Source of the DNA: Candidatus Poseidoniaceae archaeon
GTDB lineage: Archaea; Thermoplasmatota; Poseidoniia; Poseidoniales; Poseidoniaceae
DNA: 64,000 bases
Direction: 5' to 3'
NCBI GenBank assembly: GCA_965659685.1
Contig: CBFHXB010000011.1
Coordinates: forward strand, 8,595-72,594
The position numbers and the translations under genes were made by a program. Under the pieces are notes generated by a model. It was not told where the DNA came from, searched no databases, and was given only the letters and a program-made list of their open reading frames with translations. Below are positions 1-64,000 of the stretch, piece after piece. Positions within the stretch are counted from its first letter, which is position 1, and every line of letters begins with the position of its first letter.

Positions 1-1
1 C

Positions 2-697
2 ACCACCTACATCGGTCGTCCCAGCCCCAACGAATTGGGCGCGCCAGACGATGCGCTCGTGGACTGGACGCGCAACGCCAGCCACGTGCCTGACGGGGCT
101 CCGTCCGCATCCACCACCCTTGAGGACGCGTTTGCCTGCCTCCGGTCGATCGGATCTTCGGCATCCGGTGCAAACGCCGCTCTCGACAACGAGGGTTACA
201 TTTGGCGCGCCGTCGGTGAATCGGGAAGCGTGGAGGACGAGTGGAACCTCTCGTGGGTCGGCAACGACGACGCCCATGGCTGGGTTCGTGTTGACGTTGG
301 ACCCGGTGAAAACGGCACCTGCACCTTCGTCCAGAAGGAGTCCCTCGACCTTGGCATCGTCTGGAACCGCGAATCGGCGCCGGCCGTGCTTCCCTTTGAC
401 GAGGTGGAAGCCTTGCTCGTGACCGAAGGCCGCTTCCCAGAACTTGTCGGCAGCGCTGGGCTGTTCGACGCCGATGGAGGTCACAACGAGGGCCTTCGTC
501 GAGGTGTGTTGGTCGCTGTGCCCGACGATGGCCTGACCGGGCTGATCAGCGAGTTGGTTGACGGTGAGGCCGGGGCCACCACCTACGATTACGTGCGAAC
601 GTGGGAGCGCCAAGGATGGGATTCGTCCTTCAGCGTGGCCGTGGATGCCACCAGCGGTCGCGTGTTGGCCACCTCCCTCATCGAGCGTCCGGCGTGA
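2..697 (+). CDS. hypothetical acidic protein, probably 5'-partial
   Basis: The track ORF 35..697 begins at a TTG. The same frame has no stop back to nt 2, so the gene probably starts upstream of the window. I recognise no motif. Its TGA overlaps the next ATG (TGATG at 695-699). Confidence 0.4.
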   Translation, partial: TTYIGRPSPNELGAPDDALVDWTRNASHVPDGAPSASTTLEDAFACLRSIGSSASGANAALDNEGYIWRAVGESGSVEDEWNLSWVGNDDAHGWVRVDVGPGENGTCTFVQKESLDLGIVWNRESAPAVLPFDEVEALLVTEGRFPELVGSAGLFDADGGHNEGLRRGVLVAVPDDGLTGLISELVDGEAGATTYDYVRTWERQGWDSSFSVAVDATSGRVLATSLIERPA

Positions 698-1713
698 TGA
701 TGGTGGACGCCGAACCTCCTTTTGGAGCCGGGCGTGGCCGTCACCTCCAAAGCCTCCGAGACCTGCATGAGGCAACGATGGGAGAACGTGGCCGTCAGGT
801 GACCGTCGGAGAAGCGGAGTTTGAGGAGCACCCTCAAGCCGCTCCAGTGGCGACCACCGCCAACGAAATTGGCTCGGCAAAAATCCGTGCGCCGCTCGAC
901 CTTCCACCCATGCAACCGTCAACCCATGGCTTGGCCCGCGTCGTTGCGGTCACCAACCAAAAGGGAGGCGTCGGAAAGACGACCACGGTGATCAACCTCG
1001 CTGCCTCCCTGGCCGCCTCCGGACTGCGTGTGCTTGTCGTGGACCTGGACGCCCAGGGGAACTGTGCCACAGGGCTGGGCATCGACAAAGCCCGGGTCGA
1101 ATTGACCACCCGTGACTTGCTCCTCAATCCCGAGCGCGCTCCGGAATGCCGTTACGCCACACGCATCCCGACGTTGCACGTCGTGGTCGGTGACCGCAGG
1201 TTGGTTTCGGTTGAAGACGCCATCCTTTCCGATTTGGGCCGCGAGTCGAGGCTGTCCGAGGGCCTCGCACCCCTGTTGCCTCACTACGACCTTGTGCTGA
1301 TCGACACCCCTCCCAATCTGGGTGTGCTTGCCATCAACGCCTTGTGCGCGGCTGACGGTGTGTTGGTGCCCGTCCAAACCGAATATTTCGCGCTCGAGGG
1401 GTTGGCCATGCTCCTTTCGACGGTCGAACAGGTGCGGCGTCGCTTGAACCCCAGCCTTGGTGTTGACGGCGTTCTGCTGACCATGCATGCCCCTACCCTG
1501 CTGAACCAACAGGTGGCCAACCTCCTTCGTGAACATCTTGGGGATGTCGTGGTCGAACCTCCCATTCGCCGCAACATTCGCCTCGCAGAGGCGACGAGCC
1601 GTGGCGAGCCCATTCACATCCATGCACCGAAATCCAACGGCGGCCAAGACCACCTCGCGGTGGCCAACGCGCTTTCTTCGCGGTGGGGATTGTCCCGGGG
1701 GCCGCAGGCATGA
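697..1713 (+). CDS. parA: ParA/Soj-family partition ATPase (copy 1)
   Basis: It has the deviant Walker A 'NQKGGVGKTTT' plus 'VVDLDAQGNCATGLG' and 'LIDTPPNLG', all Soj-like. The start is uncertain. ATG 697 gives a ~70-aa N-terminal extension with lower third-position GC, and ATG 910 (MQPSTHGLARVVAV...) is an equally plausible start. Confidence 0.85.
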   Translation: MMVDAEPPFGAGRGRHLQSLRDLHEATMGERGRQVTVGEAEFEEHPQAAPVATTANEIGSAKIRAPLDLPPMQPSTHGLARVVAVTNQKGGVGKTTTVINLAASLAASGLRVLVVDLDAQGNCATGLGIDKARVELTTRDLLLNPERAPECRYATRIPTLHVVVGDRRLVSVEDAILSDLGRESRLSEGLAPLLPHYDLVLIDTPPNLGVLAINALCAADGVLVPVQTEYFALEGLAMLLSTVEQVRRRLNPSLGVDGVLLTMHAPTLLNQQVANLLREHLGDVVVEPPIRRNIRLAEATSRGEPIHIHAPKSNGGQDHLAVANALSSRWGLSRGPQA

Positions 1714-2105
1714 GCGAGCGAGGCCTCGGACGAGGGCTCGATCACCTGATCGAACAAAACGCCACAGAACTTGGCTTCCTCGACGCTTACGGCCCGACAC
1801 CGGAGGAAGCCCTTGGCGAGGTGTTCGACGCCGCCTGCCACGCCTTGGCACGTCTGCAAGGCGTGCGGAGCGAGGAGGGATACCAGAGCGAGGGCGTGGT
1901 GTTGGAGCGTGTGCCGGAAGGGACGCGTTTGACCTGGACGGGTCAAGACTTGCCGCTGGTCCCCAGCGACCTCCGCCGACCAGGCATGCGTGAAGGGCAT
2001 CTTTCCCCAGCCCGTGACGAAGCGAACGTGGTGCTTGTCGACTGGACCCATGAGGTCCGCCGTTGCCTCGAACGCGTGGTCGAGCATTGTTCAGGCGTTG
2101 CCTGA
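1710..2105 (+). CDS. small protein carrying only the ParB N-terminal 'GLGRGL' ParA-interaction peptide
   Basis: The N-terminus is MSERGLGRGLDHLIEQ. Compare ParB/Spo0J N-termini such as MSEGRRGLGRGLSALL, recalled from memory. ATG 1710 overlaps the parA stop (ATGA). The protein is 131 aa, and I can see no ParB/Srx GERRxRA box and no obvious HTH. Confidence 0.5.
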   Translation: MSERGLGRGLDHLIEQNATELGFLDAYGPTPEEALGEVFDAACHALARLQGVRSEEGYQSEGVVLERVPEGTRLTWTGQDLPLVPSDLRRPGMREGHLSPARDEANVVLVDWTHEVRRCLERVVEHCSGVA

Positions 2106-2657
2106 GCGCCGTGCAACGGCCGCTGCGGCAACCGTCAGGGCAACGAGGCTCAGAACAAAGCCCGGACCGGGGCTCTCCTCTTCTTCCACGCAGCCGTCAG
2201 CGGTGGCACCTTCTCCGCCCCAAGCGCCGTCGTCGTAGTAGCAGTTGGACCACGTTTTGTACCAGTCGCCGAGTGGGTAGAACTCATCTTCACCGTCGCT
2301 GTAGGTCACTTTGGCACGCCAGTTGACGTAGGTGTGATCCTCCGGGGGCGTCACGGTGATCGTGTGGCTTCCTCCGTCATCCGACACCGTGGCCTCCTGA
2401 GTCACGGGCGGGTCACACACGCCGTCGTTGGTGCAGATCTGCGTGGTCAAGAGCAGGGTGGTGCCGTTGTCCACTGCGTCCTGGTCCATCGTCACGGTGA
2501 GGGTCCATGTCTCTCCGTCAACGGAGGGGGAGGTGGCCGTGTGCGCAGCAAAGGGGGTTTCCGCATGGTCAGGGCCTGAATCTTGACCGCTGACACCGCC
2601 AGCGGAGGCCACGCCGACCAACATGAGCATGAGGCCGACGAGCAACACGTTCCGCAT
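2091..2657 (-). CDS. secreted protein with N-terminal signal peptide and PGF-CTERM anchor signal
   Basis: The N-terminus MRNVLLVGLMLMLVGVASAGG looks like a signal peptide. The C-terminus '...EEEESPGPGFVLSLVALTVAAAAVARRSGNA' has PGF followed by a TM helix and RR, the archaeosortase-type sorting signal. Confidence 0.6.
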   Translation of the reverse strand: MRNVLLVGLMLMLVGVASAGGVSGQDSGPDHAETPFAAHTATSPSVDGETWTLTVTMDQDAVDNGTTLLLTTQICTNDGVCDPPVTQEATVSDDGGSHTITVTPPEDHTYVNWRAKVTYSDGEDEFYPLGDWYKTWSNCYYDDGAWGGEGATADGCVEEEESPGPGFVLSLVALTVAAAAVARRSGNA

Positions 2658-2703
2658 GGTTCGGCAGAATCGCCGCTCCTATTTGTCGCTGTGGGAGGAC
2701 GCC

Positions 2704-3210
2704 TCACTCCATTTCCCAAAGTTCGTCGCCGACCCAGTGAATCGTCTTCACCGCCTTTCCGCCGGTCGCGGCCACCATGCCTTCGCCGGAGTCGAGGGCC
2801 CATCCCAAGGCCAAGGGCCGTTGGTGCACCTCGTCACGGATCCACACAAGGTCACCTTCCGCGACGTCCACGTCCGCTCCGGAGATGCCTGCGGCCATGC
2901 AGTCCGCTCCGTTCATGAGGAAACGAATGGCGCCATGGTCCACTTCCACCCAGTGCGCAGCATCGGCGTGCTCCATCAGGCCGCGTAGGGTCAAGGCCAC
3001 GACGCGCTCGCCGTCCGGATGCTCCACGTCAACCGCTTTCGGGACTTTGTCAACAAAAACGAGGTTCCAAGGTCCGAATTCAGCGGCTTCAAGAAAGGCC
3101 CCGTCGACGTTCAGATCGATGCCAAGCGCGGCCTCGAGGTCCTTGAGCAGCGGGGCGATGGCTTTCCTTCGGATGGGCCGGCGCTTTCGGATGCTCCAAT
3201 CCTTGACCAT
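2704..3210 (-). CDS. PUA-domain RNA-binding protein (COG2016/Tma20-like)
   Basis: The protein reads 'MVKDWSIRKRRPIRRK...' with a C-terminal PUA-like 'GADVDVAEGDLVWIRDEVHQRPLALGWA...GKAVKTIHWVGDELWE'. I trimmed the track ORF (to 3321) to ATG 3210. Confidence 0.65.
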   Translation of the reverse strand: MVKDWSIRKRRPIRRKAIAPLLKDLEAALGIDLNVDGAFLEAAEFGPWNLVFVDKVPKAVDVEHPDGERVVALTLRGLMEHADAAHWVEVDHGAIRFLMNGADCMAAGISGADVDVAEGDLVWIRDEVHQRPLALGWALDSGEGMVAATGGKAVKTIHWVGDELWEME

Positions 3211-3284
3211 GCTCTTGCCGGCGCGTAGCGTGCTATGACCGTTGCCATGAGAGGGTCCAAGAATCCGGTCCATCTGGGCCGTGC

Positions 3285-3887
3285 ATGGCCATGTGGTGCG
3301 CGATTCGGACCTATGCAGCACACGCGGACGAACTAGGCAACGCCCGCCCCACCCGCCCGATTTTCTTCACCAAACCCGCCGGTTGCCTGTCCACGAGCAA
3401 CATCGTCGACGTGACCGGGCACGACGGTGAAATCCATCACGAGGTCGAGCTTGTGCTCAAATTGTGTGAAGGGGGGGAAGTCACCCACGTGGCTGTGGGT
3501 CTGGACCTCACCGACCGTGCCGCCCAACAAGAGGCTCGACCGGAGGGCCTTCCATGGGCCCGCGGAAAGGCGTTCCGAGGGGCTGCTCGCCTGGGAGGCT
3601 TTGTGCCTTGGACGCAGAGCGTGGAGGGTTTGTCCACCTCAGGGCTGCGCCTTGAATTGCGGATCGACGGTGAAGTCCGTCAATCTGCGGCCATCGCGTC
3701 GATGTCGATTCCACCGTCCCGTCTGCTGGACGATTTGCAGGACTGGGCGCCGCTGCAAGACGGCGATTTGGTGTTCACCGGAACCCCTTCGGGCGTGGGT
3801 CAATTGCACCCAGGAACCCATCTGGAGGCCGTCTTGATGGACGACAACTCGGCCGTTCTGTCCGGTTTGGACCTCCGTTGTGTTTGA
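3285..3887 (+). CDS. fumarylacetoacetate hydrolase (FAH) family protein
   Basis: 'IFFTKPAGC...EIHHEVELVLKL...VAVGLDLTDR...WARGKAF...GDLVFTGTPSGVG' is the FAH-fold signature. Confidence 0.75.
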   Translation: MAMWCAIRTYAAHADELGNARPTRPIFFTKPAGCLSTSNIVDVTGHDGEIHHEVELVLKLCEGGEVTHVAVGLDLTDRAAQQEARPEGLPWARGKAFRGAARLGGFVPWTQSVEGLSTSGLRLELRIDGEVRQSAAIASMSIPPSRLLDDLQDWAPLQDGDLVFTGTPSGVGQLHPGTHLEAVLMDDNSAVLSGLDLRCV

Positions 3888-3940
3888 GGGTGGGCTTCAT
3901 ATACGCCGCGTCGGTCGGCAGCCTGCGAGGTGAACCTTTC

Positions 3941-4321
3941 ATGGCACAATGGCACGGCATCTCTCGACGCAAGACCAGCGGCGGTCGCCGAGTTCAGGCT
4001 CGCGGCAAGCGCAAGACGGAAATCTCCAGCGAGAAGCAATTCGCGCTCGTTGGAGAACCCAAGCGCAAGATCTACCGCAAGGCCGGTGGCAACACCATGG
4101 TTCGTGTCATGGCCGAGAACCGAGTGGCCATCGCCGATCCTGCAAAAGGCACCACCAAGATGGGGACCATCATGAGCGTCGTCGAAAACGAATCCGACCC
4201 GAACTACGTTCGTCGGAACATCCTCGTGAAGGGCGCCATCATCGAGACCGACAAGGGTCGCGTGCGCATCACCTCCCGACCCGGAAAGGACGGGGTCATC
4301 AACGGCGTGCTCGTCGAGTGA
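3941..4321 (+). CDS. rps8e: 30S ribosomal protein S8e
   Basis: 'MAQWHGISRRKTSGGRRVQARGKRK...DPNYVRRNILVKGAIIETDKGRVRITSRPGKDGVINGVLV' is typical S8e. The start is trimmed to ATG 3941. Confidence 0.9.
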   Translation: MAQWHGISRRKTSGGRRVQARGKRKTEISSEKQFALVGEPKRKIYRKAGGNTMVRVMAENRVAIADPAKGTTKMGTIMSVVENESDPNYVRRNILVKGAIIETDKGRVRITSRPGKDGVINGVLVE

Positions 4322-4375
4322 GGCCCCTGACCCGGGTCCACATGGACCTGAAGCACAGGAGCAAGAGGCGGGCAC

Positions 4376-4807
4376 ATGGACCATGACCCGGACCGCTTGA
4401 CGTTGTGGCCGTCGTACTTCGACGTCCGCCGCTCTCGTCGATCAGGCCGTCGTGTCAGCAAGGACGCTTCGGTGAAGAAACCGGACCTGGAAGGACTGTA
4501 CAACGCCGCCCGTGCGGTTGGCCTTCGAAAAATCAAGCGTGAAGCCAAGGCCGCTCGACCAAGCGACCCGCACGCACGGGAAGGCCGCCTCATCGTCAGC
4601 CGCTCCGGCGCAGAAGCAGACGCCGGTGCATCCTCCAAGGAGGAAATCATGCAGTTGATTGGGACCACATGGCGCGAGCAGCGAAAGAAGGAGCATGAAC
4701 AGGCCAAGAAGCCAGCCTCCCCTCGAAAACAAAGCGGCAAGTCATCGTCAGGACAGGCCAAGTCGAAGGGTCGCTCGTCGTCCCGTCGCCGGTCCTTCAA
4801 GCGGTGA
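4376..4807 (+). CDS. srp19: signal recognition particle protein SRP19 with a basic C-terminal tail
   Basis: 'LTLWPSYFDVRRSRRSGRRVSKD' is the SRP19 N-terminal signature. The C-terminal half is K/R/S-rich. Confidence 0.8.
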   Translation: MDHDPDRLTLWPSYFDVRRSRRSGRRVSKDASVKKPDLEGLYNAARAVGLRKIKREAKAARPSDPHAREGRLIVSRSGAEADAGASSKEEIMQLIGTTWREQRKKEHEQAKKPASPRKQSGKSSSGQAKSKGRSSSRRRSFKR

Positions 4808-4834
4808 GGGACGGCATCCCGAAACCCTGCTCCA

Positions 4835-6028
4835 ATGGGAACCGCTTTGAATCCCGGTGTGCCCCGTTACACCATGGCAGGGGACGGAAGCAACAGCATC
4901 AACGTCGTTAACACGCTCTTTTTGGTGCTCACGCCAATCGCTTCAATCGTTGGGTTGTGGTGGCATGCCACACAATTCGGCGTGACGTGGGTCGAGCCCA
5001 TCCTGTTCGTGATCTGGTACTTCGCCTGCGGTCTGAGCATCACGGTCGGATACCATCGCTTGTTCAGCCACCGAAGCCACGAAGCATCGTGGCCCCTGCG
5101 CTTGTTCTACGCCCTCTTTGGCGCAGGCGCCTTCGAAAACAGCGCCCTGAACTGGTGCGCTGACCACCGCATCCACCACCGCCACACGGACAAGCCAGAG
5201 GATCCCTATTCCGCCACCCGTGGCTTCTGGTGGAGCCACATCCTCTGGGTGATGATCGACGAGGGTGGCGAGCGCGTGCACGACCTCTCCCAAGTCAAGG
5301 ACTTGCAGGAAGACCCCATCCTCCGCTTCCAACACCGCTTCTACCTGGTCCTCGCCGTGGGCGTGGGGATGTTCCTCCCCGCCCTCATCGGCGGCATGAT
5401 CGGTGGCGTGGGGGCTGCCGTCGGCGGATTCGTCTGGGCCGGCCTTGCTCGTACCGTCTTCACGCACCACGGGACCTTCCTCATCAACTCCGCAGCCCAC
5501 ATCTGGGGCACGCAACCCTACGGTGATGCCAACAGCAGCAAGGACTCACCTGTCCTTGCCTTCCTCACCTTCGGGGAGGGGTACCACAACTTCCACCACA
5601 CCTTCCAAGCAGACTACCGCAACGGGCACCGCTGGTACCATTTTGATCCGTCCAAGTGGTGGATTGGTTTCTTCGCGTTCATCGGTCTAAAGCGTGGCCT
5701 CAAGTCCACACCGGACTGGCACATCGAGGACAAGCGTCGACAAGCGAGCTTCGACAATGCCGCAACCATCGCCGCGACCAAAGATTCGCGCGACCTCACG
5801 GTCCTTCAGGATCGCATGAAGACCGCTCGCACGAACTTCAAGGCCCAAAGCCGTGCCTTGGACAAGTTGCTCGTCGAACGTCGCGCAGCCCGCAAGGAGC
5901 GACAAGCCGCACGGCGTGCCGAACTCGAGGAAGCCATCGCAAAAATGCGCGACGACATCGCGTCGATCCGTGCCGAGTTTGCGCTCATCATGAGCGACTT
6001 GACCACGGCAAAGCCCACAGCGGCGTGA
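4835..6028 (+). CDS. membrane acyl-CoA/acyl-lipid Delta9-type fatty-acid desaturase with a C-terminal coiled-coil tail
   Basis: It has the three histidine boxes HRLFSH, HRIHHRH and HNFHHTF, plus N-terminal TM helices. ATG 4874 is an alternative start. The last ~90 aa are R/A/E-rich and helical. Confidence 0.85.
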   Translation: MGTALNPGVPRYTMAGDGSNSINVVNTLFLVLTPIASIVGLWWHATQFGVTWVEPILFVIWYFACGLSITVGYHRLFSHRSHEASWPLRLFYALFGAGAFENSALNWCADHRIHHRHTDKPEDPYSATRGFWWSHILWVMIDEGGERVHDLSQVKDLQEDPILRFQHRFYLVLAVGVGMFLPALIGGMIGGVGAAVGGFVWAGLARTVFTHHGTFLINSAAHIWGTQPYGDANSSKDSPVLAFLTFGEGYHNFHHTFQADYRNGHRWYHFDPSKWWIGFFAFIGLKRGLKSTPDWHIEDKRRQASFDNAATIAATKDSRDLTVLQDRMKTARTNFKAQSRALDKLLVERRAARKERQAARRAELEEAIAKMRDDIASIRAEFALIMSDLTTAKPTAA

Positions 6029-6029
6029 T

Positions 6030-7052
6030 TCATCCGAGGTCAGGGACCTCGTGAAGCCAACCAAACACGTCCTCTTCCCGCTCGGCTTGCAAACCGGTCA
6101 AGTGCGCGTAGAGGTCCAAGGTGACGGGCCCAGGGGTTCTGTCGCCGTAGGTGGTGGTTCGCTCGCCTTGGGTGATGGATCCAATCGGTGAGATCACCGC
6201 GGCCGTGCCGCAACAGAATGCTTCGTCGGCCGCCAAGGCCGCCTCGGCGGTCACCCGCTCTTCGCGGACCTCAAGGCCACGATGACGGGCGAGTTCGATG
6301 ATCGAGGCGCGTGTGATGCCCGGAAGGATGGTTCCGGTCAACGATGGGGTGCTGAGCACACCGTCCTTCACGCAGAAGAAATTCGCTGCTCCCACCTCCT
6401 CGATGCAGGTGTGGGTTTCTGCGTCGAGGTAGATGACTTCGGCGTAGCCTGCAACTTTTGCAGCGTAGGAGGGCATCATGCCTGGTGCATAGTTGCCAAT
6501 GGCTTTGACGCCGCCTGAGCCACCGGGTGCAGCACGGTGGTGGTCTTCAGAAATGACCAGCGAAATGGCGCTCATGCCTCCTTTGAAGTACGGGCCAACC
6601 GGTGTGCAGTAGATCATGAAGGTGAACGAAGGCGCGGGTGCAACCCCAAGCACAGGTCCAGAGCCGAAGAGGATCGGCCGTACGTAGAGGGCTCCACGCC
6701 CGCAGGGGGGAACCCAATCTCGGTTGGCATGGACCACTTGTTCGATGGCGTCGACGAAGATGGATTCAGGCACCGGAGGCATGCGGAGGCGGTCTGCACC
6801 GGCCTGCATGCGTCGGGCGTTCTCCTCCGGTCGGAAGAAGACGATTCGGTCGGCTTCGGTGCGGTACGCCTTCATGCCTTCGAAGAGGCCCTGGCCGTAG
6901 TTCAGCACACCTGCTGCAGGCGAGATGGAGAAGTCGGCGTACGGCATGAGCGTGCCTGGCATCCACGGTTCACCCGCGTTGACTTCGGCCACGTACATCC
7001 AATCGGTGGGGGTCAGGGAGAAGGTCAATGCGTCCCAATCGATGTCCTTCAT
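6030..7052 (-). CDS. ilvE: branched-chain amino acid aminotransferase (fold type IV)
   Basis: The whole length resembles the IlvE/BCAT family ('GLFEGMKAYR', 'YVRPILFGSGPVLGV', 'EVGAANFF'). Confidence 0.85.
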   Translation of the reverse strand: MKDIDWDALTFSLTPTDWMYVAEVNAGEPWMPGTLMPYADFSISPAAGVLNYGQGLFEGMKAYRTEADRIVFFRPEENARRMQAGADRLRMPPVPESIFVDAIEQVVHANRDWVPPCGRGALYVRPILFGSGPVLGVAPAPSFTFMIYCTPVGPYFKGGMSAISLVISEDHHRAAPGGSGGVKAIGNYAPGMMPSYAAKVAGYAEVIYLDAETHTCIEEVGAANFFCVKDGVLSTPSLTGTILPGITRASIIELARHRGLEVREERVTAEAALAADEAFCCGTAAVISPIGSITQGERTTTYGDRTPGPVTLDLYAHLTGLQAEREEDVFGWLHEVPDLG

Positions 7053-7177
7053 ACGTCACCCTCCGGAGTCCCGATTGGTGCTCACCTCTGCGGGGTATCA
7101 AGACTTTCCGCGTCGGCGTAAAGGACCTCGATGGCCGGTGCGAAGGGCTGAAGGGGGCCGAAGCGGAGGCCCGCGTG

Positions 7178-9838
7178 ATGGCCTCCGCACGCTGGGAAGG
7201 CCGCGTCGGATTGGTCAGTTCCCGGTACCGTTCCATCGGTGAAGGTGCACAAGGAGCCACGGTGGTCGAACTCTTCGGCCGTGCAGCAAGCGGCGAAAGC
7301 GTCTGCGTGTTGGTGCACGGGCTGCGTCCTCACATCGAAGTCGCCCCCATCGGCCGTTGGTCGAGCGGGCTCGACGTTCCCGATGCCTTGACCGAAGCCG
7401 CGGCCAACCTTCGAAACCGAGACCAAGTCCGTGACGTCCATGGGCCAGAGCTGCGTTGGACCGACCTTGGATGGAAACCCGTCTGGCGTGTGGAGGTTCA
7501 CCAACCGTTCATGGTGCCTGAACTTCGTCGCTCCCTCGAGGGTGCATGGTCCTTGTTCGCGGCCGACATTCCGTTCACCAACCGGCTGTTGCTCGAGGCC
7601 GACCTGGGCATGCACGTGGCCGTTACCGGCGAGGTCGTCGGCCGGCGTTCAGACGGTGAAGCCGCACAGGCCGCGGTGCGGGCCGCCGGAGGTGGAGGCG
7701 TCTATGCCGTGGACCTGACCGTGCACTGTTCCATCGATGACCTCCAACCCACAGAGGCCTTTCCCGTGCCCTTTCGGTTGCTTTCCTTCGACTTGGAGAC
7801 CAGCATTGCCGACAACAGCATCCTTTGCGGAGCAGCGGTGTTGGAGGACCTTGGAACCGGAGCGCGCGAAGTTCACACGTGGCGTGACGACGAAACTGCC
7901 CTCTTGGAAGGCATGACGTCACTGATCCTCGAGCAGGACCCCGACATCATCACAGGCTACAACATCGACAATTTCGACCTCCCCCGAATCGCGGAACGGG
8001 TGGAAGCCCTCGGAGGCCGCAAAGACACCGAACGACGTCTGGCCATGTTTGGCTGGGGCCGAACCCCTCAGGACGCCTCCGACCTCCGTCGCCAACGGGA
8101 CGCCGTGGTGCCCAAACGTGCCAGCACCCGTGCATGGACCCTCGGTGGCCGCTGCGTGATGGACACGTGGTGGCAAGCCAGGATGGCGCTCCGTCCTCAA
8201 CGTGAGACCCTTGCCTTCGTCAGCGCCCTGCTGTTTCCTGAGGATGCGGCGCGGCAAAAGATGGACGTCGATGCCTCGCGGATGGACGAGGAATGGGCGG
8301 CTCGACCTGACGTGGTGCTCGAATATTGCCGCCGGGACGCAGAATTGCCGCTCGACATTCTCCAATCCTTGCAGATCGTACGAAGGAAGGAAGCCGTGGC
8401 TGCCGTGGCCAAGGTGCCCTTCGAAACGGCGAGCAATGGAAGCACCAGCCAACTCATCGATTCCCTCGTGATTCGGCGAGCGGACCGCACCGGCATCGCC
8501 GTCCCGATGACGGGAAGCGCTGAACCCAAGGAGGGGCAAATCACAGGTGGCTACGTCCACGACGTGGAAGCCGGATTGCATCCTTGGATCGCCGTGTTGG
8601 ACTTCAAGAGCATGTACCCGAGCATCATGATTGGCCACAACATCTGCTACACCACGCGGGTGGACCCTGCCCATCCGGAGCAACCTTCCAGTGACGAGGC
8701 GGTGCACACGGCGCCGACGGGAGTCCGGTTTTGGGGCGACGAACACCGAACGGGCCTCGTCCCCTTCCTGCTTCGAGATTTGATGGCTCAGCGTGACCTC
8801 CACAAGCAGGGCATGCGTGATGCGAAGGACGACGCCGTGCAAGCCTTTCACGACGCCATGCAATACGCGGTGAAGATCCTCATGAATTCCTTCTACGGTG
8901 TGTTCGCTTCCGGGTTTTACCGCTTTACGCATCGCGATCTCGGCTCGTCGATCACCGCTTGGGCCCGGCATAACATCAAGGCGGTCATCGCTGACTTGGA
9001 AGCACAAGGCCATCCAGTGGTGTACTCGGACACCGATTCCATCTTCGTCAAATCACCCATCGAAGCAGGGGTCCCTGGTGCCGTTCCGAAGGAGGCTCGG
9101 GTTCTCGCCGAAAGCGGGGACGCCCAGGCCGTTGCCGTCGTGGCTGAGTGGGATGAGGCCAAGGAGGCGATGGTGGCCTTCGGCCTCGACCTCGCCGAGC
9201 GCTACAGCCGGGATTCAGCGGTCTTAGAATTCGAAAAAGGTCTCTCGGTCTTCTTCTCTCACGGCGCCAAGAAGCGCTACGTCGGCCAAGTGGTGTGGCC
9301 GAGCGAGGAGATGCTGATCCGCGGCTACGAAACCCAACGGACGGACTCCTTCTCGTTCCTCGTGCAGAGCATGCACACCGTGATGGAACACGCTTTGGCC
9401 GACGAAGGTGAGGCTCTGGTCGCCTACGCCCTCGACCAAGTCGGAGCGCTGAAAGCGGAAGACGTCGACGCAGATCGCCTTATTCTTGCCAAGTCCTGCA
9501 AAGGAAAGGTCCGGCGTGACGGCACGGTGGACTTTGCCTCCGCGTATGCCAACCCGGACAGCATGGCTCAGGTTCGTGCGGCCCGTCAGCGCATCGAACT
9601 TGGCCTTCCGTTCACCTCCGGGATGAAGGTCTCCTTCGTGGTCACCGACGCAAGCCGCCGTCCAATGCAGGTCGCGGCATGGTTGGAAGAACAGGAACAT
9701 GGCGGCGTGGAGGGATACGACGGACGCTTCTATGCAGAGCGTCTCGCCGCTGCACTCGGTCGAATCACCGAAGCATTTGGTTGGACGGCACAGGATTTGA
9801 TGCGCGGCAGCCGGCAAACCTCGTTGTTCTCGTTTTGA
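7178..9838 (+). CDS. polB: family B DNA polymerase
   Basis: It has Exo II 'YNIDNFDLPRI', motif A 'DFKSMYPSIMI', motif B 'KILMNSFYG' and motif C 'YSDTDS'. No intein is evident. The start is trimmed to ATG 7178, because the track start 7028 overlaps ilvE. Confidence 0.9.
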   Translation: MASARWEGRVGLVSSRYRSIGEGAQGATVVELFGRAASGESVCVLVHGLRPHIEVAPIGRWSSGLDVPDALTEAAANLRNRDQVRDVHGPELRWTDLGWKPVWRVEVHQPFMVPELRRSLEGAWSLFAADIPFTNRLLLEADLGMHVAVTGEVVGRRSDGEAAQAAVRAAGGGGVYAVDLTVHCSIDDLQPTEAFPVPFRLLSFDLETSIADNSILCGAAVLEDLGTGAREVHTWRDDETALLEGMTSLILEQDPDIITGYNIDNFDLPRIAERVEALGGRKDTERRLAMFGWGRTPQDASDLRRQRDAVVPKRASTRAWTLGGRCVMDTWWQARMALRPQRETLAFVSALLFPEDAARQKMDVDASRMDEEWAARPDVVLEYCRRDAELPLDILQSLQIVRRKEAVAAVAKVPFETASNGSTSQLIDSLVIRRADRTGIAVPMTGSAEPKEGQITGGYVHDVEAGLHPWIAVLDFKSMYPSIMIGHNICYTTRVDPAHPEQPSSDEAVHTAPTGVRFWGDEHRTGLVPFLLRDLMAQRDLHKQGMRDAKDDAVQAFHDAMQYAVKILMNSFYGVFASGFYRFTHRDLGSSITAWARHNIKAVIADLEAQGHPVVYSDTDSIFVKSPIEAGVPGAVPKEARVLAESGDAQAVAVVAEWDEAKEAMVAFGLDLAERYSRDSAVLEFEKGLSVFFSHGAKKRYVGQVVWPSEEMLIRGYETQRTDSFSFLVQSMHTVMEHALADEGEALVAYALDQVGALKAEDVDADRLILAKSCKGKVRRDGTVDFASAYANPDSMAQVRAARQRIELGLPFTSGMKVSFVVTDASRRPMQVAAWLEEQEHGGVEGYDGRFYAERLAAALGRITEAFGWTAQDLMRGSRQTSLFSF

Positions 9839-9860
9839 GCCTCAGGTGGGCACAGGGTTC

Positions 9861-11066
9861 ATGACGGCGCGACGGGCACCGTTCACCATGGGACGGTGGC
9901 CGGTCGCGGCAAGCCTCATGCTGATGATGGTGGCTTCAAGCCTGGCCGGTTGCGTCACGGAAGGGACAGAAGAAAGCGGCTTGGACGCTGTGTTTACCCT
10001 CTCTCCTGCGAACAACATCCGTGTCGGTGACACGGTGGCCTTCGACGCCTCCGGGTCATTGCCCAACGACGGCTCGCTGAGCTACCGTTGGGATTTCGAT
10101 GGAAACGGCACCGTGGACGCCACGGGTCGAACCGCGGAGTGGACCTTCGGCGCAGCGGGCAGTTTCACGGTCGTCCTGACGATCTCTGACGGTGTGCGGT
10201 CCGCAGAGGCCACCCGGGCGGTGGACGTCGTGGAAGCCTCGGCCGAAGCCCCGACGGCCAGCATCAGCCTCGACGCTTCATCAGAGTTCGATTGCCTCGG
10301 CGAGGACGTCACGGCCAATTCCTACATCCTGATTTGGATGTGTGAGGACGACAAAGAAACGTCCGACCGTACGATTTCCGCCACGACCACGGTGGTGCTC
10401 GACGCGAGCGATTCCGATGCGGCGACATCGGACGATTACATCACCGAATGGGCATGGGACCTCGCGCCGTCCGAAGACGAGGACGGGGACGGAGATTCGG
10501 AAAACGACGCCGACCTTGAGGGAGAGACCGTGGATTGGACCTCAGTCGCTCCAGGGGAGTACGAAGTGGTCCTCACGGTAAAGAGCAGCAAGGGCATGAC
10601 GAGCACGGACGAGGTCAAGGTGCACGTGAACTACGCAGGAACGTGGACCGATTTTGAAATGGGGGGCAACAGTTCCTCTGGACCCGCGCAACTCGATTTT
10701 GACGTGACCGTGGTGTACGACCGTGACTCTGGAAACACCATCCGGAAGGCCATCGCGGAATTGTCCTACCCGAAACAAGACGACGACTGGGTCGTCGGTG
10801 GCACCCAACAGCAGAACAACAACCGCTTGGAAGTCTACGTCTTTGACGAGGAGAACGAGGAGGTCGTGAATTCCTCAGAGATCGGCGACGATCAACGCGA
10901 GGACGACAATTGCGACAGCGACGACTACTGCCTGAGCCTTCCCTTGTCGTCCTACTTGATGACGGACACCACGCACGGTGATGGGGAGTGGACGATGACC
11001 ATTCACAACGACCGTTGGAACGACATCAAGGTCACACAATTCCGCATCGTTCTGGAGTACAAGTGA
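9861..11066 (+). CDS. acidic secreted lipoprotein with PKD domains
   Basis: A signal peptide ends in the lipobox-like 'SLAGC'. The PKD signature 'YRWDFDGNGTVD...FTVVLTISDG' is followed by a second PKD-like module 'YEVVLTVKSSKG'. The composition is very D/E-rich. Confidence 0.55.
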   Translation: MTARRAPFTMGRWPVAASLMLMMVASSLAGCVTEGTEESGLDAVFTLSPANNIRVGDTVAFDASGSLPNDGSLSYRWDFDGNGTVDATGRTAEWTFGAAGSFTVVLTISDGVRSAEATRAVDVVEASAEAPTASISLDASSEFDCLGEDVTANSYILIWMCEDDKETSDRTISATTTVVLDASDSDAATSDDYITEWAWDLAPSEDEDGDGDSENDADLEGETVDWTSVAPGEYEVVLTVKSSKGMTSTDEVKVHVNYAGTWTDFEMGGNSSSGPAQLDFDVTVVYDRDSGNTIRKAIAELSYPKQDDDWVVGGTQQQNNNRLEVYVFDEENEEVVNSSEIGDDQREDDNCDSDDYCLSLPLSSYLMTDTTHGDGEWTMTIHNDRWNDIKVTQFRIVLEYK

Positions 11067-11109
11067 CCCGTTTCTCCGCCGCATGACCTTCGGCGAGGGC
11101 AGCGTGGAA

Positions 11110-11117
11110 TTCAAATA
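11110..11117 (+). promoter_or_regulatory. candidate TATA-like box upstream of EF-1alpha
   Basis: TTCAAATA sits in an otherwise GC-rich spacer 40-47 nt upstream of ATG 11157. A GGAG lies ~10 nt before the ATG. Weak evidence, based on position only. Confidence 0.3.
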
Positions 11118-11156
11118 GGGGAGTTCAGTCGGCGACTCGCACAGGAGTGTATTACC

Positions 11157-12452
11157 ATGCCATCGCAGTGGGAAGACAAGAAGAAGCCACACCGCAACAT
11201 CGTGTTCGTTGGTCACGTTGACCACGGAAAGTCGACCACCGTTGGTCGTCTCCTCCTCGACTCCGGTCACATTGAGGGACACGTCATTGAGAAGAACGAG
11301 AAGCTCGCCGCCGAGCAGGGCAAGGCCGGATTCGGTCTCGCTTACGTGATGGACGGGCTCAAGGAAGAGCGCGAGCGTGGAATCACCATCGACGTCGCCC
11401 ACAAGGAGTTCTTCACCCCGAAGTACTACTGGACCGTCATCGACGCTCCCGGTCACCGCGACTTCGTGAAGAACATGATCACCGGTGCCTCCCAGGCCGA
11501 CACCGCTGTGCTGCTCTGCGCGGCCAACGACGGTGTCAACGCCCAGACCAAGGAACACGCGTTCCTTGCTCGCGTGCTCGGTGTGAAGGAACTCATCGTC
11601 CACGTCAACAAGATGGACATTTCCGGTGTCGACTGGGCCGAAGAGAAGTACAACGCCACCAAGACCGAGGTGTCCAACCTCCTCAAGATGGCGGGCTTCG
11701 GCGGTCAACTCGACCGCATCCCCTTCATCCCCGCGTCCAGCCTCAACGGCGACAACGTGTACGAGAAGTCCGACAAGTGCCCCTGGTACAGCGGACCCAC
11801 CCTGTTCGAAGCCATCGACGCTGCGGCCATGCCCGACAAGCCTGTGGACAAGGCCCTCCGCCTGCCCATTCAGGACGTCTACAAGATTGGCGGCATCGGT
11901 ACCGTGCCCGTCGGCAAGGTCGAGACCGGCATCCTGAACGTCGGCAAGACCGTGATCTTCAACCCCAGCCAGAAGTCGGCTGAGGTCAAGTCCATCGAGA
12001 TGCACCACACCATGGTCGACAAGGCTGAGCCCGGCGACAACGTCGGATTCAACGTCCGTGGCCTCGCCGCCACCGACATCCGCCGCGGTGACGTTGCTGG
12101 CTACTCTGACAGCGAACCCACCTTCGTTCGCCACGACGAGACCTTCGTCGGACAGATCCAGCTCATGGACATCCCCAAGGCCGTCTCCGTTGGATACACC
12201 CCGGTGTTCCACGCCCACACCGCTCAGGTCGCCGTGCGCTTCCAGGAACTCCTCGAGAAGACCAACAAGGCCGGCAAGGAGGCCAACCCCTCCTTCCTGA
12301 AGACCGGTGACGCGTGCCTCATCCGCTTCCAGCCGACCAAGCCGATGGCCATCGAAGCCATGGAGACCTTCCCTGAACTCTCCCGCTTCGCCATCCGTGA
12401 CATGGGCAAGACCGTCGCTGCCGGCGTCTGCCTCAAGGTCGAGAAGAAGTGA
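11157..12452 (+). CDS. tuf: translation elongation factor EF-1alpha (aEF1A)
   Basis: 'GHVDHGKSTTVG', 'DAPGHRDF' and 'NKMD' are present, with full-length similarity to archaeal EF-1alpha. Confidence 0.97.
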   Translation: MPSQWEDKKKPHRNIVFVGHVDHGKSTTVGRLLLDSGHIEGHVIEKNEKLAAEQGKAGFGLAYVMDGLKEERERGITIDVAHKEFFTPKYYWTVIDAPGHRDFVKNMITGASQADTAVLLCAANDGVNAQTKEHAFLARVLGVKELIVHVNKMDISGVDWAEEKYNATKTEVSNLLKMAGFGGQLDRIPFIPASSLNGDNVYEKSDKCPWYSGPTLFEAIDAAAMPDKPVDKALRLPIQDVYKIGGIGTVPVGKVETGILNVGKTVIFNPSQKSAEVKSIEMHHTMVDKAEPGDNVGFNVRGLAATDIRRGDVAGYSDSEPTFVRHDETFVGQIQLMDIPKAVSVGYTPVFHAHTAQVAVRFQELLEKTNKAGKEANPSFLKTGDACLIRFQPTKPMAIEAMETFPELSRFAIRDMGKTVAAGVCLKVEKK

Positions 12453-12487
12453 GCCTCCAACGAGGCGTGAATTGAGGAGGGTCGTCG

Positions 12488-12817
12488 ATGGCTGCGGTCA
12501 CCGTGATCAAGTTGACCGGTGAGAACCACCGTGACATCGATCAAGTCGCTCACCAGATCAAGTTGATCTGCGACTCCGGTGGCGTTCGCCTGCGCGGTCC
12601 GATTCCTCTGCCCACGCGTCGTCTGGTGGTGCCCGTTCGCCGAGCACCTGACGGTGAAGGGAGCGAGACCTACGACCACTACGAGATGCGTGTCCACAAG
12701 CGCCTGCTTGAGATGGACATCACCTCCGGCAAGGACGAGTCTGCCCTCCGCAACGTCGCTCGGATCGACATCCCTGACACGGTCAGCATCGAGATTTCGA
12801 TGCGCAGCGTCAACTGA
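12488..12817 (+). CDS. rps10: 30S ribosomal protein S10
   Basis: 'GPIPLPTRRLVVPVRRAPDGEGSETYDHYEMRVHKRLLEMD' is present, and the gene sits in the conserved tuf-rps10 order. Confidence 0.9.
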   Translation: MAAVTVIKLTGENHRDIDQVAHQIKLICDSGGVRLRGPIPLPTRRLVVPVRRAPDGEGSETYDHYEMRVHKRLLEMDITSGKDESALRNVARIDIPDTVSIEISMRSVN

Positions 12818-12895
12818 ATCCGGCTTCGCCGAACCCCAGCTATTCACTGACGGTGCAACCGCTCCCGCTCTGGCCTTTCTCTCTGTTCGCGTTCA

Positions 12896-12913
12896 ACCCG
12901 TTCGTGAACGGGT
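12896..12913. terminator. 18-nt inverted repeat ACCCGTTC-GT-GAACGGGT between convergent genes
   Basis: The 8-nt arms are perfect. It abuts the stop of the minus-strand gene (TGA at 12913-12915), lies ~80 nt after the rps10 stop, and follows a T/C-rich tract (ctttctctctgttcgcgttc). Confidence 0.4.
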
Positions 12914-14004
12914 CAGAGTTCAGCGGCTTCAGCCACGCCTGAGGCGACCAAGATGTCGGCGACGTCAGCCGTCAAGAGGTGAACGTCCCCGGAAGAGAGG
13001 ACGATTTCTTCCCCCGCGGGTCCCAAAATGGCGTCTTCCATGGACACCAGGATTCGCACGCGGGACAGCGAAGCACTCGGGGCGTCAGCAGAGGATGCCT
13101 CTGCCACGGGCGTTTCGGTCGGTTCGGAATCTGGTGCGGGTGCGAGTTCCAATGCAGCCGCGTGCCTCCCCTTTGGTTCGGGCTTTGGCGTGGCTTCACC
13201 TTGCTCGAAGAGGTATGCTTCCTCGGGCCAATCGTCCAACCGTTCCGACAGCAACCGTTCCTCTTCGTCCATCTCAAGATCCTGAAGGTCTTTCGGTGTG
13301 GGGTCCTCGAAGGCCAAGGCAGGTGGTGGACTTCCCGTCAGGCCCTCCTTGCTTCCAGTGAACGCGTCGAGTTGGGTGGTGCCTGCCGGGGCCAAGTCTG
13401 CGACAGCCGGGCGGCTTGCAGCGGCTTCCGCAGGAAGTCCGTTCTGCATCGAGGCCCAATCCACGGCGAGCTTGAAGCGGTCCATCTGCTCCTTCATCGT
13501 GGTGTAGAACTCCCGCTCTGCAGGGTCATGGCGGCTCCAATCCAACGAAGGGAGTTCGTTGGGTTGGCTCGCCGGCGAAGGTGAACGCAGCGATTGGCTT
13601 GAGGCGTGTTGCATCATGGCCACAAGGCGGCGCCTCGCCAATTCGCTTGCCACGCGCCGGATGGTTGCCTGACGGCGCTGGAGGTTCTGGACCCGGAGGT
13701 CGAATCCGTGTTTTCGAACGGCTTCGTGCAGGTCCAAATCGATGGATTGGAGCAACCTGCTCACGGCATTCCAAAAGTCAGGCCGTGGCAGCGGGATGGG
13801 GATGCGCCGGTTGATTTGTTGGCGGTGGGTGGTGGTGAGTTGCTCCTCCACCTCTCGGGCAGCGGCCTCATCGAGGGGACCTGCTGCACTCATCACCTGC
13901 TCGTCGGGACGAGACCACTTGAAACCTTCAATCGACACGTCATACAAGGCGAACGAGCGTTCAAGTTCATCAGGACCTGTGGTCCAAGGGATGGAGGCCC
14001 ACAT
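12913..14004 (-). CDS. putative GINS subunit (Gins51/Gins15-like) with a long acidic insertion
   Basis: The N-terminal helical part 'LPRPDFWNAVSRLL...IRRVASELARRRLVAMMQHA' and the C-terminal 'VRILVSMEDAILGPAGEEIVLSSGDVHLLTADVADILVASGVAEAAEL' match my memory of the archaeal GINS51 A and B domains. A ~180-aa acidic, low-complexity linker lies between them. ATG 13893 is an alternative start. Confidence 0.4.
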   Translation of the reverse strand: MWASIPWTTGPDELERSFALYDVSIEGFKWSRPDEQVMSAAGPLDEAAAREVEEQLTTTHRQQINRRIPIPLPRPDFWNAVSRLLQSIDLDLHEAVRKHGFDLRVQNLQRRQATIRRVASELARRRLVAMMQHASSQSLRSPSPASQPNELPSLDWSRHDPAEREFYTTMKEQMDRFKLAVDWASMQNGLPAEAAASRPAVADLAPAGTTQLDAFTGSKEGLTGSPPPALAFEDPTPKDLQDLEMDEEERLLSERLDDWPEEAYLFEQGEATPKPEPKGRHAAALELAPAPDSEPTETPVAEASSADAPSASLSRVRILVSMEDAILGPAGEEIVLSSGDVHLLTADVADILVASGVAEAAEL

Positions 14005-17000
14005 GCAGCGTCGCCGTGCGTCCCTTGGGATGCTTCTGGTGCTCCTGCTGCCCCTCTTCGTCCCCGTGGTTCATGCCGGCCTTGGTCCCTTGCGGCAAAC
14101 CAGCAGCTCAACGGCCACGGTGACCCCTCTCGGAGGTGGCGGTGGCATCACGGCGAACAACGTCACGTCCGTGTCGGTCCCGCTCAACCATACCGTGGTG
14201 GACGCAGGTCTCACCTTGGGGACCGTGTGGAGCGAAGACGGATCCAACGGCACCCAGTTTTCTCATGACGTGAGGACCGGCTTCTCGGTTGGTCTCCACG
14301 ACCGCACGGAGGGCCTGTTGAGGGGAGGTCGGTTGACCCTTGCTTCACCGGAGTCGACCAACGACGTGGAGGACTTTGAGGATCCTGTCCTGACCCCCGA
14401 CGGCTGGCTGGCCGTTGGAAGCGCCGACCGTTCGTGGTCAACGGTCAACCTGAGTTCAGCGTCGTTGAACGCTTCGTTCCCTGCAAGCGCCCAGGACGGC
14501 CACAGGGCCCTCCTTCTTGGGGGGGCAAACGTGAGCTTGACGCCCAAGATGGCCGGTTGCTTCGTTGCGCCTCAGGTGGACGGTCCACGCGTGGTTCGAA
14601 ACATGACGGTCAACTTCCACTCCTCGGCCGATTTGGGTCCTCAGGACGCACGTTGGGTTGAATGGCGCAGTGCGACGTCCCCGACGTGGGCAGCCTTGGC
14701 TCCTGAAGGAGGATACCCGCACGCGATGAACGGGAGTTTCGATGCGGGCATGCAACCCGACCCTACCGGGCTGAGTGCGGCATGGGTGGGCGACGAAACC
14801 CAAGGATGGATGCGCCATACGCTCTCCCTCGACGGGCACGTGGGATCATCTGAGCCGTGGTACCAGATTCGCTTCTGTTTCGCGACGACCAACGAGACGG
14901 CATCACGTTCCGGATGGTTGCTTGACGGACTCAGCGTTCACAACGAAGGCGATCCTGGTGGGGCTTGGTTCCATGGCAACCTCTCGGGCGCCTATGCGCC
15001 AGACGCGGACGGTTGGGTGATTTTGGACACCGATCTTTCCGGGCTCTCCTCTCCCACGGAACTTGTGTTCCGGGCAAATTGGGACATGGAGGGCGGTTGG
15101 CAAGACAGCATGACCACCCTCCTCAGCCTCGACAACGGCACCTCGTGGACCTTGTTGTCGCAAGCCCCCGGCCTGCCTGGAAACGGCATCCTCTGGCAAG
15201 GAGGGTGGCTGACGCAGGAATCAGGGGGGTGGATCGACGTCGGCTACAGCCTCCCACCCGCCGTCTTCACCTCTTCGAACGCGTCGTCCGCTCAACTGGC
15301 CTTCCGTGTCATCACCGACACCAACGTTGGGTACGGCAACGCCGGCGTGGACGGTTGGGAGGGCATGGCCATCGATGACCTGCGTGCCATCACCTACGGT
15401 GGTGTCGGCAACACCACCGTGCGGATGCTGAACAATTTCACCTCCACTCCTGTGCTGGGACAAGGGGTCAACCTGAGCCAAACAAACAGCACGAACGAAT
15501 GGGCATGGACCACCGCCCTCGGTGCAAACGGCCCAACATGGTGGAATGCATCCTTTGAATCCGGTCGCATGGTGCCTCGCGGCTGGTCGATTTCATTGGA
15601 GCGGGGCCAAGGTTGGGACGTGGGGGTGCTTCCCAACGGAACGACCTCGGGACCCCGGGCTTGGACGTCGGGGAACAACGGTGCCGGGATCGTCCTCGAC
15701 GGGGATTACGCCGCTGAAAGTTTGGCCTTCTTGACCTCGCCGAGTTACAGTCTCCCGGACAACAGCAGCGCACGTTTGGCCTTCCGTTCGTGGGTGTGCA
15801 CGGAAACAGATTGGGACGGTGGAGCCGTCCAGATTTCCGTGGACGACGGTGCCACGTGGTGGTTCCCACCTTACCACAGCCACACGCATCACACCCTTTC
15901 GAGGATGAACCCATATTCGCCGTTCTACGATGAAGGCATCTACGACGGCTCCATCCACAACGGTGGATGCCCCACCCGTTCGCAGAGTTTCGACGCCGAA
16001 ACCATCGACGTCAGCAACTTGTCTGGACAGGACGTTCGCTTCAGGTACGTCTTCTTCTCCGACACCTGGGTGGAAAAAGACGGGTGGTACATCGACGATG
16101 CAGGCGTTGAAATCGACGTGTTCCTGAACGAAGGCACCTGGACGTCCCCCGCATTCAGCGCTCCAGCTCGGTCCATGTGGGGGTTGCTCGACGGTCATGC
16201 AAGGCTCCCTCCCGGCACCAATCTCACCGTCGATTTGCTCCATCAAAACGGCTCGGCGGTGGACGGGTGGACGGGCCTCACGCTCCCCACCCACGTCAGC
16301 CTCCTGACCAGCGAGGCGCCCGTGCTCCGCCTCCGCGTGAACATGTCCACCACGTCCTCCTTGGCCACGCCCATCCTCGAACGGCTGACCATGGGGAGTG
16401 TGGCGCATCTGGATGCTGCCCATCTCGGACCAGTGCTACCAAGCGGCCTCGTGGTGGGTCAAGACGGTGCGGTGAGCAACGTGGCCACCTCGGGCACCTA
16501 CCTGCCCTTCTCAGCATGGCCCTCGTGCCCGCACGACCGGGCAACGGTGCACGTGATCGCGCAAGGAGCTCGCCTTGTGGCCCCAGGGGCCTCCGTCACG
16601 TCCGTCGGCAACGCCTCTGGGGTCGAAACCTTCGACGTGGCATGGAACGCCGTGCGGTTGCACTCTGGGATCAGCATGGAATTGCCTCCAGGCGCGAGCA
16701 TGAAGGAGGTCCGAAGCGAAGTGGATTGCGTCCATTCGGCCACCGGACTCACGGTTGGTCTCGACACGCAAACCCACGAGGTGTTCGACATGGCCTCCTT
16801 GGGTCATGGAAACGTGCTTGGCGCTGCCGACGCGTTGGCCATGGTCCTGAACGCCACCGACGGTACCCTTCTCTGGGACGGCAACAGCAGCAGCTCAGGG
16901 CCCGTCACCGCTTCCAACCAGAGCCTCGAATTGGTGTGGTGGGTGGAAGGTTCGTCCAGCCAGTCCGCCTCCTCAATCCCCTTTGACATGGTTTTCGACC

Positions 17001-20000
17001 TCGGAGCAGAGGGTCTCTCCGCCTCTCATCCGGCCAACACCGTCACCTTCACCCACGTCACCAACGGCGCAGGTCATCTTCACCTCAACGGCATCGCCTC
17101 ATGTCAACGTCACGCCGATGCGCCCTCGGTTGACGGACAGCGGTGCAGCACTTCCTTGCGGGTCTGGTCAGCGGCCACCTTGCAGCCCCATGCCTTCACC
17201 GCACTGAGTCCCGTGGACGATCGTCGGCTGTCGCTGGACCTCGCCATCGTGGACGCGGCCTTGGCCGACCGGCGTGCCGGGAGCACGGCGTCTGAGCACC
17301 CGCTCGAAGTCTGGGTTGCGACAGAGCACGGCGCCGTGGACGTTACCCTCGATCTCTCTTCCCGCGTCACGTTGCACGACGCCTTTGTCCAGGTTCCAAC
17401 ACGGGCATGGACGCCGGGGACCAACGTGACGGTCATCACCGAGCACGAGCGGACCGACCCACGAGATCCCCTTTCCAGCGTGCCGCTGATCGAATCGGTC
17501 ACGCTTGGGTTTGGTCCTTCACCGTCCTCACCGCTTGGTGAAGTCACGGTGGATCGTTTGAGCGAAGGCCTCGCTCGGTTCAGGCAACCCGGCGGGGCCG
17601 GAATCGCGCCACTGCAAGACACCAGCACCGTGGCGTGCGACGCCCGTTCATGCCGGGTTGCGTGGACGTTCACGTCGACATGGTCCTTTGATGACGTGGT
17701 TCGCCTGCATTGGTGGACGGCCGCAACGGACGTGGAGGGACTGACCACCGGACCCGTGGTGCAAGCCATGGACGTGCAGGGCAACGACGTCGAGAACGAC
17801 CTTGAGGTGCTCTCTTTGGAAGTGTTCGACGATCGGGGACGAGCCTTGCACGACTGGACCAAGCCGCTTTGGCCGTACGAAGTGAGTGCAAACCGGAGCA
17901 TGGAGGTCCGCGGTCAACTTCGCATCGAAGGCATCGCAGGCGTCCACCCCTCGGCCGGCGATGCCTCCATCAGCCTCGAGTTGCGCAACGGGACGTGGAT
18001 GGACAGCGTCTTCGTCAGCGTCCAAGACGGGGGTTGGTTCAACGGCACCCTTGTCATGCCGCAGCCCGGCATCTTGCCAAGCGGCGCGGAGCTGACGGTG
18101 CAGGCACGCATCACGAGGTTCGGCCCTTACGATGCACCCTCCACCACCAGCGAGCAACGGGGCACCTCTCCGGTGGTGGACCTGGTGTACGACGACGTGG
18201 CTCCTCAACTCGTCGCCTTGGACGTGCTTGACCCCGGGGGCCGGCAGCCGGCAGACGGCCATGTGCTTCCCGCTGACGCGAACGTCGCTCTGGTGTTGAA
18301 CCTCAGAGACGACCAAGGCTTGGACGGACCCGCCTTCGTCTGGTCGTGGTTGCAATCGCGTGACGATGCCAACGGCAACGGCGTCAGTGAGGCAGGGGAA
18401 TGGGCGCGTGTCCTGGTGCCGTTGGCCGAAGGACGCACGGAACAATCCCTTGACTTGCCGTTGATTCAGGCCTCGGACATCGTCCCAACCGGAGCCGATC
18501 TTGGCCTTGCTCGCTTTGTGGTGGAAGCCTACGATGTGGCAGGGCACATGCTTCCCGGAGGCGGTGCATTCGAAGGGCCGTTCGCAGCGGAACTTCGTCT
18601 TGAAGCACGCCGACCCACCACCGTCCCTACGTCGAGTTTGGTGCTTGACGCAGACCAAGGTCGGTTGTATCCTGGCCATCTCCACACGTTCTCCGTCGAA
18701 GTCAGGGACGCCAACGGCCTGACCACCTTGGACGCCGTCGAACTGGCCCTTCTCGGCCAGGATGAAGACGCATGCCGTATCCTCTACGTCCCAAGAACGG
18801 AGGAAACCCGACCCGACGTGGCATGCTTCCTCGGCGCACCCGTGGTCAACGTTCAGCACCTCGGTGGGGCAGCATGGCGGCTGGACGTGACCTTCAGGTT
18901 GCGATGGGACGTGGCCTCAACGCATGCTGGACAGGACCATGTCCCGGCCCTGTTCGTCCGCGACGAGGGCCAAGACCTTGGCCTCGGATTTGGGCGGATC
19001 AGCGCCTTGACGTGGTGGACCAACGCCTCGGTTGATCTTCGTCTGGAGTCGGCCACGGACACCTCTCCGCCGTACGGCTCCTACACAGACGGGTCCCTTT
19101 TCGCAGAGCGTGGCGACGTGGTGAACTTCGCGTATCGTGCGGTGCACTCCAACTCCAACCGCACAGCAGAGCGGCTGCCCGACACCGTCCAATTGGACTG
19201 GTCGGTCACCGACGGAGCCCGCACGGACTCGGGTTCGCTGGACGTTCCAAACGACGGCAGGCCGATGCTTCGCTTGTCCCTCGACCCCACGCTCTTTGTC
19301 CGAACCTCGGGTCAATTGGACGCCACGTTGTCGGGTTGGTCGGAAGGAAACCTGTCCCATCGGGTGACCGTGCACATCGACGAGAACGATCCTCGCTTGC
19401 GGGTGGACGCCGTCCGCTTCCTGCAGGTGGACAGCACCTCGCTCGGTGAGGTGCCGTTGGCGGTCACCGTGCAGGACGTCGAGCGTCCCGTGGAGCAAGG
19501 GGTTGAGGCCCATTGGAGGATGTTGCGTCAAGGCCGCGTGCTCGACGGCTCTCAGGGAAGCACAGCCTTGTTTCTCGAATCCATGAACGGCCAATCAGCC
19601 CTTCATTCTGGAACCGTGGACCTTCGTCCGGACGGCTTCAACGTCGTGGAAGGTGACGTTTGGCAGGTGTGGTTCACCGCGACCGACGCCTCCGGGAGGG
19701 GTGCGGTCGGAGAAGGCAGCCTCACCGAACCCGTCACCGTCACGATGCGGTGGATCGCCTATCAACCCGCCCTTGCTTCCTTGGTGGCCGCCCCGTACCG
19801 CCCGTCCGTCGGCGACGTGGTCAACGTGGATTTCGAACTGGCCAATGGGGGCGTCTTGCCTGGCTCGACCCACGTTCGATTGGTGGACGGCGAAGGGGTG
19901 ACGCTGACCGAGGCGCAGGTCGCCCTCGAACCCGGAGAGCGCCAGCGCGTGTTGTGGACCGTCGAAGCGTGGACCGTCGGCGACCTTGGACTTCGTCTCC

Positions 20001-20224
20001 AACTCGGCAACGGGACCGTAAGCGACGTCCCCGTGCCGCTGGCAGACGTCAGCGCAGCAAGCGATGCCCCAAGCGGCAGCAACGTGGGTTGGACGAGCCT
20101 TGGCGCTCTGGCGCTCATTTTGGCCGTGGCAAGCCTTGTCACCGTTCGAATGCAAACCGGATCGAAGCCTCCCTCGAAGCAGGTTGTGGATCTCGGGTTC
20201 GAGGCCTTCGATGAGGAAGAATGA
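14003..20224 (+). CDS. giant (~2070 aa) secreted surface glycoprotein candidate with a C-terminal TM anchor
   Basis: The signal peptide MQRRRASLGMLLVLLLPLFVPVVHAG starts at ATG 14003 (or MEAH at 13991). I counted more than 30 N-x-S/T sequons by eye. Lectin/MAM-like module ends recur ('GWLLDGLSVHNEG', 'GWEGMAIDDLRAI', 'GWYIDDAGVEIDVF'). The C-terminus has the TM helix 'LGALALILAVASLVTV' followed by an acidic tail. The track start 13742 overlaps the divergent gene. Confidence 0.7.
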   Translation: MQRRRASLGMLLVLLLPLFVPVVHAGLGPLRQTSSSTATVTPLGGGGGITANNVTSVSVPLNHTVVDAGLTLGTVWSEDGSNGTQFSHDVRTGFSVGLHDRTEGLLRGGRLTLASPESTNDVEDFEDPVLTPDGWLAVGSADRSWSTVNLSSASLNASFPASAQDGHRALLLGGANVSLTPKMAGCFVAPQVDGPRVVRNMTVNFHSSADLGPQDARWVEWRSATSPTWAALAPEGGYPHAMNGSFDAGMQPDPTGLSAAWVGDETQGWMRHTLSLDGHVGSSEPWYQIRFCFATTNETASRSGWLLDGLSVHNEGDPGGAWFHGNLSGAYAPDADGWVILDTDLSGLSSPTELVFRANWDMEGGWQDSMTTLLSLDNGTSWTLLSQAPGLPGNGILWQGGWLTQESGGWIDVGYSLPPAVFTSSNASSAQLAFRVITDTNVGYGNAGVDGWEGMAIDDLRAITYGGVGNTTVRMLNNFTSTPVLGQGVNLSQTNSTNEWAWTTALGANGPTWWNASFESGRMVPRGWSISLERGQGWDVGVLPNGTTSGPRAWTSGNNGAGIVLDGDYAAESLAFLTSPSYSLPDNSSARLAFRSWVCTETDWDGGAVQISVDDGATWWFPPYHSHTHHTLSRMNPYSPFYDEGIYDGSIHNGGCPTRSQSFDAETIDVSNLSGQDVRFRYVFFSDTWVEKDGWYIDDAGVEIDVFLNEGTWTSPAFSAPARSMWGLLDGHARLPPGTNLTVDLLHQNGSAVDGWTGLTLPTHVSLLTSEAPVLRLRVNMSTTSSLATPILERLTMGSVAHLDAAHLGPVLPSGLVVGQDGAVSNVATSGTYLPFSAWPSCPHDRATVHVIAQGARLVAPGASVTSVGNASGVETFDVAWNAVRLHSGISMELPPGASMKEVRSEVDCVHSATGLTVGLDTQTHEVFDMASLGHGNVLGAADALAMVLNATDGTLLWDGNSSSSGPVTASNQSLELVWWVEGSSSQSASSIPFDMVFDLGAEGLSASHPANTVTFTHVTNGAGHLHLNGIASCQRHADAPSVDGQRCSTSLRVWSAATLQPHAFTALSPVDDRRLSLDLAIVDAALADRRAGSTASEHPLEVWVATEHGAVDVTLDLSSRVTLHDAFVQVPTRAWTPGTNVTVITEHERTDPRDPLSSVPLIESVTLGFGPSPSSPLGEVTVDRLSEGLARFRQPGGAGIAPLQDTSTVACDARSCRVAWTFTSTWSFDDVVRLHWWTAATDVEGLTTGPVVQAMDVQGNDVENDLEVLSLEVFDDRGRALHDWTKPLWPYEVSANRSMEVRGQLRIEGIAGVHPSAGDASISLELRNGTWMDSVFVSVQDGGWFNGTLVMPQPGILPSGAELTVQARITRFGPYDAPSTTSEQRGTSPVVDLVYDDVAPQLVALDVLDPGGRQPADGHVLPADANVALVLNLRDDQGLDGPAFVWSWLQSRDDANGNGVSEAGEWARVLVPLAEGRTEQSLDLPLIQASDIVPTGADLGLARFVVEAYDVAGHMLPGGGAFEGPFAAELRLEARRPTTVPTSSLVLDADQGRLYPGHLHTFSVEVRDANGLTTLDAVELALLGQDEDACRILYVPRTEETRPDVACFLGAPVVNVQHLGGAAWRLDVTFRLRWDVASTHAGQDHVPALFVRDEGQDLGLGFGRISALTWWTNASVDLRLESATDTSPPYGSYTDGSLFAERGDVVNFAYRAVHSNSNRTAERLPDTVQLDWSVTDGARTDSGSLDVPNDGRPMLRLSLDPTLFVRTSGQLDATLSGWSEGNLSHRVTVHIDENDPRLRVDAVRFLQVDSTSLGEVPLAVTVQDVERPVEQGVEAHWRMLRQGRVLDGSQGSTALFLESMNGQSALHSGTVDLRPDGFNVVEGDVWQVWFTATDASGRGAVGEGSLTEPVTVTMRWIAYQPALASLVAAPYRPSVGDVVNVDFELANGGVLPGSTHVRLVDGEGVTLTEAQVALEPGERQRVLWTVEAWTVGDLGLRLQLGNGTVSDVPVPLADVSAASDAPSGSNVGWTSLGALALILAVASLVTVRMQTGSKPPSKQVVDLGFEAFDEEE

Positions 20225-20254
20225 AATCCACGGTCATTTGGCCACAGACCATAC

Positions 20255-20338
20255 GACGGAGTTCCCGAGCGGTCAAAGGGGGTGGACTCAAGATCCTCTG
20301 CTAAGGCTTCGCAGGTTCGAATCCTGCCTCCGTCACCA
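20255..20338 (+). tRNA. tRNA-Leu (anticodon CAA), type II with long variable arm, CCA encoded
   Basis: I folded it by hand. The acceptor is GACGGAG/CTCCGTC. The anticodon stem is GTGGA/TCCTC with one U-U mismatch, and the loop is CTCAAGA. The T arm is GCAGG-TTCGAAT-CCTGC, followed by discriminator A and CCA. Confidence 0.8.
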
Positions 20339-20441
20339 CACTCTTCCATCATGCATCGCAGGATTCCACACCGAGGTCAAGGAACCCCTCGAGGGTTCGC
20401 AGGTCAGAACCAGCCCATCTGGGGCGGTGTTGGAAGGAAAG

Positions 20442-20525
20442 TGCGGGGAGCAGGATTCGAACCTGCGAACCGTTGAGGACTGCGACCTGAACGCAGCGCC
20501 GTTGACCAAGCTTGGCGATCCCCGC
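20442..20525 (-). tRNA. tRNA-Leu (anticodon CAG), type II, no encoded CCA
   Basis: The reverse complement folds cleanly. The acceptor is GCGGGGA/TCCCCGC and the D arm is GCC...GGC. The anticodon arm is CTGCG-TTCAGGT-CGCAG, there is a long variable arm, and the T arm is GCAGG-TTCGAAT-CCTGC. Confidence 0.9.
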
Positions 20526-20572
20526 GTGCAAAATCGACGCTGTGCCGGTCTGTTATCAAGTCACCCCTCGGC

Positions 20573-21289
20573 TTACTCCGAGGCCAAAATGGCCTCGACC
20601 AAAGGCGGGAATGTCGCCCCATGAGGTTCGGGTGAAGCGACGGAAGCGACCGCCGCAACTTCGGGAAATGCACCGCCCACCGCGATCGACCAACCCACCA
20701 ATTCGAACATGCTCAGATCGTTTGGTGCATCTCCGACCGCGAGGACGTCGTCTGGGGAAAGGTCGAGGCGATCCAGCACCTCAGCGAGCCCTTGTCCCTT
20801 GGACAAGCAGGGGTCCATCACGTGGATGGCGAAACCGGTTCGCAACACCGTGAGGTGCGACCAGCGTGAATCGGACAACGCGGCTTGAATCGCTTCCATG
20901 TCTTCACCGGTCTTGAGGCACCATTCGGATTCCCGCCAGCGGTTGGTGGCGATGCCATCTGCGTCGATGCCTGGAAGTTGTTCTGCGACCCACCTGCATG
21001 CGTCCTCGGCTTCGCTTCCTTGGGCACGGAGCACGACCTCACCGTTCGGGTACCACAACACGCCTCCGTTTTCGCAGACCAGGGGGCCGCTTAACCCAAT
21101 GAAGCGCCAGAGTCCGTAGGCGATGGGTCGGGTGTTTCCGGTGCAGATGACAACGGGAATCCCAGCGGCCTCCAAAGCCCTCAGCGCCTCAACTGCGCCA
21201 ACGTGCAGCCGCTTGTTGGCGTCGGTCAAGGTCCCGTCAATGTCCACGGCCACCAGTTTTGGCCTCCATCCCTCGGGCACCCATTGCAT
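20573..21289 (-). CDS. HAD-IIB phosphatase (archaeal phosphoglycolate phosphatase/Cof-like)
   Basis: 'KLVAVDIDGTLTD', 'VVICTGNTRP', 'ENGGVLW' and 'AVGDAPNDLSMF' are present. I prefer ATG 21289 to the track start 21367, which would leave only 24 bp to the divergent ATPase start. Confidence 0.7.
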   Translation of the reverse strand: MQWVPEGWRPKLVAVDIDGTLTDANKRLHVGAVEALRALEAAGIPVVICTGNTRPIAYGLWRFIGLSGPLVCENGGVLWYPNGEVVLRAQGSEAEDACRWVAEQLPGIDADGIATNRWRESEWCLKTGEDMEAIQAALSDSRWSHLTVLRTGFAIHVMDPCLSKGQGLAEVLDRLDLSPDDVLAVGDAPNDLSMFELVGWSIAVGGAFPEVAAVASVASPEPHGATFPPLVEAILASE

Positions 21290-21391
21290 GGGATTCAGTG
21301 GGTTGGCCTCCTCCTTAGGGGTTCGTGCATCGTGCGGCTTGAACACGTGCTTGGTGGGAGGATTCATGAGAACCGAACCGGTCCGAAGGTC

Positions 21392-24046
21392 ATGGTCGAT
21401 GACGACGAGGTCTTCATCGACATTGCCGACGGGACCGTCACCACAACCCTCAGGTCCTCAACGCCGATCCCCGAGCCGGCGCCAGAACCGAGGCAGGTCG
21501 TGGCTGAAACGACCACAAGCGGCCCGGTGCTTGAGGCGGAAATTGTGGCCGAGGCCACCGGCCAGTACGAAGTGACATGGCCCTTGTTGGGCATGGATTG
21601 CCCTGATTGCGCTTCCAAGGCCACACGGGCCCTGAAGCACTTGGATCAGGTCTGGGCCCCCGTCATCTCTCCGACCGCTGGGGAAGTCCGCGTGAACATC
21701 GATCTCTCGGTGGGCACCGTTGCCGAGGCCGCCCGTGTCCTCCGCTCGCTTGGGCACGCTCCAAACGTGCCTCATCAACAACTCAACGGCGTTTCTGCCT
21801 CTTCTTTGGCCAACAAGAACGGTGTCCCCATCGCGCGTCTCGACCGGCTGCTTCGGCGTCAACCTGGCGTGCTGGATGCCGAGATTACGCGTGACGACCG
21901 GGTGCTGCTCCAATTGGTTCCCGATGCTCCCGAAGGCATGGAATCCGACCGTGATGCGGCCCTCACAGGGCTTCTGGGCGCGGCTCCAAGCCTTGGTTTG
22001 GCCGATTCGGACCGGCTGCGTCCCGACCAACGCCGTCTTGTCGGTGGCGCGGTTTCCTTCGCCCTCTTTCCAATCGTGATTCTGCTTGAGATCCTTCATG
22101 CTCCGGCCCTGTTGCTCGGTGGGGTTGCAACGGTGGCGGTCGTCATCGGCGGGGCTGAGATGTTCCGCGAAGCAGCGGCCGGTCTCAAGAACCGACAAAT
22201 CGGTTTTCAGGTGCTGACTTCGATGGCCGTCCTTGGTGCCGTGCTGTTGACCATGTGGGAAGAGGCGCTCATCGTGGTCATCCTCGTCGCGTTCACTCAG
22301 CATCTTGAGGGCGACGCCTTGGTGCGGGCCCGCGAAGCCATGCAGGGTGGACTTGACCGGCTTCCGAGGACCGCCCGTCGTTCCAACAAGCCGCATCAGC
22401 AATCGTTCTCCGCACCGATGGGCTTCAGCCTCGCTTCTTCTGGCATGTCGCCGATGCAGGCGCCGCCGCCTGCGGCAGAAACATGGGAGGAGGTGCCGAT
22501 CGATTTGGTGCGGCCTGGTGACAAACTCCAGATCCGTTCAGGTGAGTTGATCCCGGCCGATGGCGTCATCGTTGCGGGAACAGGGAGCCTGGACATGGCT
22601 CCGCTGACCGGCGAATCCGTGCCGGTGGACGTGGAGTCGGGAGACGAACTCAACGCGGGCTTGGTCCTCCAGCGTGGACCTGTGGAAATCGAGGTCTCGG
22701 CGACGGGGGACGACACCCGACTTTCTGGGTTGATCGAAGCCGTGCACACCTTCCGTGAGGAACCTCCCCGCCTGCAAGGGCTTGTGGAGCGTTTCACCAC
22801 CATCTGGGTCCCCATTGTGCTCTTTGGTTCGGTCGTCATCTGGCGTGTCCTCTACCCCGACGACATCACCACCATGCTTCTGTTGTGGGTGGTCGCTTGT
22901 CCGTGTGCCCTGTTGCTGGCCGCACCGATGCCCCACGCGGCCATCCTCGCACGTGCAGCGCATCTTGGGGCCATCGTTCGAGGCGGGCATGCGATGGAGC
23001 GTCTTGCCAAGGTCGATCACGTTCTCCTCGACAAGACCGGGACCTTGACCAGCGGTCGACCGACCATCGGTGAAATCACCGTGACCAAAGGGCGTCGACG
23101 TGACACCGCCATTCGTTTGGCAGGTGGATTGGAAGTGGCGTCCTCGCACCCCTACGCCTTGGCGGTCGGCGATTTGCTTGAGTCCGAGGACCTGAAACCG
23201 ACTTCGGTTCAGGACCTCAAGGACGTGCATGCCGGCGTTGAGGGGCGCGTGCGTGGAGACTTGGTGGGCCTCTATCGCCCTGACCGGTTGCCGTCAGGTG
23301 TCACCCTCGAGGGCGAACTCGCTTCAGCCCTCGTGGTCTCCAGCAAGGCAGGACACGGCGCGAGCGTGTTGGTGCGAGGGGAGGAGTGCATCGCGCTCTT
23401 CACCTTCGTGCACGACGACGGACGTTCGGGCTCCGACGAGGTCGTGAAGGACCTCTATGCACGTGGCGTGAACGTCGAGATCCTCTCTGGAGACCTCCAG
23501 TCCGCGGTCGATCAATTCGCAGCACGCGTCGGCATGCCCAGCAAGGCAGCACATGGAGAATTGACGCCTGAGGACAAGGTTCGGTTCGTGGAACAGCGCA
23601 GCAGCACCCACGTGACCATGATGGTCGGTGATGGTTTCAACGACGCCGGTGCCCTGGCCAAAGCCGACGTTGGCGTGGCCGTGGGTACCGGTGAACAGGT
23701 CAACTTGGAAGCAGCAGACGTGTTGATTCCCGGGGACGACCCGCGGCTCATCACGACCCTCATTTTCCTCGCACGTTCGGCCAACCGCACCCTGTGGGCC
23801 AACTTGCTCTTCTCGATTGGCGTGACCGTCATTCTGGTCTTCGCGGTGATCAACAATTGGTACGACAACCTCTGGATCGGGGTGCTTGTGCATGAAATGT
23901 CCGTGATCGTCGTCATCCTCAACGGCGCCCGGTTGGCGGGAAGTGACGGCTGGTGGGACCTGATCAAGGGCACCTTCTCCGGCCTCATCGGCGACACGCG
24001 AGAGTCCATCGCGCTCTTCTCCTCACGCTTCCGCTCCTCGTCGTGA
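21392..24046 (+). CDS. P1B-type heavy-metal-translocating ATPase (Zn/Cd/Co-like)
   Basis: The N-terminal HMA motif is 'GMDCPDCASK'. It also has TM 'CPC' (VVACPCALLLAAP), 'DKTGTLT', 'GDGFNDAGAL' and a late 'HEMSVIVVILNGARL', which resembles the HEGxT of the Zn/Cd/Co classes. The start is trimmed to ATG 21392. Confidence 0.88.
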   Translation: MVDDDEVFIDIADGTVTTTLRSSTPIPEPAPEPRQVVAETTTSGPVLEAEIVAEATGQYEVTWPLLGMDCPDCASKATRALKHLDQVWAPVISPTAGEVRVNIDLSVGTVAEAARVLRSLGHAPNVPHQQLNGVSASSLANKNGVPIARLDRLLRRQPGVLDAEITRDDRVLLQLVPDAPEGMESDRDAALTGLLGAAPSLGLADSDRLRPDQRRLVGGAVSFALFPIVILLEILHAPALLLGGVATVAVVIGGAEMFREAAAGLKNRQIGFQVLTSMAVLGAVLLTMWEEALIVVILVAFTQHLEGDALVRAREAMQGGLDRLPRTARRSNKPHQQSFSAPMGFSLASSGMSPMQAPPPAAETWEEVPIDLVRPGDKLQIRSGELIPADGVIVAGTGSLDMAPLTGESVPVDVESGDELNAGLVLQRGPVEIEVSATGDDTRLSGLIEAVHTFREEPPRLQGLVERFTTIWVPIVLFGSVVIWRVLYPDDITTMLLLWVVACPCALLLAAPMPHAAILARAAHLGAIVRGGHAMERLAKVDHVLLDKTGTLTSGRPTIGEITVTKGRRRDTAIRLAGGLEVASSHPYALAVGDLLESEDLKPTSVQDLKDVHAGVEGRVRGDLVGLYRPDRLPSGVTLEGELASALVVSSKAGHGASVLVRGEECIALFTFVHDDGRSGSDEVVKDLYARGVNVEILSGDLQSAVDQFAARVGMPSKAAHGELTPEDKVRFVEQRSSTHVTMMVGDGFNDAGALAKADVGVAVGTGEQVNLEAADVLIPGDDPRLITTLIFLARSANRTLWANLLFSIGVTVILVFAVINNWYDNLWIGVLVHEMSVIVVILNGARLAGSDGWWDLIKGTFSGLIGDTRESIALFSSRFRSSS

Positions 24047-24077
24047 AGACCTTAGAGGAGAACGCCGTCCTCGTGGC

Positions 24078-24470
24078 ATGAGCGAGCGGTTGGAAGTGGA
24101 ATCTTCCATTGCCCCACCCGGCCTGACGTGCCCACGCTGCGACGGCCTTCTGCCCACCGGGTTGGGAGCGATGACCTGCACCTTGTGCGAGGCGAACGTC
24201 AAGGTCGACCACCCCGGAACCCGTCGTGCGTGGAAGGAAGAGAAAGTCGCCTGCCCTTCGTGCAGCAAAGTCCTCGTCAGCGGTGTCGACCAGCGTCCAG
24301 CCTTGCTCCGCTGTGGGTCGTGCGACGAGGAATTCGTGCTGACTCCTGCGGTCCCCAAGGTGGAGGTCTCTTGCCCGTCCTGCGAGCGTCGCCTTCGAAT
24401 GCGTCGTCGCCCGGGTCGCAGGGAAATCACCTGCCCCGCATGCGACAAGCGCTTTGCCGTCACCTTCTGA
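24078..24470 (+). CDS. multi-zinc-ribbon protein (four CxxC...CxxC pairs)
   Basis: The cysteine pairs are 'CPRCDG..CTLCEA', 'CPSCSK..CGSCDE' and 'CPSCER..CPACDK'. The protein is 130 aa with no other recognisable domain. Confidence 0.55.
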   Translation: MSERLEVESSIAPPGLTCPRCDGLLPTGLGAMTCTLCEANVKVDHPGTRRAWKEEKVACPSCSKVLVSGVDQRPALLRCGSCDEEFVLTPAVPKVEVSCPSCERRLRMRRRPGRREITCPACDKRFAVTF

Positions 24471-24592
24471 CCTCCGCGCTGTCTGAGGACTTGCAAACCG
24501 GTGCGCAGTCCCTCCTTCGGGGGCAGTCACCTTATGTATGAAGAGACGAGGATGCACTCCATCGGCAGCCCTGCTGTCGGGATGGGATTTGC

Positions 24593-27112
24593 ATGGTTGA
24601 ATCGAGGTCAACTGCTGGCGGGCATGACCGTCGCAGCCTCTCTGCCTTGCGCGGACAATTCACCCGAGCCCACAGCACCAGCGCGGAGCAAGAGGGTCAC
24701 GTCAGTGCCCGCTACCGCGAGGAGGAGCGGCTTCGGGGCGAAGTGCGGCGTGACCGGCGGATCCGTCATCAGGAACTTCGCGAGCGCATCCTTGCCCAAC
24801 AAGGCAACTTGGCCATGCGGTACGAACTCGAACGCGAGCGCACGCTGCAGCAGGTCGAGCGTGAGATGCGTGAGGCGATGGAGACTGAGCTGGCCGAAGA
24901 AGGCCGGGAAGCCATCGCCCGCGAGGAAAGCCGCCTTCGAGACGAGCATTTGATGCGGCTCGAGCGTGAAATGGCGGTGCTGCGGCAACGCTACGAGGTC
25001 GAGACCGACCGCCGCATGGAAGAGGAAAAGGCGCGCATTGAGCACGACCTTCGCCAACAACTCGAGCAAGACCACGAGCATCGCTTGGACGTCGCCAGGC
25101 AACGCCTCCAACTCGAGCAAAATCAACGCCTTCACCGTCGCATTCGTGTGCTTGAGGAAGAGATCGCCCAAGAGATGGAATCCCGCTATCAAGCGCTGGA
25201 ATCCTTGGAAATCGACCGTCTCAAGGACGAGCAGGATGCAGCCCTTGCCGAGCGAGAGGACCAACTGCGTCATGGCATCCGCACCCGCCTCGAGCAGCAG
25301 GTACGTCAGCGCCTTCACCACCGGGAGGCTGCGCTACGGGCTGAATACGCGCGCCGAAGTCAACGCTTGGAAGCCGACCTTGGCGCAGAGATCCAACAGG
25401 AACTCGAGGTCCGTCTCCGACAAGACACGGAAGACCTTGAGCAGCGCATGCGCGAGGACGTGGAGTTGGCCATCGCCCGTCGTCGTGACGAACTGAGGCA
25501 AGAAGTCGAACAGCAACTTGAACAACGCTTTGCCGAGCGTCTTTCCGACCGAAAGGCCAGGCTACGGGAGCGCTTCGACCTCAGTTATGGCAAGGCCATC
25601 GACGAGGTTGAGCACGCCCTCCAAGCCCAGATCGAGGAGGAACTCGAAGCCAGCACGACCGAGGACTTCGAACGCTACAGAGAGGCGCGTGAATCCGAGA
25701 TTCAGAACCGCCTTGCCCGCTTCCGGTACGAGCGCGAGGCCCAACTCCGAGAGGAGTTGGAAGCCAAGCACGCAACGAAGCGTGAGGAATGGACGGAGCG
25801 GCTTGAACTTGAATTCCAAAGCCGTGAGGCGGCTGCCCGCAAGGCCATCATGTCCGAGGTTGACGCGAGCCTCCGCAACGAGCGATTGGCTTGGGACACC
25901 GACCTTGACCTGTTGAAGGAAGAGACCGTCCTCGAACTTGAGCTGGACATGGAAGAGCGTCTCAACGTCTTCCGCGAGCGCAAGTTGGACGAAGTCGCCA
26001 CCCAACTGGAGCGTCAACTCGACAAGCGTGAGGAAATCATGCGGAACAAGGCCCTCATCGACGTGCGCAGGAAGGAAGCACGCATTCGCGCCGAAATCGA
26101 GGCACAGCTTGGTTTGAAGCGGGCGGAAATCCGCGATCGCATCTCTGGTCTGTCAAAGAAGATGGACGAATTCAAGACCATGGCCGAGGAACGAATGCGC
26201 GAGAGCATCACCTCGCAAATCGAGGGTGAAATCGCCACCGACGAGGCCACCCTCGCCGAACGTGAGGCCGAGATGCGTCGGCTTGAGAGCACCGATCAAC
26301 GCCTCGACAAGCGGCAACAGTGGCTCGCTTCGATCTCCGGACAAGGAGGGCTAGGTCCATCGGCCCCGGCCGATGCAGCTTCCTTGGGTGCTCGCCCAGA
26401 TTCGTTGGGCGCAGCTGCAGGGCGCTCCCTCCGTGGGCCGATGGCGCAAGCGGCTCAGGCTCAACAACCGCGCATGGGCCTCTCTGGCATGCGTGCTCCA
26501 ACGTCCTCAGCCCGTTCCTTGGCGCCTTCAGCCCCCACACCCGTGGTCAAGGCCGTCAAGCAGGTCAAGACGCCTGTGGTGGCCCCAGCGGCTCCGATTC
26601 AGTCGCCTGTGACCTCTTTGGAACCTGAAGCCGGGTTGACGTCCACGGTGGTCCCGGTTGAACCCGCCATGGAGGTGGCAGAGCCCGCCACCGACGAGGC
26701 CCCCGTCGGCATCGAATCCACCGTCAGCGTGGAGGACAACGCGCTCCCCACCACGGTTGAGGCTCCAGAACCGACGATCGATTCCGTCCTTGAGGAAGCC
26801 CACGACGACGTGGCAGAAGCCGAGATGGGAGCCATGCTCGAAGACGAGGGAGCGGTGGCCACCGAGGCCCCAATGCCCACTCCCGTTGCGGCCCCGGTGA
26901 AGGCCGGTGGAGACGTGTTTGGCGATCGCCCCATCCTCCAACCGGTTCGCACCCTGCATGCCTTGGGTGCTCCAAGGGCCACGGCCCAACTCAAGCCGGC
27001 CATGCCGGTCTTGTCCCCTGCGGGCGACACCCCCGTGCTCCAGCCGGTTACCACGATGACACCGCGTCAAATCGCCCCTGTTGAGCGACTCGAACCGTTC
27101 GATGAGGATTGA
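24593..27112 (+). CDS. long coiled-coil protein with a P/A/V/T-rich disordered tail
   Basis: About 560 aa of almost uninterrupted E/R/L/Q heptad-like sequence is followed by ~250 aa of low-complexity P/A/V/T sequence. There is no TM helix and no NTPase motif. Confidence 0.65.
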   Translation: MVESRSTAGGHDRRSLSALRGQFTRAHSTSAEQEGHVSARYREEERLRGEVRRDRRIRHQELRERILAQQGNLAMRYELERERTLQQVEREMREAMETELAEEGREAIAREESRLRDEHLMRLEREMAVLRQRYEVETDRRMEEEKARIEHDLRQQLEQDHEHRLDVARQRLQLEQNQRLHRRIRVLEEEIAQEMESRYQALESLEIDRLKDEQDAALAEREDQLRHGIRTRLEQQVRQRLHHREAALRAEYARRSQRLEADLGAEIQQELEVRLRQDTEDLEQRMREDVELAIARRRDELRQEVEQQLEQRFAERLSDRKARLRERFDLSYGKAIDEVEHALQAQIEEELEASTTEDFERYREARESEIQNRLARFRYEREAQLREELEAKHATKREEWTERLELEFQSREAAARKAIMSEVDASLRNERLAWDTDLDLLKEETVLELELDMEERLNVFRERKLDEVATQLERQLDKREEIMRNKALIDVRRKEARIRAEIEAQLGLKRAEIRDRISGLSKKMDEFKTMAEERMRESITSQIEGEIATDEATLAEREAEMRRLESTDQRLDKRQQWLASISGQGGLGPSAPADAASLGARPDSLGAAAGRSLRGPMAQAAQAQQPRMGLSGMRAPTSSARSLAPSAPTPVVKAVKQVKTPVVAPAAPIQSPVTSLEPEAGLTSTVVPVEPAMEVAEPATDEAPVGIESTVSVEDNALPTTVEAPEPTIDSVLEEAHDDVAEAEMGAMLEDEGAVATEAPMPTPVAAPVKAGGDVFGDRPILQPVRTLHALGAPRATAQLKPAMPVLSPAGDTPVLQPVTTMTPRQIAPVERLEPFDED

Positions 27113-27156
27113 GCGAAGGAACGAGCCATTCAAGGCCAAGAGGTCCATGTGGCGTC

Positions 27157-29559
27157 ATGCGAGCACTGCGCGCAGCCCTGCTCTCCGTCCTGTTCGTCCT
27201 CGGGACTTTTGCTGCTTCAGGCTCAGCATCGCTCATTGATGGGGGCGAAATCCATCAAAGCCCAGAGCCCGTGGTGATGTGGTATTCCTCAGGTGGCGAC
27301 GAGGTGTTGACCCTCGACGGCGAGGGTGTGTTCATGGCCCTCCGATGGAACGGAGGCGCCTACCAAGTCACCCGTGCGGTCGACCTGAACGTGACGGTCA
27401 ACGCCGCACGCCTGGACGTTGATGCAGGGTTGTTGGCGGTTGGACATTCCAGTGGAGCGCTTATCCTCGACCTTGACACCGATCAAATCACGCAGGACAT
27501 CAGCCTACCAGACCCTGTCGACGACCTGGATTGGGACGACGACGGTGACCTGTGGGTGGTGCACAACGGCGGGTTGCGGCAAGCCGTCGAGCACGAAACA
27601 GGCGGCCCATCAGGGGTGCGCACCAGCGTGATGAGCGCAGGAATTTGTTCCTTCGTCATCCTTGAGGACGGACGTGTCCTGACCGCGGGCTTCGACAGCC
27701 GACTCCGGGTCCACACCGACGAAGGAATCCAAGATCAAGACCTGACGGGTCTGGGTGGGGCTCCGACACAACTCATCGAAGACGGTGAATTCGTTTGGGC
27801 TGGCCTTTCGAACGGGCGTGTGCTTCGATGGAACTCAAGCACATGGTCGTCCGAAGAAGTCGTCACCGCATCTGCACCGATCACGTCCCTGTCCGTTGAT
27901 GGCGACGGAGGCATGTGGGTGGGGCATCAAAACGGCATCGTCGTTCACCTTGACGCCTCCCTTGTGTCCACCCAAGAGCACCAAGCCACGGGCAAATCCA
28001 TCTCTGTGATTCCCAAGAACGACGGCACCGTTCACCTCGTGAGCGTGACGTCGTCAAACACCCGCGTTCGTCTTCTGGACCTTGACGCGGACGGTGACGG
28101 TGTGGCCGATGCCGCCGATGCATTCCCAGACGACGCGGCACAAACGGAGGACCGTGACGGGGACGGATACGGCGACAACACGGCCCTCGCGGGAGGCGAT
28201 CAGTTCCCTGACGACCCGACCCAGTGGGCCGACCGTGACGGGGACGGTTACGGTGACGAGGCCGAAGGCACCGATGGCGACATGTTCCCTGACGACCCCA
28301 ACCAATGGGAAGATGCCGACGGTGACGGCGTTGGCGACAACCAAGCCGATCCTAACGGTGACGTGTTCCCTGAAGATCCAACCCAGTGGGCCGACCGTGA
28401 CCGGGACGGCTTCGGTGATGCACCAAACGGTGTGCGCCCGGACGAGTGTCCGGACGCCAACGGGTTCTCGTCGAACGACCGTCGCGGTTGCCCCGACAAA
28501 GACCTCGATGGGTGGTCGGACCCCGATGCAAATTGGTTGGTCGCCCAAGGTGCGGACGCCTTCCCGAACGACAAGACGCAGTGGGCGGATTTCGACGGCG
28601 ACGGATACGGTGACCATCCCGACGGCACCACACCGGACGCCTGCATCACGTCTGGAGGAACTTCCGTTCGAGCCTTGGTCCCTGAACTGGGGGCCACCAC
28701 CCGATACATCAGCGAGGCGCATTACGGCTGCCCGGACCTCGACGGCGATGGATGGGCCGATGCCTCCGAGGTCGGTGAGGGTATGGCCGAGAACCCCACC
28801 GAGCACATGGACCTCGACGGTGATGGCGTGGGCGCCAACACCGACTACAACGATACCAACGCCTTGGTGATCGACATCGAGGACCACTGCTTGCTCAGTT
28901 TCGACGACCTGAGGGAGGTTTGCCTGGGATGGAGGAGCACCGAGTACCAAGATTACCTGGCCACCCTGAACGAGAGCGAGCGCAATCGAATGTCCTACAA
29001 TTACTGGAACCAGAGCCTTGCCGGCTCCTCGTCCAGTGGCGGCCTTGACATGGCCTTGGTGGCCGAGGTCGGCTTGGTTGCCGGGGGCATCTTTGTGGTC
29101 TGTTCCGTGGTGATTTTGCTCCTTGGTGCCATGACCAAACGGGTCAAGCGACCGTCCGAGGAGAAGCAATTCGACTCCTTTGGTTTCGATGAATCGGCCA
29201 ACGAGGAAGCCTTGAGTGGACAAGCCGGCCTCTCTGCCACCGGTGGTTTGGTCGACGACCTGTGGGACGACGAAGACGCGCCGGAACCCATGGGCGCTGA
29301 GGAGGCACTCGACGACGCCGAAGAAGCGCCGATAATCACCTCAATGGTGGAAGACGTCGTCCTCCAATCCTCAACACCGGCGGAGCCGTCCAGCGAGCCT
29401 GAAGCACCCGCCGCGATGGAATCCGTGGAGGAGGCAGCGGGCGATGAGCCGGAGCGTGAAGCGCCCCCTGTGCCCGAAGAAGGCTTGCCGAACGGCTGGA
29501 CGATGGATCAATGGAAATGGTACGGGCATCAATGGCTCGAACAGAACAAAGGGTCCTGA
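27157..29559 (+). CDS. secreted beta-propeller-like protein with thrombospondin-type-3-like Ca-binding repeats, one TM helix and an acidic cytoplasmic tail
   Basis: The signal peptide is MRALRAALLSVLFVLGTFAASGSAS. The N-terminal ~300 aa look like propeller blades (e.g. 'GRVLRWNSSTW', 'GMWVGHQNGIVVHLD'). More than 8 repeats of 'D.DGDG.GD...D.FP.DP.QW.D' follow, then the TM helix 'LVAGGIFVVCSVVILLLGAM' and a D/E-rich tail. Confidence 0.7.
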   Translation: MRALRAALLSVLFVLGTFAASGSASLIDGGEIHQSPEPVVMWYSSGGDEVLTLDGEGVFMALRWNGGAYQVTRAVDLNVTVNAARLDVDAGLLAVGHSSGALILDLDTDQITQDISLPDPVDDLDWDDDGDLWVVHNGGLRQAVEHETGGPSGVRTSVMSAGICSFVILEDGRVLTAGFDSRLRVHTDEGIQDQDLTGLGGAPTQLIEDGEFVWAGLSNGRVLRWNSSTWSSEEVVTASAPITSLSVDGDGGMWVGHQNGIVVHLDASLVSTQEHQATGKSISVIPKNDGTVHLVSVTSSNTRVRLLDLDADGDGVADAADAFPDDAAQTEDRDGDGYGDNTALAGGDQFPDDPTQWADRDGDGYGDEAEGTDGDMFPDDPNQWEDADGDGVGDNQADPNGDVFPEDPTQWADRDRDGFGDAPNGVRPDECPDANGFSSNDRRGCPDKDLDGWSDPDANWLVAQGADAFPNDKTQWADFDGDGYGDHPDGTTPDACITSGGTSVRALVPELGATTRYISEAHYGCPDLDGDGWADASEVGEGMAENPTEHMDLDGDGVGANTDYNDTNALVIDIEDHCLLSFDDLREVCLGWRSTEYQDYLATLNESERNRMSYNYWNQSLAGSSSSGGLDMALVAEVGLVAGGIFVVCSVVILLLGAMTKRVKRPSEEKQFDSFGFDESANEEALSGQAGLSATGGLVDDLWDDEDAPEPMGAEEALDDAEEAPIITSMVEDVVLQSSTPAEPSSEPEAPAAMESVEEAAGDEPEREAPPVPEEGLPNGWTMDQWKWYGHQWLEQNKGS
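28078..28870 (+). repeat. intragenic tandem array of DxDGDGxxD calcium-binding-type repeats
   Basis: The repeats are visible in the DNA. For example, 'acccagtgggccgaccgtgac(g/c)gggacgg(t/c)t(a/t)cggtga' occurs at ~28221 and ~28381. They encode the TSP3-like motif. Confidence 0.7.
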
Positions 29560-29814
29560 TCACGACCAGCGCACGGGAAGGTCTGCGCGAAGTTTGGCCA
29601 GTTCCTCTCCAGAATAGAGCGGTCGACCTCCTTCTTTTACCGTGCTCTGAATGAGCCACAGCACGCCGTTCCAGGCGCTCCGTGTCGCGGTGATTTCGAC
29701 GTCTCCCCGGGCGGCAACGCCCATGAGTTCTGCTTCAACGGTGGTGGGGTCGAAGAGGGCTTTCACAAGGTGGCGGGTCTCAAAGGCCACCTGAGGTGGC
29801 TTCCAACTCATCAT
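29560..29814 (-). CDS. small hypothetical protein, last gene of the ParA-RHH cassette
   Basis: 84 aa from ATG 29814, or 87 aa from GTG 29823, which overlaps the RHH gene stop. High third-position GC. I recognise no family, and RelE/ParE signatures are not seen. Confidence 0.4.
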   Translation of the reverse strand: MMSWKPPQVAFETRHLVKALFDPTTVEAELMGVAARGDVEITATRSAWNGVLWLIQSTVKEGGRPLYSGEELAKLRADLPVRWS

Positions 29815-29819
29815 GGCGA

Positions 29820-30062
29820 TCACACCCTGAATGGAGCGAGGTTCAACCGCTCGACGAGGTGGTCCACGTCGACGTCCGCCGTTGCCTTCGCACGCTCGCG
29901 AAGCAACTCAAGGCTGCCGTCCATGCGCGCCATGCGTTGGTGGCGAATGAGGTCAAGCAGGACCTCATTCACGCTCTTGTATCCGCCAAGCGAGCGCAAC
30001 GTGTTCAATTGTCTTCGTACTTCGTAGCTCACGCTTACCGAGGTCATTCCCTTCGCTGTCAT
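29820..30062 (-). CDS. ribbon-helix-helix (RHH/CopG/Arc-type) DNA-binding protein
   Basis: 'TSVSVSYEVRRQLNTLRSLGGYKSVNEVLLDLIRHQ' matches the beta-strand, helix, helix pattern of RHH proteins. It is 80 aa and lies directly downstream of ParA copy 2. Confidence 0.55.
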   Translation of the reverse strand: MTAKGMTSVSVSYEVRRQLNTLRSLGGYKSVNEVLLDLIRHQRMARMDGSLELLRERAKATADVDVDHLVERLNLAPFRV

Positions 30063-30152
30063 CGTGCATCCCGTTGGTTGGTGCCCTCTATGCGCTACTT
30101 AAGGCGCGCGAGGCGGAATGCCCCTTGAGGGCGATTTCAGGACCCCTTGCGC

Positions 30153-31115
30153 TCAGCGGCGACCCTGCGCCTCAAGGGAGACCCTTGAGGGCTCACGGAC
30201 CCCGAATTCTCGACGCATGTCCTGCACGCGGCGGTGGAATTCGCGTGCCAAGGTCCAGTATTCCAGGGAGCCTGCTCCGGCTCCGGAGGACGTGGGTTTG
30301 TTGAGCAAGACGGTCGGTGCTCCGGACCACGGTGCCTCAGCCACGTTCACCAGACGTCGAATCGACGTGCTGAACAATTTGTTCGGGATGCTGAGGGCGA
30401 CTTGGTCGCACACGTGACGCGACAGTTTGGAGCGGGCGTCGACCATGGTCATCACGACGCCGAAAATCTTCAGGTTCCGGTTGATCCTTCGCTGGATCAT
30501 CTTGACCGAGTTCATCAGCATGCTGAATCCTTCCAAGGAGTAGTATTCCGCCTGAACGGGGACCATCACCCAATTTGCTGCGCTCAGGGCGTTGATGGAC
30601 AACAGTCCGAGGGAGGGGGGTGTGTCGATGACGATGTAGTCGAAGTGGTCGATGATGGGCGCCAACGCTTCCTTGAGGCGAGTCTCACGCCCGATCTTGT
30701 GGGAGAGTTCGATCTCCGCTCCGGAGAGGTGGATGTCGCTGGGAAGCAACCAGAGGTTCTCTGTGGTCAGGGTGGCGGGTGGACGGCCCTTCTCGTTGCG
30801 CAGCATCCATGCGTTCCGCATGGAGGCCGTCAGGTCCTCAGGACCGATCAGGTACTCGTCCATCAAGGGCAATTCCTCGCCGAGATCGTTGGTCAAGAGG
30901 TCGTACGCCGTCTTTTTGACGCGCTTCTTCTCGATGCCAAAGGACGTCGCGCAGTTCCCTTGCGGATCCAAATCGATGAGCAACACCTTCGCAGGAGGTA
31001 GCCCCATCTTCTGGTGACCGCGGGCCAGCGCCGCTGCAAGGTTGACCGCCGTGGTGGTCTTCGCGCAACCGCCCTTTTGGTTGGCGACCGCGATGACCAT
31101 CTTGTACGGGTCCAT
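30153..31115 (-). CDS. parA: ParA/Soj-family ATPase (copy 2)
   Basis: It has the deviant Walker A 'NQKGGCAKTTT', plus 'LIDLDPQGNCATSFG' and 'VIDTPPSLG'. A ~40-aa insertion follows the Walker A region, and the C-terminal tail is basic. Confidence 0.85.
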   Translation of the reverse strand: MDPYKMVIAVANQKGGCAKTTTAVNLAAALARGHQKMGLPPAKVLLIDLDPQGNCATSFGIEKKRVKKTAYDLLTNDLGEELPLMDEYLIGPEDLTASMRNAWMLRNEKGRPPATLTTENLWLLPSDIHLSGAEIELSHKIGRETRLKEALAPIIDHFDYIVIDTPPSLGLLSINALSAANWVMVPVQAEYYSLEGFSMLMNSVKMIQRRINRNLKIFGVVMTMVDARSKLSRHVCDQVALSIPNKLFSTSIRRLVNVAEAPWSGAPTVLLNKPTSSGAGAGSLEYWTLAREFHRRVQDMRREFGVREPSRVSLEAQGRR

Positions 31116-31176
31116 GCCTTCACTCCCGAGACGTTGAACCTCGGCTCTCCCCTATCAACCCCGGCCTCAATCCGCA

Positions 31177-32160
31177 TCAAACGGGCTGAACCACGGGCAC
31201 AGGAACTTCGGACAGGATCTTGCGAACGATGTGCCCGCCGGTGATGCCTCGAATCTTGGCTTCGGGCTTCATCACGATCCTGTGGCTGATGACCTGCATG
31301 GCGACGCTCTTGATGTCGTCAGGCACCACGTAGGTGCGACCGGCGATGGCCGCTGAGGCACGGCCGGTCTTGAACAGGGCCTGAGAGGCACGGGGCGATG
31401 CGCCGTTGACCACGCGGTGGTCTTCACGGGTGCGCTGAACGATTTCAACGATGTACGCAAGGATGGAGGGGTCCACGTGAACGCCTTCCAGGGCACGTTG
31501 CATGGCGACGACCTTCTTGGGTTCAGTCACCTGATCGACTTCGTGTTCGTCCTTCCCTCGCATCTTTCGACGAGCCAAAATGGCCTTCTCTTCTGCACGG
31601 TCGGGGTATCCCATGCTCATTTTCATCAGGAAACGGTCCATCTGTGCCTCAGGGAGCGGGTAGGTTCCCTCTTGTTCGATGGGGTTCTGGGTGGCCAACA
31701 CGACGAAGGGGGCAGGAAGCTTGTGGGTGATGCCCTCAATGGTCACTTGCTTCTCTTCCATCGCCTCAAGCAGGGCCGCCTGGGTCTTGGGCGGAGCACG
31801 GTTGATCTCATCAGCGAGGAGGATGTTGGAAAACAAGGGGCCAGCGCGGAGCTTGAAGTCACCCGACTTTTGGTCGTACATGTAGGTTCCCATGATGTCG
31901 GAGGGAAGCAGGTCAGGGGTGAACTGAACACGCTTGAACTTGCAGCCAAGGGCACGTGCGAAGGTGTTCGCGAGCAGGGTCTTGGCCAACCCGGGGAAGT
32001 CCTCAAGAAGCATGTTGCCGTTTGAGAGGATTCCAACGGTGACACGACGGAGGTTCTCCTCTTTTCCGATGATGACCTTTCCAACCTCGCTCATGAGGTC
32101 GTTTGCAATCTGGGACACGGTGCTGATGATTTTCGCGGTGTTCGCGTCTGCTGCTTGCAT
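31177..32160 (-). CDS. MoxR-family AAA+ ATPase
   Basis: 'LLEDFPGLAKTLLANTFARAL', 'ILLADEINRAPPKTQAALLEAMEEKQVT' and 'FVVLATQNPIEQEGTYPLPEAQMDRF' are the AAA_3/MoxR signature. Confidence 0.9.
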   Translation of the reverse strand: MQAADANTAKIISTVSQIANDLMSEVGKVIIGKEENLRRVTVGILSNGNMLLEDFPGLAKTLLANTFARALGCKFKRVQFTPDLLPSDIMGTYMYDQKSGDFKLRAGPLFSNILLADEINRAPPKTQAALLEAMEEKQVTIEGITHKLPAPFVVLATQNPIEQEGTYPLPEAQMDRFLMKMSMGYPDRAEEKAILARRKMRGKDEHEVDQVTEPKKVVAMQRALEGVHVDPSILAYIVEIVQRTREDHRVVNGASPRASQALFKTGRASAAIAGRTYVVPDDIKSVAMQVISHRIVMKPEAKIRGITGGHIVRKILSEVPVPVVQPV

Positions 32161-32237
32161 CCTATCACCTATTCAGACCTGTAGGCTTGTCCATCCTGAT
32201 TTGAACGTGCTTGCGGGCGACATCACCCTTGCATCAC

Positions 32238-34070
32238 TCATCTGGCCCAAAAGTGGTTCTCTTTTCGATGCAGTCGCACGATTTCCTCGAGAATCTCTTG
32301 TTCAACTGCCGTCAATTCCACTTTCCGGAGCCGACGCGCATGCGATTCCGGGACGTCGACAAAGAATTCGTCGCCTTCGTTGATGTGGCGCCCGACGGTT
32401 GGGCCTTGGATGGCGCAGGCCACTTCATCGCCTTGGTTTGCTTCTCGCACGTCCTCACTGTCGCGCGTACGAAGGGACTTCACCTGCCCCACTTGGGAAC
32501 CGTCTGGACGCATCAACCGTTGACCGATGTGAACGCGACCGCCAACCACACGGACCCCAATGATCGCAGGGTCGCGTCCACGGAAGGTGTGGTTTTCGAG
32601 GTACAGCAATCGGCCCGGGTGCACCAGGTCTTCCCGAGCAGCGGCTTCGGCCGCGGCTTTGGTTTCATCACGCCACGTCTCAATTTCCTCGATGATGTGG
32701 TAGATGATCTCCCCTGCCACGAATTTGACGGGTGCGTCATCCCCGGTCAGGCGGTCCGCAACCTCACGGTTCGGGGCGATGGAGAATCCCGCAATGATGC
32801 GGTTCAGGGGGTCCTTGGCCGATTCCGCGGTCAAGATGTCCCGCTTGTTCACAGGGCCAACGGTGGCCATGCGGATTGGGATGTCGAGCTGGCCCAATTC
32901 AAACGCGAGTGCTTCCAGCCCACCGATGGTGTCCGCTTTGATGACGACGCCTTCTTCGTCCAAGTCGATGTCAACCCGGCATTCCTCCCTGCACGCGGCC
33001 ATCGCTGCTTCGAGGGCTTCATCGTCCTTGGCCAACCGGACCGTGGTGCCGGCAAGGGCGCGCTCAAGGCCCTGTGCGACGATCTTCACGCCGCAGGCCG
33101 CTTCCACGTGGTCCACGCTTTCCCAACGGTCACCCGCGTCGCGCATTTCGGACATGCCTCGTGGCCTCTTCAGCCCCTTGATCCGGGTGGTTGCAGGACC
33201 GTCAGAGGTGGCGAAGACGATGCGGTCAGCCGTTCGGAGGATGCCTCGGGAGAGGATCACGTCGATCGTTTTGCTCATGCCGACTTCGTCCTTCATCTCC
33301 AAGATGGTGCCCTCGGCGTCACCCAGGGTGTCCGTCAAGCGGTCTTCGAGGAAACGTTCGGCCAAACCAACGGTCACCGTCAGCAGGTCCTGAAGGCCTT
33401 CGCCCTCCTTGGCTGACATGGGGACAAGAGCGACGTCACTGCGGAAATCCTTGATGCGGTCGTACCGTTCGAGGTTGAACCCATGCTCACCGAACATCCC
33501 CACCATCTTCCAAAACCGGTCTTCGAAGAGTGCTTGCACGTCCTTTCGCTGTTCTTGGAAGGAGGCGATGAACGCTCGTCCACGTTCGGAACGCCAACCG
33601 TGCAGGCGGTCCACTTTGTTCCCGGCCACGACGAATGGCGTTCGGGTTCGTCGAAGGATCTCCAAGCTCTCAATGGTCTGAGGCTGAAGCCCTTCCATGA
33701 TGTCCACCACGAGGATGGCGATGTCGGCCAACTGGCCCCCACGTGAACGAAGCGACGTGAAGGAATGGTGGCCAGGTGTGTCGATGAAGAGCAAACCGGG
33801 GGACTTGAAATTCCGGCCACCCATCATTGCCGCGCAGGTGTCGTTGAGCACGGCGGCGGGGACTTCGGTGGCGCCGATGTGTTGGGTGATGCCACCGGCT
33901 TCGCGGTCCATCACCGAGGCTTGACGGTCCACGCCAATGGAGCGGACCAAATCGAGCAGGCTGGTTTTCCCATGGTCAACGTGCCCGAGCACGCTGACGA
34001 TCGGTTGTCGGTTTTCACCTCGGAGTGGGGCGTCCTCTTCGGGGGCGGTTGGTTCCGCCTCGTCCGACAT
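32238..34070 (-). CDS. infB: translation initiation factor aIF5B (IF-2)
   Basis: The G domain has 'GHVDHGKTSLLD', 'DTPGH' and 'NKVD', with full-length aIF5B architecture. Confidence 0.93.
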   Translation of the reverse strand: MSDEAEPTAPEEDAPLRGENRQPIVSVLGHVDHGKTSLLDLVRSIGVDRQASVMDREAGGITQHIGATEVPAAVLNDTCAAMMGGRNFKSPGLLFIDTPGHHSFTSLRSRGGQLADIAILVVDIMEGLQPQTIESLEILRRTRTPFVVAGNKVDRLHGWRSERGRAFIASFQEQRKDVQALFEDRFWKMVGMFGEHGFNLERYDRIKDFRSDVALVPMSAKEGEGLQDLLTVTVGLAERFLEDRLTDTLGDAEGTILEMKDEVGMSKTIDVILSRGILRTADRIVFATSDGPATTRIKGLKRPRGMSEMRDAGDRWESVDHVEAACGVKIVAQGLERALAGTTVRLAKDDEALEAAMAACREECRVDIDLDEEGVVIKADTIGGLEALAFELGQLDIPIRMATVGPVNKRDILTAESAKDPLNRIIAGFSIAPNREVADRLTGDDAPVKFVAGEIIYHIIEEIETWRDETKAAAEAAAREDLVHPGRLLYLENHTFRGRDPAIIGVRVVGGRVHIGQRLMRPDGSQVGQVKSLRTRDSEDVREANQGDEVACAIQGPTVGRHINEGDEFFVDVPESHARRLRKVELTAVEQEILEEIVRLHRKENHFWAR

Positions 34071-34083
34071 GCCCCCACCTCGA

Positions 34084-34530
34084 TCATTCGTAGACCCAGC
34101 GCTGGCCGTCTTGAGTCCACTCCATCAGGCCTTCAGGGAACCAGAGGGCCAACTCCGCAGCAGCGGTGTCTTCTCCGTCGGATCCGTGAATCATGTTGTA
34201 TCCCATGTCCATGCCGTAATCGCCACGGATGGTGCCGGGGTCGGCTTCGCGGCCGTTGGTGGCGCCGATGAGGCGACGTGCGACGGCGATGGCGTCAACG
34301 CCACGCCATGCCATGCAGACGACAGGCCCTGAGGTCACGAAGGTGATGAGGCCCTCGAAGAAAGGACGTTCAGCGTGCACGGCGTAGTGCGTGCGCGCAA
34401 TGGTTTCGTCGGGGACCATGGACTTCATGCCCACCAATTGGAGGCCCTTGCGTTCGAATCGGTTGAGAATTTCACCGACCAAGCCGCGTTGGACACCGTC
34501 GGGCTTGATCATGACATACGTGGTCTGCAT
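34084..34530 (-). CDS. ndk: nucleoside diphosphate kinase
   Basis: 'TYVMIKPDGVQRGLVGEI' and 'NMIHGSD' are present. The start is trimmed to ATG 34530. Confidence 0.93.
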   Translation of the reverse strand: MQTTYVMIKPDGVQRGLVGEILNRFERKGLQLVGMKSMVPDETIARTHYAVHAERPFFEGLITFVTSGPVVCMAWRGVDAIAVARRLIGATNGREADPGTIRGDYGMDMGYNMIHGSDGEDTAAAELALWFPEGLMEWTQDGQRWVYE

Positions 34531-34589
34531 GGTTTTCACCTGAGTCGGCGACCGAGCCGCCCTTCAAGAAGCATCCTATGGCCGGTGGC

Positions 34590-34781
34590 TCACTGGATGC
34601 CGCCCTTCACGTAATGGCGCGTCCACTTGACGCGGCGCGCGTTACGCTTGAGGTGGACCATGTTCTTGCGGGCCTTGGAATTCTTGAACCACAAGATGCT
34701 CCCGTCGCGTCGGACGAACATCGTTCCCGTACCGGGTTCGATCTCGTCACCGGAGAAGCTGCAAACACGTCGCTCTGGCAT
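34590..34781 (-). CDS. rpl24e: 50S ribosomal protein L24e
   Basis: '[40 protein letters not shown]' is present. The start is ATG 34781. Confidence 0.88.
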
Positions 34782-34786
34782 GGGGT

Positions 34787-35011
34787 TCACCTCGCATTCA
34801 ACTTGCGGGCCTCGCGGCCCGTGTCCTTGAGCATCAGGATATCACCGACTCGGACGGGGCCGAGCACGTTTCGGGTGATGATGCGACCGACGTCGCGTGG
34901 GTTGGGTGCGTCGTTGACGCGGACCTTCACCTGCGTTGCTTCCCCGGTCATACCGGTTCGGCCGACGACTTCGACGACCTCAGCGGGCCATCCTCCGAGT
35001 TCTTCGCTCAT
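34787..35011 (-). CDS. rps28e: 30S ribosomal protein S28e
   Basis: '[23 protein letters not shown]...[30 protein letters not shown]' is present. The start is ATG 35011, with a GGAGG ~8 nt upstream. Confidence 0.88.
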
Positions 35012-35025
35012 GTGGATTCCTCCGT

Positions 35026-35397
35026 TCAAGCCCGCAGGCCCTTGATGAGTTCGAGGACTTCATCGAGCATTTCCTGGGCGGCTTTGGGCACGTCCATGAT
35101 GGCGAGGCTTGCGGCCTTCACTCCAGTTTCCATGCCGGCTTCCTTGGCCAAGAATTCCTGGGAAGGAACGTAGCCGAAGGGGATGCTGTTGTCGTCGCAG
35201 ATGAGTGGGATGTGGTTGACCAACTCGGGGGGGTTGACGTCCTCAGCGAGGACGACAAAGGCCGCAGTCTTGCGAAGGGCCACTTTGGTGACTTCGTTCG
35301 ACCCGCGCTTGATGCGGCCGCCATTGCAGGCTTGCACCAATTCGTAGATCTTGTTGCTGACGTCTTCAGGGGTTTCGTATCGAACATGCACACTCAT
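35026..35397 (-). CDS. rpl7ae: 50S ribosomal protein L7Ae
   Basis: '[60 protein letters not shown]' is present. The track ORF extends to 35682, overlapping prs, so I trimmed it to ATG 35397. Confidence 0.9.
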
Positions 35398-35442
35398 CGG
35401 ATATCCTCCTCGTGTAGGTAAGCCGTGCGCCACGTGGTTCGG

Positions 35443-35449
35443 ATATAAA
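35443..35449 (-). promoter_or_regulatory. candidate TATA box for the rpl7ae-rps28e-rpl24e-ndk operon
   Basis: The minus strand reads TTTATAT about 50 nt upstream of ATG 35397, with a GGAGGA ~8 nt before the ATG. Evidence is position and composition only. Confidence 0.35.
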
Positions 35450-35473
35450 CGCACCGCCAAGCGTTTGCCGGCC

Positions 35474-36418
35474 TCAAGACCATGTTTTGAGGATGGATTC
35501 GACGCCTCGCGCGAGTGCTGGCCCGCCTTGGATGACACCGCGGGGGTTCGGCAGGCTTCCCGTCGCATGCACGCCGTCGACGAAACTGGAGAGCCTGTGA
35601 ATGGCGCCGCCGGTAAACAGTCCGTGGCAACACGCAGCGTGCACCGCGGTCGCGCCTTGGCTGCGGAGGGCATCTGCTGCACGGCAGATGGTGCCGCCTG
35701 TGGCGATCATGTCGTCGACGATGGCCACCACCTTGCCGTCGACGTCCAAGTCCTTCGCCTTGTGAACGATGGTGCGGGCATCAATTCGCGTCTTTTCCAG
35801 ATAAGAGAACCCGCAGCCAATGGCTTCCGCGACCGCTGAAGCACGGTCGATGGCACCTTTGTCGGGAGAGAGGACGAAGTCAGGTTTGACCGTGTCTTGG
35901 AGGTGAGCGGCGAGTTCGGGCATCGCGCTCGTGAAAGCGACGGGGACAGGGAGGTCTTCCAGCACGGCGGGAGCGTGAAGATCGAGCACGACCATTGCGT
36001 CACAATGGGCGGCAAGCAACCGACCGATGGCCTTGGCCGAAATCGGTTCACCTGGTTTGAAGCGCTTGTCTTGTCGGGCATAGCCATAGTAAGGGACGGC
36101 CAAAATCACGCCAGATCCGACGTCATCCATGGCTTGGGGGCCGATATTTCGCAAATTTTCCATGTTTCCCGCCCGGAGGTCCCGGATCAAGTCCAGGAGA
36201 AGCAGGGTTTCCACGATGCCAGCGTCTGGAAAGGTGTTCGACACCACGACGACAGGCTCGCTTCGAATGGCCTCAATGTGCTCTTCTGGCATCCTGACGT
36301 AGCCTTCCGTGTCGGGGAAGCGTCGTGATTCGGCATGGATGTGGGTCCAACCAAGGCTGGTGGCCAATTCCTCCGCGATGGCCCGCGCGTTGCTGCTGGA
36401 GACGACCGCCACGAGCAT
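35474..36418 (-). CDS. prs: ribose-phosphate pyrophosphokinase (PRPP synthetase)
   Basis: The PRPP-binding loop 'VAIVDDMIATGGT' and 'YYGYARQDK' are present. Confidence 0.88.
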   Translation of the reverse strand: MLVAVVSSSNARAIAEELATSLGWTHIHAESRRFPDTEGYVRMPEEHIEAIRSEPVVVVSNTFPDAGIVETLLLLDLIRDLRAGNMENLRNIGPQAMDDVGSGVILAVPYYGYARQDKRFKPGEPISAKAIGRLLAAHCDAMVVLDLHAPAVLEDLPVPVAFTSAMPELAAHLQDTVKPDFVLSPDKGAIDRASAVAEAIGCGFSYLEKTRIDARTIVHKAKDLDVDGKVVAIVDDMIATGGTICRAADALRSQGATAVHAACCHGLFTGGAIHRLSSFVDGVHATGSLPNPRGVIQGGPALARGVESILKTWS

Positions 36419-36463
36419 GGCTTCAACCGGCGCTTCAAGGGCTTTCCCGTGAGAGGTGGTGAG

Positions 36464-36537
36464 TGCGCGAGGCAGGACTCGAACCTGCGACCTCCCGGTT
36501 ATCAGCCGGGTGCTCCAACCGACTAAGCTACCCGCGC
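36464..36537 (-). tRNA. tRNA-Ile (anticodon GAU)
   Basis: I folded it by hand at 74 nt. The acceptor is GCGCGGG/CTCGCGC with one G-U pair. The D arm is GCTT...GAGC, the anticodon arm is CCCGG-CTGATAA-CCGGG, and the T arm is GCAGG-TTCGAGT-CCTGC. No CCA is encoded. Confidence 0.85.
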
Positions 36538-36588
36538 TTGGGCAGGACGCCGACCTGACGTGCCATCAAAAGGATGACGGTGAGGCAA

Positions 36589-37182
36589 TCACTCAAATTC
36601 AGAGGCGTCCATTTCGTTGAGCGTGATGTAGGACGGCAACTGCATGGCCCGTTCAAAGGTGCGGCCAAGGACCACTTCATCGAGCCGATCACGGGTACGT
36701 GCGATGGCCGTGAGGGGAAGCCGGACGGTCTCTCCGAGCTCGAAACGCTGCTGGACGCCGACGCGAAGGGTGACGATGAATCCCTTGTAGGTGCGCTTGA
36801 CTTTCAGGAGGCCGGTGATGATGCCGACTTCGTTGCCCTGGTTGTCCAAGACCGCACGGTCGAGCATTTCGTCGGGTGCGTAGAGCTGTTCGTCGATGCG
36901 CACGGTGTTGCGCCAGCGACGCTGGAGTTCGCGCATGGACTTGGAGAGGCGTACGGAGCCGTCGTCGTTGATGCTGTGAACAAGCTCCTTGGGAAGGGGT
37001 GCAAATTCAGCAGGCTTGCGCATGAATTCGCCCGCCACGTCCGTTTCGACCAGAAGGCGAACGGATCGCACACGTGATTCGTTGGGGTGGTGACGTTCCC
37101 CGATGATGGTGCCCACTTTGGTGTCCTTGACGTACACGTCGCGTTGCATCAATTCCTGGATGTGGTAGTCTGTTGGTGCCAT
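36589..37182 (-). CDS. PRC-barrel-domain protein
   Basis: Two PRC-barrel-like segments are present ('VYVKDTKVGTIIGERHH...' and 'LDRAVLDNQGNEVGIITGLLKVKRTYKGFIVTL'). The family call is from memory of the fold's sequence pattern. Confidence 0.5.
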   Translation of the reverse strand: MAPTDYHIQELMQRDVYVKDTKVGTIIGERHHPNESRVRSVRLLVETDVAGEFMRKPAEFAPLPKELVHSINDDGSVRLSKSMRELQRRWRNTVRIDEQLYAPDEMLDRAVLDNQGNEVGIITGLLKVKRTYKGFIVTLRVGVQQRFELGETVRLPLTAIARTRDRLDEVVLGRTFERAMQLPSYITLNEMDASEFE

Positions 37183-37250
37183 GTTCTCCCTTCCCGTTGC
37201 ACCGCCTGTGCTGAGGGGGACACTTAATGTCTTCGACGGATAATGTAACT

Positions 37251-37268
37251 GTTCAATTAGGAATACGC
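37251..37268 (+). repeat. CAATT-core element copy (GTTCAATTAGGAATACGC)
   Basis: It is identical to 39461-39477 (GTTCAATTGGAATACGC) apart from one inserted A. Confidence 0.65.
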
Positions 37269-37282
37269 AGTTAGTGACGAAG

Positions 37283-37299
37283 AATCAATTGGAAATCGC
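37283..37299 (+). repeat. CAATTGGAA element copy (AATCAATTGGAAATCGC)
   Basis: It has the exact CAATTGGAA core with the WWCGC flank shared with the copies at 37492, 39464 and 44151(-). Confidence 0.65.
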
Positions 37300-37366
37300 C
37301 GATAATCGGCATGTCGCATAATCCATTTCCATAAGTAAATCGCGGCATCTTTCATTTCTGAACGAG

Positions 37367-37381
37367 GTGAAATTCCAATTG
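37367..37381 (-). repeat. CAATTGGAA element copy (minus strand CAATTGGAATTTCAC)
   Basis: The core is exact. The flank GGAATTTCAC resembles the 53.7-kb copy (TAATTGGAATTCAC). Confidence 0.6.
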
Positions 37382-37487
37382 GGCTTTCCTCATTCTTCAC
37401 CACGCGTAGGCGGGCCCGTCCGATCGGTGCCGGGGTGGGGTCGCCTGGCCGGTAGATTTCGACCTAATAATCGATAGTTTAAGCGAA

Positions 37488-37505
37488 TTTTCAATTGGAA
37501 AACGG
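37488..37505 (+). repeat. CAATTGGAA element copy (TTTTCAATTGGAAAACGG)
   Basis: The core is exact, with the flank GGAAAACG as in the ubiD copy. It lies ~70 nt upstream of ATG 37564. Confidence 0.65.
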
Positions 37506-37563
37506 CATATTTCGTTTTTCGTCATGTCGGCGAACTCATAGAGGCGGGCGAAGGTGGACGGGC

Positions 37564-38253
37564 ATGGCCGCCGTGGACCTGCGTGGACTTCATCCGCGCT
37601 TTTCCGCGACCGTGATGCTCCATGCAGCCCGCAAAGGCCACCCTGTTGCTGGCGTAACGGAGGCCGCCAGGCAACTTGCCCGGGTGCGTGACCCACTGGG
37701 TTTGTCTTCGCTCATTGAGGAAGAGGATGCCACTGCACGTTTGTCCGGTCCAGGGGACGGGTCCCGTTTCGAAGTGGAGCGAGACGGGCGCGTGCTGCAG
37801 GTGTGCCCCATCGACGTGATTCCTACGCTCACGGCAAGTTTCTGGCCCGATCTCTTGCTTGATGCTGATGCGAGGGCCGGTTGGTGGGTGGCCGAGCATG
37901 ACCTTGTCGAGGCTCTGTTGAGCCTCGCAGCACACCCGGTGCCAGAAGGACGCCTCGTCCTCAGCGGTCGGAGGCGTTGGCAGGCCACTGAGTTGATGCA
38001 CGAGGCCGCCCTCCTGCACCGACGCTGGGAGCAAGGGCAAGTCGGTGCCTTCTCGGTCGAGGTGTTGGCTGAACCTCAGCGTCCACCTGTCCGGGTTGAA
38101 CCCGTTGAATTGGACGATCAGGAGCCAGATCTCGGACCTTTGCACCGTCTCTTGTCTGAGCACCGTTCAGAGGGTTGGCGCCCCCAGATGACGGTGCGTG
38201 AAGCCTTGATGCACCATCTGGCCCTGGTAGAGGGAGCACTCAACCGCGGGTGA
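37564..38253 (+). CDS. hypothetical protein
   Basis: 229 aa from ATG 37564, with high third-position GC. I recognise no motif. The 3' end overlaps the dys stop by 14 nt (convergent genes). Confidence 0.4.
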   Translation: MAAVDLRGLHPRFSATVMLHAARKGHPVAGVTEAARQLARVRDPLGLSSLIEEEDATARLSGPGDGSRFEVERDGRVLQVCPIDVIPTLTASFWPDLLLDADARAGWWVAEHDLVEALLSLAAHPVPEGRLVLSGRRRWQATELMHEAALLHRRWEQGQVGAFSVEVLAEPQRPPVRVEPVELDDQEPDLGPLHRLLSEHRSEGWRPQMTVREALMHHLALVEGALNRG

Positions 38254-39247
38254 ACAAATCTGCACCGAGGAGCGGAAGCAGCACACTGGCATCTCCCTCG
38301 ACACAGACGTTCGGAGCTTCAGGTCGCATTTTGCCCCAGGAAATGGCTTCACGGAGCCGTGCTCCTGACAGGGAACCGTCGTGTTCAGGAGCCGTCGTGA
38401 TGTACACGGCAGCGTCAAGTCCGCCTCGGTATTGGTTCCACCAAATCACGTGATGCTTGGAAATTCCACCACCGACCATCAGGGCGTTTGAGGTCTCCAC
38501 GTCCCAGGTCAGGTCGCTCATGACCTGCTCGTCGGCCAAGGTGTCGATGTGGAAGTCCCGGTACTTCTGCCGGAACATGAACAATTGAGCTCCAATGGAT
38601 CCATCGGTGATGCCAGGGATGCAGACGGGGATGCGGTGCTTGGCCGCCCAATAGATCAGCGAATCTTCCGTACCGATTCGTTCACCCAAGGCCCACACCA
38701 AGTGGATGGAGCCGAAGCCGAGCCATGCGTCTGCTCCGGTCAAGCCGGTCTGCTCAAGCCGCTCCTTGCGGATGTCCTCGAGCGCAGGCATGACCACAGA
38801 TTCGATGATCTCACCGTACGAGGAGGTTGGGACGATGACGTTGCCCAAGCGCATCAGATCGTGCTCACCAAGCTCGATGTCGTCCAATTCGAAGGCGCCG
38901 TGGTAATACGCTGCATGCGCTCGCGCGATGTCATGATCGAGCGTACCGCAGGTCGTTGAGACCACGTTGAACATCTTCCTGCGCAAGGCTTCCACGAAGA
39001 ATCCGCGGGTTCCGGTCGCGCACAAGCATGCGGGGAAGGACAGCCAGTTCAGCATCTGTGCTGGGTCGTGATCGGCTTCGCTCAAGGCATGGTCCATGTC
39101 GCGAAGGATGTCTCGCGCCATCGCCAGTTTCGTGGCCGTGAAGCCGCCTGCTGAGGCCATTTGGTCGAGCAGCCCCTTCGGTGAGGTGGCGTTCGAAAAG
39201 TCGTAATCGACCACGGGCACGTCGAACTGGTCTGGGTCAATGGCCAT
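38240..39247 (-). CDS. dys: deoxyhypusine synthase
   Basis: The full length resembles DHS ('GFTATKLAMARDIL', 'TTCGTLDHD', 'GGGISKHHVIWWNQ'). Starts at 39247 (preferred), 39292 or GTG 39304 are all possible. Confidence 0.85.
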   Translation of the reverse strand: MAIDPDQFDVPVVDYDFSNATSPKGLLDQMASAGGFTATKLAMARDILRDMDHALSEADHDPAQMLNWLSFPACLCATGTRGFFVEALRRKMFNVVSTTCGTLDHDIARAHAAYYHGAFELDDIELGEHDLMRLGNVIVPTSSYGEIIESVVMPALEDIRKERLEQTGLTGADAWLGFGSIHLVWALGERIGTEDSLIYWAAKHRIPVCIPGITDGSIGAQLFMFRQKYRDFHIDTLADEQVMSDLTWDVETSNALMVGGGISKHHVIWWNQYRGGLDAAVYITTAPEHDGSLSGARLREAISWGKMRPEAPNVCVEGDASVLLPLLGADLFTRG

Positions 39248-39272
39248 GTTTCGGCCTCGACTGTGCTCGTTT

Positions 39273-41693
39273 TCAATCAATCCCTGCGCCATCGAGCCGG
39301 TCACGGATCGTCATCAACCGGTCACGGAGCCGAGCGGCCTCTTCGAAATCAAGGGCCCGTGCAGCGTCTTCCATCGCTGCTTTGAATTCAGCGGCCAGGT
39401 CGACCAAGGCTTCCTTTGAGGTGGGAAAATCTTCGTCATGTTCCAATTGAGAAATTGAATGTTCAATTGGAATACGCTGGTCACTGTCCGCCGTGTTGTT
39501 GCTTGGCAAAAAGGCCGCAGCAGGGCCGTCTGCACGCCCACCACGCTTCGCCACCAAACGTTTCCCACCACGGGAAGTGGTGGTGCCTTCGAGGAGGCCC
39601 TCTGATTCTTGGCCCATTTGTGGAAGGGCCTTGACGATGGTGCGGGGTACAATGCCACGCCGTTCGTTGTCCTCGTGTTGCCGCTGGCGACGTTCCAAGG
39701 TTTGGCGGATGGCTCCGGTCATGGCAGGCGAAACGCTGTCGGCGTAGAGAAGGACGGATCCGTTGGCGTTTCGCGCAGCACGCCCGATGGTTTGCAAGAG
39801 CGATCGCTCGTTGCGAAGGAAGCCCTGACGGTCCGCGTCGAAAATCGCCACCAAGCTGACCTCAGGAATGTCCAATCCCTCTCGGAGCAGGTTGATGCCG
39901 ACAATGACGTCAATGAGGCCCAAGCGCAACGCGTTGATGATCTCGGTGCGTTCGATGGTGTCGATTTCCGAGTGGAGGTGGTGCGCCTTCACGCCCATTC
40001 GGCTGAGGTATGCGGCGACCTCTTCGGCGAATTTGATCGTCAGGACGGTCACCAAGGTCCGCTCCCCACGGTCGATTCTGGCGTTGATTTCTGAGAGCAA
40101 GTCGGCCACTTGCCCTTCAGTGGGTCGAACTTCAATGCCCGGATCCAACAAGCCCGTCGGTCGAATTTCCATGCGTGGCAAGTGGTCAATCGTTTGCAGC
40201 ATTTCGTACATCGACGGCGAGCCCTGGATTTTCTTGGCCACGTCCGCGGGCCCAGCGCCGCCCCTGGAAGCGACGTGAAGCAGGCCTTCAGGCACCGGTT
40301 GACCGGTCACCTCACACAGGTGCCGCAATTCGCGCTCGCCCGGTGTTGCAGAGACGTAGACCATTTGCGGGACAAGGCCTTGGAATTCTGGAATTTTCAG
40401 CGGCCGGTTGTCCGCGGCCGAAGGCAATCGGAAGCCGTGCTCAATGAGGTTCTCTTTGCGTGCCCTGTCCCCGTGGTACATGCCTCCTACTTGCGGGAGG
40501 GTCACGTGCGACTCGTCCATGATGACCAGGAAACGGGTGGGGTCGCCATGGAATTGACGCGCGCAGGCCGCAAAGAAGTCGAGCAAACAATACGGTCGTT
40601 CGCCTGCTTCACGGCCGTCGAAATGCCGTGAATAATTCTCGATGGCCAAACAGTGTCCGACTTCCCGCAGCATCTCAAGGTCGTACTCTGTGCGTTGTTC
40701 CAAGCGATGGCGCTTCACCTGCTCTTTCGTTCCGTCGAAGTACCGCAGCCGGTCGTTCAGTTCGCTTTCAATCCGCTCAAGCGCGATTTCGAACCGCTCC
40801 GGGCTGGTCATGAAGAACTCCTTCGGGTGAATCCAAGCCTCTTCCAAGGCGTCGAGCACCTCCCAACTGACCGGATCGCACACGGAGACGGCGATGACGC
40901 CATCGAAGTCGAATCGAATGCGAAGTGGATCGTCGCGGCTCGGCATCCATACGTCAAGCACTTCGCCACGCAAGCGGGCTTGGCCGCGTTCGAGGTCGGT
41001 GTTGGTGCGGGCGTACTGCAGCCCGACCAAAGCCCGCATCAAGTCCTGCGGTTCGATGGCCTGGCCCACGTGCACCCTGAGGTGGTGCTCCAGGAAGGTT
41101 TCGGGCGGATTGAGGCCGTAAATGCACGACACGGAGGAGACGATGACACAATCTGGGCGTGAGACCAAACTTGCGACTGCGGAGAAGCGCTCCTGTTCGA
41201 TTCGCTCGTTGATGGAGAGCTCCTTGTCGATGTACAGGTCTCGCTTGGGCAGGTAGGCTTCGGGTTGGTAGTAGTCGTAGTGTGAAACGAAGTATTCAAC
41301 GGCGTTTTCAGGGAAATAGCCGGCAATCTCGTGGTGCAATTGCCGAGCAAGCGTCTTGTTGTGCGAGATGATCAACGTTGGGAGGTTGAGCCGTTCGATG
41401 ACGTTGGCCATGGCGAAGGTCTTGCCTGAGCCGGTCACGCCAAGCAGCACACAGCGCTCTTGCCCTCCCTCGATTTGCTGCACGAGTTGTTCGATTGCTT
41501 CGGGTTGATCGCCCGCCGGTGCATGTTCGGAATGAAGGCGAAAGCGGCTCACGTCAGGACTCAGGTGTTCCAACGAAGCGCCTTCGAGCGCTCGTGAGAG
41601 GTCAAAGGGGTCCCGTTCCTGAAGGTCCACCTCGCCCACGTCGAGGTTGGCACGGGCCTCGAAGGACCCGTCGTCGTCCCATTCGTCGACCAC
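39273..41693 (-). CDS. uvrB: excinuclease ABC subunit B (UvrB), extended
   Basis: 'GVTGSGKT', 'DESH', 'QTIGRAARN' and the C-terminal UVR motif 'LDFEEAARLRDRL' are present. It starts at a GTG. The 806 aa includes a ~45-aa acidic N-terminal extension and a longer pre-UVR linker. Confidence 0.92.
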   Translation of the reverse strand: MVDEWDDDGSFEARANLDVGEVDLQERDPFDLSRALEGASLEHLSPDVSRFRLHSEHAPAGDQPEAIEQLVQQIEGGQERCVLLGVTGSGKTFAMANVIERLNLPTLIISHNKTLARQLHHEIAGYFPENAVEYFVSHYDYYQPEAYLPKRDLYIDKELSINERIEQERFSAVASLVSRPDCVIVSSVSCIYGLNPPETFLEHHLRVHVGQAIEPQDLMRALVGLQYARTNTDLERGQARLRGEVLDVWMPSRDDPLRIRFDFDGVIAVSVCDPVSWEVLDALEEAWIHPKEFFMTSPERFEIALERIESELNDRLRYFDGTKEQVKRHRLEQRTEYDLEMLREVGHCLAIENYSRHFDGREAGERPYCLLDFFAACARQFHGDPTRFLVIMDESHVTLPQVGGMYHGDRARKENLIEHGFRLPSAADNRPLKIPEFQGLVPQMVYVSATPGERELRHLCEVTGQPVPEGLLHVASRGGAGPADVAKKIQGSPSMYEMLQTIDHLPRMEIRPTGLLDPGIEVRPTEGQVADLLSEINARIDRGERTLVTVLTIKFAEEVAAYLSRMGVKAHHLHSEIDTIERTEIINALRLGLIDVIVGINLLREGLDIPEVSLVAIFDADRQGFLRNERSLLQTIGRAARNANGSVLLYADSVSPAMTGAIRQTLERRQRQHEDNERRGIVPRTIVKALPQMGQESEGLLEGTTTSRGGKRLVAKRGGRADGPAAAFLPSNNTADSDQRIPIEHSISQLEHDEDFPTSKEALVDLAAEFKAAMEDAARALDFEEAARLRDRLMTIRDRLDGAGID
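39441..39477. repeat. dual-core CAATTG element inside uvrB (TTCCAATTGAGAAATTGAATGTTCAATTGGAATACGC)
   Basis: There are two CAATTG cores at 39444 and 39464, 20 bp apart. The outer arms TTCCAATTGA / TCAATTGGAA are inverted repeats. This AT-rich patch lies in GC-rich coding DNA, in the linker before the UVR domain. Confidence 0.7.
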
Positions 41694-41734
41694 GCTTCAT
41701 GGCGGTCGGGCGCCGGTTTGAACCCTTGTGGGGT

Positions 41735-42466
41735 TCAGGGAAGGTACAGCCCACCGTTCACGTGGAGCACGGCACCGGTCATGTAGGCGCTGTCGTCGCC
41801 GATGAGGAAGGACACCGCTCCCGCCATGTCTTCGGGAGAACCAAGGCGACGCAAGGGCACTTCCGCCTCGCGTGTTTCACGCTTCTGGGGGGTATCGGCG
41901 GCGAGCAGGTCCGTGTCGACGTAGCCAGGTGCAAGCACGTTGACACGTTGCCCTCTCGGACCCGCTTCTTGGGCGAGCGAGCGTGCCCATGCTTGCAGGG
42001 CTGCTTTGGACGCGCTGTAATCGGCGCCATGCGGGGACCCTCGTGTGCCAAGTTGTGAGCCGACCACGACGATTCGGGCGCCGTCGGAAAGATGGGGTTG
42101 AACCGCCGCCCAGACGAGGAAGGCGCCACGGAAATTCACGTTCATGGTCCGATCCAGTTGTGCGAGGTCGAGGTCACTGGCCGGAACCCGGTCGTACCTT
42201 CCATGGTTCAACACCAAGGCCTGCACGGTGCGGGCCATCCACGGGTGGCTGGCCAGCAAGGCCACTTCGTCCTCTGCTGCACAATCGATCTTGACCGCCA
42301 AGGCATCACCACCCGATTCTCGGATGGCGTCAACGACAAACTCGGCCGGACGGGACGACGTCGTGTAGGTGAGCAGGACGTCGAATCCATCCTTTGCCAA
42401 CCGCTTACAGACCGCTGCACCGATGCCGCGGCCTCCACCAGTGACCAAGGCCACGGGGCGGCTCAC
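41735..42466 (-). CDS. short-chain dehydrogenase/reductase (FabG-like)
   Basis: 'TGGGRGIG' and the catalytic 'YSASK' are present. The GTG start overlaps the upstream stop (GTGA). Confidence 0.8.
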   Translation of the reverse strand: MSRPVALVTGGGRGIGAAVCKRLAKDGFDVLLTYTTSSRPAEFVVDAIRESGGDALAVKIDCAAEDEVALLASHPWMARTVQALVLNHGRYDRVPASDLDLAQLDRTMNVNFRGAFLVWAAVQPHLSDGARIVVVGSQLGTRGSPHGADYSASKAALQAWARSLAQEAGPRGQRVNVLAPGYVDTDLLAADTPQKRETREAEVPLRRLGSPEDMAGAVSFLIGDDSAYMTGAVLHVNGGLYLP

Positions 42467-42861
42467 GCCTGTTCCTCCGTGTGCTTGGAGAGGATGGCCC
42501 CAAGTTCGGGGGGCGTCCAGCCTTCGGGCTTCATGACTTTCCCGTCCTCTCTGCGGAGGACCTTTCCGTCCACCAGTTTGGCCATGTTCGAACGATGGAC
42601 TTCGGCGAAGGCCTCGTCGTAGAGGTGATGCAGGCCGTGGTTGATGACCGAGCCCGCGAGGATGTAGCCGATGTCCGCCAGCGCGTCGAGGACTTCGACC
42701 AAATCACCGTCTGCCAAGGCTTGGGCGTATTCCTCCACTTCTTCACGCAGGAGCTTGACGCGCAGTTCGGCCAAGTCCTCCGGGCCAAGTCCTGGCGCGT
42801 CCAACTTCGGGATCTCGAAGGCCTGATTGAACTCCAGCAGGGCCGTCAGCATCGGATTCAT
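42463..42861 (-). CDS. MazG/PRA-PH-like all-alpha nucleotide pyrophosphohydrolase
   Basis: 'LRVKLLREEVEEYAQALADGDLVEVLDALADIGYILAG' is the EExxE/D metal-binding helix pattern. The start is trimmed to ATG 42861. Confidence 0.6.
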   Translation of the reverse strand: MNPMLTALLEFNQAFEIPKLDAPGLGPEDLAELRVKLLREEVEEYAQALADGDLVEVLDALADIGYILAGSVINHGLHHLYDEAFAEVHRSNMAKLVDGKVLRREDGKVMKPEGWTPPELGAILSKHTEEQA

Positions 42862-42913
42862 GCGTCGAAGCGTGACCTTGCAGCACTTGAGCAATCCGCT
42901 CCAGAGGTTCACC

Positions 42914-43891
42914 TCAATCCAGGCAAGACCCATCGCACGGCGGCTCGGTCGCATAAGCCACGGCAAGCGCGGCGAGCAACACCCAACCGGTCAGCATGGA
43001 GACGCGGAACAGCACCGTTTGAAAATCGCCGAAACGCTTCATCCGCAGCACGACGATGACGTTGGCCAGCGCCATCACGCCCGCCGCCGCGAGGAACCAG
43101 ATGCTGTCCACCGGGTCGGCGAACGCAAAGCAAGCAAACCACAACAGCGAGAGTTGGACCGTGGTTCGCGTCGTCGCACGCTCATCGAAACGTGCCGGGA
43201 AGGAGTGGATGCCTTGCGCTTTGTCGCTCTCCATGTCCATGCGGGCGTAGTTGATGTCAAAGGCCGCGATCCAAAGGGCCACGCCGAGGGAGATGGGAAG
43301 GACACTGGGCGCCCAGAGGAATTCGGTCCGTGTGGAAAACATGCCCGTGATGGCGGCCCAACCGTGCACATCGGCCGCCACCGCAACCCACGCGCCTGCA
43401 GGGGCCAAACCCAAGCACAGCCCGAGCCAAAAGTGGCACAGCCACGTGAAGCGCTTCATGTATGGATACACGACGAAGGTCAGGACGGGCAGCCAGGCCA
43501 TCATCAGCGCCACGCGGTTGAGCAGACCTGCGCTGACGAGCAACATGACCAGGAAGCCTGCAGCCAACGACCATGCGGTCCTCATGCTCATGCTTCCTGA
43601 GGCGAGGTGGCGTCCTTGCGTGCGAGGGTTGGCGGCGTCAATGTCCCGGTCAATGATGCGGTTGAGGGCCATGGCCAAGCCTCGGGCGCCGACCGCTGCA
43701 AACAGAATCCAGAGCAGGTCGATGCCAGGTTCGACGTTGAATTGCATCACGGCAACGAGGTAACCGATCAGCACGAAGGGAAGGGAAAACAGGGTGTGCT
43801 CGACTTTGACGAACTCGAGCACGCTGCGGACGTCGATGTCAGGCCCCTCCGTCGGGGAAGCGCAAGTGCGGCGGCCATGAATGGTTCGCAA
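42914..43891 (-). CDS. ubiA: UbiA-family aromatic prenyltransferase
   Basis: 'NRIIDRDIDAANPRT' is present and the protein is polytopic. With the 43891 start it overlaps the ubiD 3' end by 53 nt, so the true start is uncertain. Confidence 0.8.
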   Translation of the reverse strand: MRTIHGRRTCASPTEGPDIDVRSVLEFVKVEHTLFSLPFVLIGYLVAVMQFNVEPGIDLLWILFAAVGARGLAMALNRIIDRDIDAANPRTQGRHLASGSMSMRTAWSLAAGFLVMLLVSAGLLNRVALMMAWLPVLTFVVYPYMKRFTWLCHFWLGLCLGLAPAGAWVAVAADVHGWAAITGMFSTRTEFLWAPSVLPISLGVALWIAAFDINYARMDMESDKAQGIHSFPARFDERATTRTTVQLSLLWFACFAFADPVDSIWFLAAAGVMALANVIVVLRMKRFGDFQTVLFRVSMLTGWVLLAALAVAYATEPPCDGSCLD

Positions 43892-45800
43892 GTTCGGGAT
43901 GGGCGGCCACCTTTTCCAAGGTCTCAGGGCTGTGCAAGGTCACGGCAGGCCATCGGCGCACGCCATGAGCCTCTGAAGGAATCGGCGTGGTGGCGTCCCA
44001 GCAAAGGCGTGCTTTCGCTGCATCAAAGCTGAGGCCACGCCCCACGTCAAAGCGGCAAAAGAACTGCCACAGCATCCTTCGTCGTGCTTTCGAGCCGTGC
44101 AAGTCAAGGTCGTCATCCGTGACGATAAGCCAACGCAATTCCTTTGCGTTTTCCAATTGCCAAATTTGATTTCTCAATTGGTGAATCTTTTCTTGTCGGG
44201 CCTGCTCAAGCGCATCGCCCTCCGACGTGACGTCCGACCCGGTTCGCGCTGAGGGGCGGCCTTCGATGGACACGCTCACCACGAGCATGCTGCTGCGCAG
44301 CAGCCGTGCGTCTTCGACACCGTCGAGCGCGAGCACGGCGCCGAGGTCGTCCCCGGACCAGCCTGGGGCCTCGCCTTCTCCACGCCGCCAGTCAGGGGTG
44401 TCCTGACGGAAGGAACCGAGCAACGGCGAGTCCGAGGAGCGCGGATCCGAACGTGGGATGGAGGTCGCATCGATGATGACCTTGTCGTGGACGTTCTCGT
44501 ACGGGCTTGCCGCTTCGAGCGCGTCCGCCACCATGCCTTCGAGGACCAGCACGTCCTCCGAGGGATCCACCTTGTCGTTGAGGTCGTCAAGGAAGCCTTC
44601 GAGGTCCTTGGGGTCTCGGTCCGGGTCGACCACGACCATGGATTTCAGGAACATCATCTGGCCCGCGCCCATCAGTCCAAGTGCGGTCTTGCGTCCTTGG
44701 CGGGCGTAGCGTTGCTTTGACGCGACGATGGCAAGGTTGTGGAAACCGGTCTCCAACGGCAGATGAACGCTGACCACGTCACGGTGCTGGAAGCGAAGAA
44801 CGGGACTGAACTGACGTCCGATGGCCTCGCCGAGGAAACCGTCCTCCATCGGCGGCAACCCGACGATGGTGGCGGGGAGCATGGCGTCCTTTCGGCGCGT
44901 CACGGCGGTCACGTTCAGCACCGGGTAATGTCCGGTCAAGGAGTAGAACCCGTAGTGATCGCCGAAGGGGCCTTCCACGCGTAAGTCGGTGGGGTCCGTC
45001 CATCCTTCGATGACGATGTCGGCCTCGGCAGGGACCCAGAGGTCTTGCGTCGCCGCTTTGGTCAACGGCAGCCGGCGACGCCCGAGGATGCCAGCAAACT
45101 GGTATTCAGACAGGTTGTCAGGCAGCGGAGAAATCGCCGAGAAAATGAGTTCCGGCGGGCCTCCCAGACAGATGGCGACGGGCATGCGCACACCGGCTGC
45201 TGCGTGGTCTGCGCCATGCTTGTGGACCTGCCAGTGCAACCCTGCTTCCTTTGGTCCAAAAATTTGCGACCGGTACATGCCGAGGTTGTGCTCGCCGCTC
45301 GCGAGGTCGCGCGTCACCACCAAGGGGAGGGTGATGTACGGCCCTCCGTCCATGGGCCACGTCGTCGGGATGGGCAGTTTGGTGAGGTCAGGGTCTCTGT
45401 CAACGATGCGCTGAACGCTCCCTCGTCGCTTGCGCTTCGGGGCGAAGGCCAGGGCGTCCATCGCCAAAGGCAAGGCTTCCCACGGTCGCTTGAGGTAACG
45501 CGGCACGTCAGGCTTCATCATCGCCACCATGCGATCGCCGATGGCCGTCTCCGTCTCGACACCGAGCGCGCGAAGGGTGCGGTCCTCGCTGCCGAAGAGG
45601 TTCATCACCAGAGGAATGTCACTGATGCTGCCGTCAGCCAAGCGGGGTTGCTCGAAGATGACCGCAGGGCCGTCGTTCTTCACCAGGAGGTCAGCGATGG
45701 CGCCGGCCTCGTACACGACGTCGACGGGACGAGGGATGCGCAGCACCTCGCCACGGCTGTCGAGGTGGTCGACCCACCGCTTGAGCGTCCTCCATGCCAC
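43839..45800 (-). CDS. ubiD: UbiD-family (prenyl-FMN-dependent) decarboxylase with a ~150-aa internal insertion
   Basis: The N-terminus 'LKRWVDHLDSRGEVLRIPRPVDVVYEAGAIADL' and the C-terminal 'LIVTDDDLDLHG...MLWQFFCRFDVGRGL' resemble UbiD. It is 653 aa, against ~490-500 aa typical (from memory). Confidence 0.8.
   Translation of the reverse strand: MAWRTLKRWVDHLDSRGEVLRIPRPVDVVYEAGAIADLLVKNDGPAVIFEQPRLADGSISDIPLVMNLFGSEDRTLRALGVETETAIGDRMVAMMKPDVPRYLKRPWEALPLAMDALAFAPKRKRRGSVQRIVDRDPDLTKLPIPTTWPMDGGPYITLPLVVTRDLASGEHNLGMYRSQIFGPKEAGLHWQVHKHGADHAAAGVRMPVAICLGGPPELIFSAISPLPDNLSEYQFAGILGRRRLPLTKAATQDLWVPAEADIVIEGWTDPTDLRVEGPFGDHYGFYSLTGHYPVLNVTAVTRRKDAMLPATIVGLPPMEDGFLGEAIGRQFSPVLRFQHRDVVSVHLPLETGFHNLAIVASKQRYARQGRKTALGLMGAGQMMFLKSMVVVDPDRDPKDLEGFLDDLNDKVDPSEDVLVLEGMVADALEAASPYENVHDKVIIDATSIPRSDPRSSDSPLLGSFRQDTPDWRRGEGEAPGWSGDDLGAVLALDGVEDARLLRSSMLVVSVSIEGRPSARTGSDVTSEGDALEQARQEKIHQLRNQIWQLENAKELRWLIVTDDDLDLHGSKARRRMLWQFFCRFDVGRGLSFDAAKARLCWDATTPIPSEAHGVRRWPAVTLHSPETLEKVAAHPELANHSWPPHLRFPDGGA
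44146..44181 (-). repeat. dual-core CAATTG element inside ubiD (minus strand CCAATTGAGAAATCAAATTTGGCAATTGGAAAACGC)
   Basis: The cores at 44154 and 44175 are 21 bp apart. The minus strand aligns with the plus strand of 39443-39477 at roughly 80% identity: 13/13 at the left, 13/14 at the right, with a divergent spacer. Confidence 0.7.
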
Positions 45801-45826
45801 GTCGGCTTGTCTGTGGTTTTGCCTTT

Positions 45827-45844
45827 GGACCTTCGTGAAGGTCC
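45827..45844. promoter_or_regulatory. 18-bp palindrome GGACCTTC-GT-GAAGGTCC in the ubiD/GGR divergent intergenic region
   Basis: The 8-nt arms are perfect. It is centred in the ~70-bp spacer between the ubiD start (45800) and the reductase start (45870), so it is a candidate operator. Confidence 0.45.
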
Positions 45845-45869
45845 ATGCCTTGGGGCAGACGGACCATTG

Positions 45870-47138
45870 ATGGACTCTGTCCGCTCAAGTCATGCCATGG
45901 GAGAGGGCTCCGCCGTCGACGTGGACCTCGTGGTCATCGGCGCAGGTCCGGGCGGCGGCTCCGCAGCGTTGCACGCTTCCCGGCTCGGCTTGTCCGTGAT
46001 GGTGCTGGAGGCTGACCCTGAGATCGGTACCCCCGTTCATTGTGGCGAATGCCTGTCGCATCTCGCGACCGAGCAACTCGAACTCGACCTGCCTGAGCAC
46101 GTCATCGCTTTGACCGTGGACGGCGTCCGCGTCATCTTCCCTGACGGCACGGCAAAGCTCCTGACCGAACCGGGTTACGTGCTCGAAAAGCACCTGTTTG
46201 AACGATGGATCATGGAACAAGCCGAAGGGCGCGGTGCGGACGTTCATCTCGGGCATCGCGTCACCAAAATGGAGCGAGAGTACAACAGCGAAAATCAATT
46301 TTCCAATTGGCTTATCGAAGGTCGGGGGGATGCATTTCCTCTTCGTTGCCGTGGCGTCATCGACGCCTCGGGTGTGCACGGAGCCGCCTCCAAAATCCTC
46401 GGGATGCCGGGAGAAGTTGAGGTCATTGCTGGCTTCCAATACGAACTCAACGACGTGCCCAACGTCGGCTACCTCGATTTCTACATCCAGCCGGAGTATG
46501 CCCCTCATGGTTACGTGTGGATGATTCCAAAGGAAGGCGAACGCGCCAACGTCGGTTTGGTCACCACGGACAAGAAAGGGGCCATCAAGTACCTCGATCA
46601 ATTCATCGAGGACACCTACCTCAACGGCAAGCCTCACGTCAATCCACCTTGGCGAAAAGAGGGCATCAAGGTGAGGCCCTTCGGCGGGACCATTCCGATT
46701 TCTGGCCCACGTCCAAGCACCGTGGAAGACGGCTTGTTGTTGGTCGGCGACGCCGCAGGATTCACGTCCCCCCTCTTCGAAGGCGGCACTCACCTTGCAC
46801 TTTGGTCGGGCCGAGCCGCTGCGGAGACGTTCGCCGAGGCCATCGCCGCTGGGGCGCCCACCAAGGCCAGCCTCGCCGGCTACCAACGTCGATGGAAAGG
46901 GGCCTTCCCACCGTACCACAAGATCCTGCGAGGGAAGACGGCCCTCTACGACCTCAGCGACGAGGAGATGTCGGTCATGGCTCGATGCCTCCCTGAGGAA
47001 CTCGGATCCATGTCGGCCATGCAGAAGTTGGGCATCGGCCTGAAGATCCTCGTCAAGCGGCCGGCGTTGTTGACCAAGCGCGTCATTTCGGTGCTCCTTT
47101 CCTTTGGGTATTCGCGGGCCAAGCACTTCGGTTGGTGA
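45870..47138 (+). CDS. geranylgeranyl reductase family FAD-dependent oxidoreductase
   Basis: 'DLVVIGAGPGGGSAA' (FAD binding), 'GDAAGFTSPLFEGG' and 'HGYVWMIPK' are present. The start is ATG 45870 or 45897. The track start 45045 is an antisense run through ubiD. Confidence 0.8.
   Translation: MDSVRSSHAMGEGSAVDVDLVVIGAGPGGGSAALHASRLGLSVMVLEADPEIGTPVHCGECLSHLATEQLELDLPEHVIALTVDGVRVIFPDGTAKLLTEPGYVLEKHLFERWIMEQAEGRGADVHLGHRVTKMEREYNSENQFSNWLIEGRGDAFPLRCRGVIDASGVHGAASKILGMPGEVEVIAGFQYELNDVPNVGYLDFYIQPEYAPHGYVWMIPKEGERANVGLVTTDKKGAIKYLDQFIEDTYLNGKPHVNPPWRKEGIKVRPFGGTIPISGPRPSTVEDGLLLVGDAAGFTSPLFEGGTHLALWSGRAAAETFAEAIAAGAPTKASLAGYQRRWKGAFPPYHKILRGKTALYDLSDEEMSVMARCLPEELGSMSAMQKLGIGLKILVKRPALLTKRVISVLLSFGYSRAKHFGW
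46291..46310 (-). repeat. CAATTGGAA element copy inside the reductase gene (plus AAAATCAATTTTCCAATTGG)
   Basis: It has the exact core on the minus strand. The plus-strand 20-mer matches 63483-63502 (AAAATCAATTTTCTAATTGG) at 19/20. Confidence 0.65.
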
Positions 47139-47188
47139 GCCTCGCTCGCATGGCAAGGTTCAGGACGTGAGCCCCCTCCATCTCGCCG

Positions 47189-49684
47189 ATGGGGTGGTTC
47201 GCGCTCGGCCTCGGCCTTGTGGGCTGCCTCATGGTGTTGCTTCCGTGGCAACGTTGGCGAAAGGCCGAGTCGCCTTCTCGTCTTCCCACCCTTGGCGTGG
47301 TCCTCGCATGGGTGCCGTTCGTCGTCCTCGTGTCGCGCTTTGTCGGCAACGACCTCAGCATCGCGGTGGTCAATGCCTCGGGCGGTGGCGACATGCCGCT
47401 CCTGTATAGGGTGGCCGCCACCTGGTCGGCCCGGACCGGGCCCTTGTTGCTCTGGGCGGGATTCACCGCGACCTTGGCATGGTGGTGGCGCCGACCCATG
47501 GAACGCGAATCGGAGGCCATGGCGGAACGGCGCGTCGGGCTGTTGGGCGGTTTTGCTGCCTTGTTGATGCTGCTCGCCATTCACCTGAAGCCCTTCGCAC
47601 CCACCCTCCCGGGGGCCCTTCCTGGTGAATTGAGCCCGCTGCTTCAGACCGATCTGATGGTGGTGCATCCACCGCTGGTGTTCCTTGCTTACGCCTATTG
47701 CCTCTCCATCGCCGCGACCGCGGTCTCGTCGGTGGGTCAGGACGATGCCGGCTTGCTCGACCGGATGGTTCGGCAAGCCAGGCCCGGCTTCTTCGTCACC
47801 ACCCTCGCGATTGGCTTGGGTGGCTTGTGGGCGTACCTCATCCTCGATTGGGGCGGTTACTGGGCGTGGGACCCCGTGGAGACGGCATCGTTTCTGCCTT
47901 GGTTGGCGCTGACCGTGATGGCGCACCTTCGGACGGTCCCCACAAAGGTTCCACCTGCGGTGCTTCGAGGGGTGGGCCTGATGACCGGAGCGCTCGCGCT
48001 GTTCGCGACCTTGGTCACCCGAGCGGGTGGGGCGTGGGCATCGTCGGTGCACACCTTTGTGGTGGACGCTGAAGGCAGCAGACCACCCGATGCGTTTGGT
48101 CGCATCGTGGCCTTGGCCGTTGACTCAGGGCCTGGCATTGAGGTCATGACCTACCTTCTCGTGCTTCTCGGTTTGGTCGGTTGGTGGTTTGCCGATGTCG
48201 CCGTTTCCGCTGGATCACGTCGTCACGCGCCCTCCCTCGTGTCGGACCTAGCGGTGCCCTTGCTCGTCCTTGTCGCGGTGCTCTTGGAAGCCTTCTCATC
48301 CACACCAGTTGCGTTGCTCGGCAAGCAAAGTTTCCCGTGGCTTTGGGCGGCGGTCATCATGCTCCCTACGGTGGCCGCAACCCGCCGGATTCGCGTCGAA
48401 GACCGTGCCGAAGGCCACTCTTTTGGCCGCCCGTACGGGGTCCCGCTCGACCTCCTTATGGCGGTCCTCATTGCCGTTCTCGGAGGCGACGTCTTCCTGG
48501 CCGTGCTATGGCTCGCCCTGTTCGCTCCATTGGCGCATTCCACGTCACCGACAGAGGCGTGGCCTGCTGCGGTAGCAGGCGTTGCTCTCGCTCTTGCAGC
48601 GGCGTGGACCGACCTTGCAGAGGTTGGTGTCGCCGTCCTCATGCTGCTCCCCTTCCTCCTGCCTTGGCTCCTTGAAGGGGAAAGCGAAGAGGAGGCCTCC
48701 AAGGGCTCATCTCTGAAGCGTTCCATGCTGCGTGCGTCGCTTTGGGCCGGAGCGGGGCTCTCAGGATTGGTGCTCGTACTGACCTTGGTCATCCTTCTCG
48801 GGTCCATTGACCAGATCCACTTCGCGGCGCATGAGGTCTACACGTCGGTGCTCATCGCTTCCGCGGGAGGAGCCTTTGTGCTCTACGGCACACGGGATGA
48901 GCCTCCACAACGAAGGATGGCTCTGCTTGTGGCAGCGTTGGCGTGCAGCGGACTCGGTGTTTGGCTTGCGCCTGGATGGTGGGGAGGCGACGCACTCGAA
49001 GCCCTGAGCAGCCTTGTCTTGCGGGGTCACGTTGCTTGGATTGTTTTGCCGGTCCTGCTCATGGCCGTGCCCATTGTGGCTCGCGAACTCGGACGCAGGG
49101 TCAGGGCCACGTCCTCGACACCGCTGTGGCGACGTATTCCAGTCCAAGCCCACGTGGTTCACCTTGGGCTGTTGTTGCTGTTGGTGGGGCACGTGTTCAC
49201 CACGACCCTGGTCGACCGCGGTGACCCGATTCACCGCATCACCATGTTGCAGGACGAGGCCGTGGTCGTCGATGGACTGAGTTACACCTTCACAGAATTG
49301 ACCTTGGTTCCCGAAGATGAACTTCGGGTCGGGGACGGTGGGATTTTTGCCACCATTGAGGTCCGCGACGGAGAACGGAACCTCGGAACCGTCGAGCCAG
49401 GCATGGTTCGATTCGACGCCTCCGGTTTCCCGCGTTCGGAAGTGGACGTGCTGCGGCGTTGGTCGGGTGACGTGGTCTTCATCTTCGATTATTCACAAGC
49501 CGACACGCTGATGCCTCAAACCCTCGGTGACGACGGTGAAGGAGTGGACGCGGTCCGCATCACGGTGTACCGCCTCCCCCAGAGTCATTTGGTTTGGGTG
49601 GGCTGGGGGCTGATGTTGCTTGGTATGGCCGCGCTGGGCCTCCGACATGCGGGTTCTCCACCACCGTCCTCAGCGGCCGCTTGA
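47189..49684 (+). CDS. ccmF: CcmF/NrfE-like cytochrome c-type biogenesis (heme lyase) membrane protein
   Basis: The Trp-rich heme-handling motif 'WGGYWAWDPVETASFLPWL' is present. The protein is polytopic and 831 aa. Confidence 0.75.
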   Translation: MGWFALGLGLVGCLMVLLPWQRWRKAESPSRLPTLGVVLAWVPFVVLVSRFVGNDLSIAVVNASGGGDMPLLYRVAATWSARTGPLLLWAGFTATLAWWWRRPMERESEAMAERRVGLLGGFAALLMLLAIHLKPFAPTLPGALPGELSPLLQTDLMVVHPPLVFLAYAYCLSIAATAVSSVGQDDAGLLDRMVRQARPGFFVTTLAIGLGGLWAYLILDWGGYWAWDPVETASFLPWLALTVMAHLRTVPTKVPPAVLRGVGLMTGALALFATLVTRAGGAWASSVHTFVVDAEGSRPPDAFGRIVALAVDSGPGIEVMTYLLVLLGLVGWWFADVAVSAGSRRHAPSLVSDLAVPLLVLVAVLLEAFSSTPVALLGKQSFPWLWAAVIMLPTVAATRRIRVEDRAEGHSFGRPYGVPLDLLMAVLIAVLGGDVFLAVLWLALFAPLAHSTSPTEAWPAAVAGVALALAAAWTDLAEVGVAVLMLLPFLLPWLLEGESEEEASKGSSLKRSMLRASLWAGAGLSGLVLVLTLVILLGSIDQIHFAAHEVYTSVLIASAGGAFVLYGTRDEPPQRRMALLVAALACSGLGVWLAPGWWGGDALEALSSLVLRGHVAWIVLPVLLMAVPIVARELGRRVRATSSTPLWRRIPVQAHVVHLGLLLLLVGHVFTTTLVDRGDPIHRITMLQDEAVVVDGLSYTFTELTLVPEDELRVGDGGIFATIEVRDGERNLGTVEPGMVRFDASGFPRSEVDVLRRWSGDVVFIFDYSQADTLMPQTLGDDGEGVDAVRITVYRLPQSHLVWVGWGLMLLGMAALGLRHAGSPPPSSAAA

Positions 49685-49733
49685 CTTATGAGGAAGGCTC
49701 CGGTGGCTCGGCGCACCGCAAGGTGGCAACATC

Positions 49734-50582
49734 ATGGAAGAAGGCACCATCGTCCACGTTGACTACGAACTCTACGACGGCGCAACAGGCGACCTGATCG
49801 AGACGACCCGAGAGTCCGTTGCTCAAGAGCACGAAACCCACCAAGAAGGCCGTGACTACACCCCTCTCGTGTGCGTCGTGGGTTCGGGCAACCTCATCCC
49901 CGGTTTCGAAGCCGCCCTCCTCGAAGCAGAAGCCGACGTGGAAGTCGACGTCACCATTCCCGCTGTGGACGCCTACGGTGAGAAGGACCCCACCTTGGTG
50001 GAGACCATCAGCATCGACAAGCTCCTGAGGTCGGTTCGCGACCGCAACCAACTCTACCTCGGTGCACCGGTGAACATCGGTGGTCGCCAAGGTTACCTCT
50101 CGTACCTCGCAGCAGGCCGTGCCCGCATCGACTACAACCCACCCATGGCAGGCAAGGACCTCCGCTACAGCTTCAAGGTCGTCAAGGTCGTTGAAGGCCG
50201 AGAAGCCACCGTCGAGGCCATCCTCCAATCCAACACGGGACAGAGCGACTTCGGCGTCACCTTCGACGGTGACGACGTGAACATCGTGTTGCCTCAGGCG
50301 ATGCTCTTCGACACCAACGCGGCGATGATGAAGTTCCGCTTGGTGACCGCGCTTCGCGACGCCATGAACGACCTTGCGAAGGTCACCTTCCTCGAAGTCC
50401 ACGAACCTCGTGGATTTGGCGCTCAAGACGACGCCGAAGACGACGTGGCCGAGGAAGAAGACCTCTCCACCCTCTCCGCTGCCGAACTCAAGGAACGCTG
50501 CAAGGCTGCTGGCCTCAAGGTCGGCGGCACCAAGGCGCAATTGATCGAGCGTCTGCAGGCGGCCTCTGGCGAAGAAGAGTGA
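49734..50582 (+). CDS. long-type FKBP peptidyl-prolyl isomerase (SlyD-like, with IF insert) fused to a C-terminal SAP/HeH-like motif
   Basis: The FKBP core is 'VHVDYELYD...GSGNLIPGFEAALLEAE...AYGEKDP'. After an acidic linker the C-terminus reads 'LSAAELKERCKAAGLKVGGTKAQLIERLQAA'. Confidence 0.8.
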   Translation: MEEGTIVHVDYELYDGATGDLIETTRESVAQEHETHQEGRDYTPLVCVVGSGNLIPGFEAALLEAEADVEVDVTIPAVDAYGEKDPTLVETISIDKLLRSVRDRNQLYLGAPVNIGGRQGYLSYLAAGRARIDYNPPMAGKDLRYSFKVVKVVEGREATVEAILQSNTGQSDFGVTFDGDDVNIVLPQAMLFDTNAAMMKFRLVTALRDAMNDLAKVTFLEVHEPRGFGAQDDAEDDVAEEEDLSTLSAAELKERCKAAGLKVGGTKAQLIERLQAASGEEE

Positions 50583-50634
50583 ATTCCTTGGGCCAAGCCT
50601 CTTGAGGCAGGTCCGTGAGAGGGCGTTGAGGCTC

Positions 50635-52020
50635 ATGGACGAGGTGGATGCACCCGACTCCCCCAATCACGATGCTGCCTTGCCCGACGAAGTGTATTCG
50701 TTGGTCGAATCCGTCGTGCTTTGGGCGCTCTTGGCCATCGGTTTTGGTGTGGTCGTCGGTCTTGTGGTGGCCCCTGAGGTCGTGTGGGACGACGGCCTTG
50801 CCCCAGTGGTCTGGGATCCGATCGTCGAAGACGCCAGCGACACCGGTGATGCTGGATACAATCCTTGGAACACGATGCTCTACACTGCAGGTCTGTTCGC
50901 CGCCGTGCTGGCTTTACAGGCCCTGTTCCGACGATGGCGGCTCCCAAGCGATGATCTGATGGTGCTCGCACTGACCTCTTGGGTGGTCCTCGCTCCCGTG
51001 CTCCGCGTGCTCGAGGACGCACACATGTTTCCCGAGGGACGCGACCTGCTCTACATCTCGCCCTTGATTCACCTTCACCTCGCGGCCTGGTTGGTCGGCG
51101 TTGGCTTTCTGGCCCATCGCCTGGACGTCATCGTGGCCCGTTCCGCACGTCCAACCTTCGCAGAACGCAGGGTTCACCATGCCTTGTTGGTCGGCCTTCC
51201 TCTTCTTCTGGCTGGATTTTGGGTCTGGGTGCTTCAGCCCATCCATCAGACCAACCCGGAATTGGCCCTTGCACCGTTGATCGGCAGTGCAGTCGCCGCC
51301 TTTCTCTGCATCGTCCTCCTTCTCATGCGCACGACGCATGCACCCGCGCTCACACGTGCTTTGTTGGCCTTCGGCTCTGGGGCGGTGTTGCTCTCCCTTG
51401 GGTACTACATCGCGCTCTCGCTCCACTTGTCGGACCTGTACGTCGGCGACCCGTACAACGCCATAGTTCTCTGGCCCTTGCTGGTGATCGTCGTAGTGCC
51501 ATGCCTGGTCGGGGTCGTGCTTCATCGGCTTGGAGCCTCGGACTTGCGTCACCTCCGGGCGAGCGGTCACGAGCCGGGGGTGCTCCCGGCAGGCATCAGC
51601 CTCAAGCAATGGGAAGCTGATCCTGAGGCCTTTGCCGACCATCCTGTGGAACGATTGTCCAACCGTGCAATGCTCGCTTCGCCGCTGGTGATCCTCATGG
51701 TCGTGGGTCAGCTTTCCGACGGCTTGGCCACCTTTCTCGGATTGGACGTCTTTGGATACGGAGAAAAGCACGTGGCCAGCCAAGGCGTCATTGACATTGG
51801 ATCGCGAATCAACGAACGTCTTGGCATCGACTTCGGCGTCGGCGCCTGGTTCTTTGCGGTCATCAAAATCACGTTGGTGAGCGCCATCGTGGTCCTCTTC
51901 AGTCGGATGCGGGTCGAACACCGTCAGCAACATCTCCGCGTCCTCGTGGTGCTGGCGGTGATGATCGTCGGCTTGGCGCCCGGGCTTCGCGACGTCGGGC
52001 GCCTCATTCTCGACGTCTGA
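50635..52020 (+). CDS. polytopic membrane protein (possibly DUF63-like)
   Basis: It has about 10 predicted TM helices. 'LGLDVFGYGEKHVASQGVIDIG' recalls the archaeal DUF63 family (from memory, weak). The start is trimmed to ATG 50635. Confidence 0.45.
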   Translation: MDEVDAPDSPNHDAALPDEVYSLVESVVLWALLAIGFGVVVGLVVAPEVVWDDGLAPVVWDPIVEDASDTGDAGYNPWNTMLYTAGLFAAVLALQALFRRWRLPSDDLMVLALTSWVVLAPVLRVLEDAHMFPEGRDLLYISPLIHLHLAAWLVGVGFLAHRLDVIVARSARPTFAERRVHHALLVGLPLLLAGFWVWVLQPIHQTNPELALAPLIGSAVAAFLCIVLLLMRTTHAPALTRALLAFGSGAVLLSLGYYIALSLHLSDLYVGDPYNAIVLWPLLVIVVVPCLVGVVLHRLGASDLRHLRASGHEPGVLPAGISLKQWEADPEAFADHPVERLSNRAMLASPLVILMVVGQLSDGLATFLGLDVFGYGEKHVASQGVIDIGSRINERLGIDFGVGAWFFAVIKITLVSAIVVLFSRMRVEHRQQHLRVLVVLAVMIVGLAPGLRDVGRLILDV

Positions 52021-52079
52021 GCGTATGGCGTCGGATGCTTGAAGCGCACTTCTGTGCTCCCCGTGGATGAGGCAGCGAC

Positions 52080-53690
52080 ATGGACCGTCTTCCGAGCCGT
52101 TTTTCGCCCAACTCCGAGGAGGCCACCGCACGTCGTGAAGCCAACCTCGCGTTGATCGAGGACCTTCGTGCTCGATTGGACCAGGTCAGGGCCGGTGGAA
52201 GTCCACGAGCCGTGGAGCGGCATCGTGCTCGGGACAAGATGCTCCCACGCGAACGCATTGAGGCCATCATCGACCCAGGCACGGCTTTCCTCGAGACCTC
52301 CCCGTTGGCGGCCGATGGGCTCTACAACGACGGTGCGCCGAGTGCTGGAATCGTGACCGGCATCGGTGTCGTTCACGGGCGTGAATGCCTCTTTGTAGCC
52401 AACGACGCCACCGTGAAAGGAGGTTCATACTTCCCAATGACCGTCAAGAAGCACATCCGTGCTCAGGTCATCGCCCATGAGAATCACCTGCCGTGCATTT
52501 ACCTGGTCGACTCAGGCGGGGCCTTCTTGCCCATGCAGGACGAGGTCTTCCCAGACATCGGCCATTTCGGACGGATTTTCCGAAACCAAGCGCGGATGTC
52601 GGCCGACGGCATCCCGCAGGTCGCCGCCGTGCTCGGTTCCTGCACCGCCGGTGGAGCCTACGTCCCGGCCATGTCCGACGAATCGATCATCGTCAAGGGC
52701 AACGGGACCATTTTCCTCGCCGGTCCTCCGCTGGTCAAAGCCGCGACGGGCGAAGAGGTGTCGGCCGAAGACCTCGGTGGGGCTGACGTGCACACCGCCA
52801 CCTCGGGCGTGGCCGATCATTTCGCAGAAAACGAGCAAGAAGCCCTTCGTAAAGTGCGGAACGTCATCGAGAACTTGGGGCCACGGACCTTGGCGCCGGC
52901 TGCCGGTGCGGCACCGGAAGACCCGCATTACGACCCAGAAGAACTGCTCTCCATTGTCCCCGAAGACAACCGGACGCCCATCGATGTGCGGGAACTGATC
53001 GCTCGCATGGTGGACGGTTCACGCTTCCACGAATTCAAGCCCCGCTACGGCACGACCTTGGTCTGTGGCTTTGCCCGTATTCACGGGCACCTTGTGGGCA
53101 TCGTCGCCAACAACGGAATCCTCTTTTCCGAATCAAGCCTGAAAGGCGCGCACTTCGTGCAATTGTGCGGTCAACGGCAGGTGCCCTTGGTGTTCCTCCA
53201 GAACATCACCGGCTTCATGGTCGGGCGGGAATACGAAGCAGGCGGCATCGCCAAGGACGGAGCCAAACTCGTGACGGCGGTCTCCTGCGTTGACGTTCCC
53301 AAGTTCACCGTCATCGTCGGCGGCAGCCACGGTGCAGGCAACTACGGCATGTGCGGAAGGGCCTACGACCCCCGCTTCCTCTTCATGTGGCCGAACGCTC
53401 GCATCTCGGTGATGGGCGGGCCGCAGGCGGCCGATGTGTTGACGACAATCAAGCAGGACCAGCGCGCACGCGAGGGCAGCGATCCGATGACCGAAGATGA
53501 AGTCGAAGCCTACCGTGCTCCCATTCTAGAAAAGTACGAGGAAGAGGGTTCGCCCTACTACTCCACCGCTCGGCTGTGGGACGATGGCGTCATCGATCCA
53601 CGCGATACCCGTGACGTGCTCGGCCTCTGCTTGGCCGCGGCACGAAACGCACCCGCGCCTCAGAAGGGGTATGGAATTTTCAGAATGTGA
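52080..53690 (+). CDS. acyl-CoA carboxylase carboxyltransferase (beta) subunit, methylcrotonyl-CoA carboxylase-like
   Basis: It has full-length carboxyltransferase architecture. The N-terminus '[40 protein letters not shown]' is typical of MccB. The enoyl-CoA hydratase next door supports a leucine-catabolic role. Confidence 0.85.
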
Positions 53691-53722
53691 ATTCCAATTA
53701 AAAATTCAAAAATCCAATTGAG
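53691..53722 (-). repeat. dual-core element variant in the promoter gap before the hydratase gene
   Basis: The sequence is ATTCCAATTAAAAATTCAAAAATCCAATTGAG. Cores CAATTA 53695 and CAATTG 53715 are 20 bp apart. The minus strand reads CAATTGGAT...TAATTGGAAT. Confidence 0.6.
53698..53705 (+). promoter_or_regulatory. TATA-like box TTAAAAAT for the hydratase / biotin carboxylase genes
   Basis: It sits 26-33 nt upstream of ATG 53731 inside a 40-bp AT-rich gap. This geometry fits a leaderless or near-leaderless archaeal transcript. Confidence 0.45.
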
Positions 53723-53730
53723 GTTTTCCC

Positions 53731-54588
53731 ATGAACGTCCCGGCTTGTGAACATCTTCATCTCGAGGTTGAAGGTGCCGTTCTGACCATTGGGTTGAACC
53801 GAGAATCGGTGTACAACGCCCTCAACACCGCGATGATCACCGAACTGTGCGAGGTCTTCGATTGGAGCGCTTCTCGAAGCGCAGGACCTGCAGGTGCGCT
53901 CGAGGATGAGGACGGCCCACTGTTCCGACTGGTCGTGCTTCACGGCTTGGGCAAGCACTTCTGCGCTGGCGCAGACATCAACATGATGCGAGACGCGGGG
54001 GCGAAAACCCCCGAGGAGAACCGCGAGGACAGCGCTCGGTTGGACCGCTTGTTCAACGGACTCTGGTCCCATCCCTGCTACACGATTGCCGTGCTTCACG
54101 GCGTGGCCCTCGGCGGCGGAGCCGGGCTCATTTCTGCCTGCGATCACGTGGTGGCGGTCGAAGGTGCACGCATCGCCCTCTCCGAAGGAAAGCTCGGCAT
54201 CCTCCCCGCCGTCATTGGCCCGTACGTCTACCGGCGTGTCGGCAGTGCAGCCTTCCGAAGGCTGGCCATGAACGCGGGGCGCGTCGGCACCGACGAAGCA
54301 CAGCGCATCGGCCTCATCGAAGACGTGGTCCAGGATCACGACGCAGCGTGGGCCACCGTCGCCGGTGTGGTGGCCGAAGTCATGACCACCGGACCTTCCG
54401 CCGTGACCGCGGCGAAGGAACTCACCCTCGGCTTTGACCGATGGACCGGTGACGACCAAGCCTTGCGCACCTGGACCCTTGATTTCACCAGCCGCATGCG
54501 TGGCTCCGACGAAGGCCAAGAGGGCTTGTCGGCCTTCTTGGAAAAGCGCCCACAAGCCTGGCGACCAAGCGATGGAGGCCCCGAGTGA
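53731..54588 (+). CDS. enoyl-CoA hydratase/isomerase family (methylglutaconyl-CoA hydratase-like)
   Basis: The crotonase signatures 'GKHFCAGADINMM' and 'LHGVALGGGAGLISACD' are present. Confidence 0.85.
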   Translation: MNVPACEHLHLEVEGAVLTIGLNRESVYNALNTAMITELCEVFDWSASRSAGPAGALEDEDGPLFRLVVLHGLGKHFCAGADINMMRDAGAKTPEENREDSARLDRLFNGLWSHPCYTIAVLHGVALGGGAGLISACDHVVAVEGARIALSEGKLGILPAVIGPYVYRRVGSAAFRRLAMNAGRVGTDEAQRIGLIEDVVQDHDAAWATVAGVVAEVMTTGPSAVTAAKELTLGFDRWTGDDQALRTWTLDFTSRMRGSDEGQEGLSAFLEKRPQAWRPSDGGPE

Positions 54589-56096
54589 TGCGCTCCGTGC
54601 TCGTCGCCAACCGAGGCGAGATCGCCTGCAGGGTGTTGCGTGCTTGCCGTGAGGCGGGCCTGCGTGCTGTCGCGGTGCATGCCGAAGATGAATCAGGCGC
54701 CTTGCACACCGAGATGGCCGACCTTTGCGTGCCCCTTTCTGGCGCAGGTGCATCGGCCTACCTTGACGGCGGGGCCATCATTGCAGCGGCTTTGGCCAAC
54801 GATGTGGACGCGATTCATCCGGGCTTTGGCTTCCTTTCCGAGCGGGCAGGATTCGCGCGAGCGGTCCTCGACGCGGGACTGATTTGGATCGGCCCCTCTC
54901 CCACCGCCATCGAACAGATGGGCGACAAGATGACCGCACGCATCACGATGCGTGAAGCGGGCGTTCCCGTGATCCCCGGAGAAGAGATCGAAATCGAATC
55001 CACCGGCGACGAGGCCGCCGATCTCAACGCCACGCTTGAGGCCGTCCGTGCGGCTTCGGAACGTGTGGGATTCCCGTTGTTGCTGAAGGCCAGTGCAGGC
55101 GGCGGCGGCAAAGGAATGCGGGCCGTTGAATCTGCAGAAGGATTGGACGAAGCCGTGCGAGGTGCTCGTCGTGAAGCCATTGCTGCCTTTGGTGACGGTC
55201 GTGTCTACCTCGAACGTCTGCTTCGCGGTGCGCGGCACGTGGAAGTTCAGGTTCTGGCGGACGCGCACGGTCGGACCGTCCACCTTGGCGAACGTGAGTG
55301 CAGCGTTCAACGCCGTCACCAGAAGGTGTTCGAAGAAGCACCCTGCGCCGTGGTGGACGAGCAACAGCGTCAGCGCATGGGTGAGGCCGCCATCGCGGCC
55401 GCAGAAGCCGTGGATTACGTCGGCGCCGGAACGGTTGAATTCCTGATGGAAGACGACGGGACCTTCCATTTCCTTGAGATGAACACCCGCATTCAGGTCG
55501 AACATCCCATCACGGAACTCGTCACCGGCGTAGATCTGGTGCGTGAGCAACTGCGCATCGCCGCAGGTGAGCCCATGAAGGTCCCAGATCTTGCGATGCG
55601 AGGGCATGCCATCGAAGTCCGCATTTACGCAGAAGATCCGGCCAACGGCTTCCTTCCAAGCATCGGTCCCCTGGCGGTGTTCCGTCCACCCACCGGCCCC
55701 GGGCTTCGCCTGGACACAGGTGTGCGCGAAGGCGACGACGTTTCCCCGTCCTACGACCCGATGCTCGCGAAACTCATCGTTCACGCACCAAACCGGTCCG
55801 AAGCCCTCCAACGCATGCGCCGAGCCCTGGACGAATTTGTGATCCTTGGAACGACCACGAACGTGGCCTTCCTCCGCGATTTGTGCGACCTTGAGGCCGT
55901 GGTGTCCGCCACCACGTCCACGACAACCCTGGACGAGGCCTATCCCGACGGCTGGCAGCCTGAACCGGCTTCCGAAGCCGTGCTTGCCCTCGGTTCGGTC
56001 TTGGCCACGGCTCGTCGCTCAACGCCAACCACGGCCGGTGACGGTGCCTCAGGCCCCAGCAGCCCCTTCCTTTCCTTGTCCCGGAGGTACCCCTGA
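54588..56096 (+). CDS. biotin carboxylase subunit (alpha, BC domain only)
   Basis: 'VLVANRGEIACRVLRA', 'KASAGGGGKGMR' and 'EMNTRIQVEHPITE' are present. It ends before any biotinyl domain. Confidence 0.92.
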   Translation: MRSVLVANRGEIACRVLRACREAGLRAVAVHAEDESGALHTEMADLCVPLSGAGASAYLDGGAIIAAALANDVDAIHPGFGFLSERAGFARAVLDAGLIWIGPSPTAIEQMGDKMTARITMREAGVPVIPGEEIEIESTGDEAADLNATLEAVRAASERVGFPLLLKASAGGGGKGMRAVESAEGLDEAVRGARREAIAAFGDGRVYLERLLRGARHVEVQVLADAHGRTVHLGERECSVQRRHQKVFEEAPCAVVDEQQRQRMGEAAIAAAEAVDYVGAGTVEFLMEDDGTFHFLEMNTRIQVEHPITELVTGVDLVREQLRIAAGEPMKVPDLAMRGHAIEVRIYAEDPANGFLPSIGPLAVFRPPTGPGLRLDTGVREGDDVSPSYDPMLAKLIVHAPNRSEALQRMRRALDEFVILGTTTNVAFLRDLCDLEAVVSATTSTTTLDEAYPDGWQPEPASEAVLALGSVLATARRSTPTTAGDGASGPSSPFLSLSRRYP

Positions 56097-56560
56097 TGGT
56101 CGACGTCCGTGCCGGTGATGAGGTGCACGAACTGCATCCTCTCCCCCGTGGAGAAGGGTGGTCGGTCGGGGACATCGACATCGTGCGCTTGCCCGACGGA
56201 CGATGGCACGTCAAGCAAGGCGAAGCCACCTTCCTCGCCCACGGGACACGCATCGGTGACGTGCTTTGGATGCACATCGACGGTCGCGTTCATCGTCTCG
56301 AGGTCATCGAAGCCGGTGCACAATCAGCCGAGGAAGAGGGAAGTTTCTCCGCTCCGATGCCAGGCGGCGTGCTCGAAGTCCTCGTAGCGCCCGGTGACAC
56401 GGTCACCGCAGGACAAGCTCTGCTCGTCCTTGAGGCCATGAAAATGGAACACCGCGTGACCGCCCCGTACGACGGCAAGGTCGTCGCGGTGCACGTCGGA
56501 CAAGGCGATCGGGTGCAGCAAGGGGAATCCCTCCTCGAGGTCGAAGCCAACGAGGCTTGA
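56096..56560 (+). CDS. biotin carboxyl carrier protein (biotinyl/lipoyl domain)
   Basis: The biotinylation motif is 'LVLEAMKMEHRVTAP'. The ATG overlaps the upstream stop (TGATG). Confidence 0.85.
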   Translation: MVDVRAGDEVHELHPLPRGEGWSVGDIDIVRLPDGRWHVKQGEATFLAHGTRIGDVLWMHIDGRVHRLEVIEAGAQSAEEEGSFSAPMPGGVLEVLVAPGDTVTAGQALLVLEAMKMEHRVTAPYDGKVVAVHVGQGDRVQQGESLLEVEANEA

Positions 56561-56621
56561 CCGGGCCCTTCTCAACGCTGCACGGCGATGGGGCTATGTG
56601 GTTGAGGTCATGGCCTAGACC

Positions 56622-59177
56622 ATGGATGCCCCGCACATCGTCTTCGGCTTCAGGCCGACGGTGTTGGTGGGTTTGCTGTCGGCGGTCGCCCTGGCTTGGC
56701 TCTTCTGGCAAGTCATCGTGCCACGCCAGTTGCAAGGACTCAGGGTGGCCTTTCCGACCGCAGAAAAGCGGTATGAGGTTCACCGCGTGACCGGCTCGGC
56801 ACGTGAAGCGCGCCGTTTGCTTCGCACCTCTGGCATGCGTTTTGGAGTCACAGCGTACCTGATGGCTTTCATTGGCGCCATCCTGTTGCTGGTTGAAATC
56901 GGACTGATCGAGTTTGGCTTCCAAGACGGCTTCTCGGCCATCAACTTGGGTCTGGCCTTGGTGCTCATCTCGATCACCGGCGTGACCTCCATTGGCGTCG
57001 CCCTTGCCGCGCAATTGCTCCCTTCACAAGGCATGCAGCGCGCGATCATGCAGCACCGCGACCCTGCTCGCATTCGTGCCAGCCTGATGCTCCTCGTCGC
57101 ATGGGCGTGCATCGTGGTGCTGGTTTGGGCGTTGTTGAGTTCTGTGGAGCCGGAATGGCGATTGAGCGTGACCCTTCTTGTGGCCTTCTTTCCGCCTGTG
57201 ATGGCCTACGGACGCGTGCTTGGCTCGTCATGGCACGCCATGCGGTACGCAAACCGCAACGTGGCAGCAGGCCGTCCTTCTCCGTTCCAGGGGCATACTC
57301 CAACACCTCGGCAACAGGCGGTGGGTTTGATCGTCAACGTCAACCTCATGGCGATGCCGATCGTCGCACTCAACACGCTCGCAAGCCTCGTGCTGATGCT
57401 TGTTGCTCCGGGCGTGTTTGTCCATTCTGACCGGGTGGCGGCCCTTCCTGAATACCGCGAACAAGCCACCGTGATGGAAGAAGGCGGCGCGTTGGGCTTC
57501 TACGCCATCGAGGCCCTGTCCTACATCGAGGAACCTGCCCTCCGTGCTCCACTTGTGGCCATGGTGCTTCTTTTCCTGCTGCTGAACGTCGCGGTCGTAG
57601 GCGTGCTCTTCGTGTACGAAGTCGCACGCATCATGTTCCTTGACGTGGCGGAGGTTTCAGGGCGCGGAGGCATCCACATCACCGACAGCCGCCTGCTTCG
57701 GGCCGAACGGAGTCAGCAGGCGAGGGTGCTCAACTTCTGTTTCACGGGCTTTGCAGGCCAATCCATGCTGCTGGTTGCCTTGGCCATCTTGACCTTCTGG
57801 GACTCCATCAACCTCCCCGGAGGAGCAGGATGCGGACGGTGGGAGGACACCGTGTGCATGATCGTGGAGAAAGACGCGCTTGAGGCGCTGACGTGGATGT
57901 TGGCTTCGGGAGGACAAGTCGCTTTCTTCGTCATTTGGCTTCGTTCGCTGAGCATCGGCCATCGCATCAATGAGGTCAGTTTTGACGCGGGTGCAGGCGA
58001 AAACCGTCGCCGTTTGGAATCCATGGAGGACGTCATTTACCTCCGAAAGGGCAGTTGGCTGCCCTTGCTGGCCGACGACGCTTGGGCCACCGCCTTGAAC
58101 CGGTTTGAGGAATCGGGTTCAACGGTGGTGGAACCATCCCTGCAAGGGATTGAATTAAGCCGACGCACGATGGCTCGGATGGAACTCTATGCGGCCTTGG
58201 GTCGCTGGTCGGAAGCCGAGCAACAGGCCGTGTCCTTGCTCGCGTTGTCCGCTCAATCCGGAGGAGGACATGCGCGGTCTTTGCTGGTCGCGGCCTCGAT
58301 CGCGCAACGTGACGTGTCGGAAGCGAAGACCCGCTTGGGGATGATGTCCGATGACGACTTGGAGACCAACCGCTTCAGGTGGTTGCTTTCCCTGTTGCAA
58401 CCCAAATCAAGGATCCTGTCAGAACGGGTGATTGGGAGCCTTCTGGTCGATCCCGTCACCCGATGGAACATCGAGTTGATCGAACGGACACAAACCGGCC
58501 AAGCCGTGGGCTTCACGGCCACGAGGGACGGCCCGATGACCCGCCGTGGACTCCTCGGAGACCTCGCACGGCTGCGGCTGCAGAACGACCCAGAACGCGC
58601 CCTCACCTTACTCGATCGGCACGTCAGCGCCCACGGTATCGCGCCAGAAGACTGGTTGCACGGTGAAGCAGTTCGAATCCTGCTGCATTTGGACGCTGGC
58701 CGCGTGGCCACGGCGGGAGCACTCGCGTTGGCCCTACCTTCCTCGGCTCAGCGTCATCCTCACATGCGTGCGGTTCTGACTCACCTTGGCTCGCTTGGTC
58801 AGGCGGTGGCTCCTTCCAGCGAGCCGACGGGCATGACCTGGCTTGACGAGGGGCTTGGAGACTGGGTGAGCAGGTGGCCTTCGATGCACGAAGCGACCTC
58901 GCCTCCATTGTGGTCGAACCGAACCCTCCGAATGCACGCTTGGACCGCCAATGCCTGGTCCCTTCACGACGCGGACGGCGATGGCTCGACGATGGTGCGC
59001 ACCCTTGGACAAAGTTCGAAGAAGGCAGAGCCTCGTTTGGTGGGGAAATCTCCCCCCAAAGGCCTCCACCTGCATTTGTGTGGGCTTTTGGTCGACGTTG
59101 GCGGTTATCCGGTCGACGTTGGCCTCCCCGGTACGTTGGACGTTGATGCAGCACGGGATGCTGGCCTGTTGGGCTGA
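56622..59177 (+). CDS. hypothetical polytopic membrane protein with a C-terminal helical-repeat (TPR-like) domain
   Basis: About 9-10 TM helices occupy the first ~470 aa, followed by ~380 aa of soluble alpha-helical repeats. I recognise no catalytic motif. Confidence 0.5.
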   Translation: MDAPHIVFGFRPTVLVGLLSAVALAWLFWQVIVPRQLQGLRVAFPTAEKRYEVHRVTGSAREARRLLRTSGMRFGVTAYLMAFIGAILLLVEIGLIEFGFQDGFSAINLGLALVLISITGVTSIGVALAAQLLPSQGMQRAIMQHRDPARIRASLMLLVAWACIVVLVWALLSSVEPEWRLSVTLLVAFFPPVMAYGRVLGSSWHAMRYANRNVAAGRPSPFQGHTPTPRQQAVGLIVNVNLMAMPIVALNTLASLVLMLVAPGVFVHSDRVAALPEYREQATVMEEGGALGFYAIEALSYIEEPALRAPLVAMVLLFLLLNVAVVGVLFVYEVARIMFLDVAEVSGRGGIHITDSRLLRAERSQQARVLNFCFTGFAGQSMLLVALAILTFWDSINLPGGAGCGRWEDTVCMIVEKDALEALTWMLASGGQVAFFVIWLRSLSIGHRINEVSFDAGAGENRRRLESMEDVIYLRKGSWLPLLADDAWATALNRFEESGSTVVEPSLQGIELSRRTMARMELYAALGRWSEAEQQAVSLLALSAQSGGGHARSLLVAASIAQRDVSEAKTRLGMMSDDDLETNRFRWLLSLLQPKSRILSERVIGSLLVDPVTRWNIELIERTQTGQAVGFTATRDGPMTRRGLLGDLARLRLQNDPERALTLLDRHVSAHGIAPEDWLHGEAVRILLHLDAGRVATAGALALALPSSAQRHPHMRAVLTHLGSLGQAVAPSSEPTGMTWLDEGLGDWVSRWPSMHEATSPPLWSNRTLRMHAWTANAWSLHDADGDGSTMVRTLGQSSKKAEPRLVGKSPPKGLHLHLCGLLVDVGGYPVDVGLPGTLDVDAARDAGLLG

Positions 59178-60938
59178 TCAACAGCGGCGGCGCAACCGTT
59201 CCATCGCACCGTCGCTGGCGGTCAGGGCCTCAAGCGCCTCTTCGGTCATGCCGCGCTTGATCGAAGAATCCGCCGCACCAAGGAGCCGTTCGACCTCCAA
59301 CCTGCCCTCGTCGCCCACGCCAATGTTGGCGGCCTCGACCTGCGCACGGAGTTGGCGCCATTCGTTCTGGAGGAAATCCAGCAATTGTTCTGCTTCGCCT
59401 CGGTCTCGCTCCTGAGCATCAAGGTCCGCGGAGAGGCTGTCCAAGGCGCGACGGGCTTGGGTCCAACGACGCGCGTCCGCGTCTGCCTCGATGTCGGTCA
59501 GCCGGGCTGCCCACGTATCGTCGTCGTCGAATCCTTCGAATCGAGCCTCGATGGTCGAGCGCTGTCGCAGGGCACGTCGGACCACGTCCATCGCTTCACG
59601 TTCCACCACGAGGCTACGGCGGATGCTTTCCGCGATGCCTGCAGCCTGCCGGCCGTCAGCTGCCCGTAGCGCTTCTTCCGCGTCCTCAAGCAGGGCTCGA
59701 TGGGGTTCGAGGTCCAAGCCGTCTGCCGCCTCAATCGCACGGCGTGCTTCCGAGACGAGCCCTTCAGCGTCTTCGTTCGCCTCCTGCTCTTGGGCCACTT
59801 GCTCGGGAATGGCCATGACCAATTCGAAGGCTTTCATCGGGTCTTCCTTGGCCATTCGCTTCCGGGCTTCGGCCAAGGCTTCGTGGAGGCGAGCGAGATG
59901 AGGTTCTTGCCGATCGGCCAAGGCGAGGGATGCCTCCTCGATTTTTTCCTGTGCTTTGGCCCACCATGAGACCACGGTTTCCGCCCTTCGCTTTGCTTGC
60001 CTGAAGAGGGCCTCTCCTTCCCGCAGGGATCCCAACTCAACTTCACGCCGGGCAGCGTCGAACGCGCTTCGAGGTCGACGAACGGTTGGCGCAACGGCCT
60101 CGGCCTTTTCCACGGACGACAACGCGTCGGCCTCGATGGCGACGACGTCCTTCTCGAGCGAGATGGTTCGGTCAACGTCTTCCTCAGCGTCGTCGAGAAG
60201 GCGCATGCCATGGTCGGGGTCGCTGAAACCTTCCATGGCCGCAGTTCGCACCAAACTGGTGGCTTGGTCGACACGGCGGCCTTGGGCCTTCAACTCCAAG
60301 AGGCGTGATTCCAGCGCGTCCAATCGGACTTTGAAGCGCTTCCTGAGCGCCCTTTGTTCGTCTTCAATGAACCATGATCGCAGGGCGACACCAACGGTCA
60401 GCAGGGTAATGGCGGCGCCGACAAGGTCGTTTTCTGCACCCACATCGCTTCGGATTCCGAACCATACCGAGGCCACGGTAACGGCACCGGCACCGGTCAA
60501 CAAGGCGTGGTAGCGTGCTTGGCGAAAGCCTCCCGAGAAGGCCGTCGCCGCGGTGCGATAGAGGAGGGCGCCGATCAGGACCAGGGTCAATCCCGCGGCC
60601 ACACGTGCTTCGAAGTCCGCTTCCGTGCTTCGAAGTCCAAGGAAGATCAGGCTTGGCCATGCGATGGCCGCAGCGGCGGCTGCCCGTCCTGTAGCCTGTG
60701 CTTGACCGCTGGCGTGGTCATGAACCAGGGTGCCGCACAACAAGACCAAGGCAGGCAATCCGAGCATGGCAAAGGGTGCGCCTTGCCCCTCCATCACCGC
60801 CTCAAGACCGGGCCATGCCAACCAAATCGCGCCGATCAGCACAACGGCTGTGGTCAGTGTGGCCACTTGGCCGGCCCGACGGGCGCGGTGCTCACGCTCC
60901 GCCTCAATGGCGGCTTCAAGGTCCATCCATGCCTCCAC
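59178..60938 (-). CDS. hypothetical membrane-anchored coiled-coil protein
   Basis: The N-terminal ~190 aa contain ~5-6 TM helices, followed by ~390 aa of A/E/R/L-rich helical or coiled-coil sequence. Confidence 0.5.
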   Translation of the reverse strand: MEAWMDLEAAIEAEREHRARRAGQVATLTTAVVLIGAIWLAWPGLEAVMEGQGAPFAMLGLPALVLLCGTLVHDHASGQAQATGRAAAAAAIAWPSLIFLGLRSTEADFEARVAAGLTLVLIGALLYRTAATAFSGGFRQARYHALLTGAGAVTVASVWFGIRSDVGAENDLVGAAITLLTVGVALRSWFIEDEQRALRKRFKVRLDALESRLLELKAQGRRVDQATSLVRTAAMEGFSDPDHGMRLLDDAEEDVDRTISLEKDVVAIEADALSSVEKAEAVAPTVRRPRSAFDAARREVELGSLREGEALFRQAKRRAETVVSWWAKAQEKIEEASLALADRQEPHLARLHEALAEARKRMAKEDPMKAFELVMAIPEQVAQEQEANEDAEGLVSEARRAIEAADGLDLEPHRALLEDAEEALRAADGRQAAGIAESIRRSLVVEREAMDVVRRALRQRSTIEARFEGFDDDDTWAARLTDIEADADARRWTQARRALDSLSADLDAQERDRGEAEQLLDFLQNEWRQLRAQVEAANIGVGDEGRLEVERLLGAADSSIKRGMTEEALEALTASDGAMERLRRRC

Positions 60939-61047
60939 GCCCTGCGGTTACGGTGGGAGGGCATGAACCTTGGTCATCTTCGGCCATCACCTTCACGCCT
61001 CGTAATGTTCATGGGTGGACCTCAACGCAGGGGACCGAGGACGTTGA

Positions 61048-61980
61048 ATGACCGGGCTCATCACCATGGCAGACCTGACCAACGAAGACATCGTCGAGGT
61101 GTTGGACGCAGCCGAACGTTTGCTCCCTGCCGCCCGCGGTGATGTGCACATGCCGTTGCTCTCCGGCCGCATCCTCGGCAACCTGTTTTTCGAACCCAGC
61201 ACGCGGACTCGGATGTCCTTTGAAACCGCGATGAAGCGTCTGGGTGGCGACGTGGTCAACCTTGGCGACGTCAGCACCTCGTCCGTGGTCAAGGGTGAAA
61301 CCCTGTTCGACACCATCCAGATGGTGGACGGCTACTCCGACATCATCGCCATGCGGCATCCCCGGCAAGGTGCCGCCCGCTACGCTCAGGACGCCGCTCG
61401 TGTGCCCATCCTCAACGGCGGCGACGGAGCGGGGCACCACCCGACACAGACGATGCTCGACCTCTTCACCATCCGACAGGCCCACGGCCGCCTTGAGGAC
61501 TTGGACGTGGTCTTGGCCGGTGACCTCCGCTACGGCCGAACCGTTCACTCGCTGTCCCACGCTCTGGCCCGTTTCAACTGCCGGATTGTCTTGGCCAGCC
61601 CCGAGCTGTTGCGGATGCCTCGCGAGATCGTCGATGACCTCCGCGCCTCGGGCGCCTCAGTGGTGGAGACAACGGACCTCTACGGCTCCTTGGACGCCGC
61701 GGATGTGGTCTACATGACCCGGATTCAGAAAGAGCGCTTTGCTGACGAGGACGAGTACATCAAGGTCGCAGGGGCCTACAAGCTCCACGTCAAGCACCTC
61801 GGCGAAGTGCGCCAAGACATGATCGTGATGCACCCGCTCCCACGTGTGGACGAAATCCACCCGAGCGTGGACGAGACCCGCCACGCGCGCTATTTCGAGC
61901 AAGCGTTCAACGGCGTGGTGACCAGGATGGCGTTGCTCTGCCGTCTTCTTGGCGTTGACGTGCCCGGAGGTGAGGCCTGA
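61048..61980 (+). CDS. pyrB: aspartate carbamoyltransferase catalytic subunit
   Basis: 'FFEPSTRTRMSFE', 'HHPTQ' and 'HPLPR' are present. Confidence 0.93.
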   Translation: MTGLITMADLTNEDIVEVLDAAERLLPAARGDVHMPLLSGRILGNLFFEPSTRTRMSFETAMKRLGGDVVNLGDVSTSSVVKGETLFDTIQMVDGYSDIIAMRHPRQGAARYAQDAARVPILNGGDGAGHHPTQTMLDLFTIRQAHGRLEDLDVVLAGDLRYGRTVHSLSHALARFNCRIVLASPELLRMPREIVDDLRASGASVVETTDLYGSLDAADVVYMTRIQKERFADEDEYIKVAGAYKLHVKHLGEVRQDMIVMHPLPRVDEIHPSVDETRHARYFEQAFNGVVTRMALLCRLLGVDVPGGEA

Positions 61981-62456
61981 TGTCCAACGAATCGAACATG
62001 CGTCGCGTGACCGCCATCCGCAACGGTACCGTGATCGATCACATCCCGGCCGGCAGTGCACTTCGCGTGCTGGAGCTGCTCAACATTGGCCAGGGCACCT
62101 CCGTTCCAGTGTCGCTTGTGATGAACGTCCCTTCAAAGAAAAAGGGCGCCAAAGACATCGTCAAGGTGGAAGACCGTGAATTGACCCAAGCCGAACTCGA
62201 CCGCCTCGCGCTGGTCGCTGAAGGTGCCAGCGTGGCCATCATCCGTGCCTACACCGTGGCAGAGAAGTTGGAAATCGCCCTTGGCGATGAAATCGTGGAC
62301 GTGGTGCGTTGCACCTTCTCGAACTGCATCACGCAAAACCCGCGCGAGCCACTCGCGCACAGGCTGCGCGTGCTGTCGAAAGATCCGTTGCAGATCCGTT
62401 GCCACTATTGTGGGCGGCCACAAGAGATCGACGAATTGGTTCAGAACGTCATTTGA
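61980..62456 (+). CDS. pyrI: aspartate carbamoyltransferase regulatory subunit
   Basis: 'VTAIRNGTVIDHIP' and the C-terminal Zn site 'CTFSNCIT...CHYCG' are present. The ATG overlaps the pyrB stop. Confidence 0.9.
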   Translation: MSNESNMRRVTAIRNGTVIDHIPAGSALRVLELLNIGQGTSVPVSLVMNVPSKKKGAKDIVKVEDRELTQAELDRLALVAEGASVAIIRAYTVAEKLEIALGDEIVDVVRCTFSNCITQNPREPLAHRLRVLSKDPLQIRCHYCGRPQEIDELVQNVI

Positions 62457-63417
62457 CGTCGAGCAGGTCACGCATCTCACAAGCCTTGCACACGTCCCTC
62501 GAGGAGGCGCTACCGCAGCGTTGGCAGGATCCAACCGGTTCGGAAACGTCTTCCGCGGCAGGGGTCATGGAACGGATTGCATCCAGGCTTCGGACAAGAC
62601 CGTGGCGCGTTCCGGGACGGTCTTCTTCGAGGGTGGCCACCACGTCGCGCATCCGCCATCGCAGGGCACCCTCGGCGTTCGGGCAGACTTCATTGTGAAT
62701 CGGCAAGTTGCGGTGCAACGCGACCAGGTGAACCTCCTGCTCGGGAATCCAACGAAGCGGAACGATGCGAGGTGCAAGGCCTTCTGCGGGTCGATCGGTG
62801 TGCGGAGCCAAGCGGCGGCTGCGTTCCACTTCACCTGCGGTCAAGTTCATCAGCACCGTTTGGGCCATGTCGTCGAGGTTGTGGCCAAGCGCGACAACGT
62901 CGGCTCCGACCATGTCTGCCAGCGCGTTGATGCCTTGGCGCCGGAAGACGCCGCAGTATGAACAGGGCAGACGCGGGGCCTCCGGATTCTTGTCAAGGAT
63001 CGCGTCCAAGGACGCGGTGACCTCGTCCATTGCGAGGAAATCTTGGTCCGCAAAGGAGGTGGTGAGGAACTCAACGTCGAGCCTTTCGCAGAGGGTCGCA
63101 GCCGCTTCAATGGACGGTGGCCTGTAGCCCTCGATCCCCTCGTCCACGCATCCTGCAACGATGCGAACGTCCGGTCGGTTTCCAATGAGGTCCACCAGCA
63201 TCGACAACAAGACCGCAGAATCCTTCCCTCCAGAAATGGCCACCAGCACCGTGGTGGGTTCATCGATGCTGAGTTGCTTCCGAAGTTCCCGGCCGACTTT
63301 TTTCCGAACGGAGCGGTCGAGATGACGCGCGCACAGGCTTTGCCCCGAGTAGGCCTGGGTGACGACGGCGGGCGCACGGCACACGGAACACTCCGGGACC
63401 TCAAACGTGGGCGCCAC
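62449..63417 (-). CDS. PP-loop tRNA 2-thiolation ATPase (TtuA/NcsA-like)
   Basis: The PP-loop is 'VAISGGKDSAVLL'. The N-terminal 'CSVC...CARH' and C-terminal 'CQRC...CKAC' are zinc fingers. It starts at a GTG, and its 3' end overlaps pyrI by 8 nt. Confidence 0.8.
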   Translation of the reverse strand: MAPTFEVPECSVCRAPAVVTQAYSGQSLCARHLDRSVRKKVGRELRKQLSIDEPTTVLVAISGGKDSAVLLSMLVDLIGNRPDVRIVAGCVDEGIEGYRPPSIEAAATLCERLDVEFLTTSFADQDFLAMDEVTASLDAILDKNPEAPRLPCSYCGVFRRQGINALADMVGADVVALGHNLDDMAQTVLMNLTAGEVERSRRLAPHTDRPAEGLAPRIVPLRWIPEQEVHLVALHRNLPIHNEVCPNAEGALRWRMRDVVATLEEDRPGTRHGLVRSLDAIRSMTPAAEDVSEPVGSCQRCGSASSRDVCKACEMRDLLDVK

Positions 63418-63466
63418 GTCGGGCCGAATCCGCTCGTCCTGATGAGTTTACCCGAACCTCTCCCCG

Positions 63467-63503
63467 CAATTTTTCAATTACAAAATCAATTTTCTAATTG
63501 GAG
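63467..63503 (+). repeat. multi-core CAATT element variant in the divergent intergenic region
   Basis: The sequence is CAATTTTTCAATTACAAAATCAATTTTCTAATTGGAG. The cores are CAATTA 63475, CAATTT 63487 and TAATTG 63495, with the outer pair 20 bp apart. Confidence 0.6.
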
Positions 63504-63649
63504 TTCTTCATCTGCCGTGCCAACATCACACCTCCGGCAGGTGATGGCTCCCCTGTCCTCCGTTTTTCAGAAATTCATGACCTCTGAAGGTTCGCGTTCT
63601 GAATTGGATTGCGAAAACCGCCTCCAAGGGCCGTTCGACGGGAAACATC

Positions 63650-63991
63650 TTGAAACCCCCCGTGGCGGCTCAACCTTCGATGTCCATGCTGTCGCGTTTG
63701 CTCACGGCCTTGGAACAGACCCCGGGTGTCCACGCAGCCACCCTTCACGCCAATGGACCTCATTCGGATTCAACCGGCCTTCACAACGGCGCAGAACGCA
63801 TGACGAAGGTGGCCTCTTTGGGCCGTGTGCTGCAAGTGTTCGTCGAAGGCGATCGCGCGGTGCTTTTGGACGACGTCGGGGACGGACGACATCTTCACCT
63901 CGAAGGCACCTCTGGCCAATTTGGCCGTTGGAGGTATGCCGTTGAGCGGCACCGTCCGTTGATCGGACGGATCCATGAGGAGGTGGCCTGA
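63650..63991 (+). CDS. possible Roadblock/LC7 (MglB-like) domain protein
   Basis: Third-position GC clearly favours this frame from ~63650 onward. 'MLSRLLTALEQTPGVHAATLHANG' resembles a Roadblock N-terminus (weak, from memory). The start could be 63650, 63680 or 63686. Its stop overlaps a further ATG at 63991 (TGATG) that runs off the window. Confidence 0.35.
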   Translation: MKPPVAAQPSMSMLSRLLTALEQTPGVHAATLHANGPHSDSTGLHNGAERMTKVASLGRVLQVFVEGDRAVLLDDVGDGRHLHLEGTSGQFGRWRYAVERHRPLIGRIHEEVA

Positions 63992-64000
63992 TGTTCACGA

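What the first reader, a model, noticed from the sequence alone, without database searches (positions are those of the whole stretch)
697..2105. ParA copy 1 is paired with a 131-aa 'mini-ParB' that keeps only the ParA-activating GLGRGL peptide
The gene overlapping the parA stop (ATGA at 1710-1713) encodes MSERGLGRGLDHLIEQ... This is nearly identical to the conserved extreme N-terminus of bacterial chromosomal ParB/Spo0J proteins, the peptide that contacts ParA and stimulates its ATPase. The rest of the 131-aa protein lacks the ParB/Srx CTPase box (GERRxRA) and any HTH I can recognise. The cassette may therefore be a degenerate ParABS remnant. Alternatively it may be a system in which a ParA-activating peptide has been grafted onto a different, unknown cargo- or DNA-binding domain. 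Together with copy 2, the window carries two distinct ParA cassettes within 30 kb, each with a non-canonical partner.
Basis: partly seen in the sequence, partly recalled or inferred. Interest (0 to 1): 0.65.

Follow-up and report, generated by a model that had tools for sequence, protein, structure and literature searches.

The report
Archaeal ParA partner with ParB tail
In marine group II archaea, the small gene after a bacterial-type ParA encodes a conserved protein that carries bacterial ParB's ParA-binding tail on an unrelated fold with no match in the libraries searched, and it nearly always sits beside a membrane-anchored SAP-domain protein, which suggests an undescribed hybrid DNA-positioning module.

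Summary
parA1 ends in ATGA at 1710-1713, where a 131-aa gene starts MSERGLGRGLDHLIEQ. That start reproduces the spacing of the ParA-binding motif mapped in M. xanthus ParB (L-x-R-x-L-x-x-L-I). Nothing else in the protein resembles ParB: no ParB/Srx box, HTH or RHH.

It is not a remnant or a frameshift. The gene is found in 192 Poseidoniales (Marine Group II) species genomes, at about the same length, with dN/dS around 0.1.

Residues 1-28 are predicted disordered. Residues 29-131 fold confidently (pLDDT 92) into an α-β3-α-β2-α domain with no significant structural match. The family is acidic.

The constant neighbour is a roughly 700-aa protein with an N-terminal SAP domain and one membrane helix, not ParA. 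The window's first 697 bases encode its C-terminus. ParA1 lies between the two genes in about half of the species. Where ParA1 is absent, the first Leu and the basic N-terminus are mostly lost, but GRGLDHL[IM]EQN.TEL.FL.AYG persists.

Best reading: a new ParA-activating adaptor, with a ParB-type peptide on a novel cargo-binding domain, probably linking a Soj-type ParA to the SAP membrane protein. No binding was tested. ParA1 most likely starts at 778, not 697.

The parts
2..697 (+). C-terminal 231 codons of the upstream SAP-domain, single-pass membrane protein (about 680-750 aa in relatives). The window cuts off its N-terminus.
   Evidence: BLASTP to the SAP proteins of L004, L007 and L001 gives 2.5e-39, 4.5e-23 and 8e-13. 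In relatives the SAP domain scores Pfam 1.5e-12, and there is one hydrophobic helix, an acidic N-terminal part and 6 Cys in the C-terminal part. The gene lies immediately upstream of the small gene, or of parA1, in 76 of 79 species loci.
739..757 (+). Conserved non-coding box CGTCACCTCCAAAGCCTCC, 20 nt upstream of the likely parA1 start. Function unknown.
   Evidence: It is a single copy in the window, with 0.01 expected by chance. The core CGTCA[GC]C(C)TC(C)AA[AG] is kept upstream of parA1 in the ParA1+ lineages examined, while the rest of the spacer diverges.
778..1713 (+). parA1: a Soj-type ParA ATPase of 311 aa with a lineage-specific N-terminal extension of about 50 aa.
   Evidence: AAA_31 1e-54. 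The best PDB relatives are bacterial ParA/Soj. The signature Lys, the Walker A' Asp, Walker B and the DNA-binding Arg (Mx R238, here R268) are kept. The start is set by ortholog alignment.
1710..2105 (+). The 131-aa 'mini-ParB' gene: a ParA-partner or adaptor family specific to Poseidoniales.
   Evidence: ATGA overlap with parA1. 34 close homologs, 85 representatives at 50% identity and 192 species genomes. dN/dS 0.07-0.12.
1722..1751 (+). Residues 5-14, GLGRGLDHLI: the ParB-type ParA-binding motif (L6, R8, L10, L13, I14).
   Evidence: Its spacing is identical to the ParA-binding residues of M. xanthus ParB (PMC12462528). It aligns with real ParB N-termini. R8, L10 and L13 are at least 90% conserved.
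1752..1793 (+). Residues 15-28, EQNATELGFLDAYG: a second, family-specific conserved part of the disordered tail. Function unknown.
   Evidence: Q16, L21, F23, L24, Y27 and G28 are invariant in A1. The segment is kept in lineages without ParA1 and without an adjacent SAP gene. pLDDT is below 60.
1794..2102 (+). Residues 29-131: a globular α-β3-α-β2-α domain with conserved LPLVPSDL and W..RRFxERLxEH motifs.
   Evidence: AlphaFold2 pLDDT 91.9, pTM 0.84. No Foldseek hit better than E 0.04 in PDB or 5e-3 in BFVD, and TM at most 0.57. Invariant P82, V84, D87 and R122.
30153..31115 (-). parA2: the second, more conserved Soj-type ParA, and a possible alternative client of the peptide.
   Evidence: 40% identical to ParA1. 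At least 120 Poseidoniales clusters at 62-98% identity. All six positions equivalent to the M. xanthus ParB-binding pocket are hydrophobic and nearly invariant. Its 80-aa and 87-aa downstream genes carry no LG[RK]GL.

Best explanation
The 131-aa protein is a ParA/MinD 'ATPase-activating protein' of a new type.

Its disordered N-terminal tail carries the ParA-binding motif of bacterial chromosomal ParB. The tail is inferred to fold into a short amphipathic helix that docks at the edge of an ATP-bound, DNA-bound Soj-type ParA dimer and stimulates ATP hydrolysis.

Its C-terminal α/β domain replaces the ParB/Srx, HTH and dimerisation domains and is inferred to hold the cargo. The most likely cargo is the cytoplasmic part of the co-operonic SAP-domain membrane protein. 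That part consists of a DNA-binding SAP domain and an acidic linker with a conserved EVLEAEV(L/F)(E/D)A motif. The three genes would then couple membrane-tethered DNA to a ParA gradient on the nucleoid.

Shown here: the anatomy, the conservation, the gene linkage, the absence of ParB domains, and an apparently intact ParA1. Inferred: peptide-ParA binding, ATPase activation, and the identity of the cargo.
For: - Motif. L6-x-R8-x-L10-x-x-L13-I14 matches the experimentally mapped ParA-binding residues of M. xanthus ParB. It sits at the extreme N-terminus in a region of low pLDDT, as in ParB.
- Homology limited to the tail. hhalign aligns only this region to real ParBs.
- Coupling. The gene is translationally coupled to parA1: a 4-nt overlap here, and an overlap or a gap of about 9 nt or less in the other lineages.
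- ParA1. It is of the bacterial Soj type and keeps the catalytic and DNA-binding residues. It keeps 4 of the 6 pocket positions, L150/L152/L155/L192, as L/V/I/L.
- Co-variation with ParA1. A hydrophobic residue at the L6 position is present in 33 of 37 ParA1+ species loci but in 9 of 39 SAP-only loci. The residues before it are basic on average (+0.95) in ParA1+ loci and slightly acidic (-0.23) in ParA1-less loci.
- Cargo. The SAP/TM gene is adjacent in 76 of 79 loci, and its stop lies 17-41 nt before the L10-equivalent codon when ParA1 is absent, which places the genes in one operon. The family is acidic (pI mostly 4.2-5.4), which fits a protein-binding adaptor better than a DNA binder.
- General principle. 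[quoted passage not shown]
Against: - No interaction was tested.
- GRGLDHL[IM] is still strictly conserved in about half of the species that have no ParA1 within 8 kb and no deviant Walker-A gene nearby. It is partly kept (SRDL) where even the SAP gene is not adjacent. The tail must therefore have another partner or function.
- ParA1 has polar residues (D/Q/E and Q/E) at two of the six pocket positions, equivalent to Mx V116 and L187. T. thermophilus Soj also has Glu at the second of these.
- The link between ParA1 presence and the motif state is largely one phylogenetic split, with two exceptions. The Fisher p of 3e-6 overstates independence.
- Nothing shows that the α/β domain binds the SAP protein. 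The weak top structural neighbours include a DNA-binding domain, the T4 MotA C-terminal domain.
Confidence: 0.5

Rival explanations
1. The protein is itself the centromere-binding protein. Its α/β domain would bind a specific DNA site directly, as the small type Ib partners ParG, SegB and HpaB do, and its tail would activate ParA. The SAP membrane protein would be a separate function.
For: It occupies the usual position of a centromere-binding gene, just downstream of parA. The best, though non-significant, structural neighbours are the DNA-binding C-terminal domain of T4 MotA and YjbR. R118 and R122 are conserved on the last helix. A conserved non-coding box lies upstream of parA1.
Against: Most family members are acidic (pI 4.2-5.4). 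There is no RHH or HTH. No repeated or palindromic site stands out around the operon, there is no canonical parS, and the conserved box is a single non-palindromic copy. Foldseek E-values are 0.04 or worse, with RMSD above 5 Å. The gene persists without ParA1.
Confidence: 0.17
2. The resemblance to the ParB tail is convergent or incidental. The conserved N-terminal segment (GRGLDHLIEQN.TEL.FL.AYG) would be a linear motif for another partner, for example the SAP membrane protein or self-association, and ParA1 would be an accessory gene that happens to sit in the operon.
For: The segment is conserved over 24 residues, well beyond the ParB motif. It is retained in lineages with no ParA1 and largely retained where neither ParA1 nor SAP is adjacent. 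ParA1 has two polar pocket positions. The SAP gene, not ParA1, is the constant neighbour.
Against: The match covers the ParA-contact residues and also the non-contact glycines and Asp (GLGRGLD). It lies at the extreme N-terminus of a gene coupled to a Soj-type ParA, whose bacterial relatives use exactly this peptide. The ParB-specific first Leu and the basic N-terminus are mostly present with ParA1 and mostly lost without it. A second Soj-type ParA with a fully canonical pocket is widespread in the order and could explain the retention.
Confidence: 0.2
3. The ORF is a decayed or frameshifted N-terminal fragment of a normal ParB, that is, a non-functional remnant.
For: Only the ParB N-terminal peptide is recognisable.
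Against: Length and reading frame are conserved in 192 species genomes and hundreds of clusters. dN/dS is 0.07-0.12. The domain model is confident. No ParB-like sequence was found in the window or in 90 related loci. The next gene is convergent and overlaps the 3' end by 15 nt.
Confidence: 0.02

Closest known systems
Bacterial chromosomal ParB/Spo0J (ParABS)
   Same: The extreme N-terminal, disordered ParA-binding motif LG(R/K)GLxxL(I/L). The gene lies directly after a Soj-type parA and is translationally coupled to it.
   Different: It lacks the ParB/Srx CTPase domain, the HTH that binds parS and the C-terminal dimerisation domain. It is 131 aa rather than about 280-330 aa, it is acidic, and no canonical parS is present in the window.
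Small type Ib and archaeal centromere-binding partners: ParG (TP228), SegB (Sulfolobales), HpaB (Haloferax pHV3)
   Same: A small protein encoded after a ParA-type ATPase, with a flexible N-terminal tail thought to contact the ATPase and a globular C-terminal domain (PMC8682754, PMC12139799, bioRxiv 10.1101/2025.11.19.689047).
   Different: Those proteins are RHH or helical DNA binders. SegB is defined by a C-terminal K/R-D/N-P-K/R-I-G/T-V/L-WS motif and pairs with SegA. This protein has an α-β3-α-β2-α fold, no such motif, a Soj-type ParA, and a tail that copies the ParB motif rather than a generic basic tail.
Modular ParA/MinD ATPase-activating proteins (PomX, McdB, TlpT, MinE)
   Same: [quoted passage not shown]
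   Different: Those peptides are lineage-specific and unrelated to the ParB motif. Here the peptide matches the ParB motif itself, the host is an archaeon, and the cargo domain and its SAP-membrane neighbour are new.
ParT of Streptomyces plasmid SCP2 (CTP-independent ParB-like protein)
   Same: A ParA partner that activates ParA although it lacks a CTPase domain (bioRxiv 10.1101/2024.05.08.592561).
   Different: ParT is still a parS-binding, DNA-sliding ParB-like protein. The protein here has no recognisable DNA-binding domain.
pNOB8 AspA-ParB-ParA three-component partition system (recalled from memory, not checked here)
   Same: A three-part logic: a DNA binder, an adaptor that carries the ParA-contacting N-terminus, and a ParA motor.
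   Different: The components are unrelated in sequence and fold. Here the presumed DNA binder is a membrane-anchored SAP-domain protein.

Membership tests
ParB/Spo0J (PF02195 ParBc, TIGR00180) | N-terminal ParA-binding motif (aliphatic residues around a central R/K) | tested here: met
   L6, R8, L10, L13, I14 correspond to Mx ParB L11, R13, L15, L18, I19. The motif aligns to real ParB N-termini.
ParB/Spo0J (PF02195 ParBc, TIGR00180) | ParB/Srx CTP-binding domain with the GERRxRA box | tested here: not met
   No Pfam or NCBIfam hit at E <= 1. hhalign aligns nothing beyond residue 34. No box in the ORF. The fold differs.
ParB/Spo0J (PF02195 ParBc, TIGR00180) | Helix-turn-helix parS-binding domain and C-terminal dimerisation domain | tested here: not met
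   The AF2 model is α-β3-α-β2-α with no HTH. No ParB structure appears among the listed top 50 Foldseek matches in PDB.
ParB/Spo0J (PF02195 ParBc, TIGR00180) | Cognate parS palindrome near the operon | tested here: not met
   One match to TGTTNCACGTGAAACA at 3 mismatches, against 1.7 expected, and it lies 60 kb away. No convincing palindrome in 1-3400. Non-canonical sites cannot be excluded.
SegB (archaeal SegAB) | C-terminal signature K/R-D/N-P-K/R-I-G/T-V/L-WS-Y/P-P/E and a helical DNA-binding fold (PMC12139799) | tested here: not met
   The signature is absent from the sequence. No PDB sequence hit, SegB entries included. The model is α/β, not helical.
SegB (archaeal SegAB) | Paired with a SegA-type ATPase | tested here: not met
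   ParA1 matches bacterial ParA/Soj at 1e-42 to 1e-58 but SegA (7dut) only at 3e-15.
RHH centromere-binding proteins (ParG, HpaB type) | Ribbon-helix-helix fold | tested here: not met
   The predicted topology has five strands and three helices, with no N-terminal β-α-α unit. No RHH family hit.
ParA/MinD ATPase-activating proteins (functional class) | Unstructured N-terminal extension with a positive residue needed for activation | tested here: met
   pLDDT is below 50 for most of residues 1-18. R8 is R in all 57 unique N-termini from the loci, and basic residues precede it in ParA1+ lineages.
ParA/MinD ATPase-activating proteins (functional class) | Binds its ParA and stimulates ATP hydrolysis | not testable with these tools
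   This needs biochemistry or a multimer prediction. Only single-chain prediction was available.
ParA/Soj (for parA1) | Deviant Walker A with signature Lys, Walker A' Asp, Walker B, non-specific DNA-binding Arg | tested here: met
   NQKGGVGKTT, VDLDAQGN, LVLIDTPP, and R268 at the position of Mx R238, in the alignment to 8ray. AAA_31 1e-54.
Secretion-chaperone-like / MotA C-terminal-domain-like folds | Significant structural superposition | tested here: inconclusive
   Weak hits to a type III secretion chaperone (SycT), YjbR and the MotA C-terminal domain, but the best E is 0.04, TM 0.38-0.52 and RMSD about 5 Å. The resemblance in helix/strand order to type III chaperones is recalled from memory and was not tested.

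The most novel reading that the evidence does not exclude
Poseidoniales, the most abundant planktonic archaea of the surface ocean, may run a hybrid chromosome-membrane positioning machine.

Its three parts would be:
- a membrane-anchored SAP-domain DNA tether, an analogue of eukaryotic LEM/HeH/SAP inner-nuclear-membrane proteins;
- an archaeal adaptor domain;
- a ParB-type peptide, possibly of bacterial origin, that drives a Soj-type ParA.

The peptide's main client may be the order-wide ParA2, whose ParB-binding pocket is fully canonical and whose own neighbours carry no such peptide. That would explain why GRGLDHL survives in genomes that lost ParA1.
Probability: 0.2. Interest if true: 0.8.

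Novelty: new variant of a known kind. Interest (0 to 1): 0.62.

Why it matters
Chromosome segregation in Archaea is known from very few systems: SegAB, pNOB8 and, recently, HpaAB. None comes from the uncultured marine Thermoplasmatota.

This locus gives a concrete and testable candidate. It has a bacterial-type ParA, a partner that keeps only the few residues of ParB that touch ParA, and a DNA-binding membrane protein.

If the peptide works as inferred, it is a natural experiment showing the minimal transferable unit of ParB. It would also be an example of domain replacement in a partition system, and the SAP membrane protein would point to membrane-tethered DNA positioning in an archaeon. The lineages that lost ParA1 offer a built-in comparison for what the rest of the tail does.

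Tried and rejected
- Sequence searches with the peptide alone failed for statistical or tool reasons: PDB phmmer with 30 aa gave no hit, tblastn against plasmids gave no match, and the big-database search refuses queries under 40 aa. I compared the peptide directly with ParBs fetched next to ParA relatives instead.
- SegB, RHH and HTH identities are rejected by sequence and model.
- Phage and defence families: no hit for the small protein.
- Canonical parS and local repeats: nothing above chance.
- A natural ParA1-mini fusion looked possible from two database proteins (P0068, P0103). None of the ParA1+ loci scanned has the two genes in one frame, so these are probably frameshifted calls on short contigs.
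- I tried to show that ParA1-less genomes still carry ParA2. Look-ups are limited to 10 kb of flank and refuse proteins taken from loci. Matching contig names and lengths between the ParA2 and mini lists gave no shared contig. This remains untested.
- The Fisher test linking motif state to ParA1 is kept only as a description, because the tree shows essentially one split.
Full report
**What is there**

The window is chromosomal DNA of a high-GC (61.8%) archaeon. It encodes ribosomal protein S8e, SRP19, aIF5B, family B DNA polymerase, EF-1α and deoxyhypusine synthase.

Homologs of the gene in question come only from Marine Group II archaea (Poseidoniales): 192 GTDB species genomes, all labelled Poseidoniales, Poseidoniaceae, Thalassarchaeaceae or their older synonyms. 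The one exception is a record labelled as a bacterium.

parA1 ends with TGA at 1711-1713 and the next gene starts with ATG at 1710-1712. That gene runs to 2105 and encodes 131 aa, MSERGLGRGLDHLIEQNATELGFLDAYG....

ParA1 is a typical deviant-Walker-A ATPase (AAA_31 1e-54). It is far closer to bacterial chromosomal ParA/Soj (8ray 9e-58, T. thermophilus Soj 6e-50, H. pylori Soj 3e-42) than to archaeal SegA (3e-15). Alignment with orthologs places its start at ATG 778, giving 311 aa, not at 697. Bases 2-697 encode the C-terminus of the upstream gene.

**Is the ParB resemblance real?**

In M. xanthus ParB the residues that bind ParA are L11, R13, L15, L18 and I19, within an unstructured N-terminal peptide that is sufficient to stimulate ParA when DNA is present (PMC12462528). 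The archaeal protein has L6, R8, L10, L13 and I14, which is the same spacing, also at the extreme N-terminus.

I fetched two annotated ParBs that lie next to ParA genes closely related to ParA1. They begin ...RPSGLGRGLNALFG and MTIKSRGLGRNLSVLLG.

A profile-profile comparison of the family with these ParBs aligns residues 3-34 with ParB 15-46 (E 4.4e-4, probability 33%) and nothing else. The resemblance is therefore real but confined to the tail.

The rest of the protein has no Pfam, NCBIfam, PHROG, PADLOC or PDB sequence match. No ParB/Srx box occurs in any real ORF of the window. Two bacterial ParBs find nothing significant in the window or in 90 related loci. There is no canonical parS.

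**It is a real, constrained gene**

- 34 close homologs, nearly all of 130-131 aa.
- 85 representatives at 50% identity. Apart from an unrelated 611-aa repeat protein and two ParA-mini run-together gene calls, all are at most 220 aa.
- More than 520 clusters at 90% identity for one subclade alone.
- dN/dS against seven relatives is 0.07-0.12 where dS is not saturated.

This rules out a frameshifted or decaying ParB.

**Anatomy**

AlphaFold2 gives residues 1-28 low confidence. Residues 29-131 form a compact α-β3-α-β2-α domain: pLDDT 83 for the whole protein, and 91.9 with pTM 0.84 for the domain alone.

Foldseek finds nothing significant. The best PDB E-value is 0.04 (T4 MotA C-terminal domain), followed by YjbR and the type III secretion chaperone SycT at TM 0.4-0.5 and RMSD about 5 Å. 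The best viral E-value is 5e-3. I treat the fold as unassigned. It is not ParB/Srx, HTH or RHH.

Conserved features are:
- the tail (K/R)xLGRGLDxLxEQNxT(E/D)LxFLxAYG;
- a loop LPLVPSDL, with P82, V84 and D87 invariant;
- a C-terminal helix W..RRFxERLxEH.

Most members are acidic (pI 4.2-5.4).

**Context, the main new finding**

In related loci the order is integrase, RimK, an unknown gene, a roughly 700-aa SAP-domain protein, (ParA1), the small gene, then PUA, FAA hydrolase, S8e and SRP19 as in the window.

The SAP protein has these parts:
- an N-terminal SAP domain (Pfam 1.5e-12);
- an acidic linker carrying a conserved EVLEAEV(L/F)(E/D)A-type motif;
- one hydrophobic helix, with basic residues on its N-terminal side;
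- a roughly 500-aa C-terminal part with six cysteines.

This looks like a DNA-binding domain held at the inner face of the membrane.

Among 79 species loci, 37 are SAP-ParA1-mini and 39 are SAP-mini, with the SAP stop 17-41 nt before the L10-equivalent codon. Three have neither gene adjacent. A further abundant lineage (P0036) has the small gene alone beside an MFS transporter gene. No other deviant Walker-A gene lies within 8 kb in the ParA1-less loci.

**The tail tracks ParA1 only in part**

With ParA1, 33 of 37 loci have a hydrophobic residue at the L6 position, and the N-terminus is basic (MSKKRVLGRGLDDLL, MSERGLGRGLDHLI). Without ParA1, 9 of 39 do, and the N-terminus is short and acidic (MSTDGRGLDHLMEQN). 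Where SAP is not adjacent either, GRGL becomes SRDL or RDL.

R8, L10, L13 and the whole second half of the tail are nevertheless kept everywhere.

The neighbour-joining tree shows that ParA1 presence is mostly a single split. There are two exceptions: L076 has ParA1 inside the ParA1-less clade, and L087 lacks it inside the ParA1+ clade. The association is therefore suggestive, not statistically independent. ParA1 orthologs on both sides of the tree suggest that ParA1 is ancestral and was later lost.

**ParA pockets**

I mapped the six M. xanthus pocket residues (V116, L150, L152, L155, L187, L192) onto the archaeal ParAs.
- ParA1 orthologs have Q/D/E, L, L/V/I, I/V, E/Q, L. That is four hydrophobic and two polar positions.
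- ParA2 orthologs have I, L, L, I, M/L, I. All six are hydrophobic and nearly invariant in 112 sequences.

T. thermophilus Soj also has Glu at the L187 position, so ParA1 is not disqualified.

ParA2 (30153-31115, minus strand) is highly conserved across the order (62-98% identity, contigs up to 2.4 Mb), within a conserved aIF5B-MoxR-ParA2-80aa-85aa array. Its small neighbours carry no LG[RK]GL motif and only a very short N-terminal tail. ParA2 is thus a plausible second client of the peptide, which would explain why the peptide is retained without ParA1. I could not show that ParA1-less genomes carry ParA2.

**Mechanism I commit to (confidence about 0.5)**

The protein is a new type of ParA-activating adaptor. 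Its tail folds on a DNA-bound Soj-type ParA·ATP dimer and triggers hydrolysis. Its α/β domain holds a cargo, most likely the cytoplasmic part of the SAP membrane protein.

This is the modular principle already described for PomX, McdB, ParG and MinE (PMC7993993). The difference is that the peptide here matches the ParB motif itself.

The main rivals are:
- a direct centromere-binding role for the domain (0.17);
- a tail with a function unrelated to ParA (0.20);
- a ParB remnant (0.02).

**Comparison with known systems**

It is not a ParB: three of four defining features were tested and not met. It is not a SegB: there is no signature motif, the fold is different, and the ATPase is not SegA-like (PMC12139799). 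It is not an RHH partner such as HpaB.

It works most like a ParB reduced to its ParA-contacting peptide, or like the adaptor of a three-component system.

I found no paper on ParA systems in Poseidoniales in the library. No family model covers the protein.

**Verdict**

The 'graft' interpretation is supported and the 'remnant' interpretation is rejected. This is a new variant of a known kind of system. It is of real interest to the partition field but rests entirely on inference until binding is tested.

Noticed in passing
window 2-697 (+); full-length orthologs at L001:2955-4985, L004:3929-6004, L007:2631-4880: The upstream gene encodes a roughly 700-aa protein with an N-terminal SAP domain, an acidic linker, one membrane helix and a large Cys-containing C-terminal part. 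A DNA-binding SAP/HeH-type domain anchored to the archaeal membrane recalls eukaryotic LEM/HeH inner-nuclear-membrane tethers. The linker has a conserved motif such as EVLEAEVFEAEI or EEVLEAEVLDAIPIEDD.
   Followed up: partly
window 739-757 (+); upstream of parA1 in the ParA1+ loci listed (e.g. L010-L019, L031-L090): A conserved non-coding box CGTCA[GC]C(C)TC(C)AA[AG] lies 20-45 nt before the parA1 start, across lineages with very different GC content. The rest of the spacer is not conserved. It is a single, non-palindromic copy of unknown function (promoter element, operator or leader).
   Followed up: partly
window 778-930 (+): ParA1 orthologs share a roughly 50-aa N-terminal extension with two conserved motifs: (V/A)(E/D)(A/V)EF(E/T)E and A(K/E)PRx(P/E)(L/I)xLP. 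The first resembles the acidic motif in the linker of the SAP protein, which hints at a shared binding partner.
   Followed up: partly
window 29560-31115 (-): The second ParA cassette is ParA2 (320 aa), then an 80-aa protein (MTAKGMTSVSVSYEVRRQLNTLR...) that looks ribbon-helix-helix-like by eye but has no family or PDB hit, then an 87-aa protein. The array follows aIF5B and a MoxR ATPase and is syntenic on Mb-scale contigs. ParA2 is more conserved than ParA1 and has a fully hydrophobic ParB-peptide pocket, yet no neighbour with such a peptide.
   Followed up: partly
L104-L113 (P0036 lineage); also L022, L054: A third arrangement: the small gene stands alone next to a divergent MFS transporter gene and a fasciclin-domain gene. 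No SAP or ParA gene lies within 3.5-8 kb, and the tail reads SRDLDHLMEQN.
   Followed up: partly
window 2091-2657 (-): A convergent 188-aa gene overlaps the 3' end of the small gene by 15 nt. It has an N-terminal signal-like helix and a C-terminal ...PGPGF + hydrophobic helix + RR, which looks like an archaeal PGF-CTERM sorting signal. A gene of similar size (about 174-201 aa, no family hit) occupies the same position on the opposite strand in related loci. Homology between them was not checked.
   Followed up: no
window 27109-29559 (+) and 13742-20224 (+): An 816-aa membrane-anchored protein is full of D-x-D-G-D-G-x-x-D repeats that look calcium-binding. A 2160-aa giant protein has only a weak MAM-like hit. 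Both are probably surface proteins.
   Followed up: no
L012 (CAXRAI010000058.1): A GTDB/NCBI record titled 'Salinimicrobium sp.' (a bacterium) carries a typical Poseidoniales SAP-ParA1-mini locus that is 77% identical to the window's protein. The contig is probably mis-binned or mislabelled.
   Followed up: no
P0068, P0103 (database proteins on short contigs): These gene calls run from the ParA1 C-terminus straight into the small protein. None of the ParA1+ loci scanned has the two genes in one frame, so these are probably assembly frameshifts rather than natural fusions.
   Followed up: yes

Follow-up and report, generated by a model that had tools for sequence, protein, structure and literature searches.

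A Poseidoniales-specific cytoplasmic rod protein with a 19-residue hydrophobic register and its possible role beneath the membrane

The window, a 64,000-nucleotide stretch of DNA from a Candidatus Poseidoniaceae archaeon, carries three neighbouring genes that encode a zinc-ribbon protein (ZnR), a long helical protein (the rod) and a membrane-anchored surface protein. The rod is a cytoplasmic, order-specific orphan whose hydrophobic residues follow an unbroken 19-residue register over 380 residues. We tentatively favour a reading in which the rod is a sub-membrane scaffold that docks or spaces the cytoplasmic tails of surface proteins, with the adjacent adhesin as one of its clients and with the trio divided into two transcription units. 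This idea of a sub-membrane dock is attractive because the tail of the surface protein ends in a conserved tag and ZnR is homologous to the tail of a surface protein, and both features link the trio to the envelope. A physical link among the three proteins is plausible.

The three co-directional open reading frames (ORFs) occupy positions 24,078–24,470 (130 amino acids), 24,593–27,112 (839 amino acids) and 27,157–29,559 (800 amino acids) on the plus strand and are separated by 122 and 44 bp, as the initial annotation had described. The length of 800 amino acids is counted from an ATG, and an alternative TTG at 27,109 would yield 816. That annotation had also described the three products as free of enzymatic motifs, and no enzymatic family was matched by any of them; nor did any match a curated family indicating function. 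Assignment to unrelated known families, which had been named as grounds for abandoning the grouping, was seen for none of the three proteins. Upstream, a gene for a heavy-metal P-type ATPase (21,203–24,046, plus strand; Pfam E1-E2_ATPase, Hydrolase and HMA) stops 31 bp before ZnR. The right-hand boundary of the trio is formed by a convergent unit on the minus strand (29,560–32,160) encoding MoxR, a ParA/MinD-type ATPase and two small ORFs (Pfam AAA_3 and AAA_31). Transcription within this convergent unit (29,690–30,056) was observed in 3 RNA runs.

The rod had been characterised as a basic, R-rich coiled coil. It is rich in arginine, with 101 R in residues 1–590, but it also has 111 E and 33 D, and the protein is net acidic (charge −43 overall and −26 for the helical part). 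Its only basic stretch comprises residues 1–60 (pI 11.4). The N-terminal segment (residues 1–55; 24,593–24,757) combines an R-rich patch with the conserved motif L16/L19/R20, and disorder is predicted to approximately residue 30. The canonical coiled-coil pattern was likewise not borne out: a heptad register (best 2 of 7 positions) gives z = −1.5, register counts at periods 7, 11 and 15 do not rise above z = 0, and there is almost no hendecad signal, with power at a period of 3.67 close to zero. The hydrophobic period is instead 3.79–3.80, with a power of 5.33 at 3.79 versus 0.01 at 3.5. Residues 56–435 (24,758–25,897) form 20 consecutive, in-register 19-residue repeats (nonadecads) in which 74% of the hydrophobic residues are concentrated at five of the 19 positions (3, 7, 11, 15 and 18; z = 14.3). 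The phase of this register is constant across residues 40–430, the peak of the Fourier transform (FFT) lies at 3.79–3.80 in 20 of 20 orthologues, and the register is kept in phase in all orthologues, short forms included. Such a period implies strong right-handed supercoiling, should the predicted helices of the rod bundle.

An AF2 monomer model of the rod (pTM 0.21) contains continuous helices at residues 31–309 and 328–582, and these approximately 550 residues, as two long helices, are predicted to span roughly 80 nm if fully extended. The segment at residues 436–582 (25,898–26,338) is helical with a shorter local period and includes the best-conserved block of the protein, the nearly invariant residues 476–520. 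The last ~250 residues (583–839; 26,339–27,112) are a disordered, P/A/V-rich tail of low conservation rather than helix. The motif [VIT]-L-x-P-[VIL] is repeated near its end (about residues 780–830), ahead of an acidic C-terminus, and occurs 3–6 times in the tails of long rod orthologues from all three families. Short rod forms of 364–401 amino acids lack the P/A/V tail entirely. Neither a signal peptide nor a transmembrane helix is present in the rod. We set aside an ER/K single alpha-helix (SAH) for this protein because 25% of its residues are L/I/V/M/F/W/Y in strict register, and an SMC/Rad50-type coiled-coil ATPase because no Pfam or NCBIfam domain is found in its 839 amino acids.

Searches of Pfam, NCBIfam, PADLOC and PHROGs returned no match for the rod, and no relatives were found in the PDB by phmmer, by profile search or by Foldseek with the AF2 model. 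With respect to anti-phage defence or a phage origin, PADLOC and PHROGs also gave no match for the surface protein and only generic zinc-ribbon matches for ZnR. A search of 1.84 billion representative proteins with the rod yielded only 168 matches, all of which appear to be the same family, full-length or as fragments. The rod is encoded as a single copy in 40 of the 41 Poseidoniales genomes sampled and is absent from 20 of 20 genomes of the sister order. The rod, the tag of the surface protein and ZnR have one common phyletic boundary, and no protein of the trio was found outside the order Poseidoniales (Marine Group II).

The type-I topology assigned earlier to the surface protein was upheld, with a signal peptide, one transmembrane helix (residues 630–660) and a K/R-rich stop-transfer segment. 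Its ectodomain (27,157–29,043) comprises the signal peptide, a beta-propeller-like domain of ~280 residues, ~270 residues of DxDxDGxxD calcium-binding-type repeats and a Cys-containing stalk. Ten propeller families match the propeller-like domain weakly (E 1e-4 to 0.1), and Reg_prop reaches 20.6 bits on the isolated domain against a cutoff of 20.4. The at least eight thrombospondin-type-3-like repeats proposed in the initial annotation correspond to 8 strict D.D.DG..D motifs (10 by a looser pattern) at residues 308–560, whose Asp and Gly columns hold across 13 orthologues. However, Pfam TSP_3 does not match, so the repeats are called solely from the motif; the isolated repeat region gave no TSP_3 match up to E 10, although the HMMER filters may have dropped one. 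The transmembrane helix and cytoplasmic tail (29,044–29,559) were delimited by hydropathy and charge. The 141-residue tail is strongly acidic, as had been noted (net charge −28), but the ectodomain is just as acidic (both pI 4.05), and therefore acidity is not a distinguishing feature of the tail.

These charges bear on the model that had been put forward for the locus, in which the basic coiled coil binds the acidic tail electrostatically in a trans-envelope assembly; in its full form, ZnR would be the third obligate subunit of the complex. In keeping with that model, most genera have the three genes side by side in one direction, and the tail is acidic. However, electrostatic attraction fails because the rod, like the tail, is net acidic, and we reject this mechanism on charge. 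Moreover, the tail is no more acidic than the ectodomain, the tails of other proteins with the same tag are Pro-rich rather than acidic, and some lineages with a rod do without ZnR or without the surface protein. A three-protein complex of this kind is thus very improbable.

The surface protein carries a Trp-rich tag, APPVPEEGLPNGWTMDQWKWYGHQWL, at the end of its cytoplasmic tail (about 29,470–29,545; residues 770–795 of the 800-residue form). The tag is kept in 12 of 13 surface-protein orthologues and follows the pattern PP(L/V)PxxGLPxGW(T/S)M(D/E)QWxxYGxxWL, C-terminal and after a transmembrane helix, which places the surface protein in this class of tagged proteins. It is common to the C-termini of seven large type-I proteins of the same genome, namely the surface protein and six paralogous carriers encoded on other contigs. 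No Pfam or NCBIfam model matches the tag, which was found in 77 of 77 Poseidoniales genomes and in none of 24 sister-order genomes. Like PGF-CTERM (archaeosortase) and LPXTG (sortase) signals, it is a short conserved C-terminal peptide on many otherwise unrelated surface proteins. However, the Poseidoniales tag is cytoplasmic and lies beyond both the transmembrane helix and a long linker, and so it cannot be a sortase-type processing signal.

ZnR (24,078–24,470) is a basic protein (pI 8.7) composed of three tandem zinc ribbons rather than the four originally counted, since it has six CxxC pairs (C18, C34, C59, C79, C99 and C119). Its AF2 model (pLDDT 86) consists entirely of beta-hairpins, and a Foldseek search of the PDB with this model returned nothing below E 0.01 and only generic tandem zinc-finger matches. 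ZnR passes Zn_ribbon_6 (PF07191) with 33.9 bits against a gathering cutoff of 25, and the same annotation is precomputed for 10 of the 13 homologues found. Its ribbons share the CPxC-x15-18-CxxC pattern of MJ0042-type ribbons (Zn_ribbon_4/5) and Zn_ribbon_6, but ZnR is a free-standing triple array and its nearest relative is a C-terminal tail, not the usual N-terminal module. A different surface protein of the same genome has a cytoplasmic tail of two ribbons, with which ribbons 2 and 3 of ZnR align colinearly (BLASTP E 5e-9; hhalign 97%), and this sequence comparison shows ZnR to be a free-standing copy of the module that makes up that tail. Surface proteins with ribbon tails are present also in family f2, where the tail ribbons, related to those of ZnR, pass the Zn_ribbon_5 cutoff, and in the sister order, where the rod is absent. 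Only the colinear two-ribbon match was used; single-ribbon matches of ZnR to large sister-order ORFs were not counted as specific homology because ribosomal protein L37ae scores equally.

Several observations indicate that the trio probably forms two transcription units, one comprising the ATPase, in some genomes an ArsR-type gene, and ZnR, and the other comprising the rod and the surface protein. The spacing, the inserted genes and a conserved promoter-like box point to this division. The box, CACCTTATGTATGAAGAGACGAGGATG (24,526–24,552), lies upstream of the rod gene in the ZnR-rod spacer (24,471–24,592) and is invariant in seven same-genus genomes and nearly so in an eighth, whereas its flanks vary; three loci from minus-strand matches, which misaligned in the spacer, were disregarded. 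Between ZnR and the rod gene, 5–6 loci carry additional genes, and in 5 loci a CDP-alcohol phosphatidyltransferase gene stands at this position. The 31-bp gap between the ATPase gene and ZnR has no AT-rich box, and in other genera an ArsR-type HTH gene stands between them, with ArsR-ZnR gaps of 3–49 nt in nine genera. The ATPase and ZnR are probably co-transcribed. At the rod-surface junction, 14 loci from two families have gaps between −14 and +84 bp; the called ORFs overlap in three loci (by 4, 4 and 14 bp) and are 2 and 10 bp apart in two more. Stop/start overlaps and spacers this short suggest that the two genes are translated together and are not just passive neighbours.

Transcripts of all three genes occur in marine metatranscriptomes. 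The ZnR-rod junction is bridged by an RNA contig from run X30 (24,391–24,651), and a contig from run X31 starts at 24,571, 22 nt before the ATG of the rod gene. No RNA contig crosses the rod-surface junction, where metatranscriptome contigs are short and shallow. Co-transcription of the whole trio, by which the grouping was to be judged, has in its favour the one contig that runs from ZnR into the rod gene and the short rod-surface gaps; the promoter-like box, the inserted genes and the absence of RNA contigs across the rod-surface junction speak against it.

The same arrangement raises the question of what ZnR does. It might be a 12-Cys metal-binding or metal-sensing accessory of the upstream P1B-type ATPase and ArsR efflux unit, without relation to the rod. 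This proposal is restricted to ZnR and could be true whichever role is assigned to the rod and the surface protein. The short upstream gaps fit such a role, as does the separation of ZnR from the rod gene by the box and by insertions. However, family f2 keeps the ATPase-ArsR pair without ZnR, the closest relative of ZnR is a surface-protein tail module rather than a metallochaperone, the cysteines are structural ribbon knuckles in the AF2 model, and one RNA contig continues from ZnR into the rod gene. We therefore regard an efflux role for ZnR as possible, if somewhat unlikely.

Conservation of the trio across related genomes had been proposed as a check on its unity, and the order and direction of the three genes are kept throughout the sampled genera of family f1 and, in family f3, in those genera with large genomes. 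However, this synteny is not specific to the trio. A collinear block of ~14 kb, which includes genes for aIF5B, a HAD protein and the P-type ATPase, is equally conserved across Poseidoniales, and for this reason adjacency by itself is weak evidence of a shared function. Family f2 has a long rod with tail and motifs, but without ZnR and without an orthologue of the surface protein. Five small-genome genera have the tail-less rod of 364–401 amino acids, with the surface protein either absent or replaced by a tail-less substitute, and still have 1–4 tagged proteins. We considered whether a joint loss of the P/A tail of the rod and of the surface-protein tail is evidence of contact between them. 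We did not accept it as decisive, because f2 has a long-tailed rod without a surface-protein orthologue and because the genera with short rods may all stem from one event in evolution.

These distributions could also mean that the three genes are mere neighbours, kept together only through the frozen gene order of the region across the order. The rod would then be an independent order-specific structural or cytoskeletal protein acting in shape, division or the nucleoid, the surface protein an ordinary adhesin-like protein, and ZnR unrelated to either. The extension of the collinear block to housekeeping genes on both sides, the persistence of the rod with neither partner in f2 and with no surface protein in the small genomes, the unrelated genes inserted upstream of the rod gene and the six tagged proteins encoded elsewhere in the genome are all consistent with this account. 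However, the overlapping or closely spaced rod and surface genes in two families, the independent ties of both flanking products to surface-protein cytoplasmic tails and the common phyletic boundary of rod, tag and ZnR argue for more than proximity. We consider mere proximity a real possibility, although we would place it below even chances.

The rod gene also adjoins the ParA cassette in 20 of 20 loci, including those of f2 and of the small genomes, and the gene ends overlap or abut in three small-genome loci (L037, L038 and L040). The rod might therefore be a scaffold or cargo partner of this ParA/MinD-type cassette, with its basic N-terminus stimulating the ATPase, much as coiled-coil partners serve ParA-like positioning systems. 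ParA/MinD partners commonly use basic N-terminal peptides, and the R-rich N-terminus of the rod is conserved. However, the two units are convergent and so are not co-transcribed, in one genus (L024) the ParA-MoxR pair is flipped with respect to the rod gene, the cassette has small partner candidates of its own (ORFs at 29,560–30,062), and block collinearity explains the adjacency. A partnership with ParA is quite improbable on this evidence.

In the scaffold reading that we tentatively favour, copies of the rod would associate under the membrane as a coiled-coil bundle of strongly right-handed twist. This bundle would dock or space the cytoplasmic tails of surface proteins, of the tagged type and possibly also of the ribbon type. 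The co-transcribed calcium-binding adhesin would be one client rather than an obligate partner, and ZnR may be an accessory or a competitor at the rod-tail interface, or else part of the metal-efflux unit. In a stronger form, which we consider unlikely, the rod is the receptor of the Poseidoniales tag and of zinc-ribbon tails, and ZnR is a soluble competitor for the ribbon-docking sites. If that form were true, a new sub-membrane skeleton made of an extreme right-handed coiled coil would position adhesins and proteases on the cell surface.

Coiled-coil cytoskeletal and scaffold proteins of bacteria such as crescentin, FilP/Scy, DivIVA and PomX are heptad-based, and eukaryotic membrane skeletons dock the tails of receptors. 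Like the rod, these are long cytoplasmic helical rods without enzymatic domains, and the role proposed here, beneath the membrane and organising envelope proteins or ParA-type systems, is similar to theirs. All of them, however, are unrelated in sequence to the rod and differ from it in their heptad repeats. The published extreme of coiled-coil periodicity is the right-handed segment of the YadA stalk, at 19/5 = 3.8 (PMC4786415, PMC8016460), and the hydrophobic periodicity of the rod is also 19 residues per five turns. In YadA, however, this period is local and belongs to an extracellular bacterial trimer, whereas in the archaeal, cytoplasmic rod it runs unbroken for 380 residues, and the two proteins have no sequence homology. 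Tetrabrachion of Staphylothermus marinus (cited in PMC13580157) resembles the rod as a long archaeal non-heptad helical rod with a structural role. It is formed of hendecad right-handed coiled coils with an 11/3 period in an extracellular S-layer stalk, in contrast to the cytoplasmic rod and its lack of power at that period. 'Thrombospondin' adhesion genes were previously reported to be widespread in Poseidoniales (Rinke et al. 2019, PMC6461757). That report concerns the same organisms, the same DxDxDG-type repeat and an inferred role in adhesion, but as a KO-level trait only, and the propeller-like domain, the tag and the pairing with the rod are not described in it. Our literature search found no account of the rod, the tag or the trio.

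Poseidoniales, which have not been cultured, rank with the most abundant archaea of the surface ocean, and to our knowledge almost nothing is known of their cell architecture. Even if the three genes prove functionally independent, the trio is reassigned to two units and the charge argument is corrected. With 20 unbroken nonadecads and a predicted length of about 80 nm, the rod would be the longest case on record of the most extreme coiled-coil periodicity, and therefore an obvious protein on which to test the theory and design of coiled coils. Should the conserved tails of surface adhesins and proteases dock on it, the rod would constitute a new archaeal membrane skeleton and would explain the organisation of the surface machinery that is thought to underlie particle attachment and protein degradation by these organisms.

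The three open reading frames described by the initial annotation are present in the window at 24078-24470 (ZnR, a 130-amino-acid zinc-ribbon protein), 24593-27112 (an 839-amino-acid helical protein, termed the rod) and 27157-29559 (an 800-amino-acid type-I membrane protein, termed the surface protein), with the originally reported spacing of 122 bp and then 44 bp. Archaeal content is evident from aEF1-alpha (11157-12452) and aIF5B (32238-34070, reverse strand) in the same window, which has a G+C content of 62% and forms part of contig 11 in a 35-contig genome of 1.89 Mb. Named homologues come from marine metagenomes and carry the labels Candidatus Poseidonia, Thermoplasmatota or Euryarchaeota, which places the organism in Poseidoniales (Marine Group II). 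A literature search yielded no description of the rod, of the trio or of the Trp-rich motif (the tag) that ends the cytoplasmic tail of the surface protein, and nothing in the trio pointed to descent from a virus or a defence system.

It had been proposed that the rod is a basic coiled coil that pairs electrostatically with the acidic tail of the surface protein as part of a three-protein complex. The tail is indeed acidic (-28 over 141 amino acids), but this property is not specific to it, as the ectodomain likewise has a pI of 4.05. The rod is rich in Arg, yet Glu and Asp together are more plentiful, and only its first 60 residues are basic. Its net charge of -43 overall, and of -26 in the helical part, contradicts the proposed interaction, and we regard such a complex as very improbable.

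Modelling of the rod with AF2 (32 homologues) yields two long helices, at amino acids 31-309 and 328-582, with disorder at both ends. The hydrophobic periodicity of the rod is 3.79-3.80, not the 3.5 of a canonical coiled coil, and is accompanied by harmonics at 19/3, 19/4, 19/6 and 19/9. When amino acids 56-435 are written in rows of 19, they form 20 repeats (nonadecads, 19/5 periodicity) without insertion or deletion, wherein 74% of all hydrophobic residues lie at positions 3, 7, 11, 15 and 18 (z = 14.3). The alternative registers tested (7, 11, 15, 18, 22 and 26) performed at or below chance. The phase is constant along the helix, and the 3.79-3.80 peak recurs in 20/20 orthologues examined, including short forms of 364-401 amino acids. 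Hartmann et al. 2016 (PMC4786415) give 3.8 (19/5) as the most extreme value observed among coiled coils, with only a local stretch of YadA as an example, and periodicities above 3.63 correspond to right-handed supercoiling (PMC8016460).

Beyond the nonadecads, a helical segment of shorter local period contains the most conserved block (amino acids 476-520), and the helices are followed by a disordered linker of about 190 amino acids rich in Pro, Ala and Val. The terminal stretch, retained in the long forms of all three Poseidoniales families (f1, f2 and f3), comprises 3-6 copies of [VIT]-L-x-P-[VIL] and then an acidic end. These copies, located at window positions 26900-27100 (rod amino acids ~775-835) and in orthologues, look like a multivalent linear binding motif. 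Searches by sequence, profile and fold found no relatives of the rod outside its own family, and when 1.84 billion representative proteins were searched exhaustively with HMMER, only 168 matches were returned, full-length or fragments, all of which appear to belong to this family. We place the rod among the long structural helical proteins as a new variant, whose 19/5 register is both extreme and remarkably regular.

The rod is encoded as a single copy in 40 of the 41 Poseidoniales genomes sampled (among them G030, which has a short form), and the sole genome without it is 73% complete. It is absent from 20/20 genomes of the sister order, another order of the same class. In family f2, an 842-amino-acid rod with tail and motifs adjoins ParA, no orthologue of ZnR or of the propeller domain of the surface protein was found, and the ATPase-ArsR pair is located elsewhere without ZnR. 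In five small-genome genera of f3, the rod has only 364-401 amino acids and lacks the tail, and ParA directly follows its gene, except that one genus instead has different secreted proteins at this position. A partnership of the rod with the adjacent convergent ParA cassette seems unlikely to us. One of the replacement secreted proteins has a propeller, Ca-repeats and a TM helix, with no cytoplasmic tail. Two genes follow the short rod gene at locus L035 of genome G039 (5566-6678 and 6701-7867, both reverse strand). The product of one is lipoprotein-like and contains a coiled coil as well as pentapeptide repeats, and the other is a membrane protein with an extracellular Ca-repeat domain and a cytoplasmic region that by eye resembles a winged-helix domain, such that it could be a transmembrane regulator. 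From this distribution, we view the rod as the universal element and ZnR and the surface protein as accessory neighbours.

Comparison of gene order by tblastn across 20 loci gave the arrangement HAD, P-type ATPase, ZnR, rod, surface protein, and then ParA, MoxR and aIF5B. Synteny of the trio is kept throughout f1 and the large-genome f3 genera, but the whole block is equally conserved. Since conservation extends far beyond the trio, it is not trio-specific evidence. Simple adjacency of the three genes, in a block whose gene order is frozen, is almost as probable as the docking role of the rod that we propose below. Elsewhere in the window, a convergent tRNA-Leu pair, CAA (forward) and CAG (reverse), occupies 20255-20525 between the HAD gene and the gene for a 2160-amino-acid surface protein. 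The longest P-type ATPase reading frame starts with the GTG at 21203 and shares 165 nt (21203-21367) with the divergent HAD gene. Its true start probably lies further downstream, because orthologues align only from about amino acids 50-120. Two small reverse-strand reading frames of 87 and 80 amino acids (29560-30062), downstream of ParA/MoxR, have no Pfam match, and RNA contigs from three metatranscriptomes cover 29690-30056.

The ATPase-ZnR junction measures 31 bp in the source genome, and in other genera the two genes are separated by one of the ArsR-type HTH family, with ArsR-ZnR gaps of 3-49 nt. The ZnR-rod junction spans 67-258 nt at most loci and 3-35 nt in three small-genome loci, and contains a box, CACCTTATGTATGAAGAGACGAGGATG, that is invariant across the genus amid variable flanks. 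A CDP-alcohol phosphatidyltransferase gene (PF01066) is inserted there in five loci from about four genera (L025, 10548-11441, reverse strand; L027, L028, L030 and L032), and a large opposite-strand reading frame in one further locus. The rod-surface protein junction ranges from -14 to +84 bp, and the reading frames overlap in three loci. In metatranscriptomes, contigs from close relatives represent each of the three genes at low depth, but none covers the rod-surface protein junction. A contig from marine run X30 (24391-24651) passes from ZnR into the rod gene, and one from run X31 starts at 24571, 22 nt before the rod ATG. The locus is most economically read as two units, ATPase-(ArsR)-ZnR on one side and rod-surface protein on the other, between which some read-through occurs. 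A metal-related function of ZnR within the ATPase/ArsR unit is plausible, though less likely than not; it concerns ZnR only and is compatible with the other readings.

The Ca-binding repeats reported for the surface protein hold at the motif level (8-10 copies of DxDxDGxxD), but Pfam gives no TSP_3 match, and the N-terminal domain described as propeller-like matches beta-propeller families only weakly. The protein is consistent with the 'thrombospondin' adhesion genes previously recorded as common across Poseidoniales (PMC6461757). Its tag (window ~29470-29545), APP(L/V)PxxGLPxGWTM(D/E)QWxWYGxQWL, is kept in 12 of 13 orthologues and also terminates six further type-I proteins of 1128-1811 amino acids in the source genome (contig 4, 34915-40350 and 5484-10442; contig 5, 9687-13073; contig 6, 80845-84336, all reverse strand; contig 8, 6400-10005, and contig 15, 32432-36103, both forward strand). 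In each of these six, a signal peptide precedes a large ectodomain, a single TM helix and a tail rich in Pro and Ala, and one of the six looks subtilase-like by eye. The seven carriers share the Trp-rich cytoplasmic consensus PP(L/V)PxxGLPxGW(T/S)MEQWxxYGxxWL. Tags occur in 77/77 Poseidoniales genomes, at 1-11 copies per genome, and in 0/24 genomes of the sister order. Neither Pfam nor NCBIfam has a model that recognizes them. At L030 and L032 (G034 and G026, one genus), the tail of the surface protein orthologue adds a SAP-like helix-extension-helix motif (LKAALKARGLKVSGKKAELIERLNS), which hints at nucleic-acid contact.

ZnR belongs to the generic zinc-ribbon families. It contains six CxxC pairs and therefore three ribbons rather than the four first counted, and AF2 models it as a series of beta-hairpins (pLDDT 86). 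Ribbons 2 and 3 are colinear with the two zinc ribbons that form the cytoplasmic tail of a type-I surface protein on contig 2 of the source genome (forward strand, ending near 55,600; BLASTP E 5e-9, 34% identity; hhalign 97% probability). Family f2, which has no free ZnR, carries a two-ribbon-tail orthologue of this protein. Single-ribbon matches were rejected as generic, given that ribosomal protein L37ae scores equally well; only the two-ribbon match was taken as homology. More broadly, a second class of surface-protein tails, in which the TM helix is followed in the cytoplasm by one or two MJ0042-like zinc ribbons, occurs in Poseidoniales and the sister order. Listed examples are the contig-2 protein, a contig-5 reading frame with one ribbon after the TM helix (reverse strand, end near 13,950), L045 (G027) and L042 (G041). 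Many sister-order reading frames of 1000-1700 amino acids match the ribbon profile, and in the one inspected the ribbon ends the protein, after a TM helix.

The genes on either side of the rod gene both connect with surface-protein ends in the cytoplasm, one through the tag and the other through ribbon homology, and the rod, tag and ZnR share one common phyletic boundary. For these reasons, the most attractive mechanism, which we propose tentatively, is a sub-membrane role for the rod. It would lie beneath the membrane and dock or space surface proteins, and the Ca-binding surface protein, presumably co-transcribed with it, would be one client.

Follow-up and report, generated by a model that had tools for sequence, protein, structure and literature searches.

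The locus considered here raises the question of what a chromosomal ParA-type ATPase of a marine archaeon works with, and whether two small genes lying downstream of it encode its partner. Few archaea of the surface ocean are as abundant as the Poseidoniales (Marine Group II); because these are uncultured, nothing is known, to our knowledge, of how their chromosomes are organised or segregated. We analysed a stretch of 64,000 nucleotides (hereafter the window, to which all positions refer), where the ATPase gene, named ParA2 here, lies among the following features:

31177-32160, minus strand: MoxR-type AAA+ ATPase, 327 aa, the upstream neighbour
31116-31176, minus strand: MoxR-ParA2 spacer, 61 bp, with a conserved promoter-like block
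30153-31115, minus strand: ParA2, a Soj-type Walker ATPase, 320 aa
30063-30152, minus strand: ParA2-RHH spacer, 90 bp, with a conserved BRE/TATA-like block
[quoted passage not shown]
29560-29814, minus strand: 84-aa PIN-like protein, ATG start at 29814
29560-29823, minus strand: the same gene from an alternative GTG start at 29823, 87 aa

The four minus-strand genes, their coordinates and the gaps of 61 and 90 bp are all as described in a first-pass annotation of the same DNA. Read from the GTG, the last gene overlaps the RHH stop by 4 nt, while its ATG lies 5 nt past that stop; homologues begin at the ATG, as MMSWKPP...

We suggest that ParA2 and the two small proteins may represent an undescribed positioning system. 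The two small proteins look derived from a toxin-antitoxin (TA) module, but they probably do not form an active one.

Conservation of the locus

The first-pass annotation had taken ParA, the small RHH-type protein and the third small gene as a unit, and synteny in relatives had been set beforehand as a refutation test. The unit proved to be real, with strict synteny in every relative examined: the order ParA, 80-aa, 84-aa is kept in 91 of 91 related loci, including 80 species-representative genomes as well as divergent lineages. All but one of these loci (90/91) are labelled Poseidoniales (Marine Group II) or broadly archaea, the exception being a likely mis-binned contig. A gene of the trio is present in 213 species-representative genomes, usually in single copy and, in the 91 loci examined, at one syntenic position. 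A search of plasmids found neither small protein, and one of viral contigs did not find the 80-aa protein. Further to that, the 80-aa gene has a median dN/dS of 0.045 and the 84-aa gene one of 0.077, which indicates strong purifying selection on two small genes with homologues across an archaeal order.

At the same time, collinearity across the order extends to the whole neighbourhood, from the PRPP synthetase as far as the beta-propeller gene, so that adjacency by itself supports a functional link only weakly. The trio nevertheless stays intact where its surroundings have changed, with an insertion upstream of ParA2 in one lineage (L093) and a different gene after the 84-aa gene in the L089, L090 and L040-type loci. 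The 84-aa gene lies directly downstream of ParA2-RHH in 12/12 sampled loci showing upstream genes (about 8 distinct lineages). Pairwise distances are correlated more tightly within the trio (ParA-RHH, r = 0.955; ParA-small, 0.916; RHH-small, 0.918) than in pairs with MoxR (0.79-0.83), although this correlated divergence is weak evidence because its phylogenetic control is poor.

The gene upstream of ParA2 is readily assigned to the MoxR type (Pfam AAA_3, 2.3e-65; AAA_lid_2, 2e-20), and it could be imagined that MoxR and the trio make up one machine, in which the MoxR chaperone remodels or loads a ParA-driven positioning complex, possibly in the service of the neighbouring beta-propeller membrane protein and coiled-coil protein. 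MoxR is 84-90% identical across the order and adjoins ParA2 in all but one sampled lineage, and the convergent beta-propeller (membrane) and coiled-coil genes are also syntenic. However, in L093 three genes (encoding 867, 396 and 208 aa) separate MoxR from ParA2, which defines the unit as the trio and not as a four-gene cassette. MoxR also has a conserved promoter block of its own (CACATTCATATATGG), and its divergence is less correlated with that of the trio. As the first-pass annotation had stated, no VWA or DUF58 gene lies beside MoxR: none occurs among the neighbours in the window, where ndk, aIF5B and the beta-propeller protein were identified, or in sampled loci with called genes. No MoxR-ParA system was found in the literature searched. 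We conclude that MoxR is probably a conserved neighbour outside the unit, not the cassette member it had been taken for, and that a single machine of all four proteins is improbable.

The ParA2 ATPase

Judged by its Walker A motif and by full-length similarity, ParA2 is a Soj/ParA-type Walker partition ATPase. The deviant Walker A (NQKGGCAKTT) is invariant among orthologues, while overall identity to relatives across the order is 58-83%; the protein matches Pfam AAA_31 at 1.2e-52 and CbiA at 4.5e-21. Its best matches among solved structures extend over the whole length and are bacterial ParA/Soj proteins (8ray, 3.5e-50; T. thermophilus Soj, 1wcv, 4.3e-42), whereas Sulfolobus SegA (PDB 7DUT; PMC8682754) is matched at just 3e-15 and over residues 134-210 only. 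ParA2 is longer than Soj by a ~40-aa insertion (at about residues 79-120) and by a short extension of the C-terminus. Its R228 (DARSKL) is the counterpart of R189 in the DxRxxL motif of B. subtilis Soj and is retained in 57 of 59 orthologues; Hester and Lutkenhaus reportedly found in 2007 that Soj R189 is required for non-specific DNA binding.

The window contains another ParA gene (916-1713), and the next ORF opens with a ParB-like RGLGRGLDHLI motif. Since this other ParA has a ParB-like follower of its own, ParA2 would need a different partner, and the RHH-small pair is the one candidate found nearby.

The two small proteins

The 80-aa protein is a probable RHH DNA-binding protein, as suggested by its predicted elements and its modelled fold. 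A beta-strand at T7-S12 (TSVSVS) is predicted to be followed by helix A (Y13 to about G27), a G-x-x-S30 turn and helix B; residues 6-20 are nearly invariant. No match was obtained for the window copy in Pfam or NCBIfam, and family members gave sub-threshold Pfam matches to RHH_1 (0.0058, 0.066) and VAPB_antitox (0.014, 0.086). The AF2 model of the monomer (pLDDT 73) retrieved RHH proteins in 16/16 Foldseek matches in the PDB (NikR, ParD/PrpA), yet with E above 2. The source-named members among 178 homologous protein clusters are from Poseidoniales or unclassified archaea, and some homologues bear the JGI name 'predicted CopG family antitoxin'. The N-terminus, MT(A/G)(K/E)GM, passes at once into the strand TSVSVS, leaving 5-6 residues ahead of it (some homologues begin at M6), and the other end is formed by a conserved C-terminal extension of ~33 aa that closes with RLNLAPF(K/R)V (...HLVERLNLAPFRV in the window). 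A missing N-terminal tail together with a conserved C-terminal extension makes for an apparently antitoxin-like architecture.

The model of the 84-aa protein resembles a truncated, non-catalytic PIN domain. It was predicted by AF2 with a pLDDT of 92 and has the topology b-a-a-b-a-b-b-a-b; PIN domains (VapC, SMG5, Pyrococcus PINs) account for 9/10 top Foldseek matches in the PDB, all of them non-significant (E 0.23-0.8, probability up to 0.84, query-normalised TM-score 0.46-0.58). The protein had initially been described as having no recognisable family, and indeed the window copy matched nothing in a profile search of Pfam and NCBIfam, while 2/20 members of its family matched Pfam PIN_3 weakly (E 0.07). 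Two members are named 'predicted nucleic acid-binding protein' by JGI. A search of 1.84 billion proteins yielded 36 representatives at 50% clustering. Only W48, N49, L72 and P80 are invariant among 20 diverse members, whose length is 83-88 aa. No invariant acidic residue was found among these 20, and where the first catalytic Asp of a PIN domain would lie, after strand 1, the residue is E, D, T, V, K or G. Eighty-four residues correspond to about 60% of a PIN domain, the matched PIN chains being 111-147 residues long.

Could the pair be an active VapBC-type TA module that merely adjoins ParA? The likeness to VapBC includes gene order (RHH first, PIN-like second), tight coupling and a promoter of its own; in addition, the first protein has a probable RHH domain at its N-terminus and an extension at its C-terminus, and the second is modelled with a PIN-like fold. 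Most of the best Foldseek matches of the small protein are PIN domains, and both the weak VAPB_antitox and PIN_3 matches and the two JGI names point in the same direction. In this respect the first-pass annotation had set the TA reading aside too fast, given the PIN-like model and the antitoxin architecture; however, the catalytic residues are absent and inheritance is vertical at a single locus. A VapBC PIN domain has about 130 aa and 3-4 invariant acidic catalytic residues, whereas the 84-aa protein is truncated and conserves none of them. VapBC modules are patchy, mobile and often multicopy; the trio, in contrast, occupies one fixed chromosomal position in the loci examined, is usually single-copy, with strong purifying selection on its two small genes, and is vertically inherited, its small proteins being missing from the plasmids and, in the case of RHH, the viral contigs searched. 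The pair therefore looks TA-derived and not like an active TA, the absence of PIN catalytic residues and vertical inheritance at one locus both speaking to this, and we regard an active module as very improbable.

Promoters and repeats

In the window, the ParA2-RHH spacer contains CGCGCGCC-TTAAGTA, the TATA-like heptamer occupying 30096-30102 and preceding the RHH ATG by about 38 nt, with a GGGAT Shine-Dalgarno-like element downstream of the block. Of 85 distinct ParA2-RHH intergenic sequences, nearly all have the block TTCGCGnnGGTTAAGTA, and its distance is constant. TTAAGTA occurs a single time in the 64-kb window, where other genes have promoter-like elements of related sequence at the same upstream distance. 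On these sequence features, the spacer block is the own promoter of the RHH and small-gene pair. A second block precedes ParA2: when sequences from 72 distinct loci were right-aligned on the ParA2 start codon, the MoxR-ParA2 spacer showed GGTTGATAGGGGAG in the window and TTGCATTGAAAGGGGAG in most relatives, followed by a GGAG(G/T)G Shine-Dalgarno-like element. Comparison of the ParA2 and RHH-small promoters revealed no obvious common operator.

The only local repeats are three copies of GCCCTCAAGGG at the 3' end of ParA2, which are absent even from the closest relatives. No conserved repeats near the locus were common to three other lineages, and a search at the locus found no centromere-like conserved repeat array adjoining the genes.

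Comparison with known partition systems

ParA proteins paired with an RHH centromere-binding protein are known from TP228 (ParF/ParG), pSM19035 (delta/omega) and Sulfolobus (SegAB) (PMC8682754), and the type Ib or SegAB architecture initially assigned to the trio is recognisable in outline for both. As in type Ib systems (ParF/ParG, delta/omega), a Walker-type ParA is followed by what would be a small dimeric RHH DNA-binding protein. In pSM19035, moreover, omega, the RHH protein, is encoded at the head of a TA operon, omega-epsilon-zeta, and this operon is genetically linked to the ParA gene delta (PMC3074150, PMC8682754), which is similar to the position of the TA-like pair next to a ParA gene here. 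Unlike type Ib systems, the trio is chromosomal and confined to one archaeal order, always has a third, PIN-like subunit, and has no iterated centromere found beside its genes; its ParA2 has 320 aa and is Soj-like, against roughly 200 aa for a type Ib ParA. ParG, omega and SegB stimulate their ATPases via a flexible N-terminal tail (PMC8682754), whereas the 80-aa protein has no activating tail of this type, as just 5-6 residues precede the strand. Its profile, searched against the PDB, detected no similarity to ParG or omega.

SegAB resembles the trio in that a ParA-like ATPase encoded on an archaeal chromosome is followed by a small protein that binds DNA site-specifically and has a reported RHH motif (PMC8682754), but ParA2 matches Soj far better than SegA. 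SegB is characterised by a C-terminal signature, K/R-D/N-P-K/R-I-G/T-V/L-W-S-Y/P-P/E (PMC12139799), and by an N-terminal tail of about 33 residues that binds and activates SegA (PMC12139799, PMC8682754). The 80-aa protein has neither, and its profile gave no SegB match at E up to 10 in the PDB (including SegB 7DUV and 7DV2). SegB homologues have been reported solely in Sulfolobaceae, a few Thermococcus species and Methanobacteriales (PMC12139799). In Sulfolobales, SegAB has a third interacting protein, SegC (PMC8682754; Lin et al. 2024 as cited in PMC12139799), which has a thiamin-diphosphate-binding fold, in contrast to the PIN-like third protein of the trio. With ParA2 nearer to Soj, the SegB signature and tail absent and no profile match, we rejected the trio as a SegAB homologue, and the SegAB-like part of the initial reading was abandoned.

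Schumacher et al. are said to have found in 2015 that in pNOB8 DNA binding and the ParA-adaptor role are split over two proteins, AspA being a winged helix and the pNOB8 ParB consisting of ParB-N and CenpA-like domains. This three-component partition system of an archaeal plasmid, AspA-ParB-ParA (PMC5393062), is a precedent for ParA partner functions divided between two proteins. It differs from the trio in folds, in gene order and in being plasmid-borne, and neither small-protein profile matched its PDB entries by sequence.

A possible two-polypeptide partner of ParA2

We tentatively propose that the pair is a domesticated VapBC-like module acting as the DNA-bound partner of ParA2, a reading to which we give somewhat less than an even chance. 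ParA2, the 80-aa RHH protein and the 84-aa PIN-like protein would then be one vertically inherited functional trio of the Poseidoniales chromosome, the small pair descending from a VapBC-type TA module whose nuclease was truncated and lost its catalytic residues. An RHH dimer would bind a specific DNA site via its invariant beta-ribbon, and it would hold the PIN-like subunit with its conserved C-terminal extension, in the way VapB binds VapC. Bound to DNA, this heterocomplex would serve ParA2 as its cargo-side partner, and ParA2 itself would be located on the nucleoid as a dimer with ATP. The partner would stimulate the ParA2 ATPase, possibly via the short basic N-terminus of the 84-aa protein (M-x-x-K/R-P), and the complex would be positioned or segregated in type Ib style (ParA + RHH partner), the partner being split into two polypeptides. 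The proposal is more doubtful in its most specific form, in which RHH is the DNA anchor and the truncated, catalytically dead PIN is the ParA-activating interface of a two-polypeptide centromere-binding complex, conserved in the Marine Group II lineages sampled and working beside a separate Soj/ParB-like pair.

Several observations count against a role of the pair as ParA2 partner. Autoregulated TA or regulator pairs, which can do without ParA, classically have an RHH gene first and a PIN-like gene second; ParA2 and the pair have separate conserved promoters; a conserved centromere-like array is missing near the locus, as is an N-terminal activating tail on the RHH protein. The pair could instead be an independent, TA-derived transcription-regulatory module, its adjacency to ParA2 being historical or co-regulatory and ParA2 working with another partner or with none. 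The strongly conserved BRE/TATA promoter of the pair, the spacing of 4-6 nt between its genes, like that of a tightly coupled bicistron, its tail-less antitoxin/repressor architecture, the lack of centromere-like repeats found at the locus and an order-wide collinearity that makes adjacency not decisive all agree with this. The task of such a module could be to regulate the cell cycle or a stress response, and aCcr1-3, the small RHH regulators of Sulfolobales, would be a parallel, RHH proteins being known archaeal cell-cycle regulators (PMC9976892). However, the pair is always beside ParA2 in sampled lineages, even with both flanks rearranged, the small-protein family is confined to the ParA2-RHH context, no other candidate partner is near ParA2, and ParA-RHH divergence is more tightly correlated than that of either with MoxR. 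An independent regulator appears possible but rather unlikely to us.

Should the small pair be the partner of ParA2, archaea would have a third kind of ParA system besides SegAB and pNOB8 AspA-ParB-ParA, a TA module would have been recruited into cell organisation, and an RHH partner would be seen to work in the absence of the N-terminal activating tail that is regarded as typical of type Ib. Should the pair not be that partner, it would still be a widely conserved TA-derived regulator pair. Either way the trio, which combines a Soj-type ParA with a probable RHH protein and an apparently dead mini-PIN, is a candidate for in vitro study, being conserved across the order and single-copy in nearly all genomes sampled.

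The CAATTG word

The first-pass annotation, whose reading is partly supported overall, had also pointed to a CAATTG inside the RHH gene (TGTTCAATTG, 30002-30011) as a possible binding site and to a word shared with copies at 37250 and 39460. The shared word is present in the sequence, TGTTCAATT having three occurrences in the window against 0.27 expected, but it is without significance. The RHH-gene copy is missing the GGAA by which the real TCAATTGGAA motif at 37.2-39.5 kb is extended. We rejected the CAATTG as a binding site and regard it as a by-product of codons, since it encodes the invariant residues Gln18-Leu19-Asn20-Thr21 and other species vary freely at the synonymous sites. Across 57 distinct codon strings for these four residues, CAATTG occurs in 12.

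Gene layout

The first-pass annotation had described four co-directional genes around the second ParA copy (ParA2), and we find them exactly so, all on the minus strand:

31177-32160, minus strand: MoxR, 327 aa (AAA_3, 2e-65)
30153-31115, minus strand: ParA2, 320 aa (AAA_31, 1e-52), after a 61-bp gap from MoxR
29820-30062, minus strand: 80-aa ORF for a probable ribbon-helix-helix (RHH) protein, after a 90-bp gap from ParA2
ending at 29560, minus strand: small ORF, starting at GTG 29823 (87 aa, overlapping the RHH stop codon) or ATG 29814 (84 aa, 5 nt past that stop codon)

Judged by their profile matches, the family assignments of MoxR and ParA are secure. Homologues of the small protein start at the position of the ATG and not of the GTG. 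The 84-aa product had been said to belong to no recognisable family; neither small protein has an above-threshold match in Pfam, NCBIfam, PHROGs or PADLOC. Upstream of MoxR lie the minus-strand genes for aIF5B and ndk; at the other end, a plus-strand gene for an 816-aa beta-propeller protein converges on the cluster without a spacer.

Distribution and conservation

Taxon-named matches to both small proteins come from Candidatus Poseidoniales/Poseidoniaceae (Marine Group II) or carry a plain Euryarchaeota label. An RHH-profile scan of one genome per GTDB species found the RHH gene in 213 genomes; 80 were kept for locus analysis, one of them labelled Salinimicrobium and the others Poseidoniales or broadly archaea. 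The Salinimicrobium-labelled genome probably owes its RHH gene to a mis-binned contig (L011, CAXRAI010000058.1). In this MAG, named after a bacterium, the RHH protein is identical to that of the window and the flanking genes show 94-99% protein identity to it.

Searches by tblastn with the window's proteins recovered the order MoxR-ParA-RHH-small in all 91 loci as far as the contigs reach, and the synteny of ParA, RHH and small gene in relatives was thereby borne out. Identity to the window in the relatives' loci is 84-90% for MoxR, 58-83% for ParA2, 45-74% for the RHH protein and 27-57% for the small protein. A word-based search returned only 13 close relatives of the latter; a divergent gene for it is nonetheless present after every RHH gene. 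When 1.84 billion representatives were searched exhaustively with an HMM, just 36 family members came up, and every one with retrievable context on a long enough contig sits in the same trio of ParA2, RHH and small genes. To judge from substitution patterns, the two small genes are real genes under constraint, with a median dN/dS of 0.045 (RHH gene) and 0.077 (small gene).

The plasmid collection held no homologue of either small protein and the viral contigs none of the RHH protein, on which grounds a plasmid or viral origin was rejected. A search of the small protein's fold against viral structures gave nothing significant.

Across loci L001-L093, MoxR shows much higher conservation than aIF5B, the translation factor encoded next to it (37-70% identity). 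The aIF5B identities are bimodal (about 66-70% vs 37-39%), a sequence pattern suggesting that some lineages have a divergent paralogue, an intein or a replacement.

The conserved unit

Adjacency alone is weak evidence of a unit at this locus, because collinearity extends over the entire neighbourhood throughout the order: PRPP synthetase, L7Ae, S28e, L24e, ndk, aIF5B, MoxR, ParA, RHH and small gene, followed by the convergent genes for the propeller and coiled-coil proteins. Rearranged loci tell more. L093 has three unrelated genes (867, 396 and 208 aa) between MoxR and ParA2, while ParA2, RHH and small gene stay contiguous; in L089 a Macro-domain gene comes after the small gene, and in L090 and L040-type loci other genes lie downstream of it. 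Because of these rearrangements we conclude that the conserved unit is the trio and that MoxR is a neighbour. The earlier inclusion of MoxR in the cassette thus falls on the three intervening genes of L093, and a four-gene machine with MoxR, which the common gene order would fit, is improbable.

The insert in L093 (1005-5643) belongs to a high-GC lineage (GC 0.69). None of its three genes has a Pfam match, and the 867-aa product, rich in Asn-x-Ser/Thr, is probably secreted or membrane-bound.

In a mirror-tree comparison, pairwise divergences within the trio correlated at r = 0.955 (ParA-RHH), 0.916 (ParA-small) and 0.918 (RHH-small), and pairs including MoxR at 0.79-0.83. The support that this lends to co-evolution of the trio is weak because the phylogenetic background controls were poor, aIF5B being bimodal and the propeller protein saturated.

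Conserved promoter-like blocks at the usual archaeal distance precede MoxR (CACATTCATATATGG), ParA2 (TTGCATTGAAAGGGGAG) and the RHH gene (TTCGCGnnGGTTAAGTA); the block differs at each, and a shared operator was rejected for this reason. The sequence TTAAGTA, unique in the window, was also discarded as a special site, since it agrees with the TATA-like consensus found locally and lies at the usual distance. In most lineages 4-6 nt separate the RHH and small genes.

The two small proteins

An RHH fold of the 80-aa protein is likely, not proven. The sequence has the signature pattern, in which an alternating-residue strand and helix A lead through a G-x-x-S turn into helix B. Hardly any variation occurs across the order at residues 6-20 (MTSVSVSYE.RRQLN), and none at S30. 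AF2 gave a monomer model of moderate quality (pLDDT 73), and all 16 of its Foldseek PDB matches are RHH proteins (NikR, ParD/PrpA antitoxins), none of them significant (E above 2). Single family members have sub-threshold Pfam matches to RHH_1 and the archaeal VAPB_antitox, and some are annotated by JGI as CopG-family antitoxins.

In ParG, omega and SegB a flexible N-terminal tail stimulates the partner ATPase (PMC8682754). The trio's RHH protein has only 5-6 residues ahead of the strand and hence no such tail; it carries instead a conserved C-terminal extension of ~33 aa, the layout of type II antitoxins, and in both respects it differs from the RHH centromere-binding proteins ParG, omega and SegB. 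The SegB signature motif (PMC12139799) is missing as well. The RHH profile found no SegB match in the PDB and nothing relevant for ParG or omega, and sequence homology to any of the three was rejected.

The 84-aa protein gave a confident AF2 model (pLDDT 92) with topology b-a-a-b-a-b-b-a-b. Nine of its ten top Foldseek PDB matches are PIN domains (VapC toxins, SMG5, Pyrococcus PIN proteins), with probability to 0.84 and query-normalised TM-score 0.46-0.58 at E of only 0.23-0.8. Pfam PIN_3 appears at E 0.07 in 2 of 20 members, and two members bear the JGI name 'predicted nucleic acid-binding protein'. In the N-terminus, Pro comes after a conserved basic residue (W-K/R-P or K-G-Q/R-x-P). Several features speak against an active PIN nuclease: the protein has ~60% of PIN length, the first catalytic Asp position is occupied by E, D, T, V, K or G, and no acidic residue is conserved across 20 diverse members, in which only W48, N49, L72 and P80 are invariant. 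We interpret the protein as a PIN-like domain that has been truncated and is catalytically dead.

With RHH first, PIN-like second, tight coupling and its own promoter, the small-gene pair has, by its predicted folds, the anatomy of a VapBC-type (RHH antitoxin, PIN toxin) module. This much of the toxin-antitoxin (TA) alternative raised earlier survives. The pair nevertheless behaves nothing like a mobile TA module, because in the loci examined it occupies one locus, is inherited vertically across the order, lacks catalytic residues and is absent from plasmids (the RHH gene also from viral contigs). Unlike VapBC, its PIN-like protein is truncated and without conserved catalytic acidic residues, and an active TA module is very improbable.

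ParA2 and ParA1

ParA2 can be aligned from end to end with chromosomal Soj/ParA proteins of bacteria (8ray, 3.5e-50; T. thermophilus Soj, 4.3e-42). Relative to Soj, ~40 aa (residues about 79-120) are inserted. Among orthologues the Walker A motif KGGCAKTT is invariant, and the Arg equivalent to B. subtilis Soj R189 is kept in 57 of 59; this arginine was reportedly found by Hester and Lutkenhaus in 2007 to be required for non-specific DNA binding. Against Sulfolobus SegA (PDB 7DUT; PMC8682754) the match is far weaker, at only 3e-15. From the proposal of a SegAB-like or novel cassette, SegAB homology must be dropped on these E-values and the missing SegB match, whereas the syntenic ParA-RHH-small unit stands.

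The window's other ParA, ParA1 (about 916-1713, plus strand), is 40% identical to ParA2. A 140-aa ORF (1683-2105, plus strand) without a Pfam match overlaps its end and begins with RGLGRGLDHLI, like the ParB motif that contacts ParA. The genome seems to have two ParA systems, the first with a ParB-like ORF, so that a separate partner would be required for ParA2. ParA1 has TMHAPTLL in place of ParA2's TMVDARSKL and thus no Arg equivalent to Soj R189.

A non-exhaustive Pfam scan of 20 larger window ORFs found no Orc1/Cdc6 match, and nearness to a replication origin is not supported.

DNA motifs at the locus

The CAATTG (TGTTCAATT) inside the RHH gene, previously singled out as a candidate site, is no conserved DNA element, because it codes for the invariant Q18-L19-N20-T21 and its synonymous positions vary freely in other species. 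Three copies of GCCCTCAAGGG / CCCTTGAGGGC, two direct and one inverted, lie across the ParA2 stop codon (30122-30192). They are specific to the window's genome and missing in its closest relatives; absent from relatives with an identical RHH protein, they were rejected as centromere or operator. Comparison with relatives' loci found no conserved repeat array near the trio.

Functional interpretation

In the loci examined the small-gene pair is always accompanied by a Soj-type ParA, and that ParA has no other partner nearby. We tentatively suggest, at somewhat less than an even chance, that a domesticated RHH-PIN-like pair would form a DNA-bound heterocomplex acting as the cargo-side partner of ParA2. 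ParA2 and the pair would then make up a type-Ib-like system for positioning or segregation in which the partner is split, with hypothetical protein-protein and protein-DNA contacts. The plasmid pSM19035 is a partial precedent for a TA-linked RHH partner of a ParA: its RHH protein omega is the partner of delta, a ParA protein, and also heads the omega-epsilon-zeta TA operon (PMC3074150).

Three points weaken a partition reading: the RHH protein has no N-terminal tail, the promoters are separate and no centromere was found. They would suit an independent TA-derived regulator merely beside ParA2, with which the VapBC-type anatomy also agrees and with which the constant company of ParA2 agrees less well; we consider it somewhat less likely than the partner reading.

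The trio is neither a SegAB homologue, a canonical type Ib system nor a canonical VapBC module, since features that define each of these are lacking. In its mode of action it would come closest to a ParA with an RHH partner, and it is best filed as a variant of such systems.

A literature search returned no description of the trio and no papers on ParA in Poseidoniales/Marine Group II or on MoxR-ParA links. Poseidoniales are ecologically dominant, and to our knowledge the cell biology of Marine Group II is entirely unknown; the trio, confined to this one archaeal order, offers a concrete protein set that can be tested in vitro.

Other features of the window

The motif TCAATTGGAA (inverted form TTCCAATTGA) occurs in five copies, at 37279-37504 and 39441-39476. 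Three are in an AT-rich intergenic region of 312 bp between divergent ORFs without known family, at 36589-37182 (minus strand) and 37495-38253 (plus strand). The other two fall within the 3' end of uvrB, ~150 bp upstream of where deoxyhypusine synthase starts. The motif, probably bound by a transcription factor, is a feature separate from the trio, with no link to the RHH protein found.

The two large genes converging on the trio (24593-29559, plus strand) overlap by 4 nt and keep their synteny across the order. One encodes an 839-aa Glu/Arg-rich coiled-coil protein without a Pfam match. For the 816-aa product of the other, beta-propeller matches are weak and stay below threshold; its sequence has Asp-rich repeats of Ca-binding-like type (DADGDG...), a transmembrane segment and an acidic tail. 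A pair of tRNA-Leu genes, with anticodons CAA and CAG, lies at 20255-20525; the two face each other with ~100 bp between them, the first alone passing the Rfam gathering threshold.
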